In this document: one piece after another, positions 1 to 46,859 of the stretch
How the letters are laid out: each line of letters opens with the position of its first letter
Numbering within the stretch: the stretch's first letter is position 1
NCBI GenBank assembly: GCA_000934665.2
Contig: KZ538797.1
Location: 1 to 46,859, forward strand
Direction: 5' to 3'
DNA from: Catajapyx aquilonaris
Taxonomy: Eukaryota
Length of the DNA stretch: 46,859 nt
Position numbers and translations under genes: made by a program
Notes under the pieces: generated by a model
The model's input: the letters and a program-made list of their open reading frames with translations, nothing else
Told to the model about the DNA's origin: nothing
Databases searched by the model: none

Positions 1-342
1 CCGTACGGTAATTGTGGGGGTCATACGGTAAACACCTCTCTGTACGGTGATACGGTAAAATCGCTTTTGTGTACTCAAAATAAAATTAAATAAAAATTAA
101 ATTCATCTAATAAAATTATATCCAACGTGCTTACAGTACAGGTATAGTACAGGAGCAGGATTCCGCTGTTCTCTGTCAGTTACATTCACCTGTGCCTGTG
201 CGACCTTGAACCAAAATTTTTTCGAGTAGGGCAATTCCACGCGTTACGTACAGACAATCGGAAGCTGTGTTGAGGTGTTTAGGAGTCCACCGCGGCTAGG
301 TACAGTACTTGCCGTAATAGATTAACTGTTATGAAAATCAGA

Positions 343-665
343 AGGGGAGACGGAGTGGCGCCGCGGTAACGTGCGCGCCCACGGATGTTAAGGTCCCGGG
401 TTCGATCCCAACCCGGGGACACCCGCTTCATCTCGTGCAGAGTTCTGGGGTCGTCTCTGGCTTCGTCTCGGGTGGTATATCCACAGACTAAACCACCCGG
501 GGGAGTTCACAAAAACGACCAAGCACCGTTACTGCACTGCACTTGCACATCCCCTCCTGTCATCCTGCCCGTGGGCCCGGGCGCTTCGAATATGGCACCA
601 TGTATACTTCGTCGATTGAAATAAAGGTCCGTGCAAATACCCTCTGGGTGAGCACTAACCCAACA

Positions 666-732
<67 letters not shown>
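343..732 (+). mobile_element. Full-length tRNA-derived SINE with (ATT)n tail
   Basis: A-box-like TGGCGCCGCGG, B-box GGTTCGATCCC, (ATT)n tail ~667-732; 14-bp TSD TTATGAAAATCAGA at 329-342 and 733-746; empty site in the inverted repeat copy near 2256-2269. Confidence 0.92.

Positions 733-735
<3 letters not shown>
667..735. repeat. (ATT)n microsatellite (SINE tail)
   Basis: Over 20 perfect ATT units. Confidence 0.97.
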
Positions 736-736
<1 letters not shown>

Positions 737-1959
737 GAAAATCAGATGCAGCGCAGAAATGTGAAGGTGAGGGACATCATGGAAATTTCATTCGATGGCC
801 ATCCACGCGTGTGCGATTGTCTGAAATCTCGTTACGTACCATCCGTCATTGGACATCAGTTTCTGGGGTATATGCTTCTAGACCGTGGGTATATGCAACT
901 AGGGGGAAACTCTGCGAAATCTGACAGCACAGGTTTCGAAGCTCAAGTGCATGTGGGGCAGTAGGGTGCGAGGGAACCTCATCATGCCATTAGATTGGGA
1001 GAATTCTCATTTTGAACGTGAAAATATTTGAGATATCCATCCGTTACGTACCACCCGGCATCGTTACGTACAACCTACAGAGATTTAGGGGTCGTCCAAA
1101 TACCACGTGACCGATTTTTGGCCACTTTTTGACCCCCCCCCCTCCCTCCAGTGACCGACCGTGGTATCAATTGGAACCCCCCTCCCCCCTTTTCACGTGT
1201 TTTTTTATGTCAATGTTATCAGAAAAAACGCGATCGAAATTGATAGCTCCTCAACTAAACTGTTTAAGCACGTAAAAAACATGTCTCCCCATGTTTTCGG
1301 GGTCGCTGATTTCGAATTTAGGCCCAGCATTTGACGACCACATTTTAAACAGCACATGCATACAACACATTAGTCGGATTATTTCGTTACGTAACTTACA
1401 ACCACGTCAAGTGGATACCTTTTGGTGTGGCTGTGGAAGAGGTCACACATTCATGCATACAGCAAAGTGATTGCACAGATCGATGTTGCATTTTGTGCCC
1501 TTGAATTATATGAAGACGTCATCTGTCTCTCTTCCTTTCACATATCCGGTACAGCGAATAACCAGCTGGCAATGCGCATTAGCCGAGCGGATATCACAGA
1601 GAGCACGCTTAGACTCTGGGAATAATACTGGGTTGTTGGGAATGATACTGTCACAAACTAACATGGCTAAGGAAACCATGGTCCACATGCTTCGGTTTTA
1701 GTCACTCAGATTCCAACTGCGTCAAGATATAAGAACCGCACCCCATGTCCGCTCTTTCGTGGAATTGCCAGTACACAGTATGTACGACCTTGCTATTAAC
1801 TGTCGTATCGTGCAATGGGAGTAATGGAACATCAGGAGCAATAATTCTAATAGAACAGCCTACATGATATTAAAAATAAAAATATATCCTCACCTATACA
1901 CAGGTTTCTATGAGTTTTGCTGTGGTGTAAGTACTATAACATCAATCTCAACAGTAATG

Positions 1960-2190
1960 GAATAATAATCCAGGTAGTGCTTAGACCCCTCTTGGGGTAC
2001 ATATATTTATACAACTGGAATCATTTAGCAAAGCACCCGGGCCCATGGGCAGGGATGAGTGCTGGGAGGGGATGTGCAAAGTGCAAGTGTAATACAGTTG
2101 CTTGGTCATTTCGTGAACTCCTCCGGGTGGTTCGTCGTTCGTATCAAGGAGTCCCACCTGAGAGATGAAGCCAGAGACTGCCGAACTCTG
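1960..2190 (-). mobile_element. 5'-truncated, diverged copy of the same SINE family
   Basis: Reverse complement matches the SINE core (CCACCCGGAGGAGTTCAC...CCTGCCCATGGGCCCGGG) and ends in a short ATTATT tail. Confidence 0.75.
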
Positions 2191-2991
2191 CACATAATGA
2201 AGGCCATCGAATGAAATTTCCATGATGTCCCTCACCTTGACATTTCTGCGCTGCATCTGATTTTCATAACAGTTAATCTATTACGGCAAGTACCTAAGCC
2301 GCGGTGGACTCCTAAACACCTCAACACAACTTCCGATTGTCTGTACGTAACGCGTGAAATTGCCATACTCGAATTTTTTTTTGGTTCAAGGTCGCACAGG
2401 CACAGGTGAATGTAACTGACAGAGAACAGCGGAATCCTGCTCCTGTACTGTAAGCACGTCGGATACAATAATTTTACTAGCAGGTTACCCGGAGTTGCCC
2501 GGGTATGTTGGGGTGCTGGTAAAGATAGGGGTAGCCTACATATCTGTGATAGATTAATTACCTGCTTCTTATAGCGTACAGTCGACACGGATATTCTGAT
2601 TGGATGTGTAAGAGGAGGAATGCGGATGGAGTTGGCCCAGGAAAAGACTGCACAGCCATGTGTTTTTCCCCCTGCATTTTTGNNNNNNNNNNNNNNNNNC
2701 CACTTCACACCCCCACCTCGTTCCATATGTTTGCTCTGAAGAACTTTAGAAATGTACGTACAGATGTATGATGGGAAATTTTGTTTTCAACACGGAGTAA
2801 TATTTTGCAAATACTGTATTATTTAATTGTATTCACTTTGTCTGGAAGTCTATTTTCAAATCCCACAAAATCCCGGAATTACCATACGATACGAAGTCAC
2901 GTGAGGTGGCCAATTAGCGTAATTAGTGGATGCGTTGAATTTACGGAGATTGTTTAATTTGCTGGGTATTGTGGCATAAGGGCATTTCCTA

Positions 2992-3252
2992 GGGGAGACG
3001 AAGTGGCGCTGCGGAAACGTATGCTCCCACGGATGTTAAGGTCCCGGGTTCGATCCCAGCCCGGGGTTCCCTCCCTCATCCCGTGCAGAGTTGGGTCGTC
3101 TCTGGCTTCGTTTCGGGTGGAATCTCCTCAGACTAATCCACCCGGGGGAGTTCACAAAATGTACCGTTTGAGAATTGCACTTGCACCCTGCCCGTGGGCC
3201 CGGGCGCTACGTCAAAAAGGTTCGATGCAGGGAGGTAAATAGCTAAAAAAAA
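2992..3252 (+). mobile_element. tRNA-derived SINE, same head/core, different 3' end with short A tail
   Basis: GGGGAGACGAAGTGGCGCTGCGG...GGTTCGATCCC head; core to GTGGGCCCGGGCGCT; flanking GGCATTTCC duplication. Confidence 0.85.
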
Positions 3253-3732
3253 GAGAGGCATTTCCATGGGAATGCAAATTGATTTATTGTTATTGATGTA
3301 AGTGAATTGTTGAGGTAGGAATATGCGTGTTGTGGGAGTTAGGTACATTTTCGGAAGCTGAAACATGCGGCGTTAGATTCCTTGGAAAATGTAACCCCCG
3401 ATATGCTAATTTAAGGCGGTGTAGGGGCCTTCCCCTGGATTTCTATAAGGGACAAACATCCAAACTGACGAACTTCCTTATTTATAGATATAGAGAAGAG
3501 ATACTGATATGGCAAAAATCCGAATTTTAAATTTGCAAATTCTCCACTTTAAAATCGCCATAGGACACTAGAAATGCTGCATTAGTGTATTTTAATGTTC
3601 ATGGCAATCATATAGAAGATGATATTTTTAGAGACTGTATCGTTGTTACTGAATCTGAAATTGATAACACAATGTGTCCGAAGTATTGTAATGGTTTCCC
3701 GCATTGTCTTGCCCTATTTGAAGGTCTCTTAA

Positions 3733-5079
3733 CCCTTTGATGACGGAGTTTTTGAAGGATTGCATTACCCGAGGGCCTGAGTTTTTTTCCCCCCTTTTCC
3801 GGAAATTTTATGACCTCGCCGATTTTCTTGAAATTCGGTGCATTGGTAGCCCACCCCAAGGGATGAAAAACGCACCTATAGTTACCTGATCAAAATGACC
3901 TCGTGACCCAATTTTGAGGGGGGCAAGGTCAAATTTCGACCTCACCGGATTTTCTTCAAATTCGGTGCATTGGTAGCCCACACCAAGGGATGAAAAACGC
4001 ACATATAGTTACCTGATAAAAATGACCTCGTGACCCAATTTTGAGGGGGGCAGAGGTCAAATCATAAAATTTCGACCTCACTGATTTTCTTGAGATTCGG
4101 TGCATTGGTAGCCCACCCCAAGGGATGAAAAATGCACATATAGTTACCTGATCAAAATGACCTCGTGACCCAATTCTGATGAGGGCAGAGGTCAAATTCC
4201 AACCTCACCGATTTTCTTGAAATTCGGGGGTTATACCAAGGTTATACACACTTACATTTTTTGCGTACACGCTACTACCCGTCTTAGTGAATCACAAGGG
4301 AGACTTTGCAAGTGCCAGTCACAAATTTTCTTGAAATTCGGCGCATTGACATAGGTCCCCTCCAATATGGGTCACAGGGTCATGTCGAGCAGGGAACTAT
4401 AAGTGGGTTTGTCATCCCTTGGTGTGGGCTACTAATGCACCGAATTTGAAGATAATCGGCGAGGTCGGAATTTTATGATTTGACGTCTGCCCCACTCAAA
4501 ATTGGGTCACAGGGTCACTTTCATCATGTCACTATAGGTGCGTTTTTCATCCCTTGGGGTGGGCTACCAATGCACCGAATTTCAAGAAAATCGGTGATGT
4601 CGAAATTTGACCTCTTCCCCCCTCCAATATGGGTCACAGGGTCATTTCGAGCAGGGAACTATATGTGCGTTTGTCATACCTTGGTGTGGGCTACCAATGG
4701 ACCGAATTTGAAGAAAATCGGTGAGGTCGAAATTTTATGATTTGACCTCTGCCCCCCTCAAAATTGGGTCACGAGGTCATTGTGATCAGGTCACTATAGG
4801 TGCGTTTTTAATCCCTTGGGGTGGGCTACCAATGCACCGAATTTCAAGAAAATCGGTGAGGTCGAAATTTTATGATTTGACCTCTGCCCCCCTCAAAATT
4901 GGGTCACGAGGTCATTTTGATCAGGTAACTATAGGTGCGTTTTTCATCCCTTGAGGTGGGCTACCAATGCAGCGAATTTCAAGAAAATCGGTGAGGTTGA
5001 AATTTTTTGCGTTGAAAAATGATCCAAGTTGGCAGGGCAAATCTTCGGACATCATATGATGCCCGTAGGCAGCAAAGGG
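3733..5079. mobile_element. Non-autonomous piggyBac-like element with two inverted arrays of ~120-135 bp tandem repeats
   Basis: TTAA|CCCTTTG at 3729 and CAAAGGG|TTAA ending 5083; units containing AAATTCGGTGCATTGGTAGCCCAC occur ~3 times (3810-4228) and ~5 times inverted (4350-5005). Confidence 0.7.
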
Positions 5080-5499
5080 TTAACCTGAGGTGTAATCTAT
5101 GACCGTGGGTGTAACCAACAACTCAACAACTTGCACTTGCTTACATGCTACAGAAAACAAACTACTGGCTTGCTGACTTATTGTGAATCTTTAGGGCTAA
5201 ATGGACTTGGCCAGTCGAGAGAGCAGAAAAATGCTACTTACATTTACAGTTAGTGGTACAGTACAAATAACTCAAAACAGCCATATTTGGACAAGGTGGA
5301 TTTCACTTGTTTCCCCATTCTCCAACTACAGTATAATCTGAAGGTGTAAGGTCAAGACTGTGTAGTATGGTGGTGAAAGAAGAGTCAGGGGGAACATCAG
5401 TGGTGCATAACCTTTATGATGGGAGACACTCAATCCATTTTCCCCAGGTATTGTACAGAACTACAGTGTGTTTCTAACTAGTCCAGCCAACGGCCATCA

Positions 5500-6460
5500 G
5501 TGTATTCCTAGGGCCAAAACAAGTTGAAAATGTAGGGGGGAGAAATGTTGAGGAACCAACCGTTAATGAGGTAGACGACCAGAAACATTGGACGGTGGTT
5601 GCCGAAGGTGTAGGATATAACAACAAAACAACAACAACACCACCACCACCACCACCACATTTCCCCATAAGGGGTAGTCACCGATGAAGGGAGACTCAAG
5701 TTAACTTCACATTTGAACTAAATTAAAACTTGTCAAAATAAAACTATAAACTACCTGTCCCACCCCCCACCCCTGGCCATCTCCAGACAACGGACAGGGT
5801 GGCAGGTACCCCGAGCCACCATGTGCCACCAGAAGGATCGTGTCCGGCCACTCTGACACCCTGGCCGCCCAGTGTACTTCACTCCCGCCCTAAGTGCCGA
5901 AGGCATGCAGGCCCTACTCCACCGCATTACCGAGCATTGGGACTCTCCCCACCCGCAGATCCCGCGGTCGCCTGGTGTGTGTAACTGTCTGCGTGAATGC
6001 GCTCCTGTCATCTCCTGTGTACCTCCATCCTCCTCCATTACTCAACCCCATTAATCAACCTACTCCATTTACACCTGTCTACACAAACAACCTTAGCCTC
6101 AGCCACGTCCATGGTCCTATTGACACATGAACATCGAGGCTTAACACTAGCAACACAACTGGTCCAACCAGGTCTTCCTAGACCTACCCTTGCCCCTCTT
6201 GCCAACGACTCCACCCATATAAACCTTCTTCACAATCTCCTCCTCCTTCATCCTCTCCACAATCATGGCCTAATCACCTTAGTGTATGCATTATCAGCCT
6301 CGTTGCAGGATATTCATGCTCATATCCTACTCCTTCGGCAACCACTGACCAATGTTTCTGGTCAAGGTCATTTTAACAGTTGCTCCTCGACGTTTCTCCC
6401 CGGCCTACATTTTCGACTTCTTTTGACTCAAGGAATACGCTGACGGCCATTGGCTGGAAT
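5500..6460. repeat. Inverted pair of diverged repeat fragments (~5500-5620 and ~6320-6460)
   Basis: GACCAGAAACATTGGACGGTGGTTGCCGAAGG versus CCTTCGGCAACCACTGACCAATGTTTCTGGTC-like sequence. Confidence 0.6.
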
Positions 6461-6863
6461 GTGTTCTACAGTAACTAGCAATGTTTCAAAACATGACTGG
6501 GTCTGTTACGGGAGGTTTCACTGTATTTGAAAGTAGCTACATGTTCAGGTGCATTATAGTCTGCAATGTACTCTAGGGCTGAAATGTCATTACTGCACAT
6601 TACGTGAATTATAATACCTTCAATATAATTTGCCATCATTATGCTGCTAAGCCTCTCACTTGCATTTAATATGGACTTTTGATATCCATGATGTAAATCA
6701 GATGGAGAATTTGTCACGCTACAGTACAATAATTTCTGGCACACCAGAGCTCATTTCATGTTTTTTATTATTAACTTCTGGCACAGAATGCACCAGTTTT
6801 AAAACTGCTAAATCATTCCACAAATTAAATTACTTCCAGTCACATTTTAAAGGAATAAACCAA

Positions 6864-7676
6864 TCATGAACTTCCTTCTCTGAGCACTTCCAACACATGC
6901 CCGGCCCTCTTCTTAGCTTGAGTGATACATTCAAACAGCTGCTGGTCACTAATGGGGCATCCACCTTGCTTCTCCACACAACAGACTTTGCTCTTAACAG
7001 TTGCCACCGTGATCAACCCTGATGCCGTCTGCTCTTCCTCTGCCGTTGGATCAGCCATCAACATACCGTCTACAATTGCATACGTGGATGCTACTGGCCA
7101 CTTCCCAACAGCCACCTTACTTCTCTCTGGGAGCACCTTGATATCTCCAGAAGCCAACTCATACTCAACCTGGGGAAGCTCAAGATGGTTCAGGGCAGCT
7201 ACTAGAGCAGTTACACAAGCATCGACAACAGAACCATCATAATCAGTGCAAACAATATCACAGTAAAGGCACCAGGCAAGCTTCCCCGGGTGAATGCACA
7301 GCACGGAGGTATCAATGTAGCCCGAGCTGTTGACAATGTCCAAGACCAGCTGGCTCACAACCTGTGCCTTGTCGCCAGGCGGGCCAGGCTTGAACTGCTG
7401 GGAGCACATTGGGGTGAGGTCGACGTTTGGGACGAAGTATCCCCTGTTGGGCTCTTCCGCCTTGGGAGCAGCCAGTTCCAGCTTGACCCCGCACACCACT
7501 GAGGTGCTCCCTTGCCTCACAGTGCTGGAGGAATCCGCCGTGGTGATGGCCATGGTTGGCACAACCACCACTTTGCGGGCATCCATCATGCTGCGGCCAT
7601 CAGGCCGGATCTCTTGATCCAAGTGGCTGCGGTAGTACTCCACAGGGTGGATAGCCTTGTACTCAGCCGACGACAT
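6864..7676 (-). CDS. EXOSC8: Exosome complex component RRP43 (RNase PH-like), 270 aa, intronless CDS
   Basis: HPVEYYRSHL, RPDGR, ADSSSTVRQGSTSVVCGVKLEL, GKLAWCLYCDIVC..DG, DPTAEEE motifs; ATG at 7676 in AAAATG context; 60-nt GT-AG 5'UTR intron 7702-7761. Confidence 0.93.
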   Translation of the reverse strand: MSSAEYKAIHPVEYYRSHLDQEIRPDGRSMMDARKVVVVPTMAITTADSSSTVRQGSTSVVCGVKLELAAPKAEEPNRGYFVPNVDLTPMCSQQFKPGPPGDKAQVVSQLVLDIVNSSGYIDTSVLCIHPGKLAWCLYCDIVCTDYDGSVVDACVTALVAALNHLELPQVEYELASGDIKVLPERSKVAVGKWPVASTYAIVDGMLMADPTAEEEQTASGLITVATVKSKVCCVEKQGGCPISDQQLFECITQAKKRAGHVLEVLREGSS

Positions 7677-7789
7677 TTTGTAGCTGGACACCGGCAATTA
7701 CCTATGCAGATAAATAGATGAGAACAGTTTCAAATAATTGCAAAGAGAAACATGTGCTTACCTCCTCTGGCTTATTGATGGCCGACATG

Positions 7790-8130
7790 GACCGAATGCA
7801 ACGTAGCAGCTTATTGAATTTGAGTTACATCTTTTTGTAAAGTTGAGGTTCTCATGAGCTCGGAATTTTGCATTGTGTGAGATTACATGCCTCTTTGCAG
7901 GATTTTGCAGAAGATCGATGCTTTTTGGAACAGTTCCATCAACATTACACCGTGGGTTTCAGCTTCCGCCATTTTGAGTCCCTGTTCCAAAAACACGCAG
8001 TAACCTTGAAGGTGGTGTTCTTTTGCATCTCCCTTTGAAAAAAGGGCTGGTTGATTAACCCCAGTGTGTTCATATTACTTATCCAGCAACCAATGTTGGC
8101 TAACACTTGCATGTCAGCTTGACATTGACC
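7790..8130. promoter_or_regulatory. Probable bidirectional promoter between EXOSC8 and LRR ORF1
   Basis: Divergent start codons ~450 bp apart; YY1-type CCGCCATTTT at ~7966-7975. Confidence 0.5.
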
Positions 8131-9570
8131 ATGGTGCGACAAAAGCAGTGCGACACACTCTACGCAACATGTCTGCGGTGCATGTTCCAGATTCTGAAGG
8201 AGGACGCAGCCACACACAATGCAAACAAACTGGCAGTCAGCAAGTGCATTCCAAGTCGGGTGCTGCAGGATCTGATCGACATGTGTGCGGAGCAGGGGCA
8301 GTCCGTGGCACTGAAGCTGCTGGGAACGTTGGTCAACAAGAGCACCTCCAGGCTGAAGCTGGCCGAGACGCTTAATGACCAGAACAGAGATACTCTGGCA
8401 GCTATACTACGGGGCACCGAGTCACTTGAGGAGATTCAGATTAAAGTAGCATACTCCAGAGATAGTGGGCTTCATGGGCACATCAACGATGCTGTGGTTC
8501 AAAATCAGCATCTGACCAGGCTCACCATGCCGACCTATGGCAATGATGATTTGTTATGCCAATTGGCTGGGCGGAAATTAACGCACCTGGACGTGTCGGA
8601 TTCACCAAATGTGTCAGACACAGGCATAGTCGCCTTCTTCAAGAAGCCCTGCCAATTAGAGGGACTGAATCTGTCACACTGTACTGTGACACCACAGACG
8701 ATGGCTGCTGTCATATCGGCCACTGGCACATTACGTCACCTCACATATGATGACCTGTTGGAGGCGTACAACTCTACAGTTTCTGGTACTACACCACCCA
8801 AATGGCCACTTACATCGATTAAAACCCGTGTACGTATACACTGGAAGCAACATCGCGTAAATATTGATCTGCGACTTGGATGTCCAAACTTAAAATCAAT
8901 TGACGCAACCTGCGTGTATTTCTCATCGTTGGACATGTCCCGAGTACAATACCCCGACATACATGAAGTTATCCTCAGGAGTGCCATGAATCTGAATGTG
9001 GATGACTTCATTTCTCGCGGGGCATGTCTGGACCGACTTGAATTGCACTTCACGGAAGAGGATCTCCCAGTAATTGACGTCCATCATGTTATCCAGTCAT
9101 GCCCACACTTGGCTGCATTGTGTCTGACCAATGTTGATCTGGAGCTAAGTCCAGACACATTTGATGTGCTAGAACTTGAATCTCTTGCATGCCTGACTCA
9201 CATCAGCTTGATCTCAAGTCACTCGGGGGAGGTTGCCTTGCCCACTACGATTGCCATGTCCATTTTGGGTACATGCCCAAACTTGATCTCTGTTGATATG
9301 GGTTTCTGCGAGACGCTTGGAGATGATGACCTCGACAAGGCCATGCAACTTAACCAATTAGCAGCTCTGGAGGAGTTTAGTTTACGTGGTGCTGGACTTG
9401 TGACAGTACCTTGTCTATGGAGATTTGTCTACCACTGCCCCAAACTGCATCAGCTATCCATGACTGCATTAAATCCTGTGGCATTGGCTGGGTTTGAAAG
9501 AATGACGTTGGAAGCTAAGGCGAAAAATTTGGACTTGCGGATCATTTCATTATTGCAAATGTATGTGTAG
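8131..9570 (+). CDS. LRR protein 1 (F-box/LRR-type repeats, N-terminal BC-box-like motif)
   Basis: 479-aa ORF from ACCATGG; repeats LTHLDVSDSPNVSDTGI, LEGLNLSHCTVT, CPNLISVDMGFCETL; N-terminal TLYATCL and IPSRVLQDL. Confidence 0.8.
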   Translation: MVRQKQCDTLYATCLRCMFQILKEDAATHNANKLAVSKCIPSRVLQDLIDMCAEQGQSVALKLLGTLVNKSTSRLKLAETLNDQNRDTLAAILRGTESLEEIQIKVAYSRDSGLHGHINDAVVQNQHLTRLTMPTYGNDDLLCQLAGRKLTHLDVSDSPNVSDTGIVAFFKKPCQLEGLNLSHCTVTPQTMAAVISATGTLRHLTYDDLLEAYNSTVSGTTPPKWPLTSIKTRVRIHWKQHRVNIDLRLGCPNLKSIDATCVYFSSLDMSRVQYPDIHEVILRSAMNLNVDDFISRGACLDRLELHFTEEDLPVIDVHHVIQSCPHLAALCLTNVDLELSPDTFDVLELESLACLTHISLISSHSGEVALPTTIAMSILGTCPNLISVDMGFCETLGDDDLDKAMQLNQLAALEEFSLRGAGLVTVPCLWRFVYHCPKLHQLSMTALNPVALAGFERMTLEAKAKNLDLRIISLLQMYV

Positions 9571-9681
9571 CATAGTAACTAATACGAGTAGCAAATCAGT
9601 AGTTTTTCAGTACTAATGCTTCCTGCACGAATATCACCTATGATGACTTAATCTGAATTTTACACTCTATTTACAGGCAGG

Positions 9682-11088
9682 ATGTCTCCCCACATTCCGG
9701 TGTCATCCCTCCGTGATTTGTGCTTGGCATTCGTCAAGTCCCGCATATTGCGCTACATTCAACGCACTGCCCATCGCCGTCAAAAATTGCCCAATCCAGC
9801 CGACCTTGTGACCCGGCGCTTCCTTCTCACTTCTCTTCCGTCAGGCATGCTGGATGACATACTGAACTCCATCCTGTCTGACTGGGATCTTGATACTCAC
9901 TGCCGCTTACATGCACTTGACATGCTTTTGGATAATTCCACCTGTCGCATCTCCCTAGGCTCATTTAGATCCGACTACCACTCACAGGTCTTAGACACCC
10001 TGGAAGATCGTACAGGGCATGGCATGCATGAAGTCTGTTTTTCCCACATTTGGCTATCACCAGATATGTTCCCAAGAGTGGACAGGCTGTTCCAGAAATG
10101 GTCGCAACTGCAGATGTTGGTTATGCGTTATGTTGCAACAGATGCTCTCCTAAAATCTATTGCTTGCTGCTGTCAAAATTTGCACCACCTTGACGTGAGC
10201 GAATCGAAAGCCATAACATCCATTGGAGTTGACGCACTTGCGTCATCAAGCTGTTGCCAGGTCCTGCGGTACCTCAATATTGGGGTTACATCGGAGTATC
10301 TGGCACCAGAATCACTCTGCACACTCATCATGAACGCTGTGAATCTGATCAACTTCCCATTGTATCAGTATACTGGACGTGTACTAAATTTGATCATTGC
10401 CAGACAACCAGATTTTCACTCCCACTTGCTGCACTTGCGCGACTTTGGCACTGATGCATTGGTGGCATCCAGCATCAGGAGTGCATGCCCGGAACTCCAA
10501 GGAATATACCTGGACACACCTGAACAGTCTGCAATTACATTTTTTACCTTAACCTCAGTCAAGATCCATCGATTTTGCACACACTGGCTTGACCCAATTT
10601 GGACCAACCCACGACCCAACTTGACTTCCCTGGAGCTAATACGTGGAAATGGGACTCTTGATCTTTCACGAATCAACTGCCCCAACCTGTCAGTGCTTCG
10701 ATGCTCCAACATCGACTCCATCCTCTGCCCTGACGTGCCTTTCCCACACCTGACCACACTGGAAATCCGATCCTGCTCCATCGGTTACCATCAAGTCCCA
10801 CACCTGCTGAAATGTCCATTACTTGAGACCTTGATGCTGGACGTTTGTTGGAACCTGGATGACGCCGTCTTGCAAGAAGTGCTGTTTGCAGATGGTTTAA
10901 GCCACCTCAAGACAATTGTGCTGGATCCTGCCCCACACCTGACACAACAGGGTCTCCAGATGCTGATTCACTTCTGTCCTGAGCTCACCCTGGTTGGGAA
11001 CCTGGACTCCTGGAATGTGAGCTCACAGGAGGTACTGGAACTCACAGAGATCCTTGACACTGCCAATCTCAATGTTGTTCTTCTCTAG
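9682..11088 (+). CDS. LRR protein 2 (BC-box/Cul2-box-like N-terminus)
   Basis: 468-aa ORF; VSSLRDLCLAFV, LPSGMLDDIL, repeats CQNLHHLDVSESKAITSIGV, LTQQGLQMLIHFCPEL; splice acceptor TTTACAG immediately upstream. Confidence 0.82.
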   Translation: MSPHIPVSSLRDLCLAFVKSRILRYIQRTAHRRQKLPNPADLVTRRFLLTSLPSGMLDDILNSILSDWDLDTHCRLHALDMLLDNSTCRISLGSFRSDYHSQVLDTLEDRTGHGMHEVCFSHIWLSPDMFPRVDRLFQKWSQLQMLVMRYVATDALLKSIACCCQNLHHLDVSESKAITSIGVDALASSSCCQVLRYLNIGVTSEYLAPESLCTLIMNAVNLINFPLYQYTGRVLNLIIARQPDFHSHLLHLRDFGTDALVASSIRSACPELQGIYLDTPEQSAITFFTLTSVKIHRFCTHWLDPIWTNPRPNLTSLELIRGNGTLDLSRINCPNLSVLRCSNIDSILCPDVPFPHLTTLEIRSCSIGYHQVPHLLKCPLLETLMLDVCWNLDDAVLQEVLFADGLSHLKTIVLDPAPHLTQQGLQMLIHFCPELTLVGNLDSWNVSSQEVLELTEILDTANLNVVLL

Positions 11089-12563
11089 TCTTTGACCCAT
11101 TGTTCTGGGTTTTATTGTTGTGTACTGTTGTGAAGAAAACCATTTTGGTGAAGACAAAATACAAACTAATGGAGTGTATTTTTGTGGCCTTGTGCAATTG
11201 CTCAGGTTGGTTTGTTGGTAGGGTAATAGGGACAGATTATAAATTATTATTTTTTTTTCCCCTCTGGCCTCAAGTACGCTGGAACCTGGATGACTGCACA
11301 AGGTTCTCAAGAAATTAAAGGAACTGTACCAAATCAAGCAAAAAGATGGAGACAACTGGTCATGGAACGATCTTCCGTGGAATGTTGGAAGATATCCGTA
11401 GCAGGACGATATTGTACAGTACCCAAAGACAGCCCCGCAAACTATTTATTTTCCTTCGTGGTGTCCATTCGGAGCAATTAAAAAAAAAAAAAAAAAAAAA
11501 AAAAACTCCAACCAGCCAACTCCCATCTTTTTGCTTTCGATAGTACATACCAAGGTACCATTCTGGATTTTAAAATATTTAAACTCAGATGAAATTACCA
11601 TCCAGAATCACACTTGGCATCCATTTGAAATGATCATGTGTTCACTGTTGTTCTTCCTACAAGTTAATAATGTTTGCTTATGTACCTGACCACTATGATT
11701 TTTTGACATTTTAAAAGTCACCCTAGTTTAAAATGTAAGTACAAAGCAATGTCTTGCATTACAACAAAAGGTGTCTCCCTTGACTTCCTGCCAGATGTTA
11801 ATGTGGACTGTTGTGAAAATACACTACACAGAAACTTCATGCCATTTGTTTTATTCACCAGCCATAATCCTAGCCGGTCACCTGTACCAGCATCAAGCAG
11901 CATACGACTCTTACGATAACGGAAAACTGAGACCTTTAACAACTGTACAGCAATAAAACAAGCAATTAAACAGCTTTCAGTGCAGTGCAATCTCATATAC
12001 TACTCTCACTCACAGTCAGTAATACATCGTTCAGATTAGAGTGCTTACGCAATACTGCTGCTATGCTGAAATACTTCTTGCAATTCACATAAAACAAAAT
12101 AATGTGACAAAAAATAAAACTTTGAAATGCTGTACACAACAAAAGCTCAATGACGTTCCACTGCACTGGCGCACAGCCTGCTCTATATTGGCTCACTGGT
12201 ACATTGATTTTGTACATTGTAGAACAGGACATTGCTGAGTATTAATTTGAATAGAGCAGCAGATAATTCCATTTCAAAATAAAAATCACAGCAATCATGA
12301 GAAATGACGCCACTAATACACTAACATCCCATATGCAGTGATGAAAAAACAAAGGAAATAAAATCAGGTGTTGCTGCCACCTAACTCCCAATAATTTTCC
12401 ATATCCCATATTGGTACAAGCCTATCACTTTGGAACTATTGCCCTACGTTGTAATTACTTCTTCCTATTACCACCCACCTCCACCTGACCATCATTGGCA
12501 ATCAGAGACAAGGCGAGGAGAAGTTAGGACATGACAAAAATTTTAATTAGGTTATCTTCCTTG

Positions 12564-14422
12564 TTATTTACCAAGTAGGACCTTTTTAACCACTTTGACA
12601 ACGTCAGAACTTTGTGGCAGGGCTGCTATCTCCAGGCTCTTAGTGTAAGGCATCGGCACGTCCACACCAGTCACGCGGATCACTGGAGCATCCAGGTCAT
12701 AAAAGGACGGGCCTGAAAACATGAATTTATAGAATTAGTACATGAAAATATAGCTACATCACATTCTTATAAGTCAATGGATTCCAGTGCACTTTCCAGG
12801 TGAAAATTTATCACAAATTTACGTGTGCCATTTGAATTGTTTCCTAAAATTGTCCAAGAGGATTACTCACTCTCTGTCAGCCTAGCACATATTTCTGCTC
12901 CAATCCCACACTGCGGCCACCCCTGCTCAACTGTGACAATGTGATGTGTCTTGGAAACAGACTTAGCGACAGTGTCCATGTCAAGGGGTCGGAGGGACCT
13001 AAGATTGATGACCTCACACTCAACCCCATCCGATCCAGCCAGTTCCTTGGCTGCATTGAGACAGGTCTCCACCGCCTTGGAGTGTGCCACCAGAGTCATG
13101 TGCTTTCCTTCCCTCTCCACCTTGGCCTTACCAATAGGTACCAAAAAGTCCTTGCTCAGTGCCTGGTCTGACATTTCAAAGGGCTGACCATACAAGATCT
13201 CATTCTCCATGAAGATAACTGGGTCAGGGTCACGAATGGATGACTTGAGTAAACCTTTGCAGTCCTCAGCAGAGTAAGGGGAGATGACCTTCAGTCCAGG
13301 GCAGTGGCTGAACCAAGCACCAAAGCACTGCGAGTGCTGGGCTGCCACACCTGCCGCTGCACCATTTGGGCCACGAAACACAATTGGGATGTTCACCTAG
13401 AACAACAACAGCAGTGTTATGTTGGTATCACACTAGGAATCCAAAAGCAATCGCCTGAGGTAACTTACACGTCCAGCAGACATGTAAAAGGTCTTGCCGG
13501 CTGAGTTGATGATCTGGTCAATGGCTTGCATGGAGAAGTTGAATGTCATGAATTCACACACAGGTCTAAGCCCTGCCTGTACAGAAAAAAACATTTAAAT
13601 AATTTCACACAGTTGGAACATAAAATAATGCTTATTCTAATGCATAGATGCAGAATTTTAATATTCAGTGGGATAAATCTGTACAGTTATCTTAGCAAAG
13701 CTATGACACAATAGTCAGTCAAGTGAATAGGTATTTCTGTACTTTAGTTCCATCAAACTCCACCAAATCAAACCCTCTTACGTACCATGGCAGCTCCAGT
13801 TGCAATCCCAGCAAATCCCATCTCAGTAATTGGAGTGTCGATGATGCGTTTATCCCCATACTTCTTCCAGAGGCCTCTTGACACTTTATATGCTCCATCG
13901 TACATGGCTACCTCCTCACCCATCAAAAAGACCCGGTCATCACGTTCCATCTCCTCGTCCAGGGCTTGATTGAGAGCATCGCGTACTGTCACCTGCAATA
14001 TCCATCAACCAGAATGAGTACGAGTTACTTAGCAACTGAATGGTCAGCACCAACCTGCTGCCCCCGGACAGCCGCAGTAGTGGACAGTCCTCTCCTGCAT
14101 AGCTGGCGTGCTGCAACCTGCATGGTACAAACAAATTCAATTGTGGAGCAGAACTGACACACTCCCTCAGTCAATCACGAGCACAAAACATGCCCTCATC
14201 ACACTACACGATCAATTACAGAGGTTCAAGGGCAAGGTCATTCAGAACACACTCCCAAATCAGGTGTTCGCGAGTTACCAGTACCCCACTATGCGCGCAG
14301 GGCCGTCCCCTGGTCAGTGCGGATCAAGGAGACTGAACGACCCTCGCCGGCAACGGTGGATCGGCCCGGAACATGCGAATTACCTTGGACAATTTGTCGA
14401 ACGCCTTCACTGCGGCCGCCAT
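12564..14422 (-). CDS. PDHB: Pyruvate dehydrogenase E1 beta subunit, mitochondrial, 363 aa
   Basis: Exons 14422-14384, 14117-14055, 13992-13786, 13576-13469, 13396-12871, 12712-12564, all GT-AG and in frame; [51 protein letters not shown]. Confidence 0.97.
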
Positions 14423-14795
14423 CTTTGGTGGAAGGAGCTGGGAAGCAGGGTTGCCAAGTGCAGAAATAGACTGGCAACAGTGGGAGCACTACTGTATCGA
14501 GATTATGCGATACAGTTTCAGGAAACCAACTAAGGTTAGGAATCTTATTAGGATGCCCAGACTTTATCACAAATGAGACAGGGAGTGCCGCAATAACTGA
14601 AAACTACACAAGAATGTTTTGGAAGACTTGAATCTGCATTTATTGTGCGTTTCTTTTCATATACAGTACACGGCAATGTTTTTTCTCTCTTTAAAAATAG
14701 GTTCTCTGCACATACTGAATGCCTTGTCTACAAGAATAAATATTTATAGCATAAAAGTGTTCCTTGTGCCCACAACATTTCAAATATTTCTCTTC

Positions 14796-17700
14796 TTAAA
14801 ATCCTTCGGCCTTTGGAACTTGTAATTCCATAGACGACAATGACGGGACCAGTAGCTCCAGCTCTTCATCTGGGGAAAGAAACACTTACTGAGAATCACA
14901 GTCAGAGAAAAGACACCTAAATAAAACTAGCTAATTTTACAGTTGATTTGGCCCACACTTGGACTACAAATGGTCTCAAGATTTCCATATTGGTCAATCA
15001 GAACAGAAGTAAGCACAACCATGAACCTGCAGCTACTTGGAAGAATGTGAACTCAAGGTCAGTCAGAAATATCTATGGTCCAACACATCTTATCATACAG
15101 TAAAACCAGGGATGGAAAAAGTACCGCTTCCTTCCAAGAAGCGCTTCTTTTTTCCATGTGCAGGGATAGAAAAAGAACCGCTTACCGCCCAAAGAAGCGG
15201 TTCTTTTTCCATCCCTGAGTAAAACCATTTAAAAGCCCATTTGCATGAGCTTTCTGATAAGGAGACTGATTTCTGCACTCCCTTTAAGTCTGTTATATCC
15301 AGAGCCTCCTGTATGTCATTCTGCACTTAATTCCATTACCTCAACCAATAATCTCTTACTCAAGTTCCCACTTAGTTTCAACTTCAGGGCTGGAACTGGT
15401 TTTTGCCCTTCAAAATACTGACTTTACTGACTTTTAAGGCAAAATTACTGACCAATCACTGACCATTATTTACTGACCTTGGAACTGGGTTATAGGCAAC
15501 TATATACACAAAAAGGGGGAGGCGGAGTGGTGCTGCGGTAACGTATGCGCCCAAGAATGTTAAGGTCCCGGGTTCGATCCCAACCTGGGGACACCCCCTT
15601 CATCTCGTGCAGAGTTCAGGGTCACCTCTGGCTTCGTCTCGGGTGGTATTTCGACAAACTAAACCACCCGAAGAAGTTCACTAAAAATGGCCACAGCGTC
15701 AGATGCACTGCACCTTGCACATCCCCTCCTGTCATCTTGCCCGTGGGCCCGGGCGCTTCAACTATAATAGGTTCCAATATTGTATAATAGTTCAAAAATA
15801 AAGGTCTGTGTGATATACCCCCATTTGGGGGTGAAATCACTATCCCAGGATTATTATTATTATTATTATTATACACAAAAAAATTGCGGATTTAAAGGAT
15901 AAATTATTTTACACAATATTTTCAAGTGAAAGCTTTACTAAAATACAAATACACTCTATAGTCTACAGCCAGCGGTTCCCAAAGTGTGGGGCGCGAGACG
16001 ATTTCTGGTGGGGTGGGGAAGTTCTTGAAATTTGAAAATTTTGCATTATAAGTACCATGACCTGAAATGAGCACCATATGGCATATGCTATGTTCTAGGG
16101 ACAGGCGTGGTTGACTCGAAATTAGATTCCATTTACACAGAGTGTTTCAATTTTTTTGCCCGAACAGTTATCGGAAAATTGCACGTAGCTGCTACTTTGC
16201 AAGCAGTGACGTGCAACCTGTGATTTGTCGGAGGAAAGGGGAATGGGGAAAAAGAGGGTCACACATCCCATGGCATGTGTGACCCTCATTTTTCCAGGCT
16301 TGACCATCAATTTTCAGCGGGCAGTACGTATGCCACTTCAACCTACGATTCGCAGGGAATATTCCCCGTTCCTCCGAAAAATCACAATTCGCAAGTCACT
16401 GCTTACAAAGTAGCAGCTACGTGGAAGTTTCCGATAACTGTTCGGACAAAAAAGTTGAAACACCCTGTATATTTTAAAACGTAGTAGGCCCAATAATGAT
16501 GAGTCATACACACTCCCCTCCCCCCCCCCCAAAAAAAAAGTTCGGTGGGTCGCGGTTCAACATAGAGTGCCGTAGTGCCGAGCCTGAGCGTTATTCGTTA
16601 TTTTTGCAGTGATTCCGTAAGAATTCGGATGATTTCAAAACGCTACCTTTCCAGTCCACTAAAAATACGGACTTTACGGACTTTTTGACGAAATTACGGG
16701 AAAATACGGAGCTTGCATGGAATTACGGACTTTTACGTAAAATACTGACCGAGTTCCAGCCCTGCAACTTCCTTCGTTGTCACTTCCGAGCATATTTCCA
16801 CACCGAAATCATCCTAATTAGTTTGCAAGAGAAGACGAGGAACTGTACCTGAATCTTCACGGCTGAGAACCTCTCTTGGCGAAAAGAAGCATCCTCTGGC
16901 CAGGTATGAGTTGAGTTTGTCTGAAGCAGCTAGGATCAGTCCTGCGTATGGTGGAGAAGGTTTGAGAGGGCGACTTTGATACTCTGGGTGGAACTGCACC
17001 CCAACAAAGTAGGGATGCCCAGTGAGCTCAACACACTCCATTCGCTGTCCACTCTCATCAGTGCCCACAAAGGACAGGCCGGCACTCTCAAGGCTCTCCA
17101 CATAATCAGGGTTCACCTCATAGCGGTGGCGGTGACGTTCATCAACATAGTCAACACCACTGTACAACTGACCTGCAATGTGCAATCGGTTTATCATAAA
17201 TTCCTTGACAATGTTGCTTATATTCATATGATCTCTGACAAGTGGTTCTGGAGTTAAATTGCAGACCCAACCATAAATACCACTATACAATGGGGTTTCA
17301 CTACTGATGGGCATGATGCTCCATTATGGTGTTGGCAAAAAAGATGGCAAATCCTATCTCACTGCTGGGATCTAAGATGTTTTCCACAATGGAAAAGTTC
17401 CGCTGTTTGCAGGGAACACTCGACTAGGTGGTCCCAAGAGGACCTTAAGCTATAAATGACTAACAGGGTCATATTGACTTGAGCATCCCACACTTACACT
17501 CTGCCACAGACAGTACAGTACACAACTGCCGTTCACAAAAACCCCTTGCAGACTTACGCAAAATGCTGGTCTTTTGCTGAAACACAGTCTTTCTTCTGCC
17601 AAGCCTCATGGTCCCTCCCATGTCCCCTGGATTATGCTCAGGCATGTCCACCACCACTGGGTAGTTTGTCTTATCATCAAATTCAGTGGAGTTGGCACCC

Positions 17701-19991
17701 TCTAACTTCAGAACATTTCGGGACAACTCCAACACAGCCACCTGCATTCCCAGGCACACCCCCAGGTATGGCTTCTGGTTCTCACGACACCATTGGGCTG
17801 CTGCCATCTTGCCTTCAAGACCTCTTGAACCAAAGCCACCTAGTAGAGAAAAGCACAGACCAGGGCAATGATAAAATATCATTCAAGTGCATTTTGTGAG
17901 GAAGAAAAAATTAGCACACATGGTATTTCAAGGTGGAAACTCTCACATGCTGAGGCTCATGGCACATACACATGAAGGACAAAATATTGTCACGATGGAT
18001 GATATTAAAACTGCAACCTTAAAAAAATTGAAATAAAACACAACTAAGGACTTCGCATCCAGTGCTATACACTACATACCTGGAACAATGACTCCCTGTG
18101 CATTGCATAACTGCCTCCAGGCCTCATGGTATGCAACAGGGTCAGTTTTCTGCGTTTCTGGTTCCAGAACCTCTGCAGATATGGAGTTGAGGTTGAGTCG
18201 TAGGTTGGCTGCAAGTGAAGCATGCTGCAATGCCTTGATAACTGATGCATAGGCATCATCCAGGTCAGTGTACTTCCCAACCAGGCCTATTCTGACTTCA
18301 TTGTTGAGTCGATCATGTCTGTCTGCCAAGTCACGCCATTGTGCCATAGCTCTCCGTGGCAATGGGACACAGAAGTTGAGATGCAACCTTTTCTGCAGGA
18401 ATTCCACGGCCCCCTGCTGATGTAGGGCAAGGGGGACTCGGTATATGGAAGTGCAGTCTGCAATGCACATCACTTGGTCTGGTTCTACATGGCAGAAGTT
18501 TGAAATCTTCTCTTGTACAGAGCGATCAACAGGCTTCTCACTACGGCACACTATCAGGTCTGGGCTGAGACCCAAGCCACGCAGCTCACGAACAGATGCC
18601 TGGGTTGGTTTGGTTTTGTGCTCCCCAGTTGCACGAGGCTGGAAAAATGTCAAAAATAATTTTACTTTCTTCATCACTCCCATCACCTTTTTTGCTGACA
18701 TATTGTTGGCATTCAAATAATATACGCAGCATTTTCCTCCTACACCCCTGGATGTTTAATATTGCTTGACTACAATATTATATTGCTGCATCCAGTAGTA
18801 ACAATGGGAATTCAAATAATTAGCACACTGATTTCTTGAGTGTGTGTGGCCATAAGGTGGCAAAACATTATAAGCCTATAATCTCTCATCGTAAAAAAGG
18901 AAAAGTATAGATACCCCAAGCTAAGTTTGAGTTCAAGTGGACAATACAAGTGACACTACATATATTCTCATCATACCCAATAGATTAATTTCAAAAATGT
19001 CGTATTACGCTTCAGAACTTGTTCCTTACCTGAGGAACCAATGACACATGAATATTGCAGAAATTTTCTCTTTTAACACGGAATTGGAATTGTCGGAAAG
19101 CTTCCACAAAAGGCATCCCTTCAATGTCACCAATGGTCCCTCCTTGTTCAATGATACACACCTACAATAAAACATCAAGTGTTATGAAAATGCCAAGAAA
19201 AGTAGTGAGTAAATTAAACCCAACTCCAACAAACCTCCGGTTCCAATCCATCAGGAGTCACTGCTTGCTTGGCTACTCTTTCCACCCAGTCCTGAATTGC
19301 CTTTGTTATGTGGGGCACAACTATAATAAAAACATTCATCACTCTTAACATACTCATAGTTGCAGAATAAGTAAGGCATATTCAATAAGCCTGGAAAGGT
19401 TGGGAGGGGCCTGTAGTTAGCAGCAGTTATGTTGCTAAAAATGGCCGAAGGATTTATTGTACAGCTACTGCAGCTACTGCACGAGGTCCTTGCCCACAAA
19501 CTTGTTTCCATCACCCATTCCCTATACAACACACATGCATAATGTAACTCTTCATTACCTTGCACTGTCTTCCCAAGAAAATCTCCTTTCCTCTCACGAT
19601 TGATCACTTGCTGGTAAATTTTTCCTGTGGTAATATTATTATCTGAATGCAGGGTGACATCCAAGAAACGTTCATAATTTCCGAGATCCAGATCAACTTC
19701 ACCTCCATCCGCAAGGACAAACACTTCACCTAAAACATTTTCACACCCAGTCAATTTCTAGTCTTCAAAAAATTCCAGTCACAATTACATTATACTCTCA
19801 ATTAATTCTAGCCACACCATCTTACCATGCTCGTAGGGAGAGAAAGTCCCAGCATCAATGTTGATGTAAGGATCAATCTTTATGGAGGTAACTCTCAGAC
19901 CGCAGCACTTCAGAATGGTGCCCAGAGAGCTGGCAATGACTCCTTTCCCAATACCACTGATCACACCACCAGTCACAAGGATGTACTTCAT
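14796..19991 (-). CDS. CTPS1: CTP synthase, 597 aa
   Basis: Exons 19991-19826, 19729-19559, 19320-19235, 19161-19030, 18638-18080, 17839-17558, 17172-16849, 14869-14796; [43 protein letters not shown] on minus strand ~14639-14644. Confidence 0.96.
15107..15217. mobile_element. 111-bp hAT-type MITE in the last CTPS intron
   Basis: TIRs CAGGGATGGAAAAAG / CTTTTTCCATCCCTG; 8-bp TSD AGTAAAAC at 15099-15106 and 15218-15225. Confidence 0.88.
15385..16764. mobile_element. Non-autonomous TIR element with nested insertions
   Basis: TIRs CAGGGCTGGAACT / AGTTCCAGCCCTG; CAACTT duplicated on both flanks; subterminal TTACTGAC/TTACGGA repeats. Confidence 0.72.
15515..15869 (+). mobile_element. Full-length tRNA-derived SINE with (ATT)n tail
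   Basis: Same head/core as 343-732; TSD TATACACAAAAA at 15503-15514 and 15870-15881. Confidence 0.9.
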
Positions 19992-20939
19992 GGCTCCAGA
20001 ATTGACTATGAGGATGTAGTAGCAACTAGCCTTTTTCTAGAGAGGAAACAGACGGAACATTAGTTTTTCCTACTCATATATCTGCCAAGATGAAACATAA
20101 GTTTGACCATAGAATGACAAGTAAACAGATATGGATGACACAGGATGACATAAGATCAGTATCCACTTTTGTTTGAATTACTCATGTAAGATAACAGCTT
20201 ACGTACTCAAGAAGCAGGCAATAAGTCAGACGTGACTTCACAGCACTAATAATGAATTTCGTCTACAAATGCTCTGCTTTACAACCCCATTACTGACAAT
20301 CATGGTACTCGACATACTACAAGTAATAAATATTTTTCCATTAGAAATCATAAAAAATGCCAGTTTTTCCACATGAGTATAAGCAAAAGATATAAACCAC
20401 AAGCCACATGGAAGATGACCTGATTGGGAAATGAGGGAATCTTTAATTGGAAAATCCTATCATGCGAAAATTCTCTGCAGTAGATGACCCTTGTGCTACA
20501 GGCAGGTTTCACCGTATTAATCTTGCACAATTTAGGACCTATGCTAAGAACACAGTGCCATCCAAATTGTGGTAAAAGATTGCCACATGGGTGACAATCC
20601 CTGGAAAAACTTATTCTGCAGGTATCTAATTCCAATGACCTAACATCGATTGCCTTACATGCGAAGGCATCCTTCAGAGGCATTGTCCAGCAGAATCAAA
20701 GTTCATGTAGCCGCTTAACTTTGACCCCCTGTGAATATCTGAATCAGCCTATCGTATTTTGAGATAAGCATCCTCCTGTAGGACACAAAAAAAATCTGAC
20801 TAAGGCAGAGTCCAAGAAATTTGTGTGACCCTTTGGCATTAAATATTTCCCTCCATCAAGGCACCATTCCTCTCAATCATAAAAAATGGGCCGCTGTGTT
20901 GGCCAGGTCACAAATGCACAGACTGCGGGTCACTCGTGT

Positions 20940-21146
20940 ATCATGCGTACCACGTGTCGCGGTCACACCACGTTTCACCCGGATGCTGCCCTGTTGTGAA
21001 TCCGCCTGTCGATGGACCACTTCCAGCAAGGACGTGTGGTCTTCCTTTGTCGGTCTGTCGCACGTCTGTCGGTTGTCGGTGACTCGGAAAAGGCGGGAAC
21101 AGACCGCGTGGAAGACTGGATGCCCTACTAGTGGCAGTGGGTGAGG
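20940..21146. promoter_or_regulatory. Probable CTPS / SLC25A3 bidirectional promoter with non-coding first exons
   Basis: CpG-rich; minus-strand donor-like GTG|GTACGC at ~20950, plus-strand donor TGG|GTGAGG at 21141; both genes have an acceptor just before their ATG; GGTCACAC motif ~20961. Confidence 0.6.
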
Positions 21147-21545
21147 GTCAAGGAGAGGGAGGGATGCAGGAGGGGGCAGGGTTGGCAGATCGATATCTGA
21201 GGCTGCCGCCAGGGTTGCCAGATGGAGATGCGGCACCAGGGGCTGCCCATAGACCCGACCCAAACCGGCACCCAAACCACACCCTGACAAAAATCGAGAA
21301 AATGTCCAGTGCCCCAACCTCAGGTGTCCTTTGGAAATATCAGACGACGGTGAGCGACAGTGCCATGTTGCCCTCCGTCCAATTGGGAGGCTGGACCCAC
21401 CCCATGTGACCACATCCTCATCCAGCAGCCCCCTCTTCCGGCTAGTGGCCATATTGGAAAAGGTAACGTCCACCTCTGGCTCCTCTCCCTTTTGGCCCAC
21501 TAGCCTCTTCCTGCAACCTTTGCCCTCCCTTTTGCAGCTCCAGCC

Positions 21546-24500
21546 ATGTTGTACCGGTCCCTGTTGGATGTGGCCAAGACCAACCCCTTCGGCGGACCCA
21601 TCCACGCCGCCTCCTGCGAGCCAGGACCTAACAATGCAGCGGTGCCCACCGTGGTCGAGCCAGGCAAGCTGGTCCAGGGGAGGAGCATACAGGCCGCGGC
21701 GCCATCAGGTCAGTTGGTCACCATGGCCAGAAAAGGCCCTTGGGAGAAAGAGACAGAGAGGGGCTGGCTGGGTCTGTGAGGGATTGGATTATGTAATCGC
21801 CACACGCGAATTGCTTAACTTTGGCCGTGAGGTGGATGCGTGCCAGTGTGGTTTTGACGTGAAGGGGAAGAGGCAGCAGGGGGATGCATTAATGTGGCAC
21901 CAATTAGGATGCAACCCTCCAATGAATGTTGCTTGCTGGGGAGGTAGCAGAGGTGTAGGAGGATGTGAACCAGTGGAGGGAAAATTGCATGGGGCAGGAG
22001 CTGTGACTTGTATGGGAGTTTGTGGCTTGAAAAATGGGGTGCATAAAAATATAACCATTCATTTAACCCTGGTATGGTGACATATGGTCTTTTAGGCCAC
22101 CAAGAATTAAAAAGCATGGCAATGAGTGACCCTGAAAAACTCCATGTATTCCTTCATCATTTCACAGATTAAATCCAGTTTCATAATTTTCACACCCACC
22201 AAAATGTAGATAATTCGTTGTTTTTTGACCCATGGTCTCGTAATTGTCATTATCTAAGTGCTGATACGCTGTAAAGGAAGCTTTATTATTGTGAACTGTT
22301 GCCATTTTAGACTTTTTCTCATCGGAAAAAGTCTTATAAAACGGCTCTGTCTGTCTGTACATGGACAGGTATCAGGGCCTAAACCAGTGGTTCCCAACCT
22401 TGACCGGGTCACGACTTGGTTGCAGATGGGTAGCAGGGTACAGAATCACGAATATGTGAATGCATGGGCCACGGAGGAACGGGTGGGGGGTATGCATGTG
22501 ATTGGGGGATGGGCATCATCATTGGCTATAAGTCCAAAGCGATTAAAAATGTGTTTTTTAAATATATAAAAGTCCAGGTTTTTTATATATCAAAACCCTC
22601 GCGATGCTAGCATTTTTCTAGACCAGTGTCCTGCAGTGCCTACCATATTTTTAATCACTTTGGACTTATAGCCGATGATGATGCCCATCCCCCAATCATA
22701 TGCATACCCCCCACCCGTTCCTCTGTGGCCTGTGCATTCACATATCTGTGATTCCGTACCATGATACCCATCTGCAATCCCACCTTTCCTTTGCATTGGC
22801 TGGGAAATATGCATTTGCCCTTCTCAATTACCAATACTTTTTGTACCGTATATTTAAAACCGCCAATTATTGTATGAACAGAAAGTCACAACCTTTACCG
22901 CTTCTACTCGCATGCACTGGCACATATGTATCTAAATGATATCCACACTTTCCGACCTCATTCTTTTACTATCCGACGACCATAAGAGTGAACCTTTTTG
23001 GATATGCATACGCCCGAAGGGTCGGTGAGCCTCCCGAAAGTAGTGCCGAACATGCCGGGCCCTACCGCTCCTCACAACAAAATGTGCAGTTTGTGTAGTG
23101 CTCCACCTACCGTACGGGGTGCCCATGACAATTAGGCAGTCGAATTACATGTACCAGCACTGTTTCTTCGAGAAAGCCAGAGATACCACTAATACAGTAT
23201 ACAGCATATTAAGAGTTGCCAATGAAATTTGAAAATTAATTTATAGCTCACTGTATTTCAACTAATCTACACCTTGAGGAGGGGACTAGGTGTCATTGGG
23301 GCACAGGAACACAAGAGTGTCGCCAGCTGTGCTCAGGATTGAATTTATGCCAAACTGCACTGGTTCTTGGCCAAAATTTGGCAACAGATTGTTTAAGGAA
23401 GCCAACTAGGGAGGTCAAGGCAGGCCAAAAATATCGCACTGCTACAAACCCCCTTGCTTTAACCCTACTGTAGGTATACCGGAAGTAATTTATTGTGTTA
23501 AGTACAAAATAAGTACCGGTATTTGTTGAATATCTTCATGCTGTTTCTTGGGCTTGAGATAGCTTATTGAAGCATTTGCTGCTATTGAACCATGTCTGAT
23601 TGGACCATCTTTGTAGTCAAGTAGTAAACTGCCAAGTAAATTTAAGAAAATTGTTGAAAATAGCGTAGGGGATTTTTGCGGTAACAAACCAAAGTTCAGA
23701 CGATTTAAAAAAACTTTCATTGTGATTTTCCATGCTTGTGGAAAACCTTTGGGGATTCTGTTTTTTTCTATGGAGTTCCAGGTACAGAGGGCAGCATTTT
23801 GCCTAAAATCCGACACAAATATATCATTCGAAAGCGCCAGAGGAGCGAGAACAAACACTGTAATGAACCAAACTTTTGAGGACACGCATTTCAGCACCGG
23901 GTTGCACTGCGTAATAACTCTGGGAATTCTAAGTGGTTGCGATGGCAGTGTAGAGATGCTCTAGTGAAGAAAAGTGTGAGGAATCCATTGGTTACCTTTC
24001 CATACCGATATCTGCTTTTCTTTGCATCGTAGGGCAACAAAACTCTCGGTAATGAACCAAGAAAAAAAGTAACGAACCTAGGTGTGTGATTTACCGCCAT
24101 TCAGAACCTATGCAAGGGTAGTATTTGTGAGCTGTTTTACCTGAGGATGTACATAATTAAAACGGGACACATCCAGGGCACCTGACCAGTCATCAAAGTC
24201 TTTGGGGAACAGGGTGACACAGCCACATCATTGAAGTTATGAACTGACTAGAGGGGAAAAGATTTTAATAAATGTTTATTCAAATATTTATAACAGTTAT
24301 TACAATTCGACTTGTAAGTACAAAAATTATCTCTGGCAGAGAAAGACAAGGAATTTCATCAGTACTATAGACACTATTTTGTCTATTTTGGGTTTTCACG
24401 ACTTTCATGACCCTTTTGCCTTTTTTGGGATAGTTTGTGAACTTTTTGAAGAAATTTCGGCACTTTTTGGGCCTATTCAGGACCTATTCCTGTGGAGGCA

Positions 24501-27273
24501 TGTTTGTTTTTTGAGGAGTATTTTTTGTGCTCCTGAAAGTACCTAAAGAGTTCAGAGTAATTAGTTTCGCCAATGAAAATCTAGAAAAATATTTGCTAAC
24601 ATACTGTGCAAGTAGAAATGGGCTATAACCTATAAGCGGTAGAGTTCAGAGCAAGAGATATTTGGTTGCACTTTATCTTTTGCCTCAGTTTTGTGATTTT
24701 GTCAGTTTATTGTTGTTATTCGGTTTTTGTTACGGTTTGTGACTTATATTTATACACTAGGTCTATAAAACTTGTCTGGCCTTTTAATATTCTGTAACAT
24801 TATCCTCCATATGCTCGCAAAAGTAAAATTATTGTGCCTATTTGAGGTTTTTTCGTGCCTATTTAAGTGCCTATTTCAGGCGTTTTTAATGCTTAATAAT
24901 CTGGACTGTAAATATTACCAATCAAATTGCATTTACCAAATCATGCATACAGTTATTGGTCAGGAAATATTTAAAATGGAATGGACTGCTGCTTCAGGAT
25001 TAATAACCCCACCTTCCCCCCTTTTTTTCCAGAGGGAAGTAGCTGCGAATTTGGATCCTTGAAATACTATGCCCTCTGTGGATTTGGTGGAATCCTGTCT
25101 TGTGGTATCACCCACACAGCTTTGGTGCCCCTTGACTTGGTCAAGTGCCGCATTCAGGTGAACCCAGACAAGTACAAGTCCATTGTGAATGGGTTCAAGG
25201 TATCGATAAAGGAGGAGGGAGCCCGCAGCTTGCTGAAAGGATGGGCCCCAACCGCTATTGGCTACTCCATGCAGGGGCTGGGCAAGTTTGGATTTTATGA
25301 AGTGTTTAAAATCCTTTATTCTGGAATGCTTGGAGAGGAGAACACATACCTCTGGCGTACCTCCCTCTACCTCGCTGCCTCGGCTTCGGCTGAGTTCTTT
25401 GCCGACATTGCCCTCTGCCCCATGGAAGCAGTCAAAGTGCGGATCCAGACCCAGCCAGGGTTTGCCTCTACCCTCAGAGAGGCTGCTCCACTCATCATGA
25501 GGACTGAAGGGTTCAATGGATTTTACAAGGGGCTGGTCCCACTGTGGATGAGGCAGATCCCATACACCATGATGAAGTTTGCCTGCTTTGAGCGTACTGT
25601 TGAACTGCTCTACAAGTGAGTGCACCATTGCTTCAGTGCCGCTTAAGTGTAGTGTTTTAAATTTGTGTTAATGGTACTGATAATGATATTTGCAGTTTCC
25701 TTTATGCTTGTTGATTTTGCTGGAACTTATGATTAGTATACAGTAGATTGAACAAAATAATATTATCTACATATTGCTGTAGTAGGAGGATTTTAGGTCT
25801 GGTTTTAGGTCAGAAGTAACTAGAGTACTGAAGAGCATTTAAGCCTACCCAGTTTTTAAAAACCAACTGTAATGCCAGACTATACAGTATACTACAAATG
25901 CTGCAATGTTGCAGGTTTTATTTTTGTTTTGTGACATGTCAGTTAGAACCTGCTGCCATAGTGCCCGGATATGAATACAATACAATCCTGGTGGCATCCT
26001 TCCTGATAGTGCCGAGTGTAGGTCATGGAACTTCGTATCATTATCATAAACTATTGCAATTCAATACAGTCCATGACACATGAGTCCCAGATTACTGAAG
26101 TTGCAGGTAATTATCTGTAACGCATGCTCCTTAGATCCGCTCTCAGGTCCATTGGGAGTGAATGAGTCATAAGCATGCAAGATCAATACACCTCCATTAT
26201 TTGACCATACATGTGCAGATTTACTTCAATGGGATGGTGCATTGCTTGAATGGAATGTGACGTTTTGTTGCATTCAGTTTAAGCACAGCGTCGTACAACT
26301 GGAGTTAGACATTTCATTAAGAACTGAGCATTTGTTTGGTTTTTAGGAATGTCACTTGTTTCTGCATATGGCTAGTCAACAATGGGGACATGTGCATTAA
26401 TATAAATGGCTGTTCCTCTACCCAACCTTTTGTGCTGTGTTGTAATTAGACTATGTTTTACAGGCATGTAGTTCCAAAGCCTCGTGCTGACTGCTCAAAG
26501 GCTGAGCAGTTGGTGGTGACCTTCGCTGCTGGTTACATTGCTGGTGTGTTCTGCGCCATTGTGTCCCATCCAGCTGACACTGTTGTTTCCAAGCTTAACC
26601 AAGACAGTGGGTCCACTGCTGTTCAGGTGGCCAAGAAACTGGGCTTTGCAGGTTAGTAATTTGATGATTTAGTTGTCTAGTAAATTTTGATCATTATTGA
26701 AGTGAAATCGCTATTACAGCGAATATTATTAGGGGATGCTTTATGCATATTACGACAAACTCGGTGGAAAAAATTCTGTAATTGCATTCAAGTGAGCGCA
26801 CCATGACATGTCATAGGGTTTGATATCTGCTACGGCTTACATTAGTTGCACTGCAGAAGTGGAAACTAATTTTGTTGGTTCCTTACAATTTCTATGTATT
26901 TGATCTCTCCTTCAGGAGTTACCTTTCAGAAAAATTGATTCTTTCTCAATTAAGATTTCTTGCGAACTTACCCAAGAGTAATATCCATTGAAAGTGGTGT
27001 ACCACATTTCTTGACAGCTCATTGTTTGGGGTTTATTAATTTTTAGGTCCCCTGCTCCATTTTCTTAAAAATGTGCTTGTGTTAAAACAATGATTTCTTT
27101 ACTTCTCAGGACTGTGGAAGGGCCTCACCCCGAGGATCATCATGATTGGTACTCTGACTGCCCTTCAGTGGTTCATTTATGATGCAGTGAAGGTGTGGCT
27201 GGGTATACCTCGCCCACCACCCCCCGAAATGCCGGAGTCGCTGAAAAAGAAGCTAGCTGAGAAGCAGAAGTAG
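21546..27273 (+). CDS. SLC25A3: Mitochondrial phosphate (copper) carrier, copy 1, 365 aa
   Basis: Exons 21546-21708, 25033-25615, 26464-26651, 27110-27273; presequence [61 protein letters not shown]. Confidence 0.96.
22418..22779. mobile_element. Fold-back / MITE with ~130-bp inverted arms in a PiC copy 1 intron
   Basis: 22418-22550 is the near-perfect reverse complement of 22646-22779. Confidence 0.85.
26121..26314 (+). ncRNA. SNORA53: Box H/ACA snoRNA, SNORA53-like, predicted guide for a 28S helix-69 pseudouridine
   Basis: Hairpin GCATGC...GCATGC, H box AGATCA (26180-26185), hairpin CTCCA...TGGAG, ACA at 26309-26311 followed by TTT; pocket CCTTAG / GAGTCATA complementary to 28S UAUGACUC-UC-UUAAGG; vertebrate SNORA53 is hosted in SLC25A3. 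Confidence 0.85.
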
Positions 27274-27921
27274 ACAAAACTTATTTTCCTGATCCCCTGC
27301 CTTTCCAATAACCCTACAGCCAAAAAATTATGACGTGTAGTTCCAGTCCCAAAAATAGTGCACGCGAACAAGATTTACGAATAAAAAATTTATCACTGCA
27401 ATTATGGAAATAATCTGCCATAAAAGTTGTGGAAAGGTAGTAGGTTCTTCACACCCAGATGAAATAGTATTGTTGTTGCGGAGGGAAGGTTGTGTCATCG
27501 CAAAGCTATCAGCGAAGTATTTATTGTTGACGGTGCTGTTGTTCTGCCCTTTCCTTCATCAATGCAATAAAATGAGTAAAGACATGTGAATGCTATCAAT
27601 ATTTTGTTGCCCATTTTGCATTGCTACTCCAAAGGGTGGTGTATTTTGACTGACTGTACTGCAATGTAATTGAGCCTTTGAATAGTATATCAGTCACAAG
27701 CTATTTTGTCAGATTTTCACTTAATTTGTGTTCATACTTGTACAAGTGGGATTCGCAAATTCAGCATCAAGTGATTGGGGGCAGGAAATCGGCACTTTGG
27801 GAGAAGAAAGTGAGTGGCAGGTGGCAAGGACTAAGCATTGTAACAATTGACTTTAATAATCATAATCTGGATATACAAATGCCTGTAGAAAAATTCTGTT
27901 ATGCACCACAGCTAACTGCAC

Positions 27922-28790
27922 CTCTTCTTGGCCTCTTCTGCCGTGAGCCACTGGAAAAAGTTGCAGCTGGCATCTGCGTTTGAACTGTGTCCAACATCTG
28001 TGGCCAGCTCCAGAACTGCTTGTTGAAATTGGGTCCCTTTTTCTTGACTGTGCGCAACACACAATCACACTCCACCAGTAGAAGTATTGTATGTCACAAA
28101 AAGGTAATTTGACAGGAGAGCCAAAAGATCACATTTGATGGGAAATTTTAACACTACGTCACAATAATTTTTGGGCCAAATATTACCATTCTTGTACTGG
28201 TGTATGCGTTGCACACTGAGCTACCCAGGGAAGGACATGTCTCCTTTTCTTCAAAATGTGGACATACAATACTTCTACTGGTGGAATGTGACATGCTTCC
28301 CCATGACCCATGCACTTTGGAGGTGACTTGGGGCCTGTCAAGACCAATTTCCAGGCAGCAGCCAATCTACCATTTCCTTCCTGGGAGTCTGATCCCTGTA
28401 AACTGGCATCACTACTGAACTCGCTACCTGTGACAGAGCTGTCTGTACTGCACTGGAAATCGGGAATTGTATTGGCAGTACTGTCCGGTTGCAATTGAAG
28501 AGGGTTTTCCACACCATCCGCAGGAGATACAGTATGTCTGTGATGGTCTGCAAGTCAACGTTTGGCATGCCACATATGCTCAATTGAGATACAGTTTTAG
28601 AATCGAATACTCCACTTGAGTTTGTATTGGTTACCTTCCAGGGGAAAAATTTGATATGCCCTGCTGCTTTGTACTGCAATTGGCACTCAACTTCTGCTTC
28701 TTTGCTGGTGATGGACTCATTGTACCCTTGGCCATTTGTTTGCTTGACTGGACATTGACACCAATCTCTGCTGCTTGCCTGAAAACTCTG
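27922..28790 (-). pseudogene. Decayed 3' fragment of APEX2 (copy A)
   Basis: Colinear with ~39740-40385; deletions, frameshifts and a MITE insertion; catalytic 5' part absent. Confidence 0.9.
28065..28291. mobile_element. MITE inserted in the APEX2 pseudogene
   Basis: ~30-bp TIRs CACACTCCACCAGTAGAAGTATTGTATGTC / GACATACAATACTTCTACTGGTGGAATGTG; absent from intact APEX2 at ~39885. Confidence 0.88.
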
Positions 28791-30183
28791 ACAAAGTTAC
28801 TCTTCTTACCCTCCTAAATTTTGAAAATATTTGGATTTTCTAATTCTGCTTGGCCTAGTGTTGTCCAAACATCACCTCTGCTGCTAATTTTCACGTCAAA
28901 ATACAAGCTAAAGGCAATATTCCGAAGCCACAACACCTAGCGGTCAGTCGTGGGTCACTGGTCCCTGGTCGCTGTGACTGTAGCGCTCTCGAGGGTGGCA
29001 CAAAGGAGTTTAATATCACCTCACACGCTTCAAAATCGATTTTGTGTAGCAATTTATGAATCATGTTTAATCAATCATTTACATATCATTGATGTCAGTC
29101 CTGACGACCAGCGACCCGCCACCCTCGACCGGTTGCAGGTTTATGACCTTTAGAAGATACCTGGTTTATGCTGTGCTTAAGAAAACCTCGCCTTATACCG
29201 GCATACCAGCTGAGACAAGCATGCCGGTACAGCCACCAGATCGAGCATTTAAAAAAACTGGTCGACATCTCCTACACCGGCCTGCCGCAATAAGTGAGGT
29301 AATACCTTTGGTAATACGGTGTAATTAAGTAATGTAACATAATATTTATTATTATGAATAGAATTTATAATAATTGAATCCTTATATTGAAGCTGCAGGA
29401 ACCAAGAGCGATCCCATTATGCTCAATCGGGGGCCCACTTCCGTCGTGACCTTGAAGTGAACTGGAGACAACCGTAGGCCACTCATTCGCTGTAAAGGCC
29501 ATTTCACAGAAAAATGAAGGAAAAATGTCGCGCGGCAAACGGCGCGACTTGCGGCAAATTTTTTATTTATATTTATTGTTGCCAATAGACATGAAGGCCG
29601 CGGTAATTTTGCGACCGACCAACAAATGGCCAGTTGATAAACAAAAATTGACGTTGCCAGTTGATGGTATCATTATGAACAAATGAAGTAATGACCCCCC
29701 CCCCCCCCCANTCATAACTCCAATCCTGTAGCAGGTAGAACTGTGAGGTTTTGGACATAGATCCGCACCATCCTAATGCGCATTCGGCTCTTTGATTAAG
29801 AAACCGAATTACGAATAGTTATTGAGCAATAAAAACAAACCACGTATTTTAGCGGGTTTAAATTTTTTTGCGGCGTTTCGAAGAGGTAAATGGCGGGAAT
29901 GCACTTCACGACCGGTGGGGATATGCGTTCAAAATGTGGCAGCTCTACCTGCAGCAGAACTTGAGTTAGGGCGAATTTTTTAAAAAACCTAACAACAACA
30001 ACAAGCTGCTGTTGATTAAAAAATCATTGTTGAAATGCTATGCTACGGTCTTATTTAGGAAATAATCTAAATCTACACTGGCCACATCGGAAAAGGTATA
30101 ATAACGTCCACCTCTGGCTCCTCTCCCTTTTGGCCCACTGGCCCCTTCCTGCAACCTTTGCCCTCCCTTTTGCAGCTCCAGCC

Positions 30184-33100
30184 ATGTTGTACCGGTCCCT
30201 GTTGGATGCGGCCAAGACCAACCCCTTCGGCGGCCCCATCCGCGCCGCCTCCTGCGAGCCAGGACCTAACAATGCAGCGGTGCCCACCGTGGTCGAGCCA
30301 GGGAGCAAGTTGGTCCAGGGGAGGCGCATACAGGCCGCGGCCGCGGCAGGGAAGCCCGCGGCGCCATCAGGTCAGTTGGTCACCATGGCCTGGAAGGCTT
30401 CACTGGCCCTTTGGGTTAACTCATAAAGGGTTCGAGGCATGAGCGTAGAGTTTAGCATGTAAAAATGTTGTACGCAACATGCTAGCGACATGCTAGCTCC
30501 TCAACTAAACCGTTTAAGTACCAGTACGTAAAAAACATGTCTCCTCATGTTTTATATGGGTCGCTGATTTCGATTTTTAGGTTATTTTGAACCTGGACCT
30601 ACAGGGTGTACCATGAAAGACCATCGAATTTTAGAACTTGTAGTATCTACATTATACAGTATGTACGGATAGGCTAAAATAATATTTTCCAATGTGTTGG
30701 AGAACACTGATTTTGATTTTTAGGCTACATCGAACCCGGACCAACACCTTGTACCAACAACACCATAAAATTTGGGAGCGTATGAAATAAATTGGCAGTT
30801 GAAAATGATGTTTCTGTACAAAACCGCAGTTGCTGTTTTAAATTATGTAGTATTTTGTTATGTAGGCACTCAAAAATTTAGGAAACACACTGTGCTTCTG
30901 AAAAAGAGTAGAAGTTATTAATTCATGACCTTTGAAATTCAGTTTAGGACATAAACTGAACCTCCTTTGAATGCATCTCTCAGGTGTTTTAACCCTGGAA
31001 CCGTGCCTGCAAGTATTACGGCAACCGTGCCGTGGGGTCTTTTCGGACCCCACCATATTTTAATTTTTATTAAATATTATATAATACTTTTCAATGTATT
31101 GACTATATACAATCATTCGTTGAACAATGTCTAAAAGGATCGCTAATTCAAAATAAACCTGCACTTCCTGTTATATACTTTATAATTGATATTAAGGAGG
31201 TTGGCCTAGCATTGCCTTTCAACCTCCAAGGATAGGGAAGGAAGGGAGCGGCTGTGACCTATAATACGGAAGCGACCCCGGAATTATCCTAGAAAGACCG
31301 TGGAAAACCACAGAAAACCACGGTCAGGGTTGCCGGCCCCGGGATTCGAACCCAGGACCTCCCGATTAGCAGTCGGACGCCCTATCCACTATGCCAACCT
31401 GCTTCGGTTCCTGTTATATACTGTAAGAAAATCTCAAAAGTTCATTGTAATTATCATTTTAATGCATTTTTTTCCTTGGGGTCCAAAAAGACCCCATGGC
31501 ACGGTTCCAGGGTTAATTTCTAAAATTGCGTTGGATTATGATTTTCTAGTTACAGTACTCCCTGGTTGTCATCATAACAGCAATTTCTTGGTTGGGCCAC
31601 ATTTAGCTGCTTCCGCAGGATAGGGTTTATCATACGAATACCAAAAATATCAAGTTATTTTTAAAAATTTATTTCATGAAAATTAAAAATAATTATTAGT
31701 ACATAAAGAAATTATGTAATTCTTCTTGTAACCCTCTCAATTAATTAAGGACATTATTTGCAATAATTTATACCATTTATCCGACAAGTTATTAAATGCA
31801 ACAGTGTTTCGTAATATCCTGTAGGTCTTGGTTCAAAATAACCTTGATATCAAAATTAGAGACCGCAAAAGCATCAGAAAATGTTATTTGCACCTACTTG
31901 TAGTGTTTTTTTCGAGTTTTTTTTCTAGAAGTTTTTAAATTCCATGGCGAATGTTTGGTACACCCTGTAGGTCCCTGTCCAGGTTTAAAATAACCTAAAA
32001 ATCGAAATCAGCGACCCCTAAAACATGGGGATCAAACACACTATGTGACGCCTCTAACTGTCTGTTAACATTGATAATTTCAAAATACCATGTGACCTGG
32101 GGGGGGGGGGGGGGGGGGGGGNAGGCTGTGTGTCAAAAAATCGGTTTCACATGGTATTTGTACGTCATGTAAATGTGATAACAAATGTGGAAGTCCAGAA
32201 ACAAGGTGTGTGGTGGTGTGGTGTGTTATGTTCATATAAATATACAGTGTATATCGACTTTTCCAAACGTCAGTGTGGTATGCATGATAAGGCTTATTTT
32301 GTTCAAAAATTCCCACTTAAATTACATTTACCAAATCATGCATAAGCTACAGTCAATGATCAGGAAATATTTATAATGGAATGGACTGCTGCTACAGGAT
32401 TAATAACCCCAACTGCCCCTTTTTTCCAGAGGTATATAGCTGCGAATTTGGATCCATGAAATACTATGCCCTCTGTAGCTTTGGTGGAAGCCTGGCTTGC
32501 GGTATCACCCACACAGCTGTTGTGCCCCTTGACATGGTCAAGTGCCGCATTCAGGTGGACCCAGACAAGTACAAATCCATTGTGAATGGGTTCAAGGTAT
32601 CGATAAAGGACGAGGGAGCCCGCAGCTTGCTGAAAGGATGGGCCCCAACCGCGATTGGCTACTCAATGCAGGGGCTGGGCAAGTTTGGATTTTATGAAGT
32701 TTTTAAAATCCTTTATGCTGGAATGCTTGGAGACGAGAACGCATACCTCTGGCGTACCTCCCTCTACCTCGCCGCCTCGGCTTCGGCTGAGTTCTTTGCC
32801 GACATTGCCCTCTGCCCCATGGAAGCAGTCAAAGTGCGGATCCAGACCCAGCCAGGGTTTGCCTCTACCCTCAGAGAGGCTGCTCCACTCATCATGAGGA
32901 CCGAAGGGATCAATGGATTTTACAAGGGGCTGGTCCCACTGTGGATGAGGCAGATCCCATACACCATGATGAAATTTGCCTGCTTTGAGCTTACTGTTGA
33001 ACTGCTCTACAAGTGAGTGCACCACTACTTCAGTGCCACTTAAGTGTAGCGTTTTAAATTTGTGTTAATAATACTGATAATTATATTTGCAGTTTCCTTT

Positions 33101-34422
33101 TTATTTCTTGATTTTGCTGTATACAGTAGATTGAACAAAAATTATCTGCATATTGCTGTAATAAAAGGGTTTTTAGGCCAGGATTGAGGTCAGAAGTAAC
33201 GGGTACCCAGTTTTTGAGGACCAACTGTAATGCCAGGCTATACAGCATACTACAAAATAATGCTGCCATAGTGCCCAGATATGAATACAATGCAATCCTG
33301 GTGGCATGCTTGGTGATAGTGCCAAGCGTAGGTCATGCAACTTTATATCATTGTTATAAACTACTACAATTCAATACAGTCCATGACTCATGGGGCCCAG
33401 ATTACTGAAGTTGCAGGTAATTGTCTGTAACGTTTTGTTCGTCTCACGACGTTTCATTAAGAACTGAGCATTTGTTTGGTTTTTAGGAATGCCACTTGTT
33501 TCTGCATATGGCTAGTCAACAATGGGGACATGCACATTAATAAAATTAGCTGTTCCTCCACCCAACCTTTTGTGCTGTGTTGTAATTATATTATGTTTTA
33601 CAGGCATGTAGTTCCAAAGCCTCGTGCTGACTGCTCAAAGCCTGAGCAGTTGGTGGTGACCTTCGCTGCTGGTTACATTGCTGGTGTGTTCTGCGCCATT
33701 GTGTCCCATCCAGCTGACACTGTTGTTTCCAAGCTTAACCAAGAGAGTGGGTCCACTGCCGTTCAGGTGGCCAAAAAACTGGGCTTTGCAGGTTAGTATA
33801 GTTTGCTGATTTAGTTGTCTGCTATCTACTAATTTTGATCACTATTGGAGTGAAAGTGCTATTACAGCCAAAATTATTGGGAGATGCTTTATGGAACAAT
33901 TTACGACATACTCAGTGGAAAAAATTCTGTCTTGGTATTCAAGTTAGCGCAGCATGTCATAGGGTTTGATTTCTGCATCAGTGGCTACTAGTTTCGTTGG
34001 TGCCTTACAATTTTAACGAATTTGATCTCTCCTACTGGAGTTACCTTTCAGACAAATTGATTGCTTTCTCAATTAAGATCTTGCCAACATCCCCAAAGAG
34101 TATAATCAATTGAAAGTGGTGTAAAACTTACCACATTTCTTGCCAGCTCATTGTTTGTGGTTTTATGGTATGGTGGTTTTGTGGTATTTTTGGTTCCCCT
34201 GGTCCATTTTCTTAAACATGTGCTTGTGTTAGCTCAATATGTTTTCTTTATTTCTCAGGACTGTGGAAGGGCCTGGCCCCGAGGATCATCATGATTGGTA
34301 CACTGACTGCCCTTCAGTGGTTCATTTATGATGCAGTGAAGGTGTGGCTGGGTATACCTCGCCCACCACCCCCCGAAATGCCAGAGTCTCTGAAAAAGAA
34401 GCTAGCCATGAAGCAGAAGTAG
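30184..34422 (+). CDS. SLC25A3: Mitochondrial phosphate (copper) carrier, copy 2, 373 aa
   Basis: Exons 30184-30370, 32430-33012, 33604-33791, 34259-34422; frame and GT-AG sites intact. Confidence 0.9.
30993..31512. mobile_element. piggyBac-type MITE (TTAA target)
   Basis: TTAA|CCCTGGAACCGTGCC ... GGCACGGTTCCAGGG|TTAA, with subterminal GGGGTC-N-GACCCC palindromes. Confidence 0.88.
31180..31407 (-). mobile_element. Second family of tRNA-derived SINE, nested in the piggyBac MITE
   Basis: Minus strand: TGGCATAGTGG A-box, GGTTCGAATCCC B-box; 15-bp TSD TTCCTGTTATATACT at 31165-31179 and 31408-31422. Confidence 0.88.
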
Positions 34423-34934
34423 ACGAAAATTATATTCCTGATCCCCTGCCTTTCCAACAACCCTACAGCCAAAATTTGATGACGTGTAGTTCCAGTCCCA
34501 AAAATAGCACACGCAAACAAGATTTACGAATGAAAAAACAATTATGGGAATAGTCTGCCATGAAAGTTGTGGGACGGTAGTAGGTTCTTCACACCCATAT
34601 GAAATTGAATTGTTATTGCTGAGGAAAGGTTGTGTCATCGTAAAGCTATCAGTGAAGTATTTATTGTTGCCTGTGCTGTTGTTCTGCCCTTTCCTTCGTC
34701 AATGCAATAAAATGAGTAAAGACATGTGAAAGCTATCAATATTTTGCTGCCCATTTTGTACTGTTACTTCAAAGGGTGGTGTATTGACTGACTCTACTGC
34801 AATGTGTTGAGCCTTTGAATAGTACTGGAGTCACAAGCTATTTTGGGAGATTTTCTGTTAATTTGTGTTCATACTTGTAAAGTGGGATTCACAAATTCAG
34901 GATGAAGTGATTGGGGGCAGGAAATCGGCACTTT

Positions 34935-35220
34935 TTTTAAAATATATACATCCCATGATAGGGCCCGAAGCCTTCTTGGGGGGACGGGGACGGGACGTTC
35001 CCAAGGGAGGGTGCTGTGCTGTAGTCATTTCTGATATTCTTGAACACGAAACCTTTTCTCCTGGCCCTGGACAGAGTCGAGTGCATTTCTTCCCCGGCAT
35101 GTTGGGTGAAAAGCGGAAAAACACTTTACCAAGCAGCATTGACGGGGACGGAATTTGAACCCTGGACCTCCCGCTTGGCTGGTCAGTAGCATAGCCACTA
35201 GACCACCATGCCTCCCTCTG
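34935..35220 (-). mobile_element. Third family of tRNA-derived SINE
   Basis: Minus strand: TGGTCTAGTGG, GGTTCAAATTCC; 15-bp TSD GGAAATCGGCACTTT at 34920-34934 and 35221-35235; empty site at ~27784. Confidence 0.9.
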
Positions 35221-35376
35221 GGAAATCGGCACTTTGGGAGTAGAAAGTGAGTGGTAGATGGCAAGGGAAGCGATCACAGCTTGACCAAACATTGTAACAA
35301 TTTACTTTTAATACTCGTAATCTGGATATACAAATGCCTGTAGAAAAATTATGTTATGCACAACAGCTAAACTTCC

Positions 35377-36333
35377 CTTCTTCTAGGCGTTTTCTGCCTT
35401 GAGCCATTGGAAAAAGTTGCAGATGGCATCTGCGTTTGCACTGTGTCCAACACCTCATGGACACCTCCGGAACTGCCTGTTGAAATTGGGTCCCTTTTTC
35501 TTGACCGTGTGCAACATATGCTTCCCTGGTGACTTGGGGGCTGTAAAGACCATTTTCCAAGCAGCAGCCAATCCACCCTTTCCTTCCTGGGAGCCTGATT
35601 CCTGTAAATTGGCACCTCTACTGAACTCGCTACCTGTGACAGAGCTGTCCGTACTGGACTGCAAATCTGGAATTGGACTGGCAGTACGATCCGATTGCAA
35701 TTGAGGAGGGTTTTCCACATCATTATTATGTCTGTGATGGTGTGCAAATCAGCATTTGGCATATCACATGTGCTCAAGACAATTGAAGGGCTCCATGGAA
35801 GAAAGGGGTAAACTAGAGGGGAATTCCCATCTAGTTACCCCCTTCTTCCATGGAGTCCTTCAATTGAGAGCCAGTTTTAGAATCACATACTCCACTTGAG
35901 TTTTTATTGGTTACCTTCCAGGAGAAAAACTTTGATAAGTCCTGCTGCTTTGCACTGCAATTGGCTGTTTGGCACTGAACTTCTGCTTCTTTGCTGGTGA
36001 TTACGGACCCCTTGTACACTTGGCCATTTGTTTCCTAGACTGAACATTATTGACACCAAGCTCTGCTGCTTGCCTGAAAACTCGGCGAAGAATTTTGTGC
36101 AATGCCTTGGATGCTTCTCTGCTTTTACCAAGTGGAAGCTGAATGTGACCTGAACTGGATAATGATCACTTCCTAGAACATCATGCAACATATCTGATTC
36201 CTCCAGCACTGATGTCATCTTTTTGTCAGCAATAATGTAGTCCAGTCTTGTATCATAGGTATTTTCACGTGCATTTAAATATGTGCACCAGCAAGTAAAT
36301 GCACCAGATTCTTTTGGATACAGGTACCTGAAA
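35377..36333 (-). pseudogene. Decayed 3' fragment of APEX2 (copy B)
   Basis: Colinear with ~39740-40633 (FTCWCTYLNAREN, RLDYII, GSDHYPV); frameshifts and an ~85-bp palindromic insertion at ~35780-35866. Confidence 0.9.
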
Positions 36334-36534
36334 ACAACGTTCATTTAGCTGCTGAACTTTGATCCCCTGTGATTATCCGAATCAGCCTATCACATTTTGA
36401 GATAATCAGGGAAGTGGCCATATTGGAAAAGGTAATGTCCACAGTCCACCTCTGGCTCCTGTCCCTTTTGGCCCTTTGGCCCTCTTGTATAGCTCTTTCC
36501 TGCAACCTTTGCCCTCCTTTTTGCAGCTCCAGCC

Positions 36535-39057
36535 ATGTTGTACCAGTCCCTGTTGGATGTGGCCAAGGTCAATCCCTTCGGCGGCCCCATCCCAGCCGCC
36601 TCCTGCGAGCCAGGACCTAACAATGCAGCGGTGCCCACCGTGGTCGACCCATGGAGCAAGCTGGTCCAAGGGAGGAGCATACAGGCCATGGTGCCATCAG
36701 GTCAGTTGGTCCCCATGGCCTGGAAGGCTTGGCTGGCCCTTGGGAGAAAAAGAGAGAGAGAGGGGTGGGCTGGGTCTTGAAGGATTGGATTATGTAATCG
36801 CCAAGTCATATGGACAGGTGTTCATTGTTGAGAGGTCTTTGTGATTTGAATTGTTATTACCCATTTACTCTGCACCATGCATGGATGATTAGTCTGGCAA
36901 AATTGATTGCGAAAGAAAAATTAGGTGCACTAAAGTCTAATGAAGGAAGGGGCTATCATGCGGCTACCTCCCGCAAACCACCCCGTCAGACCCCCAAAGG
37001 AAATAAGAGGAGATAAGAGGGAAGTGACCAGACCTTCGTTTTCCTTCCCTTGTCCAGGTCCCTTGTCCCTTGTCATGGTTGGCTGCTGACTATATTATAA
37101 GCCCCAGTCGAGTCAGAGTAGAGGAAGATGTCTGACAACGCCCGATGACGCCTAACGACACCAGCAAGCACGAGTCCAGAAATAAAGTAATTGCCGACCT
37201 TTTAAAATATCCATAGAAAATCATATACAGTGTATGTATATCCACTTTCCCAAAAGTCAGTGTGGTACGCATGATTAGGCTGATTTTGTTGAAAAATTAC
37301 CAGATATTGGTCAGTAAATAATTATAATGGAATGGACTGCTGCTTCAGATTAATAACCCCAACTTCCCTTTTTTTCCAGAGGAAAGTAGCTGCGAATTTG
37401 GATCCATGAAATTCTATGCCCTCTGTGGCTTTGGTGGAATCCTGGCTTGTGGTATCACGCACACAGCTATGGTGCCCCTTGACATGGTCAAGTGCCGTAT
37501 TCAGGTGGACCCAGACAAGTACAAGTCCATTGTGAATGGGTTCAAGGTATCGATAAAGGACGAGGGAGCCCGCAGCTTGCTGAAAGGATGGGCCCCAACC
37601 GCTATTGGCTACTCACTGCAGGGGTTGGGCAAGTATGGATTATATGAAGTTTTTAAAATATTTTATTCTGGAATGCTTGGAGAGGAGAACACATACCTCT
37701 GGCGTACCTCCCTCTACCTCGCCGCCTCGGCTTCGGCTGAGTTCTTTGCCGACATTGCCCTCTGCCCCATGGAAGCAGTCAAAGTGCGGATCCAGACCCA
37801 GCCAGGGTTTGCCTCTACCCTCAGAGAGGCTGCTCCACTCATCATGAGGACCGAAGGGATCAATGGATTTTACAAGGGGCTGGTCCCACTGTGGATGAGG
37901 CAGATCCCATACACCATGGTGAAGTTTGCCTCCTTTGAGCGTACTGTTGAACTGCTCTACAAGTGAGTGCACCACTACTTCAGTGCCGTTGAAGTGTAGG
38001 ATTTTTCTTAATGGTTTGCAGTTTTATTTTTATTTATTTAATTGTCTGGCACTTATAATCAGTATACAGTAGATTCAACAATAATTATCTGCATATTGCT
38101 GTAGTAAAATGGTTTATAGGTCAGAAGCAACTAGGGTACTGTTAAAGAGCATTTAAGCCTACCCAGTTTTTTAAGACCAACTGTAATCCCAGACTATACA
38201 CTTATACAGTATACTACAAATGCTGTTCCTCCACCCAACCTTTTGTGCTGTGTTGTAATTAGATTATGTTTTACAGGCATGTAGTTCCAAAGCCTCGTGC
38301 TGACTGCTCAAAGCCTGAGCAGTTGGTGGTGACCTTCGCTGCTGGTTACATTGCTGGTGTGTTCTGCGCCATTGTGTCCCATCCAGCTGACACTGTTGTT
38401 TCCAAGCTTAACCAAGACAGCGGGTCCACTGCCGTTCAGGTGGCCAAGAAACTGGGCTTTGCAGGTTAGTAATTTGCTGATTTAGTTGACTGGTCAATTT
38501 TGATCATTATTGAAGTGAAATCCCTATTAAACAGCCAATATTATTAGGGGATGCTTTATGGAACAATTTACGACAAACTCAGTGAAAAAAATTCTGTCTT
38601 GGTATTTAAATGAGCACATCATGACATGTATAAGGGTTTGATTTCTGCAGAAGTGGCAACGAACTTTGTTGTGCCCTACAATTTTTACGAATTTGATCTC
38701 TCCTTTCAGAAAAATTGATTCCTTTCTCAATTAAGATTTCTTGCCCACTTGCCCAAATAGTAGTAGCCATTGAAAGTGGTGTACCACATTTCTTGCCAGC
38801 TCATTGTTTGTGGCTTTATTAATTTTTTGGTCCCCTGGTCCATTTTCATAAAAATGTGCTTGTTTAACTCAATATGTTTTCTTTACTTCTTAGGACTGTG
38901 GAAGGGCTTGACCCCAAGGATCATCATGATTGGTACACTGACTGCCCTTCAGTGGTTCATTTATGATGCAGTGAAGGTGTGGCTGGGTATACCTCGCCCA
39001 CCACCCCTCGAAATGCCGGAGTCACTGAAGAAGAAGCTAACTGAGAAGCAGAAGTAG
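36535..39057 (+). CDS. SLC25A3: Mitochondrial phosphate (copper) carrier, copy 3, 366 aa
   Basis: Exons 36535-36700, 37380-37962, 38277-38464, 38894-39057; frame and GT-AG sites intact. Confidence 0.9.
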
Positions 39058-39133
39058 ACGAAAATTATTTTCCTGATTCCCTGTCTTTCTAATAACACTA
39101 CAGCCAAAAAATGATGACATGTGTACAGTTGCA

Positions 39134-39422
39134 GGGACAAGATAACTTATGTGTTTTGGGAGGTGGCTTGTGTCCTTGGCAACTACATAATTAACCCCGC
39201 CCCCTACCAGTCAATCAATCAGGATTGGATTCTAAAACCTCAAGAATGAGATGAGTTTGTTTTCACTCACACAATAATTGGTTACCCAGCAGCGGGCAAA
39301 TATTTCCCCACCAATCGTTCTAAATTACTAAGGGCTAATTATGGTTGCCAACTGCCAAGGACACACAAGCCACCTCCCAAAACTATAGAGTCTTACCCAA
39401 AACGCATGAGTTATATTGTCCC
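39134..39422. mobile_element. MITE in the 3'UTR of PiC copy 3
   Basis: GGGACAAGATAACTTATGTGTTTTGGG / CCCAAAACGCATGAGTTATATTGTCCC plus inner inverted arms; absent from copies 1 and 2. Confidence 0.82.
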
Positions 39423-39737
39423 TACTGCAGTTCCTCTCCCAAAATTTATGAATAAAACATTTATCACTACAATTATGAAAATACAGTAGTACTGAAGTCA
39501 CAAGCTATTTTGTCTGATTTTCTCTTAATTTGTGTTCATACTTGTACAAGTGGGATTCACAAATTCATCATCAAATGATTGTGGGCAGGAAATTGACACT
39601 CTGGGAGAAGAAAGCGAGCAGGTTGCAAGGAAATCGTGCACAGCTTGACTAATCATTGTAACAATTTACTTTTAATACTCGTAACCTGGATATACAAATA
39701 CCTGTAAAAAAGTTCTGTTATGCACCACAGCTAAACT

Positions 39738-41442
39738 TCATTTCTTCTTCTTGGCCTTTTCTGCCTTGAGCCACTGGAAAAAGTTGCAGCTAGCATCTGC
39801 GTTTGAACTGTGTCCAACACCTCGTGGACAGCTCCAGAACTGCCTGTTGAAATTCGGTCCCTTTTTCTTGACTGTGCGCAACACACATGCTTCCCCATGA
39901 CCCTTGCACTTTGGGGGTGACTTGGGACCCGTCATGAGCATTTTCCAGGCAGCAGCCAATCCACCTTTTTCCTCCTGGGAGTCTGATTCCTCTAAATTGG
40001 CACCACTGCTGAACTCGCTACATGTGACAGAGCTGTCTGTACTGCTCTGCGAATCTGGAATTGGGTTGGCAGTACTGTCTGGATGCAATTGAAGAGGGTT
40101 TTCCACACCATCCACAGGAGATATGTCTGTTATGGTCTCCAAGTCAGCGTTTGGCATGTCACATGTGCTCAATTGAGAGCCAGTTTTAGAATCACATACT
40201 CCACTTGAGTTTTTATTGGTCACCTTCCGGAAGAAAAACTTCGATATGTCCTGCTGCTTTGCACTGCAATTGGCACTCAACTTCTGCTTCTTTGCTGGTG
40301 ACTTACGGACCCCTTGTACACTTGGCCGTTTGTTTGCTTGACTGAACATTGACACCAAGCTCTGCTGCCTGCCTGAAAACTCGGAGAAGAACTTTGTGCA
40401 ATGCCTTGGACACTTCTCTGCTTTTACCACGCGGAACCTGAATGTGGCCTGAACTGGACAGTGATCACTTCCTAGAACATCACGCAACACAATTGATTCC
40501 TCCAGCACTGACGTCATTTTTTTGTCAGCAATAATGTAGTCCAGTCTTGTACCATAGTTATTTTCACGTGCATTTAAATATGTGCACCAGCAAGTAAATG
40601 CACCAGATTCTTTTGGATGCAGGTATCTGAAAGTGTCAATGAATTGTCCAGAGAGGAGTTCATCCATCCAGCGCCTCGAAGGACTACTGTCAAACTCTTC
40701 TCGAGGATCACAGTGGTCCAGTCGAGTGTGTGAAGTGTTGATGTCCCCTAGTATTATGACATGGCTCCCACTTTCAATGAGGGCTTCAGCCCTGCGTTGA
40801 ACCAACTGGTAAAAGCGGAGTTTGAATTCAAGCCTCTCTGGGTTGTCTTGATCAGCCCGGGGGCAATACACATTAATGATGGAAAGGGTTTCTTGCGACT
40901 CCTTTGTCTGAAACTTGTGCTGGGTGACGACTGCCCTTCCTTCAGCATCCAGATGCCTAAGATCTGACTGATCAAACTCATCCGGAATGGTACCGTAGCA
41001 CCCAACAGCATCGGAGTTGGAACTGCTTGGCAATAGCCCACTGAGGCCCTCCTCCGCCTTGAAAGGTGTGGCACCATCCCGGCAGTAGGTGGCCACCCCC
41101 GAGTACCCACTCCGCTTGCGGGAAAATGCAAAGTATGAGTTGTAGCCTGGAACTGATGCCACCTCTTCATCCAGAAGATCTCCTGTGGAAGTACGGTCAG
41201 GATCACTTTTCCTGTCCTCACTGATACATCACCAATTTGAACTTACTGGTGACTTTGGTCTCCTGCAGACAAATGACGTCTGCATCCAGGGAGCGAAACA
41301 GCTCCTTCAGGCTGACGCTGGAGGCCCGCACCCCGTTGATGTTCCAGCTCACCACCCTGAAAGCACCTGGAGACAACGGGCTGCCCTGTTCGTCGCCGTC
41401 GTCTCCACACGACGTTGGCGCACTCTGCTTTTCCCACGCCAT
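39738..41442 (-). CDS. APEX2: AP endonuclease 2 (EEP domain, PIP box, GRF zinc finger)
   Basis: Exons 41442-41247 and 41182-39738 (64-nt GT-AG intron, junction ETKVT-R-DLL); SWNING, GYSGVATY, GDIN, GTRLDY, GSDHCP; C-terminal CKGHGEAC...CNFFQW. Confidence 0.95.
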
Positions 41443-41651
41443 CTTTTCCCTGAGTCCCGTCACGATGATAGCGCCATCTATTAATCAGCACAATTTAATT
41501 ATTTTGTGCAGTTATTAGTTCTGCATCCCCTTTTTTAATTGCGATTAAAACTAACAGGGTGGGCATTCGGAGGTGTTGAATGTGCATCGTCTGCCAACAA
41601 GCTGCCAACAGTGGTGACGTCACCTTCCAGCGGGGCTGATGTGGCCAAAAG
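41443..41651. promoter_or_regulatory. Bidirectional promoter between APEX2 and SSR4
   Basis: Divergent ATGs ~210 bp apart; palindrome GGTGACGTCACC (CRE core) at 41613-41624; tandem CTGCCAACA. Confidence 0.65.
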
Positions 41652-43698
41652 ATGGCGGCAATCGGGTCTCAACGTGTGCTTCTCGCGCTCTGCGCTCTCT
41701 TCGCTTTTGCTGCAGGTAAAGTACCCTGATGACCGTCGGTCTCGTCGGAAACGTATCCAGCTTGATGAGACCTGCATGGGCATGTAACTGACGCGGTGTT
41801 TCCTACCCATATTCACGGAGTTGCCTGATTGGGACCATTGGCAGTGCGGATTTAACTTCCCTGCGTTCCCTCCTCAGGTGATACGTGCCAGAACCCGGAG
41901 GTGTCGGCCACCGCCTACACCAGCCAGGATGCCACCGTCCTCACTAACGTCGCCTTCATAGCCGAGTTCACCCTCCACTGCTCAAATGGAATCAAGGCAC
42001 GTTTGGTCGTCATTCTGTAGCGGTGGAGTAAAAGAGTCAGCGATACTGCCGGACCCTGAAAATATTGTTGATTCAAGGAGAGAGTAGCTGATGTCACAAT
42101 CGTACCAATGATTCCAACATGTGGCATCACATTCTCTAGTTGAATCTATAGTTTGGATGGGTTGCAACTTCGCCTGTGGGTCACATACGATAGGATCATT
42201 ACCACTGATATGTTGAATGAGGAGGGTGTGATTCTGATAGCTATCTTGTATCCAATAGTTGGATCATAAACATCGAGCGTACCGAGCAAGAAAGACCTGG
42301 GTGGTTCATGCAAGCCTGTTCTTGTGTTCGCAGCCAGCATTTTGACCTCCATTGGTAGCAATGAGCAAATACTTGACCAGTGTCCATTGTTCCAAGCCGA
42401 CATTGATTCAAAATGGCACCGTGAATCAGGGAGCCAGACCTATGCACATCGCGTACGAATTCGAACATGTCCGAATAGAGATTCAGGCATTCAGCTGAAT
42501 TATGCTCTTCTTGCTTGGTTCTCAGATTTTCTTTATTAATTAACAATACGAGCAATAACATTCCCTTCAGTTAAATAAGGGAAGTAAGACCTCTGTGGCG
42601 GAATGAAAGTACTGAAACAAAGCAGGCGCATGTATGTCGAGAAGTATTTGCCCTCATGTACTGTATAATTTTTAAATTGTTCAGAGGTACTTTAAATTGG
42701 ACTTGCATATAATGTTACAGAGTGAGCCACATGTGTGAGTTGGAAATTTGCTGTACTGAGACTCCAGTGGCCTATTCAAATGTTGTGTGGGATTTTGATT
42801 TTTCTGAACCTTTTAAGACAGATAATGTCAAAATAATCTATGAGAATTAGTGGTAAGTATTGACTTCAGTGAAAAATAGTCATTTCATAAATTTCAGGAC
42901 ATTCCTCTCTATGCTTCCTTGAGTGGGCGTACCTTCCCAGTTGTCCGTTCCTTGGATGGTAGCAAGTACCAGGTGAGCTGGACTGAGGAGATCCCTAAGG
43001 CATATAGTGGAGACTACAACGTCAATTTGTACGATGAGGATGGATATGCTGCTCTAAGAAAAGCACAGCGTACTGGAGAACCTCTGTCCACCGTGAAACC
43101 ACTTGTCACCATTGTTGTCAACCACCCTGTGAGTGTCTAATAACGTTGCACTTGTACCCTAATGTGTCAGCAGTAGGGCAAAATAGAAGCTCATTGAAGC
43201 ACATTCCGCACTTGCTGCAGTGTGGGAACTAGTTTTCTGTTGACTTCACATAGCTGTGGAGCCAATGGAAAGGCCTAGTAGATCCAGTGAGTGCAGTGAG
43301 AGTAGAGAACATGTTGGCATGGGCCTCCAATCCTGCCAAAGCCAGGCTTGTGGCAATGAAAACATTTTTATTGAAAAATCATTTTCAGATCATATACCAT
43401 GTTGCTATTGGCATATTATTTTGCATTGCTATTCATCTTTTGTTTACAGCAGATACCTTGTCACTAGTTTTACTCTCTACATTGAAGGTTTTAGTAATGC
43501 TACAGAGCCATTTCCTTACTGTTGTCAGTGTTATGTTAGTGCATAATATTTTAAGTGCCTTTTTAAAAATACTGAAATTTACTTGTATTCCAGGGAACAT
43601 ACACTGGCCCTTGGGTCAGCTCAGAGTTCATGGCAGCTGTTCTGGCTGCGCTTGTGTCCTACCTTGCGCTCTCGGCCAGATCAAAGCTTCTTAAGTGA
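41652..43698 (+). CDS. SSR4: Translocon-associated protein delta, 172 aa
   Basis: Exons 41652-41715, 41878-41996, 42898-43128, 43594-43698; signal peptide, AFIAEFTLHCSN, KYQVSW, LRKAQR, HPGTYTGPWV, C-terminal TM; intron 2 requires a GC donor. Confidence 0.93.
42070..42519 (+). ncRNA. Candidate structured intronic RNA of unknown class
   Basis: Three consecutive hairpins, the last a ~240-nt rod; non-Watson-Crick positions in the stems I aligned are G-U on the sense strand. Confidence 0.45.
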
Positions 43699-46600
43699 AC
43701 AGTTCATGTGTGTGTGTGAGTGAAGGGAGATTGTGAAGATTTATAAAAAATGACAAGAACTTGAAATGAAGGTGTTTCAATATGCACCCTTTTACAGCTA
43801 TGAAGAGTACACTTTTACGCATGTGAATGAGAGACAAATTATGGTTAAAATCAAATTATTGTCACCTGCGAGAGGGGAAGGGTGAAAATGTTCGTTAACA
43901 CACTGTTATGAAACAAAGTTATTCGAGTTTTTCTAATGTGATGGTACATGATGCTGTGGTGTATGTGTAGCATTTTCAGGAGATTGATTGATTAGGAAGG
44001 AGGCAAAGCAATTATGGCTACCTGGCTGTTAGCAAATACAAAGGTTGGACAGATGGAGATCGAAACGAAGAGGAAAAGGGAGAGAGGAAAGATTTCTCTC
44101 TGTCTGTCTCCTACCCCAAAGACCTGTCCGGTTTGGTAGACCCAGCCAGTAGACGAATCTTCCACCTGCACAGGTTCACACATGCCTCGTACCCATGGCA
44201 AGGGGAAGATACCATAGTGGGGGTTGGGGGGCATTTTCAGTAGGAAGTGCAACAATTGGCGTACAGAATGAAGGATGTCAGCATGGCTAATAATGCGGCA
44301 AGTTACATAATATGTTTAAGCAAGAACTTTGATTACAGGGCTATACTTGGCAGGAGCTCAAGTGAGGACATAGGTTAAGGTTCAGTAGTGAATAGTAGGC
44401 CATCATTTTAGCCTAAGGAGAAGGGATTATGGCAGTGCTTCCCAATCTTTTTTCCTTGGCGACCCCAGAAAATCGTCTAGAAAACAAGCGACCCCAATTC
44501 CAATAAATTCAACCCTACCCTCCTCAGTGGTAGCTATCACTAGTTTCATCGCATGTCCCTCATTTCTTACAGATATATTTATTGAATCGGATGAAAATGA
44601 CACATTTGAAGTGGATTGTGAAGACTTTTATAATTCTTGACTGTACTATCACCAAGGATTGAAGACACGGCCTGTGATGTTGGTTGTAAGCAATTCCGTC
44701 ATTGTTGCCTCTGCGGCTTTGTTGACAAATAATAGAAGCATCCCCCAATGCATAACCAGGGAAGCAAGGGCCCGTTGAGGTAAGGAAACAATCTCGTCAT
44801 TCTCTTACCAGTGATTGAATTGAAAAGGACTATCACCAAATAATAGGGAGTACTTCAATGTTCAGCCTTTGATTTCCCACTCCCATTCAATACCAACTCT
44901 CACCTCGGACGATAGGTGGCACTCGTGTCCCTCCAAGGTGATATTGGCCTAAACTTCACCTATTCTTTGTACGTAGAGGACATGACCTTAGAGGACATGT
45001 TTTAGAATAATGCGATACATAGGCCAGCTGTAGTGATTATTCTTTTTCAGCAACAAAATCATGTTGAAATTTTGTGTTTTGATAGTGACGTTTGTGAATG
45101 TTAAATAAATTCACGACTGAATATGTCTTATTAGCAGGTTAGGTGTTAGGTCAACCCATTAATGACCCATACCTGCTGATGCCTTTTTTTTTTTTTTTTT
45201 TGCAAAACGCTTTAAAAACCGATTGAGAATAAATAAGTACGTGGTCGTAATTACGTTATTAAGTGAAGGAGGAGCCTAATTGTCTGTAGGTTCAACGTGA
45301 CGGAATTAAGAGGGGTTATTGTTAATTACCTAGGAGCACTTTTAGCCATTTTGGTGTCGGGTTCATGATTTTAATGATTTAAAATGAAAATAAATGCTGG
45401 ACAATTAACACAATCGATCATTTAGGGCCGGTTGTATCATGATCATATATTATTACAGTTAGGTGATAAAAGTGATGATAATAACGAGATATTCACCCAC
45501 AATTTAAGACGAAATATAATCCTTTTGAGCTTCAACCTGTCACATTAAAAAGAGAGGGGGTTTGGACCAAACGTTTCCCATGGAACCATTAGCACTCGAT
45601 AAGGTGAATGGCAGGAAAAAGAACCAATTCACGCCCCCCTTTTTTCGCATATAGTGTTGTAACGTGTACTCAATAAGTCGCTCATGCTTTGTTGCAACTT
45701 GGGAATATCAGAATTTAGCAATATTTTTTTTACACCATATTGGCAAAATTATAGCACGATTTTGAAACACATTGTTATTGCGAATTTTTTAGTAATGACA
45801 GCTTAGTCAGAATGTTTCACCCGAATGTACCACTTTGATAGAACATCGCCTTACAACATTGTACACCCGGAATTCAGACAAGCAAGCAGTAACACCCCCC
45901 CCCCCCTCCATCCATTTCTCAGTGGCTGGTAATCTATTTCCAGGCTGTCAATATTTCCTGCCATACCACCACTCAAAAACCATCTCCAAAATGAACTTCA
46001 GAGGCAGCCCGATATGGTACAAGCTCCAAGCGAAACAACAAAGTGTTCAGTGAGGGACACCTAAAAGTGGCCAAGTGTAAAACGCGCAAGCAACAACAAC
46101 AACAAAAAAACCGTTAACGGAAAAAAATCCTCAAGCTGGAAAGTGCAGTGGGTATCGTGTTATGACGAGCCAACGTTTCCAAGGCAACCTTTTGGGACAT
46201 TATATGTGGTCCTATCCTATTACAGGCTGCACAAGCTATCCATTTGACTTCTACTTTTTTGGTGGAGGCCCTCGTGAAATCTGATCTAGCTTTATCCCGG
46301 AATAGAGTGCAGGCTCGGAAATAAATAAGTAAAGAGGCAAAAAGGAGGGGGAGAGAAGGTAAAATATGTTTTGTAGGTGGGGGAAGGCGGGGAAGAAGAT
46401 TGGGTGGGCTTCCCGGTTCCAGGTCACGTCCATCTTGGGAGGCAATTTGGTCTTGCCCGCTGCCAATTATTTCCTTCGAGGTATAGATTTTTATGGCGCC
46501 CCATTCTTTTTCACCTTCCTCGGCTACGTTCTTCGGGGCTTCTTGGGAGGAGGCGAAGTCCCAAAGGTTCCATTAGGTTCCAAACCGAGTTTTGTCCTAC

Positions 46601-46859
46601 CTGTTCCATATACGTGCTGGACATAGGTCTGTAGATGGGCTGGAAACAACCCATGAGACTCAGGCTACATGATGTTAGGAATATCTGTGTGTAAATCGGA
46701 CTGGGAGGAGCTAGGAGGCGTCACAACCAATCATAGCCCGTGTCGCATGCTCCTCCCACTTCTCTCCCCCTCGCTCATATGCGTTTCTCCCTTGACCCCA
46801 AGAGCTATGCCGGCGGTAGCTTCGTCTACTGGTAGACAGGGGCGGATACAGGGGGGGGG

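Follow-up and report, generated by a model that had tools for sequence, protein, structure and literature searches.

Two adjacent open reading frames in a 46,859-nucleotide stretch of Catajapyx aquilonaris DNA (contig KZ538797.1, positions 1 to 46,859; hereafter the window) are two complete, distantly related genes whose products are probably ubiquitin-ligase adaptors, and they probably belong to one transcription unit. The explanation that we tentatively prefer, built from the sequence, is that the first frame, ORF1, would act as a skippable coding exon of this unit, its skipping from a shared leader giving rise to the mRNA of the second frame, ORF2. The two frames lie on the same (+) strand, 111 nt apart, and a promoter region at about 7780-8000 is common to ORF1 and to a gene placed head to head with it:

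8131-9570, + strand: ORF1, 479 aa, intronless, one complete VHL-box-like/LRR module
9682-11088, + strand: ORF2, 468 aa, intronless, also a single complete VHL-box-like/LRR module, from an insect-crustacean subfamily
6864-7676, − strand: EXOSC8/RRP43-like gene with RNase_PH and RNase_PH_C domains, head to head with ORF1

The limits of both frames, and the donor, branch-like site and two acceptor AGs that an initial annotation had described between them, are all present in the sequence as it described them.

Both proteins fall into a poorly described family that comprises thousands of arthropod sequences; the records seen give it no functional name. At E 0.001 a profile search recovered 16,501 proteins, of which the best 150 were examined; the family profile was built from 48 of these 150, ORF1 and ORF2 being left out of it but having seeded the search. 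Residues 1-473 of ORF1 cover profile positions 1-481 of 494, and residues 1-468 of ORF2 cover positions 1-480. The LRR assignment of ORF1 comes from the profile and Pfam only (LRR_6, E 7e-5), while the structure model of ORF2 is an LRR solenoid (pLDDT 89) whose best fold match is FBXL2 (E 8e-11), NLRP-type and RNase-inhibitor LRRs also being among the top matches. Each protein carries near its N-terminus a match to the BC-box consensus, given in the relevant section of PMC4878042 as (S,T,P)LXXX(C,S,A)XXX-hydrophobic, and a match to the Cul2 box:

8155-8274, + strand: ORF1 matches to the BC box (aa 9-18) and Cul2 box (aa 40-48), consensus from PMC4878042
9706-9861, + strand: ORF2 matches to the BC box (aa 9-18) and Cul2 box (aa 52-60), consensus from PMC4878042

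The BC-box-LRR modules proposed in the initial annotation are thus borne out by a match at aa 9-18 in both frames; each frame also contains one further, internal BC-box match of the kind expected by chance. Among 75 full-length relatives, 47 match the BC box (4 of 75 control windows) and 47 the Cul2 box (10 of 75 control windows). The arrangement resembles that of the CRL2 receptors PRAME, LRR-1 and ZYG-11/ZER1, in which, according to the same section of PMC4878042, an N-terminal BC box and Cul2 box are followed by LRRs. It differs in that the relatives bearing names are ‘uncharacterized’ arthropod proteins, and in that the top fold matches of the ORF2 model are to other LRR proteins. Both proteins are probably Elongin BC/Cul2 substrate receptors.

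The two proteins share 22% identity. A tree of 51 sequences, 48 of them drawn from the 75 full-length relatives, places ORF2 in a group with 17 other proteins (node value 0.996) that leaves ORF1 outside; the named members of the ORF2 group are uncharacterized insect and isopod proteins that stand alone, at 470-510 aa. Recent tandem duplication was rejected, given this identity and the fact that ORF1 and ORF2 are not each other’s closest relatives; the pair would instead be old, or put together from different subfamilies. No second family gene was found near any of eight paralogous loci in the 149 kb around them, several of these stretches ending at contig ends; an ORF2 search for an orthologous locus yielded none among 6572 candidates. 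From 40 stretches, a metagenome scan returned one locus, on a contig of 1.4 kb, where 80 residues align at 30% identity.

The 3′ end of ORF1 provides the clearest indication of a shared RNA. Neither AATAAA nor any other of 12 poly(A) hexamers occurs in the 812 nt that follow the ORF1 stop, AATAAA being absent throughout 9500-11600, whereas all six other genes scanned have AATAAA or ATTAAA 17-226 nt past their stops. The first ATTAAA past ORF1, at 11314, lies behind ORF2, within a cluster that could serve both frames:

11158-11319, + strand: earliest plausible poly(A) signals of the entire unit (AATACA 11158, TATAAA 11238, ATTAAA 11314)

An ATTAAA at 9468 was rejected as an ORF1 signal, as it lies inside the frame and would direct cleavage before its stop. 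The lack of AATAAA between the frames had been remarked upon in the initial annotation; it is confirmed, and is the most informative part of that observation. Since ORF1 departs here from every other gene scanned, it probably has no 3′ end of its own, a non-canonical site being possible, and its RNA probably continues through ORF2.

Transcript evidence comes from a single sequencing run, X1, which is not on record as RNA; its five CT..AC joints in the CTP synthase gene indicate that it behaves as spliced RNA. Its contigs cover EXOSC8 at 6808-7377 and 7411-7703 and lie within 8236-9537 on ORF1, with a depth of 1-3 over these parts. The aligned records are blank at 7802-8235 and 9538-14311 and have no joint at 9560, which counts neither way. 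The run contains a fraction of 0.76 of 325 sampled words from 8131-11200, and its aligned records reach no further than 8236-9537 (42%), so that some of ORF2 seems to sit among the X1 records without alignment here. We infer every splice, start site and 3′ end of the ORF1-ORF2 unit from signals in the DNA.

Splice signals were scored with weight matrices derived from 16 introns of the window, a small set in which five introns come from RNA joints and the others were placed by reading frame or likeness. At the junction of the two frames, the following features are recognized:

9561-9676, + strand: putative 116-nt intron, donor 6.5 bits, acceptor 5.0 bits
9679-9680, + strand: distal AG, which joined to 9561 would give an in-frame 945-aa fusion
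9714-9716, + strand: stop of a predicted 489-aa form of ORF1 after in-silico splicing 9561/9676, falling in the last exon

The donor-like AAT/GTATGT at 9561 lies 7 nt ahead of the ORF1 TAG, a branch-like CTTAAT occupies 9647-9652, and the proximal AG (9675-76, 5.0 bits) and distal AG (0.9 bits) both read CAG followed by G. The donor is the top-scoring one on the + strand in 7780-9690, and is mid-range for real donors (leave-one-out, 2.2-10.6 bits); GTATGT also begins an RNA-backed intron of the CTP synthase gene. Of 3000 dinucleotide shuffles of the 96-nt zone, 531 contain a donor as good, as do 133 of 976 window bins, and the 9561 donor is within chance expectation (0.14-0.18). The acceptor ranks 7th of 136 AGs in 8131-11100. 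An intron at 9561-9676 is plausible on these scores. A second donor at 9575, behind the ORF1 stop (9-nt spacer), was rejected at 2.9 bits, and no Rfam match was found in 7600-12600 at E 0.1. The 9561 donor sits behind the conserved C-terminal cap, so that splicing would alter the tail of ORF1 alone; in the 75 relatives the stretch following the last conserved position measures anything from −6 to 44 residues, against 7 in ORF1. In-silico splicing 9561/9676 yields exactly the ORF1 tail that the initial annotation had predicted for the proximal AG, with a 489-aa product that overlaps the ORF2 ATG by 35 nt, out of frame.

Upstream, the shared promoter region and the neighbouring gene supply a local precedent for short leader introns:

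7966-7975, strand not assigned: promoter motif that we take to be YY1-like, the sole one within 7600-9700
7702-7761, − strand: predicted 60-nt EXOSC8 5′ UTR intron, donor 8.4 bits, acceptor 10.8 bits (the intron itself belongs to the matrix training set)
8012-8086, + strand: 75-nt candidate for a leader intron of ORF1, with a weak donor (3.2 bits) and an acceptor at 4.8 bits

An X1 contig carries 17 unaligned letters past 7703, at the EXOSC8 5′ UTR intron, and this case shows that short leader introns directly before the ATG are normal here. The ORF2 acceptor lies 5 nt ahead of the ORF2 ATG. Candidate starts were found in five of the eight paralogous loci (none in the other three), and an AG lies no more than 10 nt before the candidate ATG in three of these five (C360, C837 and C1886, the last at only 1.6 bits) and is absent in two. 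A donor lies 114 nt upstream in C837 and a GTAAGT 86 nt upstream in C360; cis donors stand 60-116 nt ahead of the pre-ATG acceptors of EXOSC8, C837 and ORF2. The acceptor before ORF2 looks, if weakly, like a 5′ UTR acceptor. Were it used in a non-coding leader, either AG would give an identical ORF2 protein, and nothing would select against the second AG.

We therefore arrange the prediction as follows, the word ‘would’ applying to each step. Transcription would start in the promoter common to EXOSC8 and end at a poly(A) site downstream of ORF2. From a donor at about 8012, a short non-coding leader would be joined either to the acceptor at 8086 before ORF1 or, skipping ORF1, to the acceptor at 9676 before ORF2. 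The inclusion mRNA would contain ORF1 and then ORF2, and ribosomes would make ORF1 from it: the 479-aa form if the 116-nt intron is kept, and, if it is removed, the 489-aa form, with the variable tail exchanged and a stop overlapping the ORF2 start. The skipping mRNA would make ORF2, both AGs leading to the same protein, and a fusion mRNA would be a minor by-product at most. This arrangement accounts for the missing poly(A) signal, the position of the donor past the cap, that of the acceptor next to the ORF2 ATG, and the absence of promoter motifs, and it needs no reinitiation. In its favour, ORF1 has no poly(A) signal, as expected of an internal exon; the relatives of ORF2 in insects and the isopod are stand-alone proteins; and, more weakly, an AG lies near the ATG in the three paralogues and no YY1, TATA or DRE motif is found in ORF1 or the gap. 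Against it, the leader donor of 3.2 bits would have to span 1.66 kb to reach 9676, stronger acceptor-like sites at 7900 and 7910 (9.1 and 6.8 bits) lack both a good donor and an explanation, the 9561 donor is within chance, two of the five paralogues have no AG near the ATG, and every step is predicted with a matrix of 16 introns, only five of them RNA-backed. A shared leader exon near 8000 had been offered in the initial annotation as an alternative; it has been taken into the preferred model, its signals being weak. If this reading holds, a whole 479-codon frame would be a cassette exon choosing between two old paralogous ligase adaptors.

A separate start for ORF2 would agree with the Inr-like hexamers that occur at 9542, 9596 and 9607. 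It is possible, and nearly as likely as the skippable exon, that ORF2 has its own promoter inside ORF1: the two would be overlapping genes, with ORF2 transcription starting in late ORF1 or the gap, 9561-9676 serving as an ORF2 5′ UTR intron, and the ORF1 mRNA either ending at a non-canonical site in the gap or reading to the ORF2 poly(A) site. A length of 116 nt suits the local leader introns (60 nt in EXOSC8, 114 nt in C837, 86 nt in C360), and monocistronic mRNAs of downstream fly genes usually come from another promoter, as in CG17197/CG17198, in the portion of PMC4528330 that treats them. This arrangement is weakened by the lack of a housekeeping-type motif in ORF1 and of a canonical poly(A) signal in the gap; moreover, the hexamers match at chance level, and a start at 9542 would leave a first exon of less than 20 nt.

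A truly dicistronic mRNA, in which ORF2 would be reached by reinitiation or internal entry, either after the 35-nt overlap of the spliced form or across the unspliced 111 nt, is unlikely. The missing ORF1 signal agrees with it, as do three upstream ATGs inside the putative intron (9616, 9640 and 9643), whose short frames close at 9649-51, 30 nt ahead of ORF2; splicing of 9561-9676 would remove all three. Reinitiation after a 480-codon frame is, however, poor in animals. RNA folding of the junction revealed no unusual structure (z 0.94), and TGGGA, the motif sought for such a mechanism, does not occur in 9300-9760. Fly loci speak on both sides in the sections of PMC4528330 drawn on here: those that are only polycistronic have stop-start distances of -34 to 319 nt, with CG14550/CG42498 overlapping by 34 nt, and 114 of 159 dicistronic loci also have monocistronic forms.

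The initial annotation had gone further, making the two AGs a switch between a fusion and a bicistronic mRNA. Extended to the whole unit, this would become a three-way splice choice: skipping would lead to receptor 2, the proximal AG to receptor 1, and the distal AG, if the 4-nt shift were regulated, to a functional receptor of 945 aa in which two VHL-box/LRR modules are joined. We regard regulated use of the two AGs, and this three-way switch with it, as very improbable. The product itself is real on paper: the in-silico join 9561/9680 does give the in-frame protein of about 945 aa that had been described, with the frame open and both modules whole, and both acceptors are CAG followed by G. 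As a matter of arithmetic, though, any pair of acceptors 4 nt apart takes in two of the three frames, so that chance alone gives an in-frame fusion in two cases out of three, and GTs at 9492, 9507 and 9567 likewise fuse in frame with 9680. The distal AG scores only 0.9 bits against 5.0, so the two are not of the comparable strength expected of a regulated tandem acceptor, on the 16-intron matrix and by an internal control:

13573-13582, − strand: end of PDHB intron 3, with the same TACAGGCAGG, ten letters identical to the ORF2 acceptor

In PDHB, exon 3 corresponds to residues 3-71 of human chain 3exe_B and exon 4, counted from the first AG, to residues 72-106; the frame is kept by the proximal AG, which must be the main site there. 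The tandem-AG motif at ORF2 is thus ordinary. Human tandem splice sites, in the part of PMC8055015 concerned, point the same way: minor sites are usually at least tenfold lower, the upstream site is favoured and 20% exceed noise, although some frame-shifting tandem sites are tissue-specific. The likeness is that two AGs lie a few bases apart with the upstream one expected to dominate; the difference is that the shift here, of 4 nt, lies between two genes, and theirs, of 3 nt, within a single coding sequence, and that those data are human.

The family, too, consists of single modules. Of the best 150 relatives, 75 are single full modules of 437-682 aa and none has an internal second module start; a weak search among long proteins, in which 3 of 7983 and 7 of 8000 candidates passed, found no double module. 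In P0160 (1067 aa) the family N-terminal part is internal, at residue 435, behind an unrelated region and with no second module; P0163-P0167 were judged from coverage (26% or less) and Pfam lists alone. The proposed switch is therefore not retained: what stands of the initial annotation’s junction is a probable shared RNA, a plausible 9561-9676 intron and, as a prediction, an overlapping two-ORF mRNA. If it were true, the 945-aa protein could hold a pair of Cul2 ligases or a pair of substrates simultaneously, a layout that none of the relatives examined displays; to a specialist, nothing short of such a regulated and translated fusion would be surprising, and the present evidence speaks against one. 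A practical consequence concerns annotation, since gene-finding software could wrongly predict a single 945-aa gene in place of the pair, or overlook ORF2.

Resolution of an operon by spliced-leader trans-splicing, with the pre-mRNA cut behind ORF1 and ORF2 receiving a leader at 9677, had also been put forward, and is the most improbable of the readings considered. The 111-nt gap is close to nematode intercistronic medians of 111-112 bp, and trans-splicing is reported in copepods and amphipods, in the sections of PMC7986045 used here; the same sections report no operons in the copepods and amphipods with SL trans-splicing. The upstream gene has no poly(A) signal in the gap, where such an operon would have it polyadenylated about 100 nt before the trans-splice site, and the cis donors before the acceptors of EXOSC8, C837 and ORF2 are at hand. 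The proposal is without support here.

Loci of this type are familiar in Drosophila, and the co-expression that had been called unusual is not so for an arthropod. According to the sections of PMC4528330 drawn on here, FlyBase holds 159 dicistronic pairs and 2.5% of coding genes are polycistronic; 18% of pairs are between similar genes, most being unrelated; 130 genes have a promoter and 5′ exons in common; and in 11 of 16 ‘splice variant’ rows of File S1 the downstream gene is released by splicing that breaks up the upstream coding sequence. The stoned locus is also dicistronic (PMC3373503, in the part cited). As in fly loci freed by splicing (Xport, vnc, CG7950, CG42518 and mei-217/mei-218; PMC4528330, same sections), the two frames here lie on one strand with no poly(A) signal between them, none of the 12 hexamers occurring in the 812 nt after ORF1, and a splice removing the upstream coding sequence would free the downstream one. 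The 111-nt spacing falls within the -34 to 319 nt range, and the -35 nt of the spliced form one base outside it. Like the fly shared-promoter pairs and CG17197/CG17198 (PMC4528330, same sections), the unit could give both genes one non-coding leader, or the 3′ paralogue a promoter of its own. It differs from them in that the upstream coding exon has a donor at its end and can act as a cassette, its leader donor being a weak candidate, and from the dicistronic loci in that cDNA and RNA-seq stand behind the fly cases, and in that the upstream frame, at 479 aa, is long and shares its family with the downstream frame. By analogy, the locus is likely a further member of a layout already catalogued in flies and, if the skippable-exon reading holds, a neat case of it.

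The coding sequence of EXOSC8 (window 6864-7676) has no intron and that of APEX2 a single one (39738-41180). Coding regions with few introns are common in the window. The last intron of the CTP synthase gene (14870-16848, reverse strand) measures 1979 nt and contains repeats, which reach very high contig depth in X1, a sequencing run that behaves as spliced RNA.

A segmental triplication occupies 21400-41450, its copies 82-91% alike, introns included, and comprises genes named from their translations as SLC25A3-like and APEX2-like:

Within 21400-41450, forward strand: three phosphate-carrier (SLC25A3-like) genes
Within 21400-41450, reverse strand: APEX2-like pieces

A complete APEX2 gene seems to be present in just one copy, that at 39738-41450.

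At the 5′ end of the X1 EXOSC8 contig (7702-7780, reverse strand), 17 letters are unaligned; a cis donor of canonical type, located 60 nt further upstream, can account for them, a trans-spliced leader being a formal alternative source. Splice-site scoring of the bidirectional promoter region between EXOSC8 and ORF1 gave three strong acceptor-like sites, none with a good donor upstream:

7900, forward strand: 9.1 bits
7910, forward strand: 6.8 bits
7982, reverse strand: 9.3 bits

On the 3′ side of ORF2, the stretch at 11325-11506 has four further matches in the genome (72-74% over ~100 nt), precedes a run of 28 A and is possibly an old retroposon remnant.

Elsewhere in the genome lie further members of the VHL-box/LRR family:

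G000:C173:114918-116779, C360:25269-26824 and C632:22048-23820: module broken across two or three frames near its middle
G000:C837:14831-15619, reverse strand: donor 114 nt and AG 1 nt upstream of the ATG

The frame breaks in the first three may be short introns or frameshifts. Of the C837 member, the N-terminal half alone was recovered in 20 kb; its arrangement of donor and AG ahead of the ATG is much like that of ORF2.

Follow-up and report, generated by a model that had tools for sequence, protein, structure and literature searches.

Contig KZ538797.1 of Catajapyx aquilonaris, analysed here as a window of 46,859 nt, carries three tandem plus-strand copies of the gene for the mitochondrial phosphate carrier (PiC/SLC25A3). 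The second and third, which appear to have lost the ancestral promoter and leader exon, are still protein-coding under relaxed purifying selection when measured against decayed APEX2 remnants in the same array. Since function continued after the promoter and leader were lost, some replacement route of expression must exist. Our tentative preference, held with slightly less than even confidence, is that copies 2 and 3 are transcribed from new local start sites of their own; we consider this somewhat more likely than splicing from the copy-1 leader.

Table. Features of the PiC array and its surroundings, in window coordinates (a slash marks an exon–intron boundary)
Feature	Position	Strand	Details
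Left end of duplicated unit, 5' of copy-1 promoter	20694..20770	+	85.7% match to 36332-36408
Probable non-coding leader exon, copy 1 (start inferred)	21041..21140	+	donor GT 21141; strongest U1 match; single-copy
Leader intron, copy 1	21141..21537	+	397 nt; G-run-rich 5' end, C/T-rich 3' end
Block kept in all copies, copy 1	21446..21537	+	YY1-like GCCATATT (21448), donor-like AAG/GTA, pyrimidine tract, acceptor
PiC copy 1, 365 aa	21538..27273	+	exons 21538-21708 (ATG 21546), 25033-25615, 26464-26651, 27110-27273; AATAAA 27380, 27566
NRG-type element TTATGTAA, copy-1 intron	21789..21796	+	
SNORA53-like H/ACA snoRNA, copy 1 only	26121..26223	+	45.4 bits vs gathering 38, E 1.1e-7
Decayed APEX2 3' remnant behind copy 1	27905..28797	-	frameshifts and a stop
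Dispersed repeat, inverted arms, MITE-like, 5' of copy 2	28792..29140	.	dozens of 81-88% matches in own assembly
Second dispersed repeat	29621..30059	.	donor-like GTs 29735, 29886; 77-78% to three other loci
Retained block, copy 2	30079..30175	+	donor-like GT 30096-97, acceptor AG 30174-75; 80-nt candidate intron
PiC copy 2, 373 aa	30176..34422	+	exons 30176-30370 (ATG 30184), 32430-33012, 33604-33791, 34259-34422; AATAAA 34706
Decayed APEX2 3' remnant behind copy 2	35362..36333	-	ends at duplication junction
Junction block: copy of 20694-20770 joined to retained block	36332..36412	+	ATG-free; Inr-like TCATTT at 36341
Retained block, copy 3	36413..36526	+	donor-like GT 36432-33, acceptor AG 36525-26; 95-nt candidate intron
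PiC copy 3, 366 aa	36527..39057	+	exons 36527-36700 (ATG 36535), 37380-37962, 38277-38464, 38894-39057; AATAAA 39451
NRG-type element retained in copy 3	36790..36797	+	homology to copy 1 stops 6 nt further on
APEX2 gene, intact, facing copy 3 tail to tail	39738..41458	-	Exo_endo_phos and GRF zinc finger; duplicated unit ended ~40632

All three copies match PF00153 (Mito_carr; E <= 3e-41) and are, judged by sequence comparison, mitochondrial phosphate carriers of the PiC/SLC25A3 type: the closest named animal homologues are SLC25A3/PiC (about 80-86% across the query), every copy retains the carrier Px[DE]xx[KR] motifs, and PLD[LM]VK, PMEAVK and PADT are present throughout. The candidate substrate-contact motifs QGxxK, RQ and IIMIG and the putative copper-ligand Cys/His equivalents of C70, C78, H82, C93 and C279 are likewise kept (PIC2 numbering, PMC7924939, transferred by offset and not by alignment). 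Nine of the nine internal introns are GT..AG. The N-terminal presequence exon (54-62 codons) matched none of 16 candidate proteins at E <= 10, and a 33-nt pattern around the ATG gave 0 matches in metagenome contigs. The ANT signature RRRMMM, used to seek an ANT locus, was absent from the 52 loci examined in the animal's own genome. Human SLC25A3 is described as the host of SNORA53 (PMC8763049), and PiC copy 1 likewise carries an intronic, sense-strand SNORA53-like snoRNA; copies 2 and 3, in contrast, have deleted it.

The history of the array can be reconstructed by homology. Tandem duplication of a unit from ~20694 to 40632, comprising PiC and the 3' end of APEX2, gave a second PiC copy, which then lost its promoter and leader exon, probably once, through a 673-bp deletion, before being duplicated again into copies 2 and 3. 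Copies 2 and 3 form one clade with copy 1 outside it. Upstream of copy 3, 36332-36408 matches 20694-20770 (85.7% over 77 nt) and is fused to 36413, the counterpart of 21444 onward, with 673 nt missing between them; the earlier note had read this junction as a deletion of ~670 bp, which holds. It had also recognized that copy 2 has limited upstream homology, which is right, though the start lies at 30079 (= 21446) and not at ~30085. The second dispersed repeat stops 19 nt short of that point. Just before copy 2, 30059-30067 resembles copy-3 36399-36407 at 8 of 9 nt (P ~0.05), a possible remnant of the junction that weakly supports a single deletion. An allelic or assembly artefact is excluded, with dS of 0.073-0.080 between copies and private insertions in each.

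What the deletion removed is found once. Queried with 20690-21545, the own assembly gave four matches, all within the window, and query positions 82-754 were covered only by the window itself, so the leader and promoter are single-copy as far as this search sees, as had been claimed before. Donor 21141 is the best U1 match among the 47 GT sites in 20800-21537 and lies in the top 0.4% of plus-strand GTs. In the same genome, the leader of RpS19 is similar to 21041-21200 (score 54, attained by 2% of 300 shuffles), and the layout of the two leaders is the same. Six ATGs, at 21164-21404, lie inside the copy-1 leader intron. The same acceptor, TTTGCAG/CTCCAGCCATG, does stand before each ATG exon, with its AG at 21536-37, 30174-75 and 36525-26, just as previously noted; its last 30 nt show one change across the three copies (P ~0.04 at the intron rate).

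The APEX2 remnants provide a neutral clock of the same age. Here, 13 of 15 indels in 1,514 nt are frameshifting and there are 3 stops, from which 9.5-9.6 frameshifts would be expected per PiC copy (~8 without three end gaps, removed by hand). Copies 2 and 3 have 0 frameshifts and 0 stops, and no broken splice sites, which argues against an unprocessed pseudogene for either. The omega values are 0.53 and 0.56 (~0.55), that of copy 3 not significantly below 1 (p 0.12), and omega reaches ~0.9 in the copy-3 presequence exon. Among residues invariant in 102 homologues, copy 3 carries M235V, C239S and F140Y; in copy 2, R242L affects a position occupied by R or K in all 102. The earlier inference that the promoter and leader were lost while function was kept is thus supported.

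Under the local starts that we prefer, transcription of copy 3 would begin in the junction block and that of copy 2 in or just behind the repeat, and a short ATG-free leader would be joined, through the retained AAG/GTA donor or a repeat-derived one, to the retained acceptor. The donor-like AAG/GTA, overlooked in the earlier note, lies 75-95 nt 5' of the acceptors (at 21463, 30096 and 36432; GT 21463-64 in copy 1). Its presence in all copies, together with that of the NRG-type element of energy genes in copy 3, fits local transcription. The U1 energies are -6.8, -5.7 and -6.8, against a median of -6.8 for 20 hand-picked donors in the window, where AAG/GTAATG also serves as a CTP synthase donor; the candidate introns fall within the range of the window's short introns, as read by eye. 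In addition, every copy has its own AATAAA. The deletion took all six leader-intron ATGs and ended 17-19 nt 5' of the local donor (P 0.16 for a uniform breakpoint falling in that zone), the new out-of-frame ATG of copy 3 (36435) sits inside the 95-nt candidate intron, and the copy-3 NRG region is identical to copy 1 at 22 of 22 nt as far as homology extends (P ~0.09). These statistics are all post hoc and weak.

Other observations speak against local starts. The donor is not rare, since 4-8% of GTs score equally well, and its 10 invariant nt could arise by chance (P 0.18). The retained block of copy 1 contains the YY1-like GCCATATT, but copy 2 has lost both this core and the homologous NRG element. 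No TATA or DRE was found upstream of copy 2 or copy 3. The repeat ahead of copy 2 seems to be old, at 77-78% to other copies that are themselves 82-91% alike. Because copies 2 and 3 are unrelated beyond ~20-30 nt 5' of the retained block, either promoters were captured twice, separately, or one would have to lie within the block. The only strict TCT-like start able to serve the local donor (21431) was removed by the deletion. A second TOP-type start, a strict YCTYTYY match at 21432, is uncorroborated: of five ribosomal-protein loci compared in the same genome, one (L031) was left out for its orientation, the four correctly oriented loci have 0 strict TCT matches at a plausible start, L034 and L035 lack a clear 5' end, and both remaining loci are without a strict match there.

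Expression from local starts would probably be restricted, perhaps to the male germ line, as in Drosophila, where carrier duplicates are described as testis-biased (PMC7504413; PMC5737092) and 1,230 genes change to new promoters in spermatocytes (PMC7197356), while the housekeeping and snoRNA-host role would stay with copy 1. As in those accounts, energy and carrier duplicates are kept beside a housekeeping parent; protein evolution is faster in PiC copies 2 and 3. Unlike the Drosophila testis glutamate-carrier copy, which is reported without an NRG element (PMC7504413), PiC copy 3 keeps its own.

A plausible but less likely alternative, the first option of the earlier note, is that the copy-1 promoter reads through the array as in sesB/Ant2, donor 21141 being joined to the acceptor at 21537, 30175 or 36526 and the distal cassettes favoured in some tissue. 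No new promoter is required, the leader exon is single-copy, the near constancy of the acceptor's last 30 nt is accommodated, and the constraint on two copies with differing upstream DNA is accounted for. The array has the corresponding features: tandem same-strand paralogues, one upstream promoter with a non-coding exon, and downstream copies with an intact acceptor before the ATG and an intact ORF. There is also a direct precedent in sesB/ANT2, tandem SLC25 genes described as driven by one promoter and alternatively spliced (PMC7504413). However, introns of 9,035 and 15,386 nt would be needed, the longest located in the window being 3,324 nt, and splicing must pass over 4 coding exons in one case and 8 in the other, along with 2 or 3 AATAAA signals. 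The acceptors of copies 1 and 2 are almost alike (88 of 92 aligned nt), so there is no evident handle for a splice switch, and in the predicted fold both ends of the 397-nt proximal intron pair together. In a Dscam-type switch, a site behind the shared donor pairs over a long range with sites before each cassette. With 21141-21445 as the docking side, such pairing was no better than in dinucleotide shuffles and appears compositional (duplex energy attained by 26-63% of shuffles, a 13-bp helix by 23-26%), and no docking/selector inverted repeat of >=11 nt was found; we reject this candidate. It is rather doubtful that a single leader serves three complete PiC genes, at distances of up to 15 kb, by tissue-dependent splicing. 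The array would in that case be a young counterpart of sesB/Ant2, three-way and evolved independently, that arose from a promoter deletion and gives carriers altered at otherwise invariant residues (R242L; M235V, C239S).

Splicing from a shared leader would not be new in kind, since by analogy sesB/Ant2 is a precise precedent, much closer than the exon 3A/3B switch of SLC25A3. Both arrays hold tandem SLC25 carriers, and of the Drosophila pair one member is described as ubiquitous and the other as more divergent, the two using one promoter and being alternatively spliced; there, though, the carrier is the ADP/ATP carrier ANT and not PiC, the copies are two and not three, and sharing has been shown, whereas here it is a proposal (PMC7504413). 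The duplication and deletion junctions are, in comparison, young enough here to be read. Vertebrate SLC25A3 shares with the array the gene family and tissue-switched carrier versions, but 3A/3B is described as two mutually exclusive coding exons that form a single internal pair (PMC5740500), and the PiC array consists of complete four-exon genes, each of which has an ATG, a stop and an AATAAA to itself. The earlier description of the array as a whole-gene analogue of that switch is therefore loose: there is no shared downstream exon, the leader is non-coding and each copy is complete. According to PMC4528330, 130 FlyBase genes have a promoter in common, along with 5' non-coding exons, some having unshared promoters as well; examples such as Ip259/RpS27A have separate coding regions after one non-coding first exon, as proposed here, yet are not described there as young tandem paralogues, and for PiC the sharing is only proposed. 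File S2 of that paper lists shared-exon genes and may include tandem-paralogue cases; the paper also cautions that short-read joins among near-identical paralogues can be mapping artefacts. A literature search by title and abstract, mostly outside subscription journals, found no described tandem arthropod PiC case.

The remaining explanations fare less well. That copies 2 and/or 3 were once functional and have lately been silenced and are decaying is improbable. The omega values, the replacements at conserved residues and the lax copy-3 presequence described above would suit it, but if a neutral phase had raised omega, 34-51% of each branch would be unconstrained, with a probability of no frameshift of 0.008-0.04 per copy, and neither the splice sites nor the Px[DE]xx[KR] motifs have been broken. 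Read-through past the copy-1 poly(A) sites, yielding a polycistronic or chimeric mRNA in which a 3' UTR or intergenic donor, or the copy-1 exons, are joined to the copy-2 or copy-3 acceptor or exons, is very improbable. Similar genes are reported in about 18% of fly polycistronic loci (PMC4528330), and the members of an LRR gene pair in the same window are not separated by any AATAAA; here, however, two AATAAA follow copy 1, repeats and the antisense APEX2 remnant fill 2.9 kb ahead of the copy-2 ATG, and an ORF downstream of a full 365-codon ORF would presumably translate poorly. SL trans-splicing, in which a read-through precursor would receive the leader at the retained acceptors, is an option of the earlier note without support here and the least credible: the acceptor has been conserved although the ancestral donor is gone, the window's genes are closely packed and the process is known in at least one amphipod (PMC3282834), but in the same genome RpS19 uses a normal cis leader exon, whose donor is strong, and seven 5S rDNA loci matched no Rfam SL family (5S, U1, U5 and tRNA only; 89 nt of spacer left in the 208-bp 5S repeat), a weak test given that an arthropod SL may fit no model. 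Protein comparisons, among them EXOSC8 with a best hit of 49%, placed the lineage no more closely than probably arthropod.

The array is young, and its duplication junction, its promoter deletion and the neutral clock built into it by the APEX2 remnants are all readable; it therefore offers a clean and cheap test of how a promoter-less duplicate stays expressed. If local starts are correct, it would represent ordinary promoter capture by diverging mitochondrial duplicates. If the shared leader is true, the sesB/Ant2 solution would have arisen independently, as a set of three cassettes, in the carrier that is its partner in ATP synthesis.

Copies 2 and 3 of the tandem phosphate carrier (PiC) array are a real and well-defined case of functional duplicates that lack the parental promoter and leader. 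The contig, G000:C1530, is covered in full and belongs to an animal assembly of 286 Mb; it is gene-dense, and besides the array it holds EXOSC8, two LRR genes, a PDHB-like gene, CTP synthase, APEX2 and TRAP-delta. All three proteins are PiC/SLC25A3 members. Their best named homologues come from insects and chelicerates (~85–87%), which makes the animal probably an arthropod, and the assembly has no other close PiC match (three of six hits at 93–100%, the other three at 24–32%). No description of such an array was found in the literature searched, whose coverage is incomplete. Elsewhere in the assembly, an intronless same-strand tandem carrier pair (L052, G000:C239; ~1 kb apart, 78% DNA identity) is one we take to be MTCH-like, and another same-strand tandem pair (L050–L051, G000:C1139) is presumably oxoglutarate-carrier-like.

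The three acceptors lie exactly where the earlier note placed them, and the ~670-bp deletion it described before copy 3 can be read directly: 36332–36408 matches 20694–20770 and is fused to the match of 21444 onward, with 673 nt missing. Homology of copy 2 does begin near the point claimed, at 30079 rather than ~30085. The leader region, said to occur once, is single-copy within reach of the assembly search. The proposed leader exon is credible but putative, given its donor and layout: among 47 upstream GTs, its donor shows the top pairing with the 5' end of the genome's own U1, and the RpS19 leader of the same genome has a matching CTTCCT start, ~100-nt non-coding exon, GTGAGG donor and G-runs. 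At a separate locus (L025, G000:C97:60327–63445), U1, 5S rRNA and U5 genes all lie within 1.6 kb.

Coordinates of features in and around the PiC array
Feature	Position	Strand	Remark
PiC copy 1	21538-27273	+	acceptor AG 21536-37
PiC copy 2	30176-34422	+	acceptor AG 30174-75
PiC copy 3	36527-39057	+	acceptor AG 36525-26
Putative leader exon, copy 1	21041-21140	+	donor 21141
Retained block, copies 1/2/3	21446-21537; 30079-30175; 36413-36526
Donor-like AAG/GTA in retained block (GT)	21463; 30096; 36432		candidate introns to acceptor 75, 80, 95 nt
Junction block	36332-36412
Duplicated unit	~20694 to ~40632
Repeats before copy 2	28792-29140; 29621-30059		MITE-like; second repeat
SNORA53-like snoRNA	26121-26223		copy-1 intron
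tRNA-like stretch	31331-31402	-	copy-2 intron; 38.4 bits; probably a tRNA-derived SINE
TATA-like stretch, then AATAAA	37090-37190	+	copy-3 intron; adjoins repeat end (36952-37044)
Changed near-invariant sites, copy 2	32433-33012		R242L, FERTV motif (copy-1 numbering)
Changed near-invariant sites, copy 3	37380-37962		M235V, C239S, F140Y, P350L (copy-1 numbering)
Early large-exon in-frame ATG, copies 2/3	32456-32458; 37406-37408		TTG in copy 1 (25059-25061)
Intact APEX2	39738-41458	-
Two intronless LRR genes	8131-11088	+	distant paralogues (22% identity), 112 nt apart; second has acceptor immediately before ATG, first AATAAA only at 11314; candidate shared-leader or dicistronic pair
TRAP-delta apparent GC donor AAG/GCACGT	42000-42001	+	intron end near 42898 (by eye)
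YY1-like AAGATGGC/GCCATTTT (by eye)	14420, 41650, 41470, 7965		at or near starts of PDHB-like gene, TRAP-delta, APEX2, EXOSC8/LRR head-to-head region

Besides PiC, the duplicated unit took in the 3' end of the convergent APEX2; decayed remnants of that gene lie behind copies 1 and 2, and the duplication junction is readable at 36332. Copies 2 and 3 stem from a single duplicate, since they share the derived S77A, E115D and L90M where copy 1 keeps the conserved state (S77 and E115 in 102/102 homologues, L90 in 100/102). Little time separated the two duplications, as unique intron changes are roughly equal among copies 1, 2 and 3 (12/10/17 and 25/28/16). Because homology of both copies begins at 21444–21446, one promoter deletion in their ancestor is suggested; a 9-nt junction remnant in copy 2, where the repeats replaced the junction block, backs this weakly (P ~0.05).

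ORFs are open in all three copies, and 9/9 internal introns keep GT..AG. The APEX2 remnants, of comparable age, provide a neutral control: across 1,514 aligned nt, 13 of their 15 indels shift the frame (11 if three end gaps are dropped), there are three stops, and private non-synonymous to synonymous changes number 25.5 to 4.5 and 18 to 7. The PiC coding regions hold two indels, both in frame, where ~8–10 frameshifts are expected per copy (P ~1e-4 to 3e-4). Because ORFs and introns are intact and frameshifts absent, as against the remnants, copies 2 and 3 were expressed through most of their time without the ancestral promoter. Constraint on the coding regions is relaxed; branch omega for copies 1, 2 and 3 is 0.29, 0.53 and 0.56 (p(omega < 1) 0.011, 0.047 and 0.12), the copy-1 branch taking in the stem of copies 2 and 3. 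Exon 4, with five changes in 188 nt, may have undergone some gene conversion; counter to it, the flanking introns are 2–7 times more diverged than exons 3–5. Roles of PIC2 residues are treated in excerpts of PMC7924939. The large-exon ATG of copies 2 and 3, a position with Met in 20/102 homologues, could start a presequence-less carrier. The SNORA53-like snoRNA has been deleted from copies 2 and 3; human SLC25A3 carries SNORA53 in intron 5 (PMC8763049, in part).

How, then, are copies 2 and 3 transcribed? The weights that follow are judgements, not computed values. Our leading but tentative reading, held at a little under an even chance, is that each uses its own local start sites. The donor-like AAG/GTA, overlooked by the earlier note, has U1 pairing near the median of 20 donors chosen by hand from reading frames on sequence grounds (21 motifs tried, one not found), yet is equalled by 4–8% of all GTs. 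The deletion took out six intronic ATGs and ended 17–19 nt short of this site. Copy-3 mRNA is probably spliced at its acceptor from some donor, because a new out-of-frame ATG falls just within the short candidate intron. Copy 3 also keeps the NRG element, in a run of 22 identical nt that reaches the end of homology; this element belongs to insect energy genes (PMC7504413, in part). Donor-like site, deletion end, copy-3 ATG and NRG element lean toward local starts. The TATA-like stretch in the copy-3 intron, which has no second match in G000, may be what is left of an LTR-like element, or else an internal promoter.

Against local starts, neither TATA nor DRE was found upstream of copies 2 and 3, their upstream DNA is unrelated, copy 2 is preceded by an apparently old repeat, and the sole strict TCT-like start (21431) was lost in the deletion. 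Splicing of the copy-1 leader to the acceptors of copies 2 and 3, favoured by the earlier note, accounts for these together, and the last 30 nt of the acceptor are conserved above intron level (P ~0.04). We nevertheless consider it rather unlikely: it demands 9.0- and 15.4-kb introns and must skip four or eight exons and two or three AATAAA signals, the distal acceptors are near-identical to the skipped one, and no long-range pairing signal rises above shuffles. It can coexist with local starts. That the copies recently fell silent is improbable; a very recent dead phase is compatible with the data, but a long one is disfavoured (P 0.008–0.04 per copy). Read-through splicing is more doubtful again, and SL trans-splicing, known from an amphipod (PMC3282834, in part), is the most improbable route.

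Comparison with the SLC25A3 3A/3B switch, made earlier, does not hold, since exons 3A and 3B are mutually exclusive alternatives (PMC5740500, in part) and the array is no such pair. A closer precedent for a shared leader is a sister carrier: excerpts of PMC7504413 describe Drosophila sesB and ANT2 as tandem duplicates with a common promoter and alternatively spliced mRNAs, ANT2 being low except in testis, and those of PMC4528330 count 130 genes flagged in FlyBase with promoter and 5' non-coding exons in common. Local promoters would resemble testis-biased mitochondrial gene duplicates (PMC5737092, in part) and the 1,230 genes that take up new promoters in spermatocytes, among them alphaTub84D, whose new promoter lies ~350 bp downstream of the old one (PMC7197356, in part). 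Either route, local starts or shared leader, is an already known kind of solution.

Follow-up and report, generated by a model that had tools for sequence, protein, structure and literature searches.

The second intron of an intact SLC25A3-type phosphate carrier gene very probably encodes, at 26121-26314 and in sense orientation, a box H/ACA snoRNA that is orthologous to vertebrate SNORA53 (ACA53) and most likely acts as a dual guide for helix 69 of the 28S rRNA. The sequence, fold, family membership and host gene of this candidate are established in the present analysis of the window, by which we mean the whole stretch of 46,859 nt. The observation is real, yet it is not new in kind, the rRNA targets of human SNORA53 having been worked out in 2022. 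What it adds is an orthologue, probably from an arthropod, residing in the same host gene, a minimal 5' hairpin of 58 nt, and a tandem paralogue of the host from which the snoRNA has been deleted.

Identification of the snoRNA

When the whole window was compared with 4227 Rfam families, the sole snoRNA match within its 46.9 kb was to RF00563 (SNORA53), at 26121-26223 on the forward strand. The match scores 45.4 bits, above the gathering score of 38 that sets the membership threshold of the family, with an E value of 2.2e-7 for the window and of 1.2e-8 for a 2.5-kb excerpt. A shorter excerpt of 231 nt yielded a 5'-truncated RF00563 alignment of 16.3 bits, which we regard as an artefact of the excerpt end because the 45.4 bits return with the 2.5-kb excerpt. 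On the same 231 nt, mir-559 (E 5) and rli61 (E 6.3) appeared as weak chance matches and were rejected. The candidate and its immediate genomic surroundings are the following:

25033..25615, + strand: host exon 2, ending in ..ELLYK with its last codon split (Mito_carr; spliced model)
25616..26463, + strand: host intron 2, phosphate carrier copy 1, GT..AG (spliced model open)
26121..26314, + strand: candidate box H/ACA snoRNA, putative SNORA53 orthologue, about 194 nt (RF00563 plus folding and inspection; 3' end putative)
26464..26651, + strand: host exon 3, its peptide including ...GFAG (Mito_carr; spliced model)

Folding and inspection revealed the succession hairpin-hinge(ANANNA)-hairpin-ACA. 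The RF00563 alignment spans 26121-26223 only, the 3' end of the model being forced onto GAUUUA, which ends at 26223 and contains no ACA; because the covariance model stops at this point, the 3' hairpin and the ACA at 26309 are drawn from inspection and folding. Within the aligned part, CCUUAGAUCC and GAGUCAU are identical both to the RF00563 consensus and to the published guide elements of the human RNA. An earlier note, made from the letters of this DNA, had called the locus a SNORA53-like snoRNA. The score above the curated Rfam threshold and the agreement with the experimentally defined human guide elements bear this out, and all the elements that the note had named are in place.

The 5' pocket and its predicted rRNA targets

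The 5' half of the candidate folds into a single hairpin followed by the H box, with these elements:

26122..26178, + strand: 5' hairpin (MFE and centroid structure; aligned to the 5' hairpin of the model)
26122-26128 with 26172-26178, + strand: proximal stem, 7 bp (folding)
26129..26135, + strand: upstream antisense element CCUUAGA, identical to human 10-CCUUAGA and pairing with 28S UCUUAAGG
26138-26160, + strand: distal stem-loop, 9 bp (folding), the pseudouridylation pocket lying between the distal and proximal stems
26161..26163, + strand: AAU, where the human RNA has a bulged 131-CUU-133 (model alignment against the published human sequence)
26164..26171, + strand: downstream antisense element GAGUCAUA, pairing with 28S UAUGACUC (model alignment and pair check)
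26180..26185, + strand: H box AGAUCA (AGATCA), the only ANANNA between 26166 and 26200

Folding z-scores were computed from 200 shuffles per element. The 5' hairpin reaches z -2.80, with 3/200 shuffles folding as well. It is only 58 nt long: about 84 RF00563 positions of the distal hairpin and side stem-loop are missing, segments of 73 and 17 model positions being replaced by 2 and 4 nt. Accordingly, the RF00563 alignment contains no counterpart of the extended 5' hairpin, bearing a side stem-loop of its own, that is described for distant species. We did not treat this long distal hairpin as defining, because it was shown to be dispensable for guiding in the human RNA, where truncations without the distal 5' hairpin restore both pseudouridines (PMC8763049); the functionality of these truncations fits the 58-nt hairpin seen here.

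AAU at 26161-26163 is the sole difference from the human RNA within the pocket region. Counted on the sequence, the distance from G26166 to A26179 is 14 nt and that from G26164 to A26179 is 16 nt. GAGUCAUA is a perfect complement of UAUGACUC, and CCUUAG and UUAAGG form five Watson-Crick pairs and one G-U pair. With the 28S helix 69 strand (human 3742-3756) as the target, two registers are possible in which every pair is canonical; in the downstream element GUCAU is common to both, and GA alternates between the target and the distal stem. G26164, whose partner is the base on the 5' side of the unpaired UC, lies 16 nt ahead of the H box, so that the pocket pairing proposed in the earlier note, with UC about 16 nt from the H box, stands. 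The uridine that it predicted corresponds to yeast psi2266 and human 28S U3749, in the stem of helix 69, according to a published table (PMC2794176).

The orphan status that the earlier note had mentioned for SNORA53 is outdated. The function of the human RNA was established by Jady, Ketele, Moulis and Kiss (Genes Dev 2022; PMC8763049), whose knockout, rescue and mutagenesis experiments assign to its 5' pocket a dual guiding role for psi3747 and psi3749. In the same report, deletion of A149 abolished psi3747, a CU132GA mutant made only psi3749, and comparable stabilities of the two registers are described as important for dual guiding. The single-site pocket of the earlier note therefore remains valid for the U3749 register, which is only one of the two working configurations in human.

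By homology with the human RNA, from which we also take the expression, processing, 3' end and rRNA modifications of the candidate, the following course of events can be proposed. Once intron 2 has been spliced out of the phosphate carrier pre-mRNA (SLC25A3 type) and debranched, the RNA would be freed from it and would assemble with dyskerin, Nop10, Nhp2 and Gar1, after which its 5' pocket would pair with the descending strand of 28S rRNA helix 69. In a first register, UC would remain unpaired 16 nt from the H box and the target would be the equivalent of human U3749 and yeast U2266. In a second register, GA 26164-26165 would be folded onto UC 26136-26137 and one rRNA U would be bulged; the base left unpaired, at a distance of 14 nt from the H box, would then be the equivalent of U3747 and yeast U2264. 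The most likely outcome would be pseudouridylation of both stem uridines, as by the human RNA.

A functional SNORA53 that guides only the 3'-most helix 69 site (U3749, yeast 2266), with U3747 served otherwise or left unmodified, appears unlikely. By a crude nearest-neighbour estimate, the U3749 register reaches -22.9 to -23.8 kcal/mol and is the cofold minimum, and the U3747 register, at -17.0 kcal/mol, is about 6 kcal/mol weaker, which would favour a single site; the human RNA may share the same asymmetry, however, and is nevertheless dual. Similarly, AAU in place of CUU allows two extra pairs in the U3749 register (A26135-U26163 and U26136-A26162) and can thus lengthen the distal stem, partly like the human CU132GA mutant that makes psi3749 only, but these pairs do not make the register more stable overall (-22.9 when they are included, -23.8 when they are left out). 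In yeast, each of the two sites does have a guide of its own, snR3 or snR84 (PMC2794176). Against a single site, finally, all the published nucleotides of the alternative register are kept, including the exact 14-nt spacing that is essential for human psi3747, and we retain dual guiding as the preferred reading.

Host gene and its tandem paralogue

From the 5' splice site of the intron to the start of the snoRNA the distance is 505 nt, and 149 nt separate its end from the 3' splice site. Both flanking exons are recognised as Mito_carr, their best named matches are SLC25A3 or mitochondrial phosphate carrier, and a four-exon host model is open over 365 aa with a single terminal stop, all of which upholds the SLC25A3 intron that the earlier note had named as host. 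Protein matches stay at or below 89% identity in the case of the carrier and 69% in that of CTP synthase. The same note had spoken of an invertebrate. In both quick trees the carrier of the window falls among arthropods (SH-aLRT 81-85, no starred support) and outside the starred vertebrate clade, but in the AU test its union with the chordate clade is disfavoured and not rejected (p 0.171 with exon 2 only, p 0.095 with the full model), so that an invertebrate origin is probable only.

The carrier gene is present in the window as a tandem pair, and the second copy contains the homologous intron:

33013..33603, + strand: intron homologous to host intron 2, in the tandem paralogue (copy 2), with the snoRNA deleted (alignment to the copy 1 intron)

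The flanks of this intron are about 90% identical to those of copy 1, whereas the counterparts of 26121-26259 and 26277-26306 are lost; a remnant of the snoRNA persists at about 33430-33451, and no SNORA53 match was obtained in the copy 2 intron at E values up to 10. A deletion that spares the flanks implies that the snoRNA is a discrete unit which predates the duplication and has stayed intact in one copy. The duplicated host, with the snoRNA in one copy, thereby constitutes a natural experiment, in which loss occurred where the copy was redundant.

Age of the snoRNA-host pairing

Our literature search returned nothing that pairs SNORA53 with an invertebrate, or Mpcp2 with a snoRNA, and neither SNORA53 nor SLC25A3 is mentioned in the main text of Hoeppner and Poole (2012) or of the Xenopus snoRNA paper. 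A search of metagenome contigs with host exon 2 led to 80 related loci, 79 of which are contigs of 1.1-2.3 kb resembling spliced transcripts; the exception, L046, comprises 6.6 kb of a genomic contig 23 kb long from a related animal. A regular expression describing the pocket and H box of a SNORA53 orthologue matched once in the window and in none of these 80 mostly transcript-like loci, and an Rfam scan of 20 of them (L046 and those judged longest) returned no family at the gathering threshold. L046 has no intron at LLYK|HVVPKP.

In human SLC25A3, exon 6 is the penultimate coding exon. The intron bearing the snoRNA would thus be at the second-to-last candidate position in both species, lying here ahead of the last two coding exons. 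This apparent positional agreement would argue against two separate arrivals, in which the snoRNA moved twice, independently, into one broadly expressed gene instead of being retained across the protostome-deuterostome divide, a scenario that we consider improbable. It would accord with the instability of intronic snoRNA locations over deep time ('constrained drift') and with broad expression as the main host requirement, both reported by Hoeppner and Poole (2012), as well as with the lack of an intron at the corresponding position of L046. However, it demands that the same gene be hit twice among thousands, which is improbable in itself, and, according to Chorev and Carmel (2013), introns that carry snoRNAs are conserved in position and became settled early in the evolution of metazoans.

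The parsimonious reading is that the snoRNA-host pairing has been kept since the bilaterian ancestor, which would make it an apparently very old example of such a pairing. A fuller account, to which we give even chances, is that the dual-guide pocket with its exact 14/16-nt geometry is older than the protostome-deuterostome split, as is its residence in an intron of SLC25A3, and that both have persisted for over half a billion years despite the general drift of snoRNAs between host genes. The RNA described here would then be a natural minimal SNORA53, like the engineered human truncations, and after the tandem duplication only one copy would have had to keep it.

The 3' domain

Downstream of the H box the following elements were recognised:

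26192..26304, + strand: 3' hairpin domain (folding and inspection; the 5' strand of its lower stem aligns to the lower stem of the model 3' hairpin)
26192-26196 with 26300-26304, + strand: lower stem CUCCA/UGGAG, with a side stem-loop inside it as well as the strong upper hairpin
26233-26292, + strand: upper 3' hairpin (folding z -4.67, 0/200 shuffles)
26295-26297, + strand: alternative ACA, a possible second candidate (inspection)
26309..26311, + strand: preferred ACA box, followed by TTT to 26314 (inspection)

The 3' domain as a whole folds with z -2.00, 7/200 shuffles being as good, and the preferred ACA lies 4 nt past the lower stem. A candidate 3' pocket has as its 3' strand GUACAAC at 26293-26299, 16 nt from the ACA.

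The covariance model found no ACA-terminated 3' hairpin and the element has been lost from the sister copy, which raises the possibility of a decaying relic, derived from SNORA53 but having ceased to mature into a stable RNP (for instance through a defective 3' hairpin or ACA), with helix 69 guided from elsewhere. Such a relic is very improbable: the 5' hairpin, pocket, H box and spacing are all intact, the lower stem and an ACA with 3 nt behind it are present, and the upper 3' hairpin is more strongly structured than any of its shuffles. Moreover, copy 2, which was under no constraint, lost the element through large deletions and was not left with a nearly intact one. Mere chance likeness of an intronic hairpin to SNORA53 can be dismissed almost entirely, for although bare motifs are weak evidence (about 0.2 matches to a loose regular expression for pocket and H box are expected in a window of this size), the two covariance-model E values, the location in the orthologous host gene, the exactly conserved spacing and the failure of the expression at the other 80 loci speak against it. 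A functional SNORA53 orthologue thus remains our preferred reading of the locus.

The central bridge that joins the two ribosomal subunits is formed by helix 69. The pseudouridines of its stem affect reading-frame maintenance and stop-codon read-through in yeast (PMC2794176). The locus reveals no new target and no new kind of RNA, and any Rfam-based annotation pipeline would flag it. As a distant orthologue, however, it provides a comparative test of which nucleotides in the pocket of the 'guide RNA acrobatics' are constrained, and here everything is constrained except three bulged bases and the whole distal hairpin.

Comparison with known systems

The candidate shares with human SNORA53 the box H/ACA class and the location, in sense, in an intron of SLC25A3, which in human is the fifth (PMC8763049). 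CCUUAGA(UCC) and GAGUCAU are identical in the two RNAs; C10-U13, G136-U140 and the preceding GA of the published human RNA are all present, as are the 7-bp proximal stem and an H box whose distances to the two target registers are 14 and 16 nt. The model alignment further shows AAUA.ACC conserved after the H box, and both RNAs have a long 3' hairpin with no obvious match to rRNA. They differ in the length of the 5' hairpin (58 nt here, about 148 nt in human), in the bulge (AAU against CUU), in A26171, which allows one more pair with the rRNA and is a U in the human RNA, and in the H box (AGAUCA against AGAGAA). The host intron is the second of three here and the fifth in human, when compared by ordinal number. 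With about 194 nt, the candidate is also shorter than the 248 positions of the RF00563 model.

SNORA53 had already been traced beyond mammals: sea hare, Xenopus and stickleback sequences were found by BLAST (Supplemental Fig. S1 of PMC8763049), which takes the family into a protostome, the sea hare being a mollusc, and their guide nucleotides are reported to be conserved. In these distant species the RNA has a long major 5' hairpin with a side stem-loop (PMC8763049), which is missing in the RNA described here.

To our knowledge, neither of the yeast guides snR84 and snR3 is intronic in a phosphate carrier gene. They direct modification of the same two uridines of the helix 69 stem (snR84 for psi2266, snR3 for psi2264; PMC2794176), but unlike SNORA53 they are two RNAs with conventional single-site pockets, and snR3 also guides two other sites. 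The use of one pocket in two registers for two neighbouring uridines is, on the other hand, shared with SNORA57, SCARNA8, SCARNA1 and yeast snR82 (PMC8763049). These are other RNAs with other targets (18S rRNA, U2 snRNA and other 25S sites), and in the three human ones, SNORA57, SCARNA8 and SCARNA1, the dual loop is in the 3' hairpin.

Identification of a SNORA53 orthologue

The earlier note had proposed a SNORA53-like snoRNA at 26121–26314 on the forward strand and had suggested checking it against the family covariance model. An Rfam scan of the window (against 4227 families) returned a significant match of 26121–26223 to RF00563 (SNORA53), whose 45.4 bits exceed the gathering score of 38 (E 2.2e-7); the same match was recovered from a 2.5-kb excerpt (E 1.2e-8), and the one other Rfam match in the window was to a tRNA. 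Almost every letter agrees in the proximal stem, the two strands of the pocket, the H box and the AAUA.ACC downstream of it; the window RNA lacks some 84 consensus positions in the distal 5' hairpin. Since the 3' part of the model was forced onto a nearby UGUGCAG-AUUUA and the alignment ends without an ACA, RF00563 supports only the 5' half and the hinge. When cmscan was run on a 231-nt excerpt (26100–26330), only a 5'-truncated SNORA53 alignment of 16.3 bits was obtained, although the 45.4-bit match lies inside it; we treated this as an excerpt-end artefact, a behaviour worth bearing in mind when very short excerpts are scanned.

Folding and inspection of 26121–26314 gave the two-hairpin layout of a box H/ACA RNA:

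Elements of the SNORA53-like RNA
26122–26128 with 26172–26178 (+): proximal stem of the 5' hairpin, 7 bp
26129–26137 (+): pocket internal loop, 5' strand, CCUUAGA(UC)
26138–26160 (+): distal stem-loop of the 5' hairpin, 9 bp
26161–26171 (+): pocket internal loop, 3' strand, (AAU)GAGUCAUA
26180–26185 (+): H box AGAUCA in the hinge, the sole ANANNA within 26166–26200
26192–26304 (+): long 3' domain, lower stem CUCCA/UGGAG
26233–26292 (+): upper hairpin of the 3' domain
Tail after the 3' domain (+): UUAG, then ACA (26309–26311), then UUU

The arrangement hairpin–H–hairpin–ACA plus 3 nt is thus upheld by folding and inspection, but the model alignment does not contain an ACA-terminated 3' hairpin. 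CUCCA at 26192–26196, the 5' strand of the proposed lower stem, coincides with the lower stem of the model's 3' hairpin, and ACA 26309 as the inferred 3' end fits this placement (by inspection, unscored). Against 200 dinucleotide shuffles each, folding z-scores were -2.80 for the 5' hairpin (3/200 shuffles as stable), -2.00 for the 3' domain (7/200) and -4.67 for the upper 3' hairpin (0/200); the whole 194 nt scored -1.94 (9/200). The observation is confirmed, and the core of its interpretation is right: an intron of SLC25A3 carries a SNORA53 orthologue directed at the stem of helix 69; we infer the RNA's expression and the modifications in this species.

Host gene and loss of the snoRNA from a tandem copy

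The window carries two tandem mitochondrial phosphate carrier genes with four exons each, every intron being GT..AG:

Coding exons of the carrier genes
Copy 1 (+): 21546–21708, 25033–25615, 26464–26651, 27110–27273
Copy 2 (+): 30184–30370, 32430–33012, 33604–33791, 34259–34422

The joined models encode 365 aa (copy 1) and 373 aa (copy 2), with one terminal stop each. The exons encode the Mito_carr domain, and the best named protein matches are animal SLC25A3 or 'phosphate carrier protein, mitochondrial' (3256 proteins at E <= 1e-20 among 3831 candidates; 2281 at E <= 1e-60 among 3712). The proposed SLC25A3 location holds: the snoRNA lies in the sense orientation within copy 1 intron 2 (25616–26463), starting 505 nt from the donor and ending 149 nt ahead of the acceptor.

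The whole four-exon gene is duplicated (21546–27273 and 30184–34422, +). The copies are 94% identical with both reading frames open; the presequence exon of copy 2 is 8 residues longer and its intron 2 shorter. Antisense within copy 2 intron 1 lies a tRNA-like element (31331–31402, -), called by ARAGORN as tRNA-Ser(GCU) but only 72 nt long, without a long variable arm and with a modest 38.4 bits in Rfam; it may represent a pseudogene or a repeat derived from a tRNA. In copy 1, intron 1 has no counterpart tRNA call. N runs occur at 2683–2699 (17 bases), 29711 (1) and 32122 (1), and the two single Ns, within poly-G/poly-C-like stretches near copy 2, probably mark assembly uncertainty.

When the homologous intron of copy 2 was aligned with copy 1 intron 2, the flanks were about 90% identical, and counterparts of 26121–26259 and 26277–26306 were absent, while ACGTTTTGTT..TCA and GAC.TTTCATT, from within and just past the snoRNA, were retained; no SNORA53 match was found in this intron at E up to 10. 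The snoRNA therefore predates the duplication as a discrete unit. It is excised from copy 2 and intact in copy 1, and such a one-copy loss is the pattern expected of a functional but dosage-redundant gene.

Phylogenetic placement and depth of the host pairing

In quick maximum-likelihood trees of 41 rows, both carrier copies fall inside the arthropod rows, beside myriapod and chelicerate sequences (SH-aLRT 81–85, unstarred), and outside the starred clades of vertebrates (97) and vertebrates plus tunicates (98–99). Forcing the window sequences into a clade with chordates cost 13.0 log-likelihood units with exon 2 only (p-AU 0.171) and 28.9 with the full model (p-AU 0.095); a grouping with chordates is disfavoured, though not rejected. 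Upstream of the carrier genes lie CTP synthase exons (18075–20036, -; CTP_synth_N E 1.9e-25). Their best named matches are insects at 65–69% identity, the first named non-arthropod being a hemichordate at 65% (2035 proteins at E <= 1e-40 among 7998 scored). Protein searches found no near-identical protein to either the carrier or CTP synthase. The three-intron gene structure and the short 5' hairpin also differ from vertebrates; an invertebrate source is taken as probable, with an arthropod the best guess.

Further SNORA53 orthologues were sought among 80 related loci from metagenome contigs: the pocket expression matched 0/80, and the family model 0/20 of those scanned. The sole genomic relative among them, L046, has no intron at the site of the snoRNA-bearing one (LLYK|HVVPKP), which is therefore not universal among relatives. 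At 3947–5051, L046, part of a 23-kb metagenome contig, encodes an animal phosphate carrier in a GC-rich gene that keeps the last intron.

Should the host be a protostome, the simplest account of the common host gene would be its retention since the protostome–deuterostome ancestor. Such retention would be notable against the instability of snoRNA intronic locations over deep time described by Hoeppner and Poole (2012), and in line with the positional conservation of snoRNA-bearing introns described by Chorev and Carmel (2013). Within the literature collection covered, SNORA53 and the word invertebrate occurred together in no paper; of the papers listed for snoRNA host genes and SLC25A3, Jady et al. 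(2022) alone deals with SNORA53.

Target pairing and comparison with human SNORA53

Human SNORA53, in the sense orientation in the fifth intron of SLC25A3, was an orphan before Jady et al. 2022 (Genes Dev 36:70, PMC8763049), and the orphan status given in the earlier note is thus out of date. In that report, HAP1 cells knocked out for SNORA53 lost 28S psi3747 and psi3749 and regained both on re-expression, and the 5' pocket serves both sites through a register switch. C10–U13 with A3753–G3756 and G136–U140 with A3742–C3746 pair constantly; for psi3747, 10-CCUUAGA pairs with 3749-UCUUAAGG, with U3752 and 131-CUU-133 bulged, and the distances to the H box are 14 nt (U3747) and 16 nt (U3749) (PMC8763049). 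The corresponding yeast helix 69 stem sites are psi2264 (snR3) and psi2266 (snR84), respectively (Baudin-Baillieu et al. 2009, PMC2794176).

Canonical pairs suffice for both registers in the window RNA (26121 = position 1). The U3749-equivalent register, as originally proposed with UC unpaired 16 nt from the H box, comprises 8 + 6 pairs, and the U3747-equivalent register 6 + 7 pairs with one rRNA U bulged, U16–A45 and C17–G44 closing the distal stem above a 3-nt bulge. A crude evaluation omitting the proximal stem gave -17.0 kcal/mol for the U3747-equivalent register and -22.9 kcal/mol for the U3749-equivalent one (or -23.8 if two optional distal pairs are left open); computed for the window RNA only, this asymmetry alone is no argument against dual guiding. 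The earlier assignment to the helix 69 stem, at the equivalent of U3749 and yeast 2266, stands, but its single site most likely gives way to the dual target of human SNORA53. A possible 3'-hairpin pocket is formed by 26293–26299 and 26197–26204; its 3' strand, GUACAAC, starts 16 nt before ACA 26309, a spacing of canonical geometry.

No new target assignment is made here, the dual target having been known since 2022 and the family already traced to a mollusc (sea hare; Supplemental Fig. S1 legend, PMC8763049); the Outlook on that work describes human-to-fish conservation (PMC8763051). Of interest are a deep, probably arthropod, minimal SNORA53 that shares its host gene with the human RNA, and the disappearance of the snoRNA from a duplicated host copy.

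The snoRNA-bearing intron is the second of three here and the fifth in human SLC25A3, and the human 3' hairpin is without conserved complementarity. CCUUAGAUCC (positions 9–18) and GAGUCAU (44–50) are the same as the human elements, the proximal stems are of equal length and, with the H box starting at 60, the intervals G46–A59 (14 nt) and G44–A59 (16 nt) match the human ones. Only one stretch of the pocket region differs, AAU standing where human has the bulged CUU; this AAU can give two extra pairs in the U3749 register, with nil net stabilisation in the model. The 5' hairpin is much shorter than in vertebrate SNORA53; human SNORA53 with a truncated distal 5' hairpin is still active (PMC8763049).
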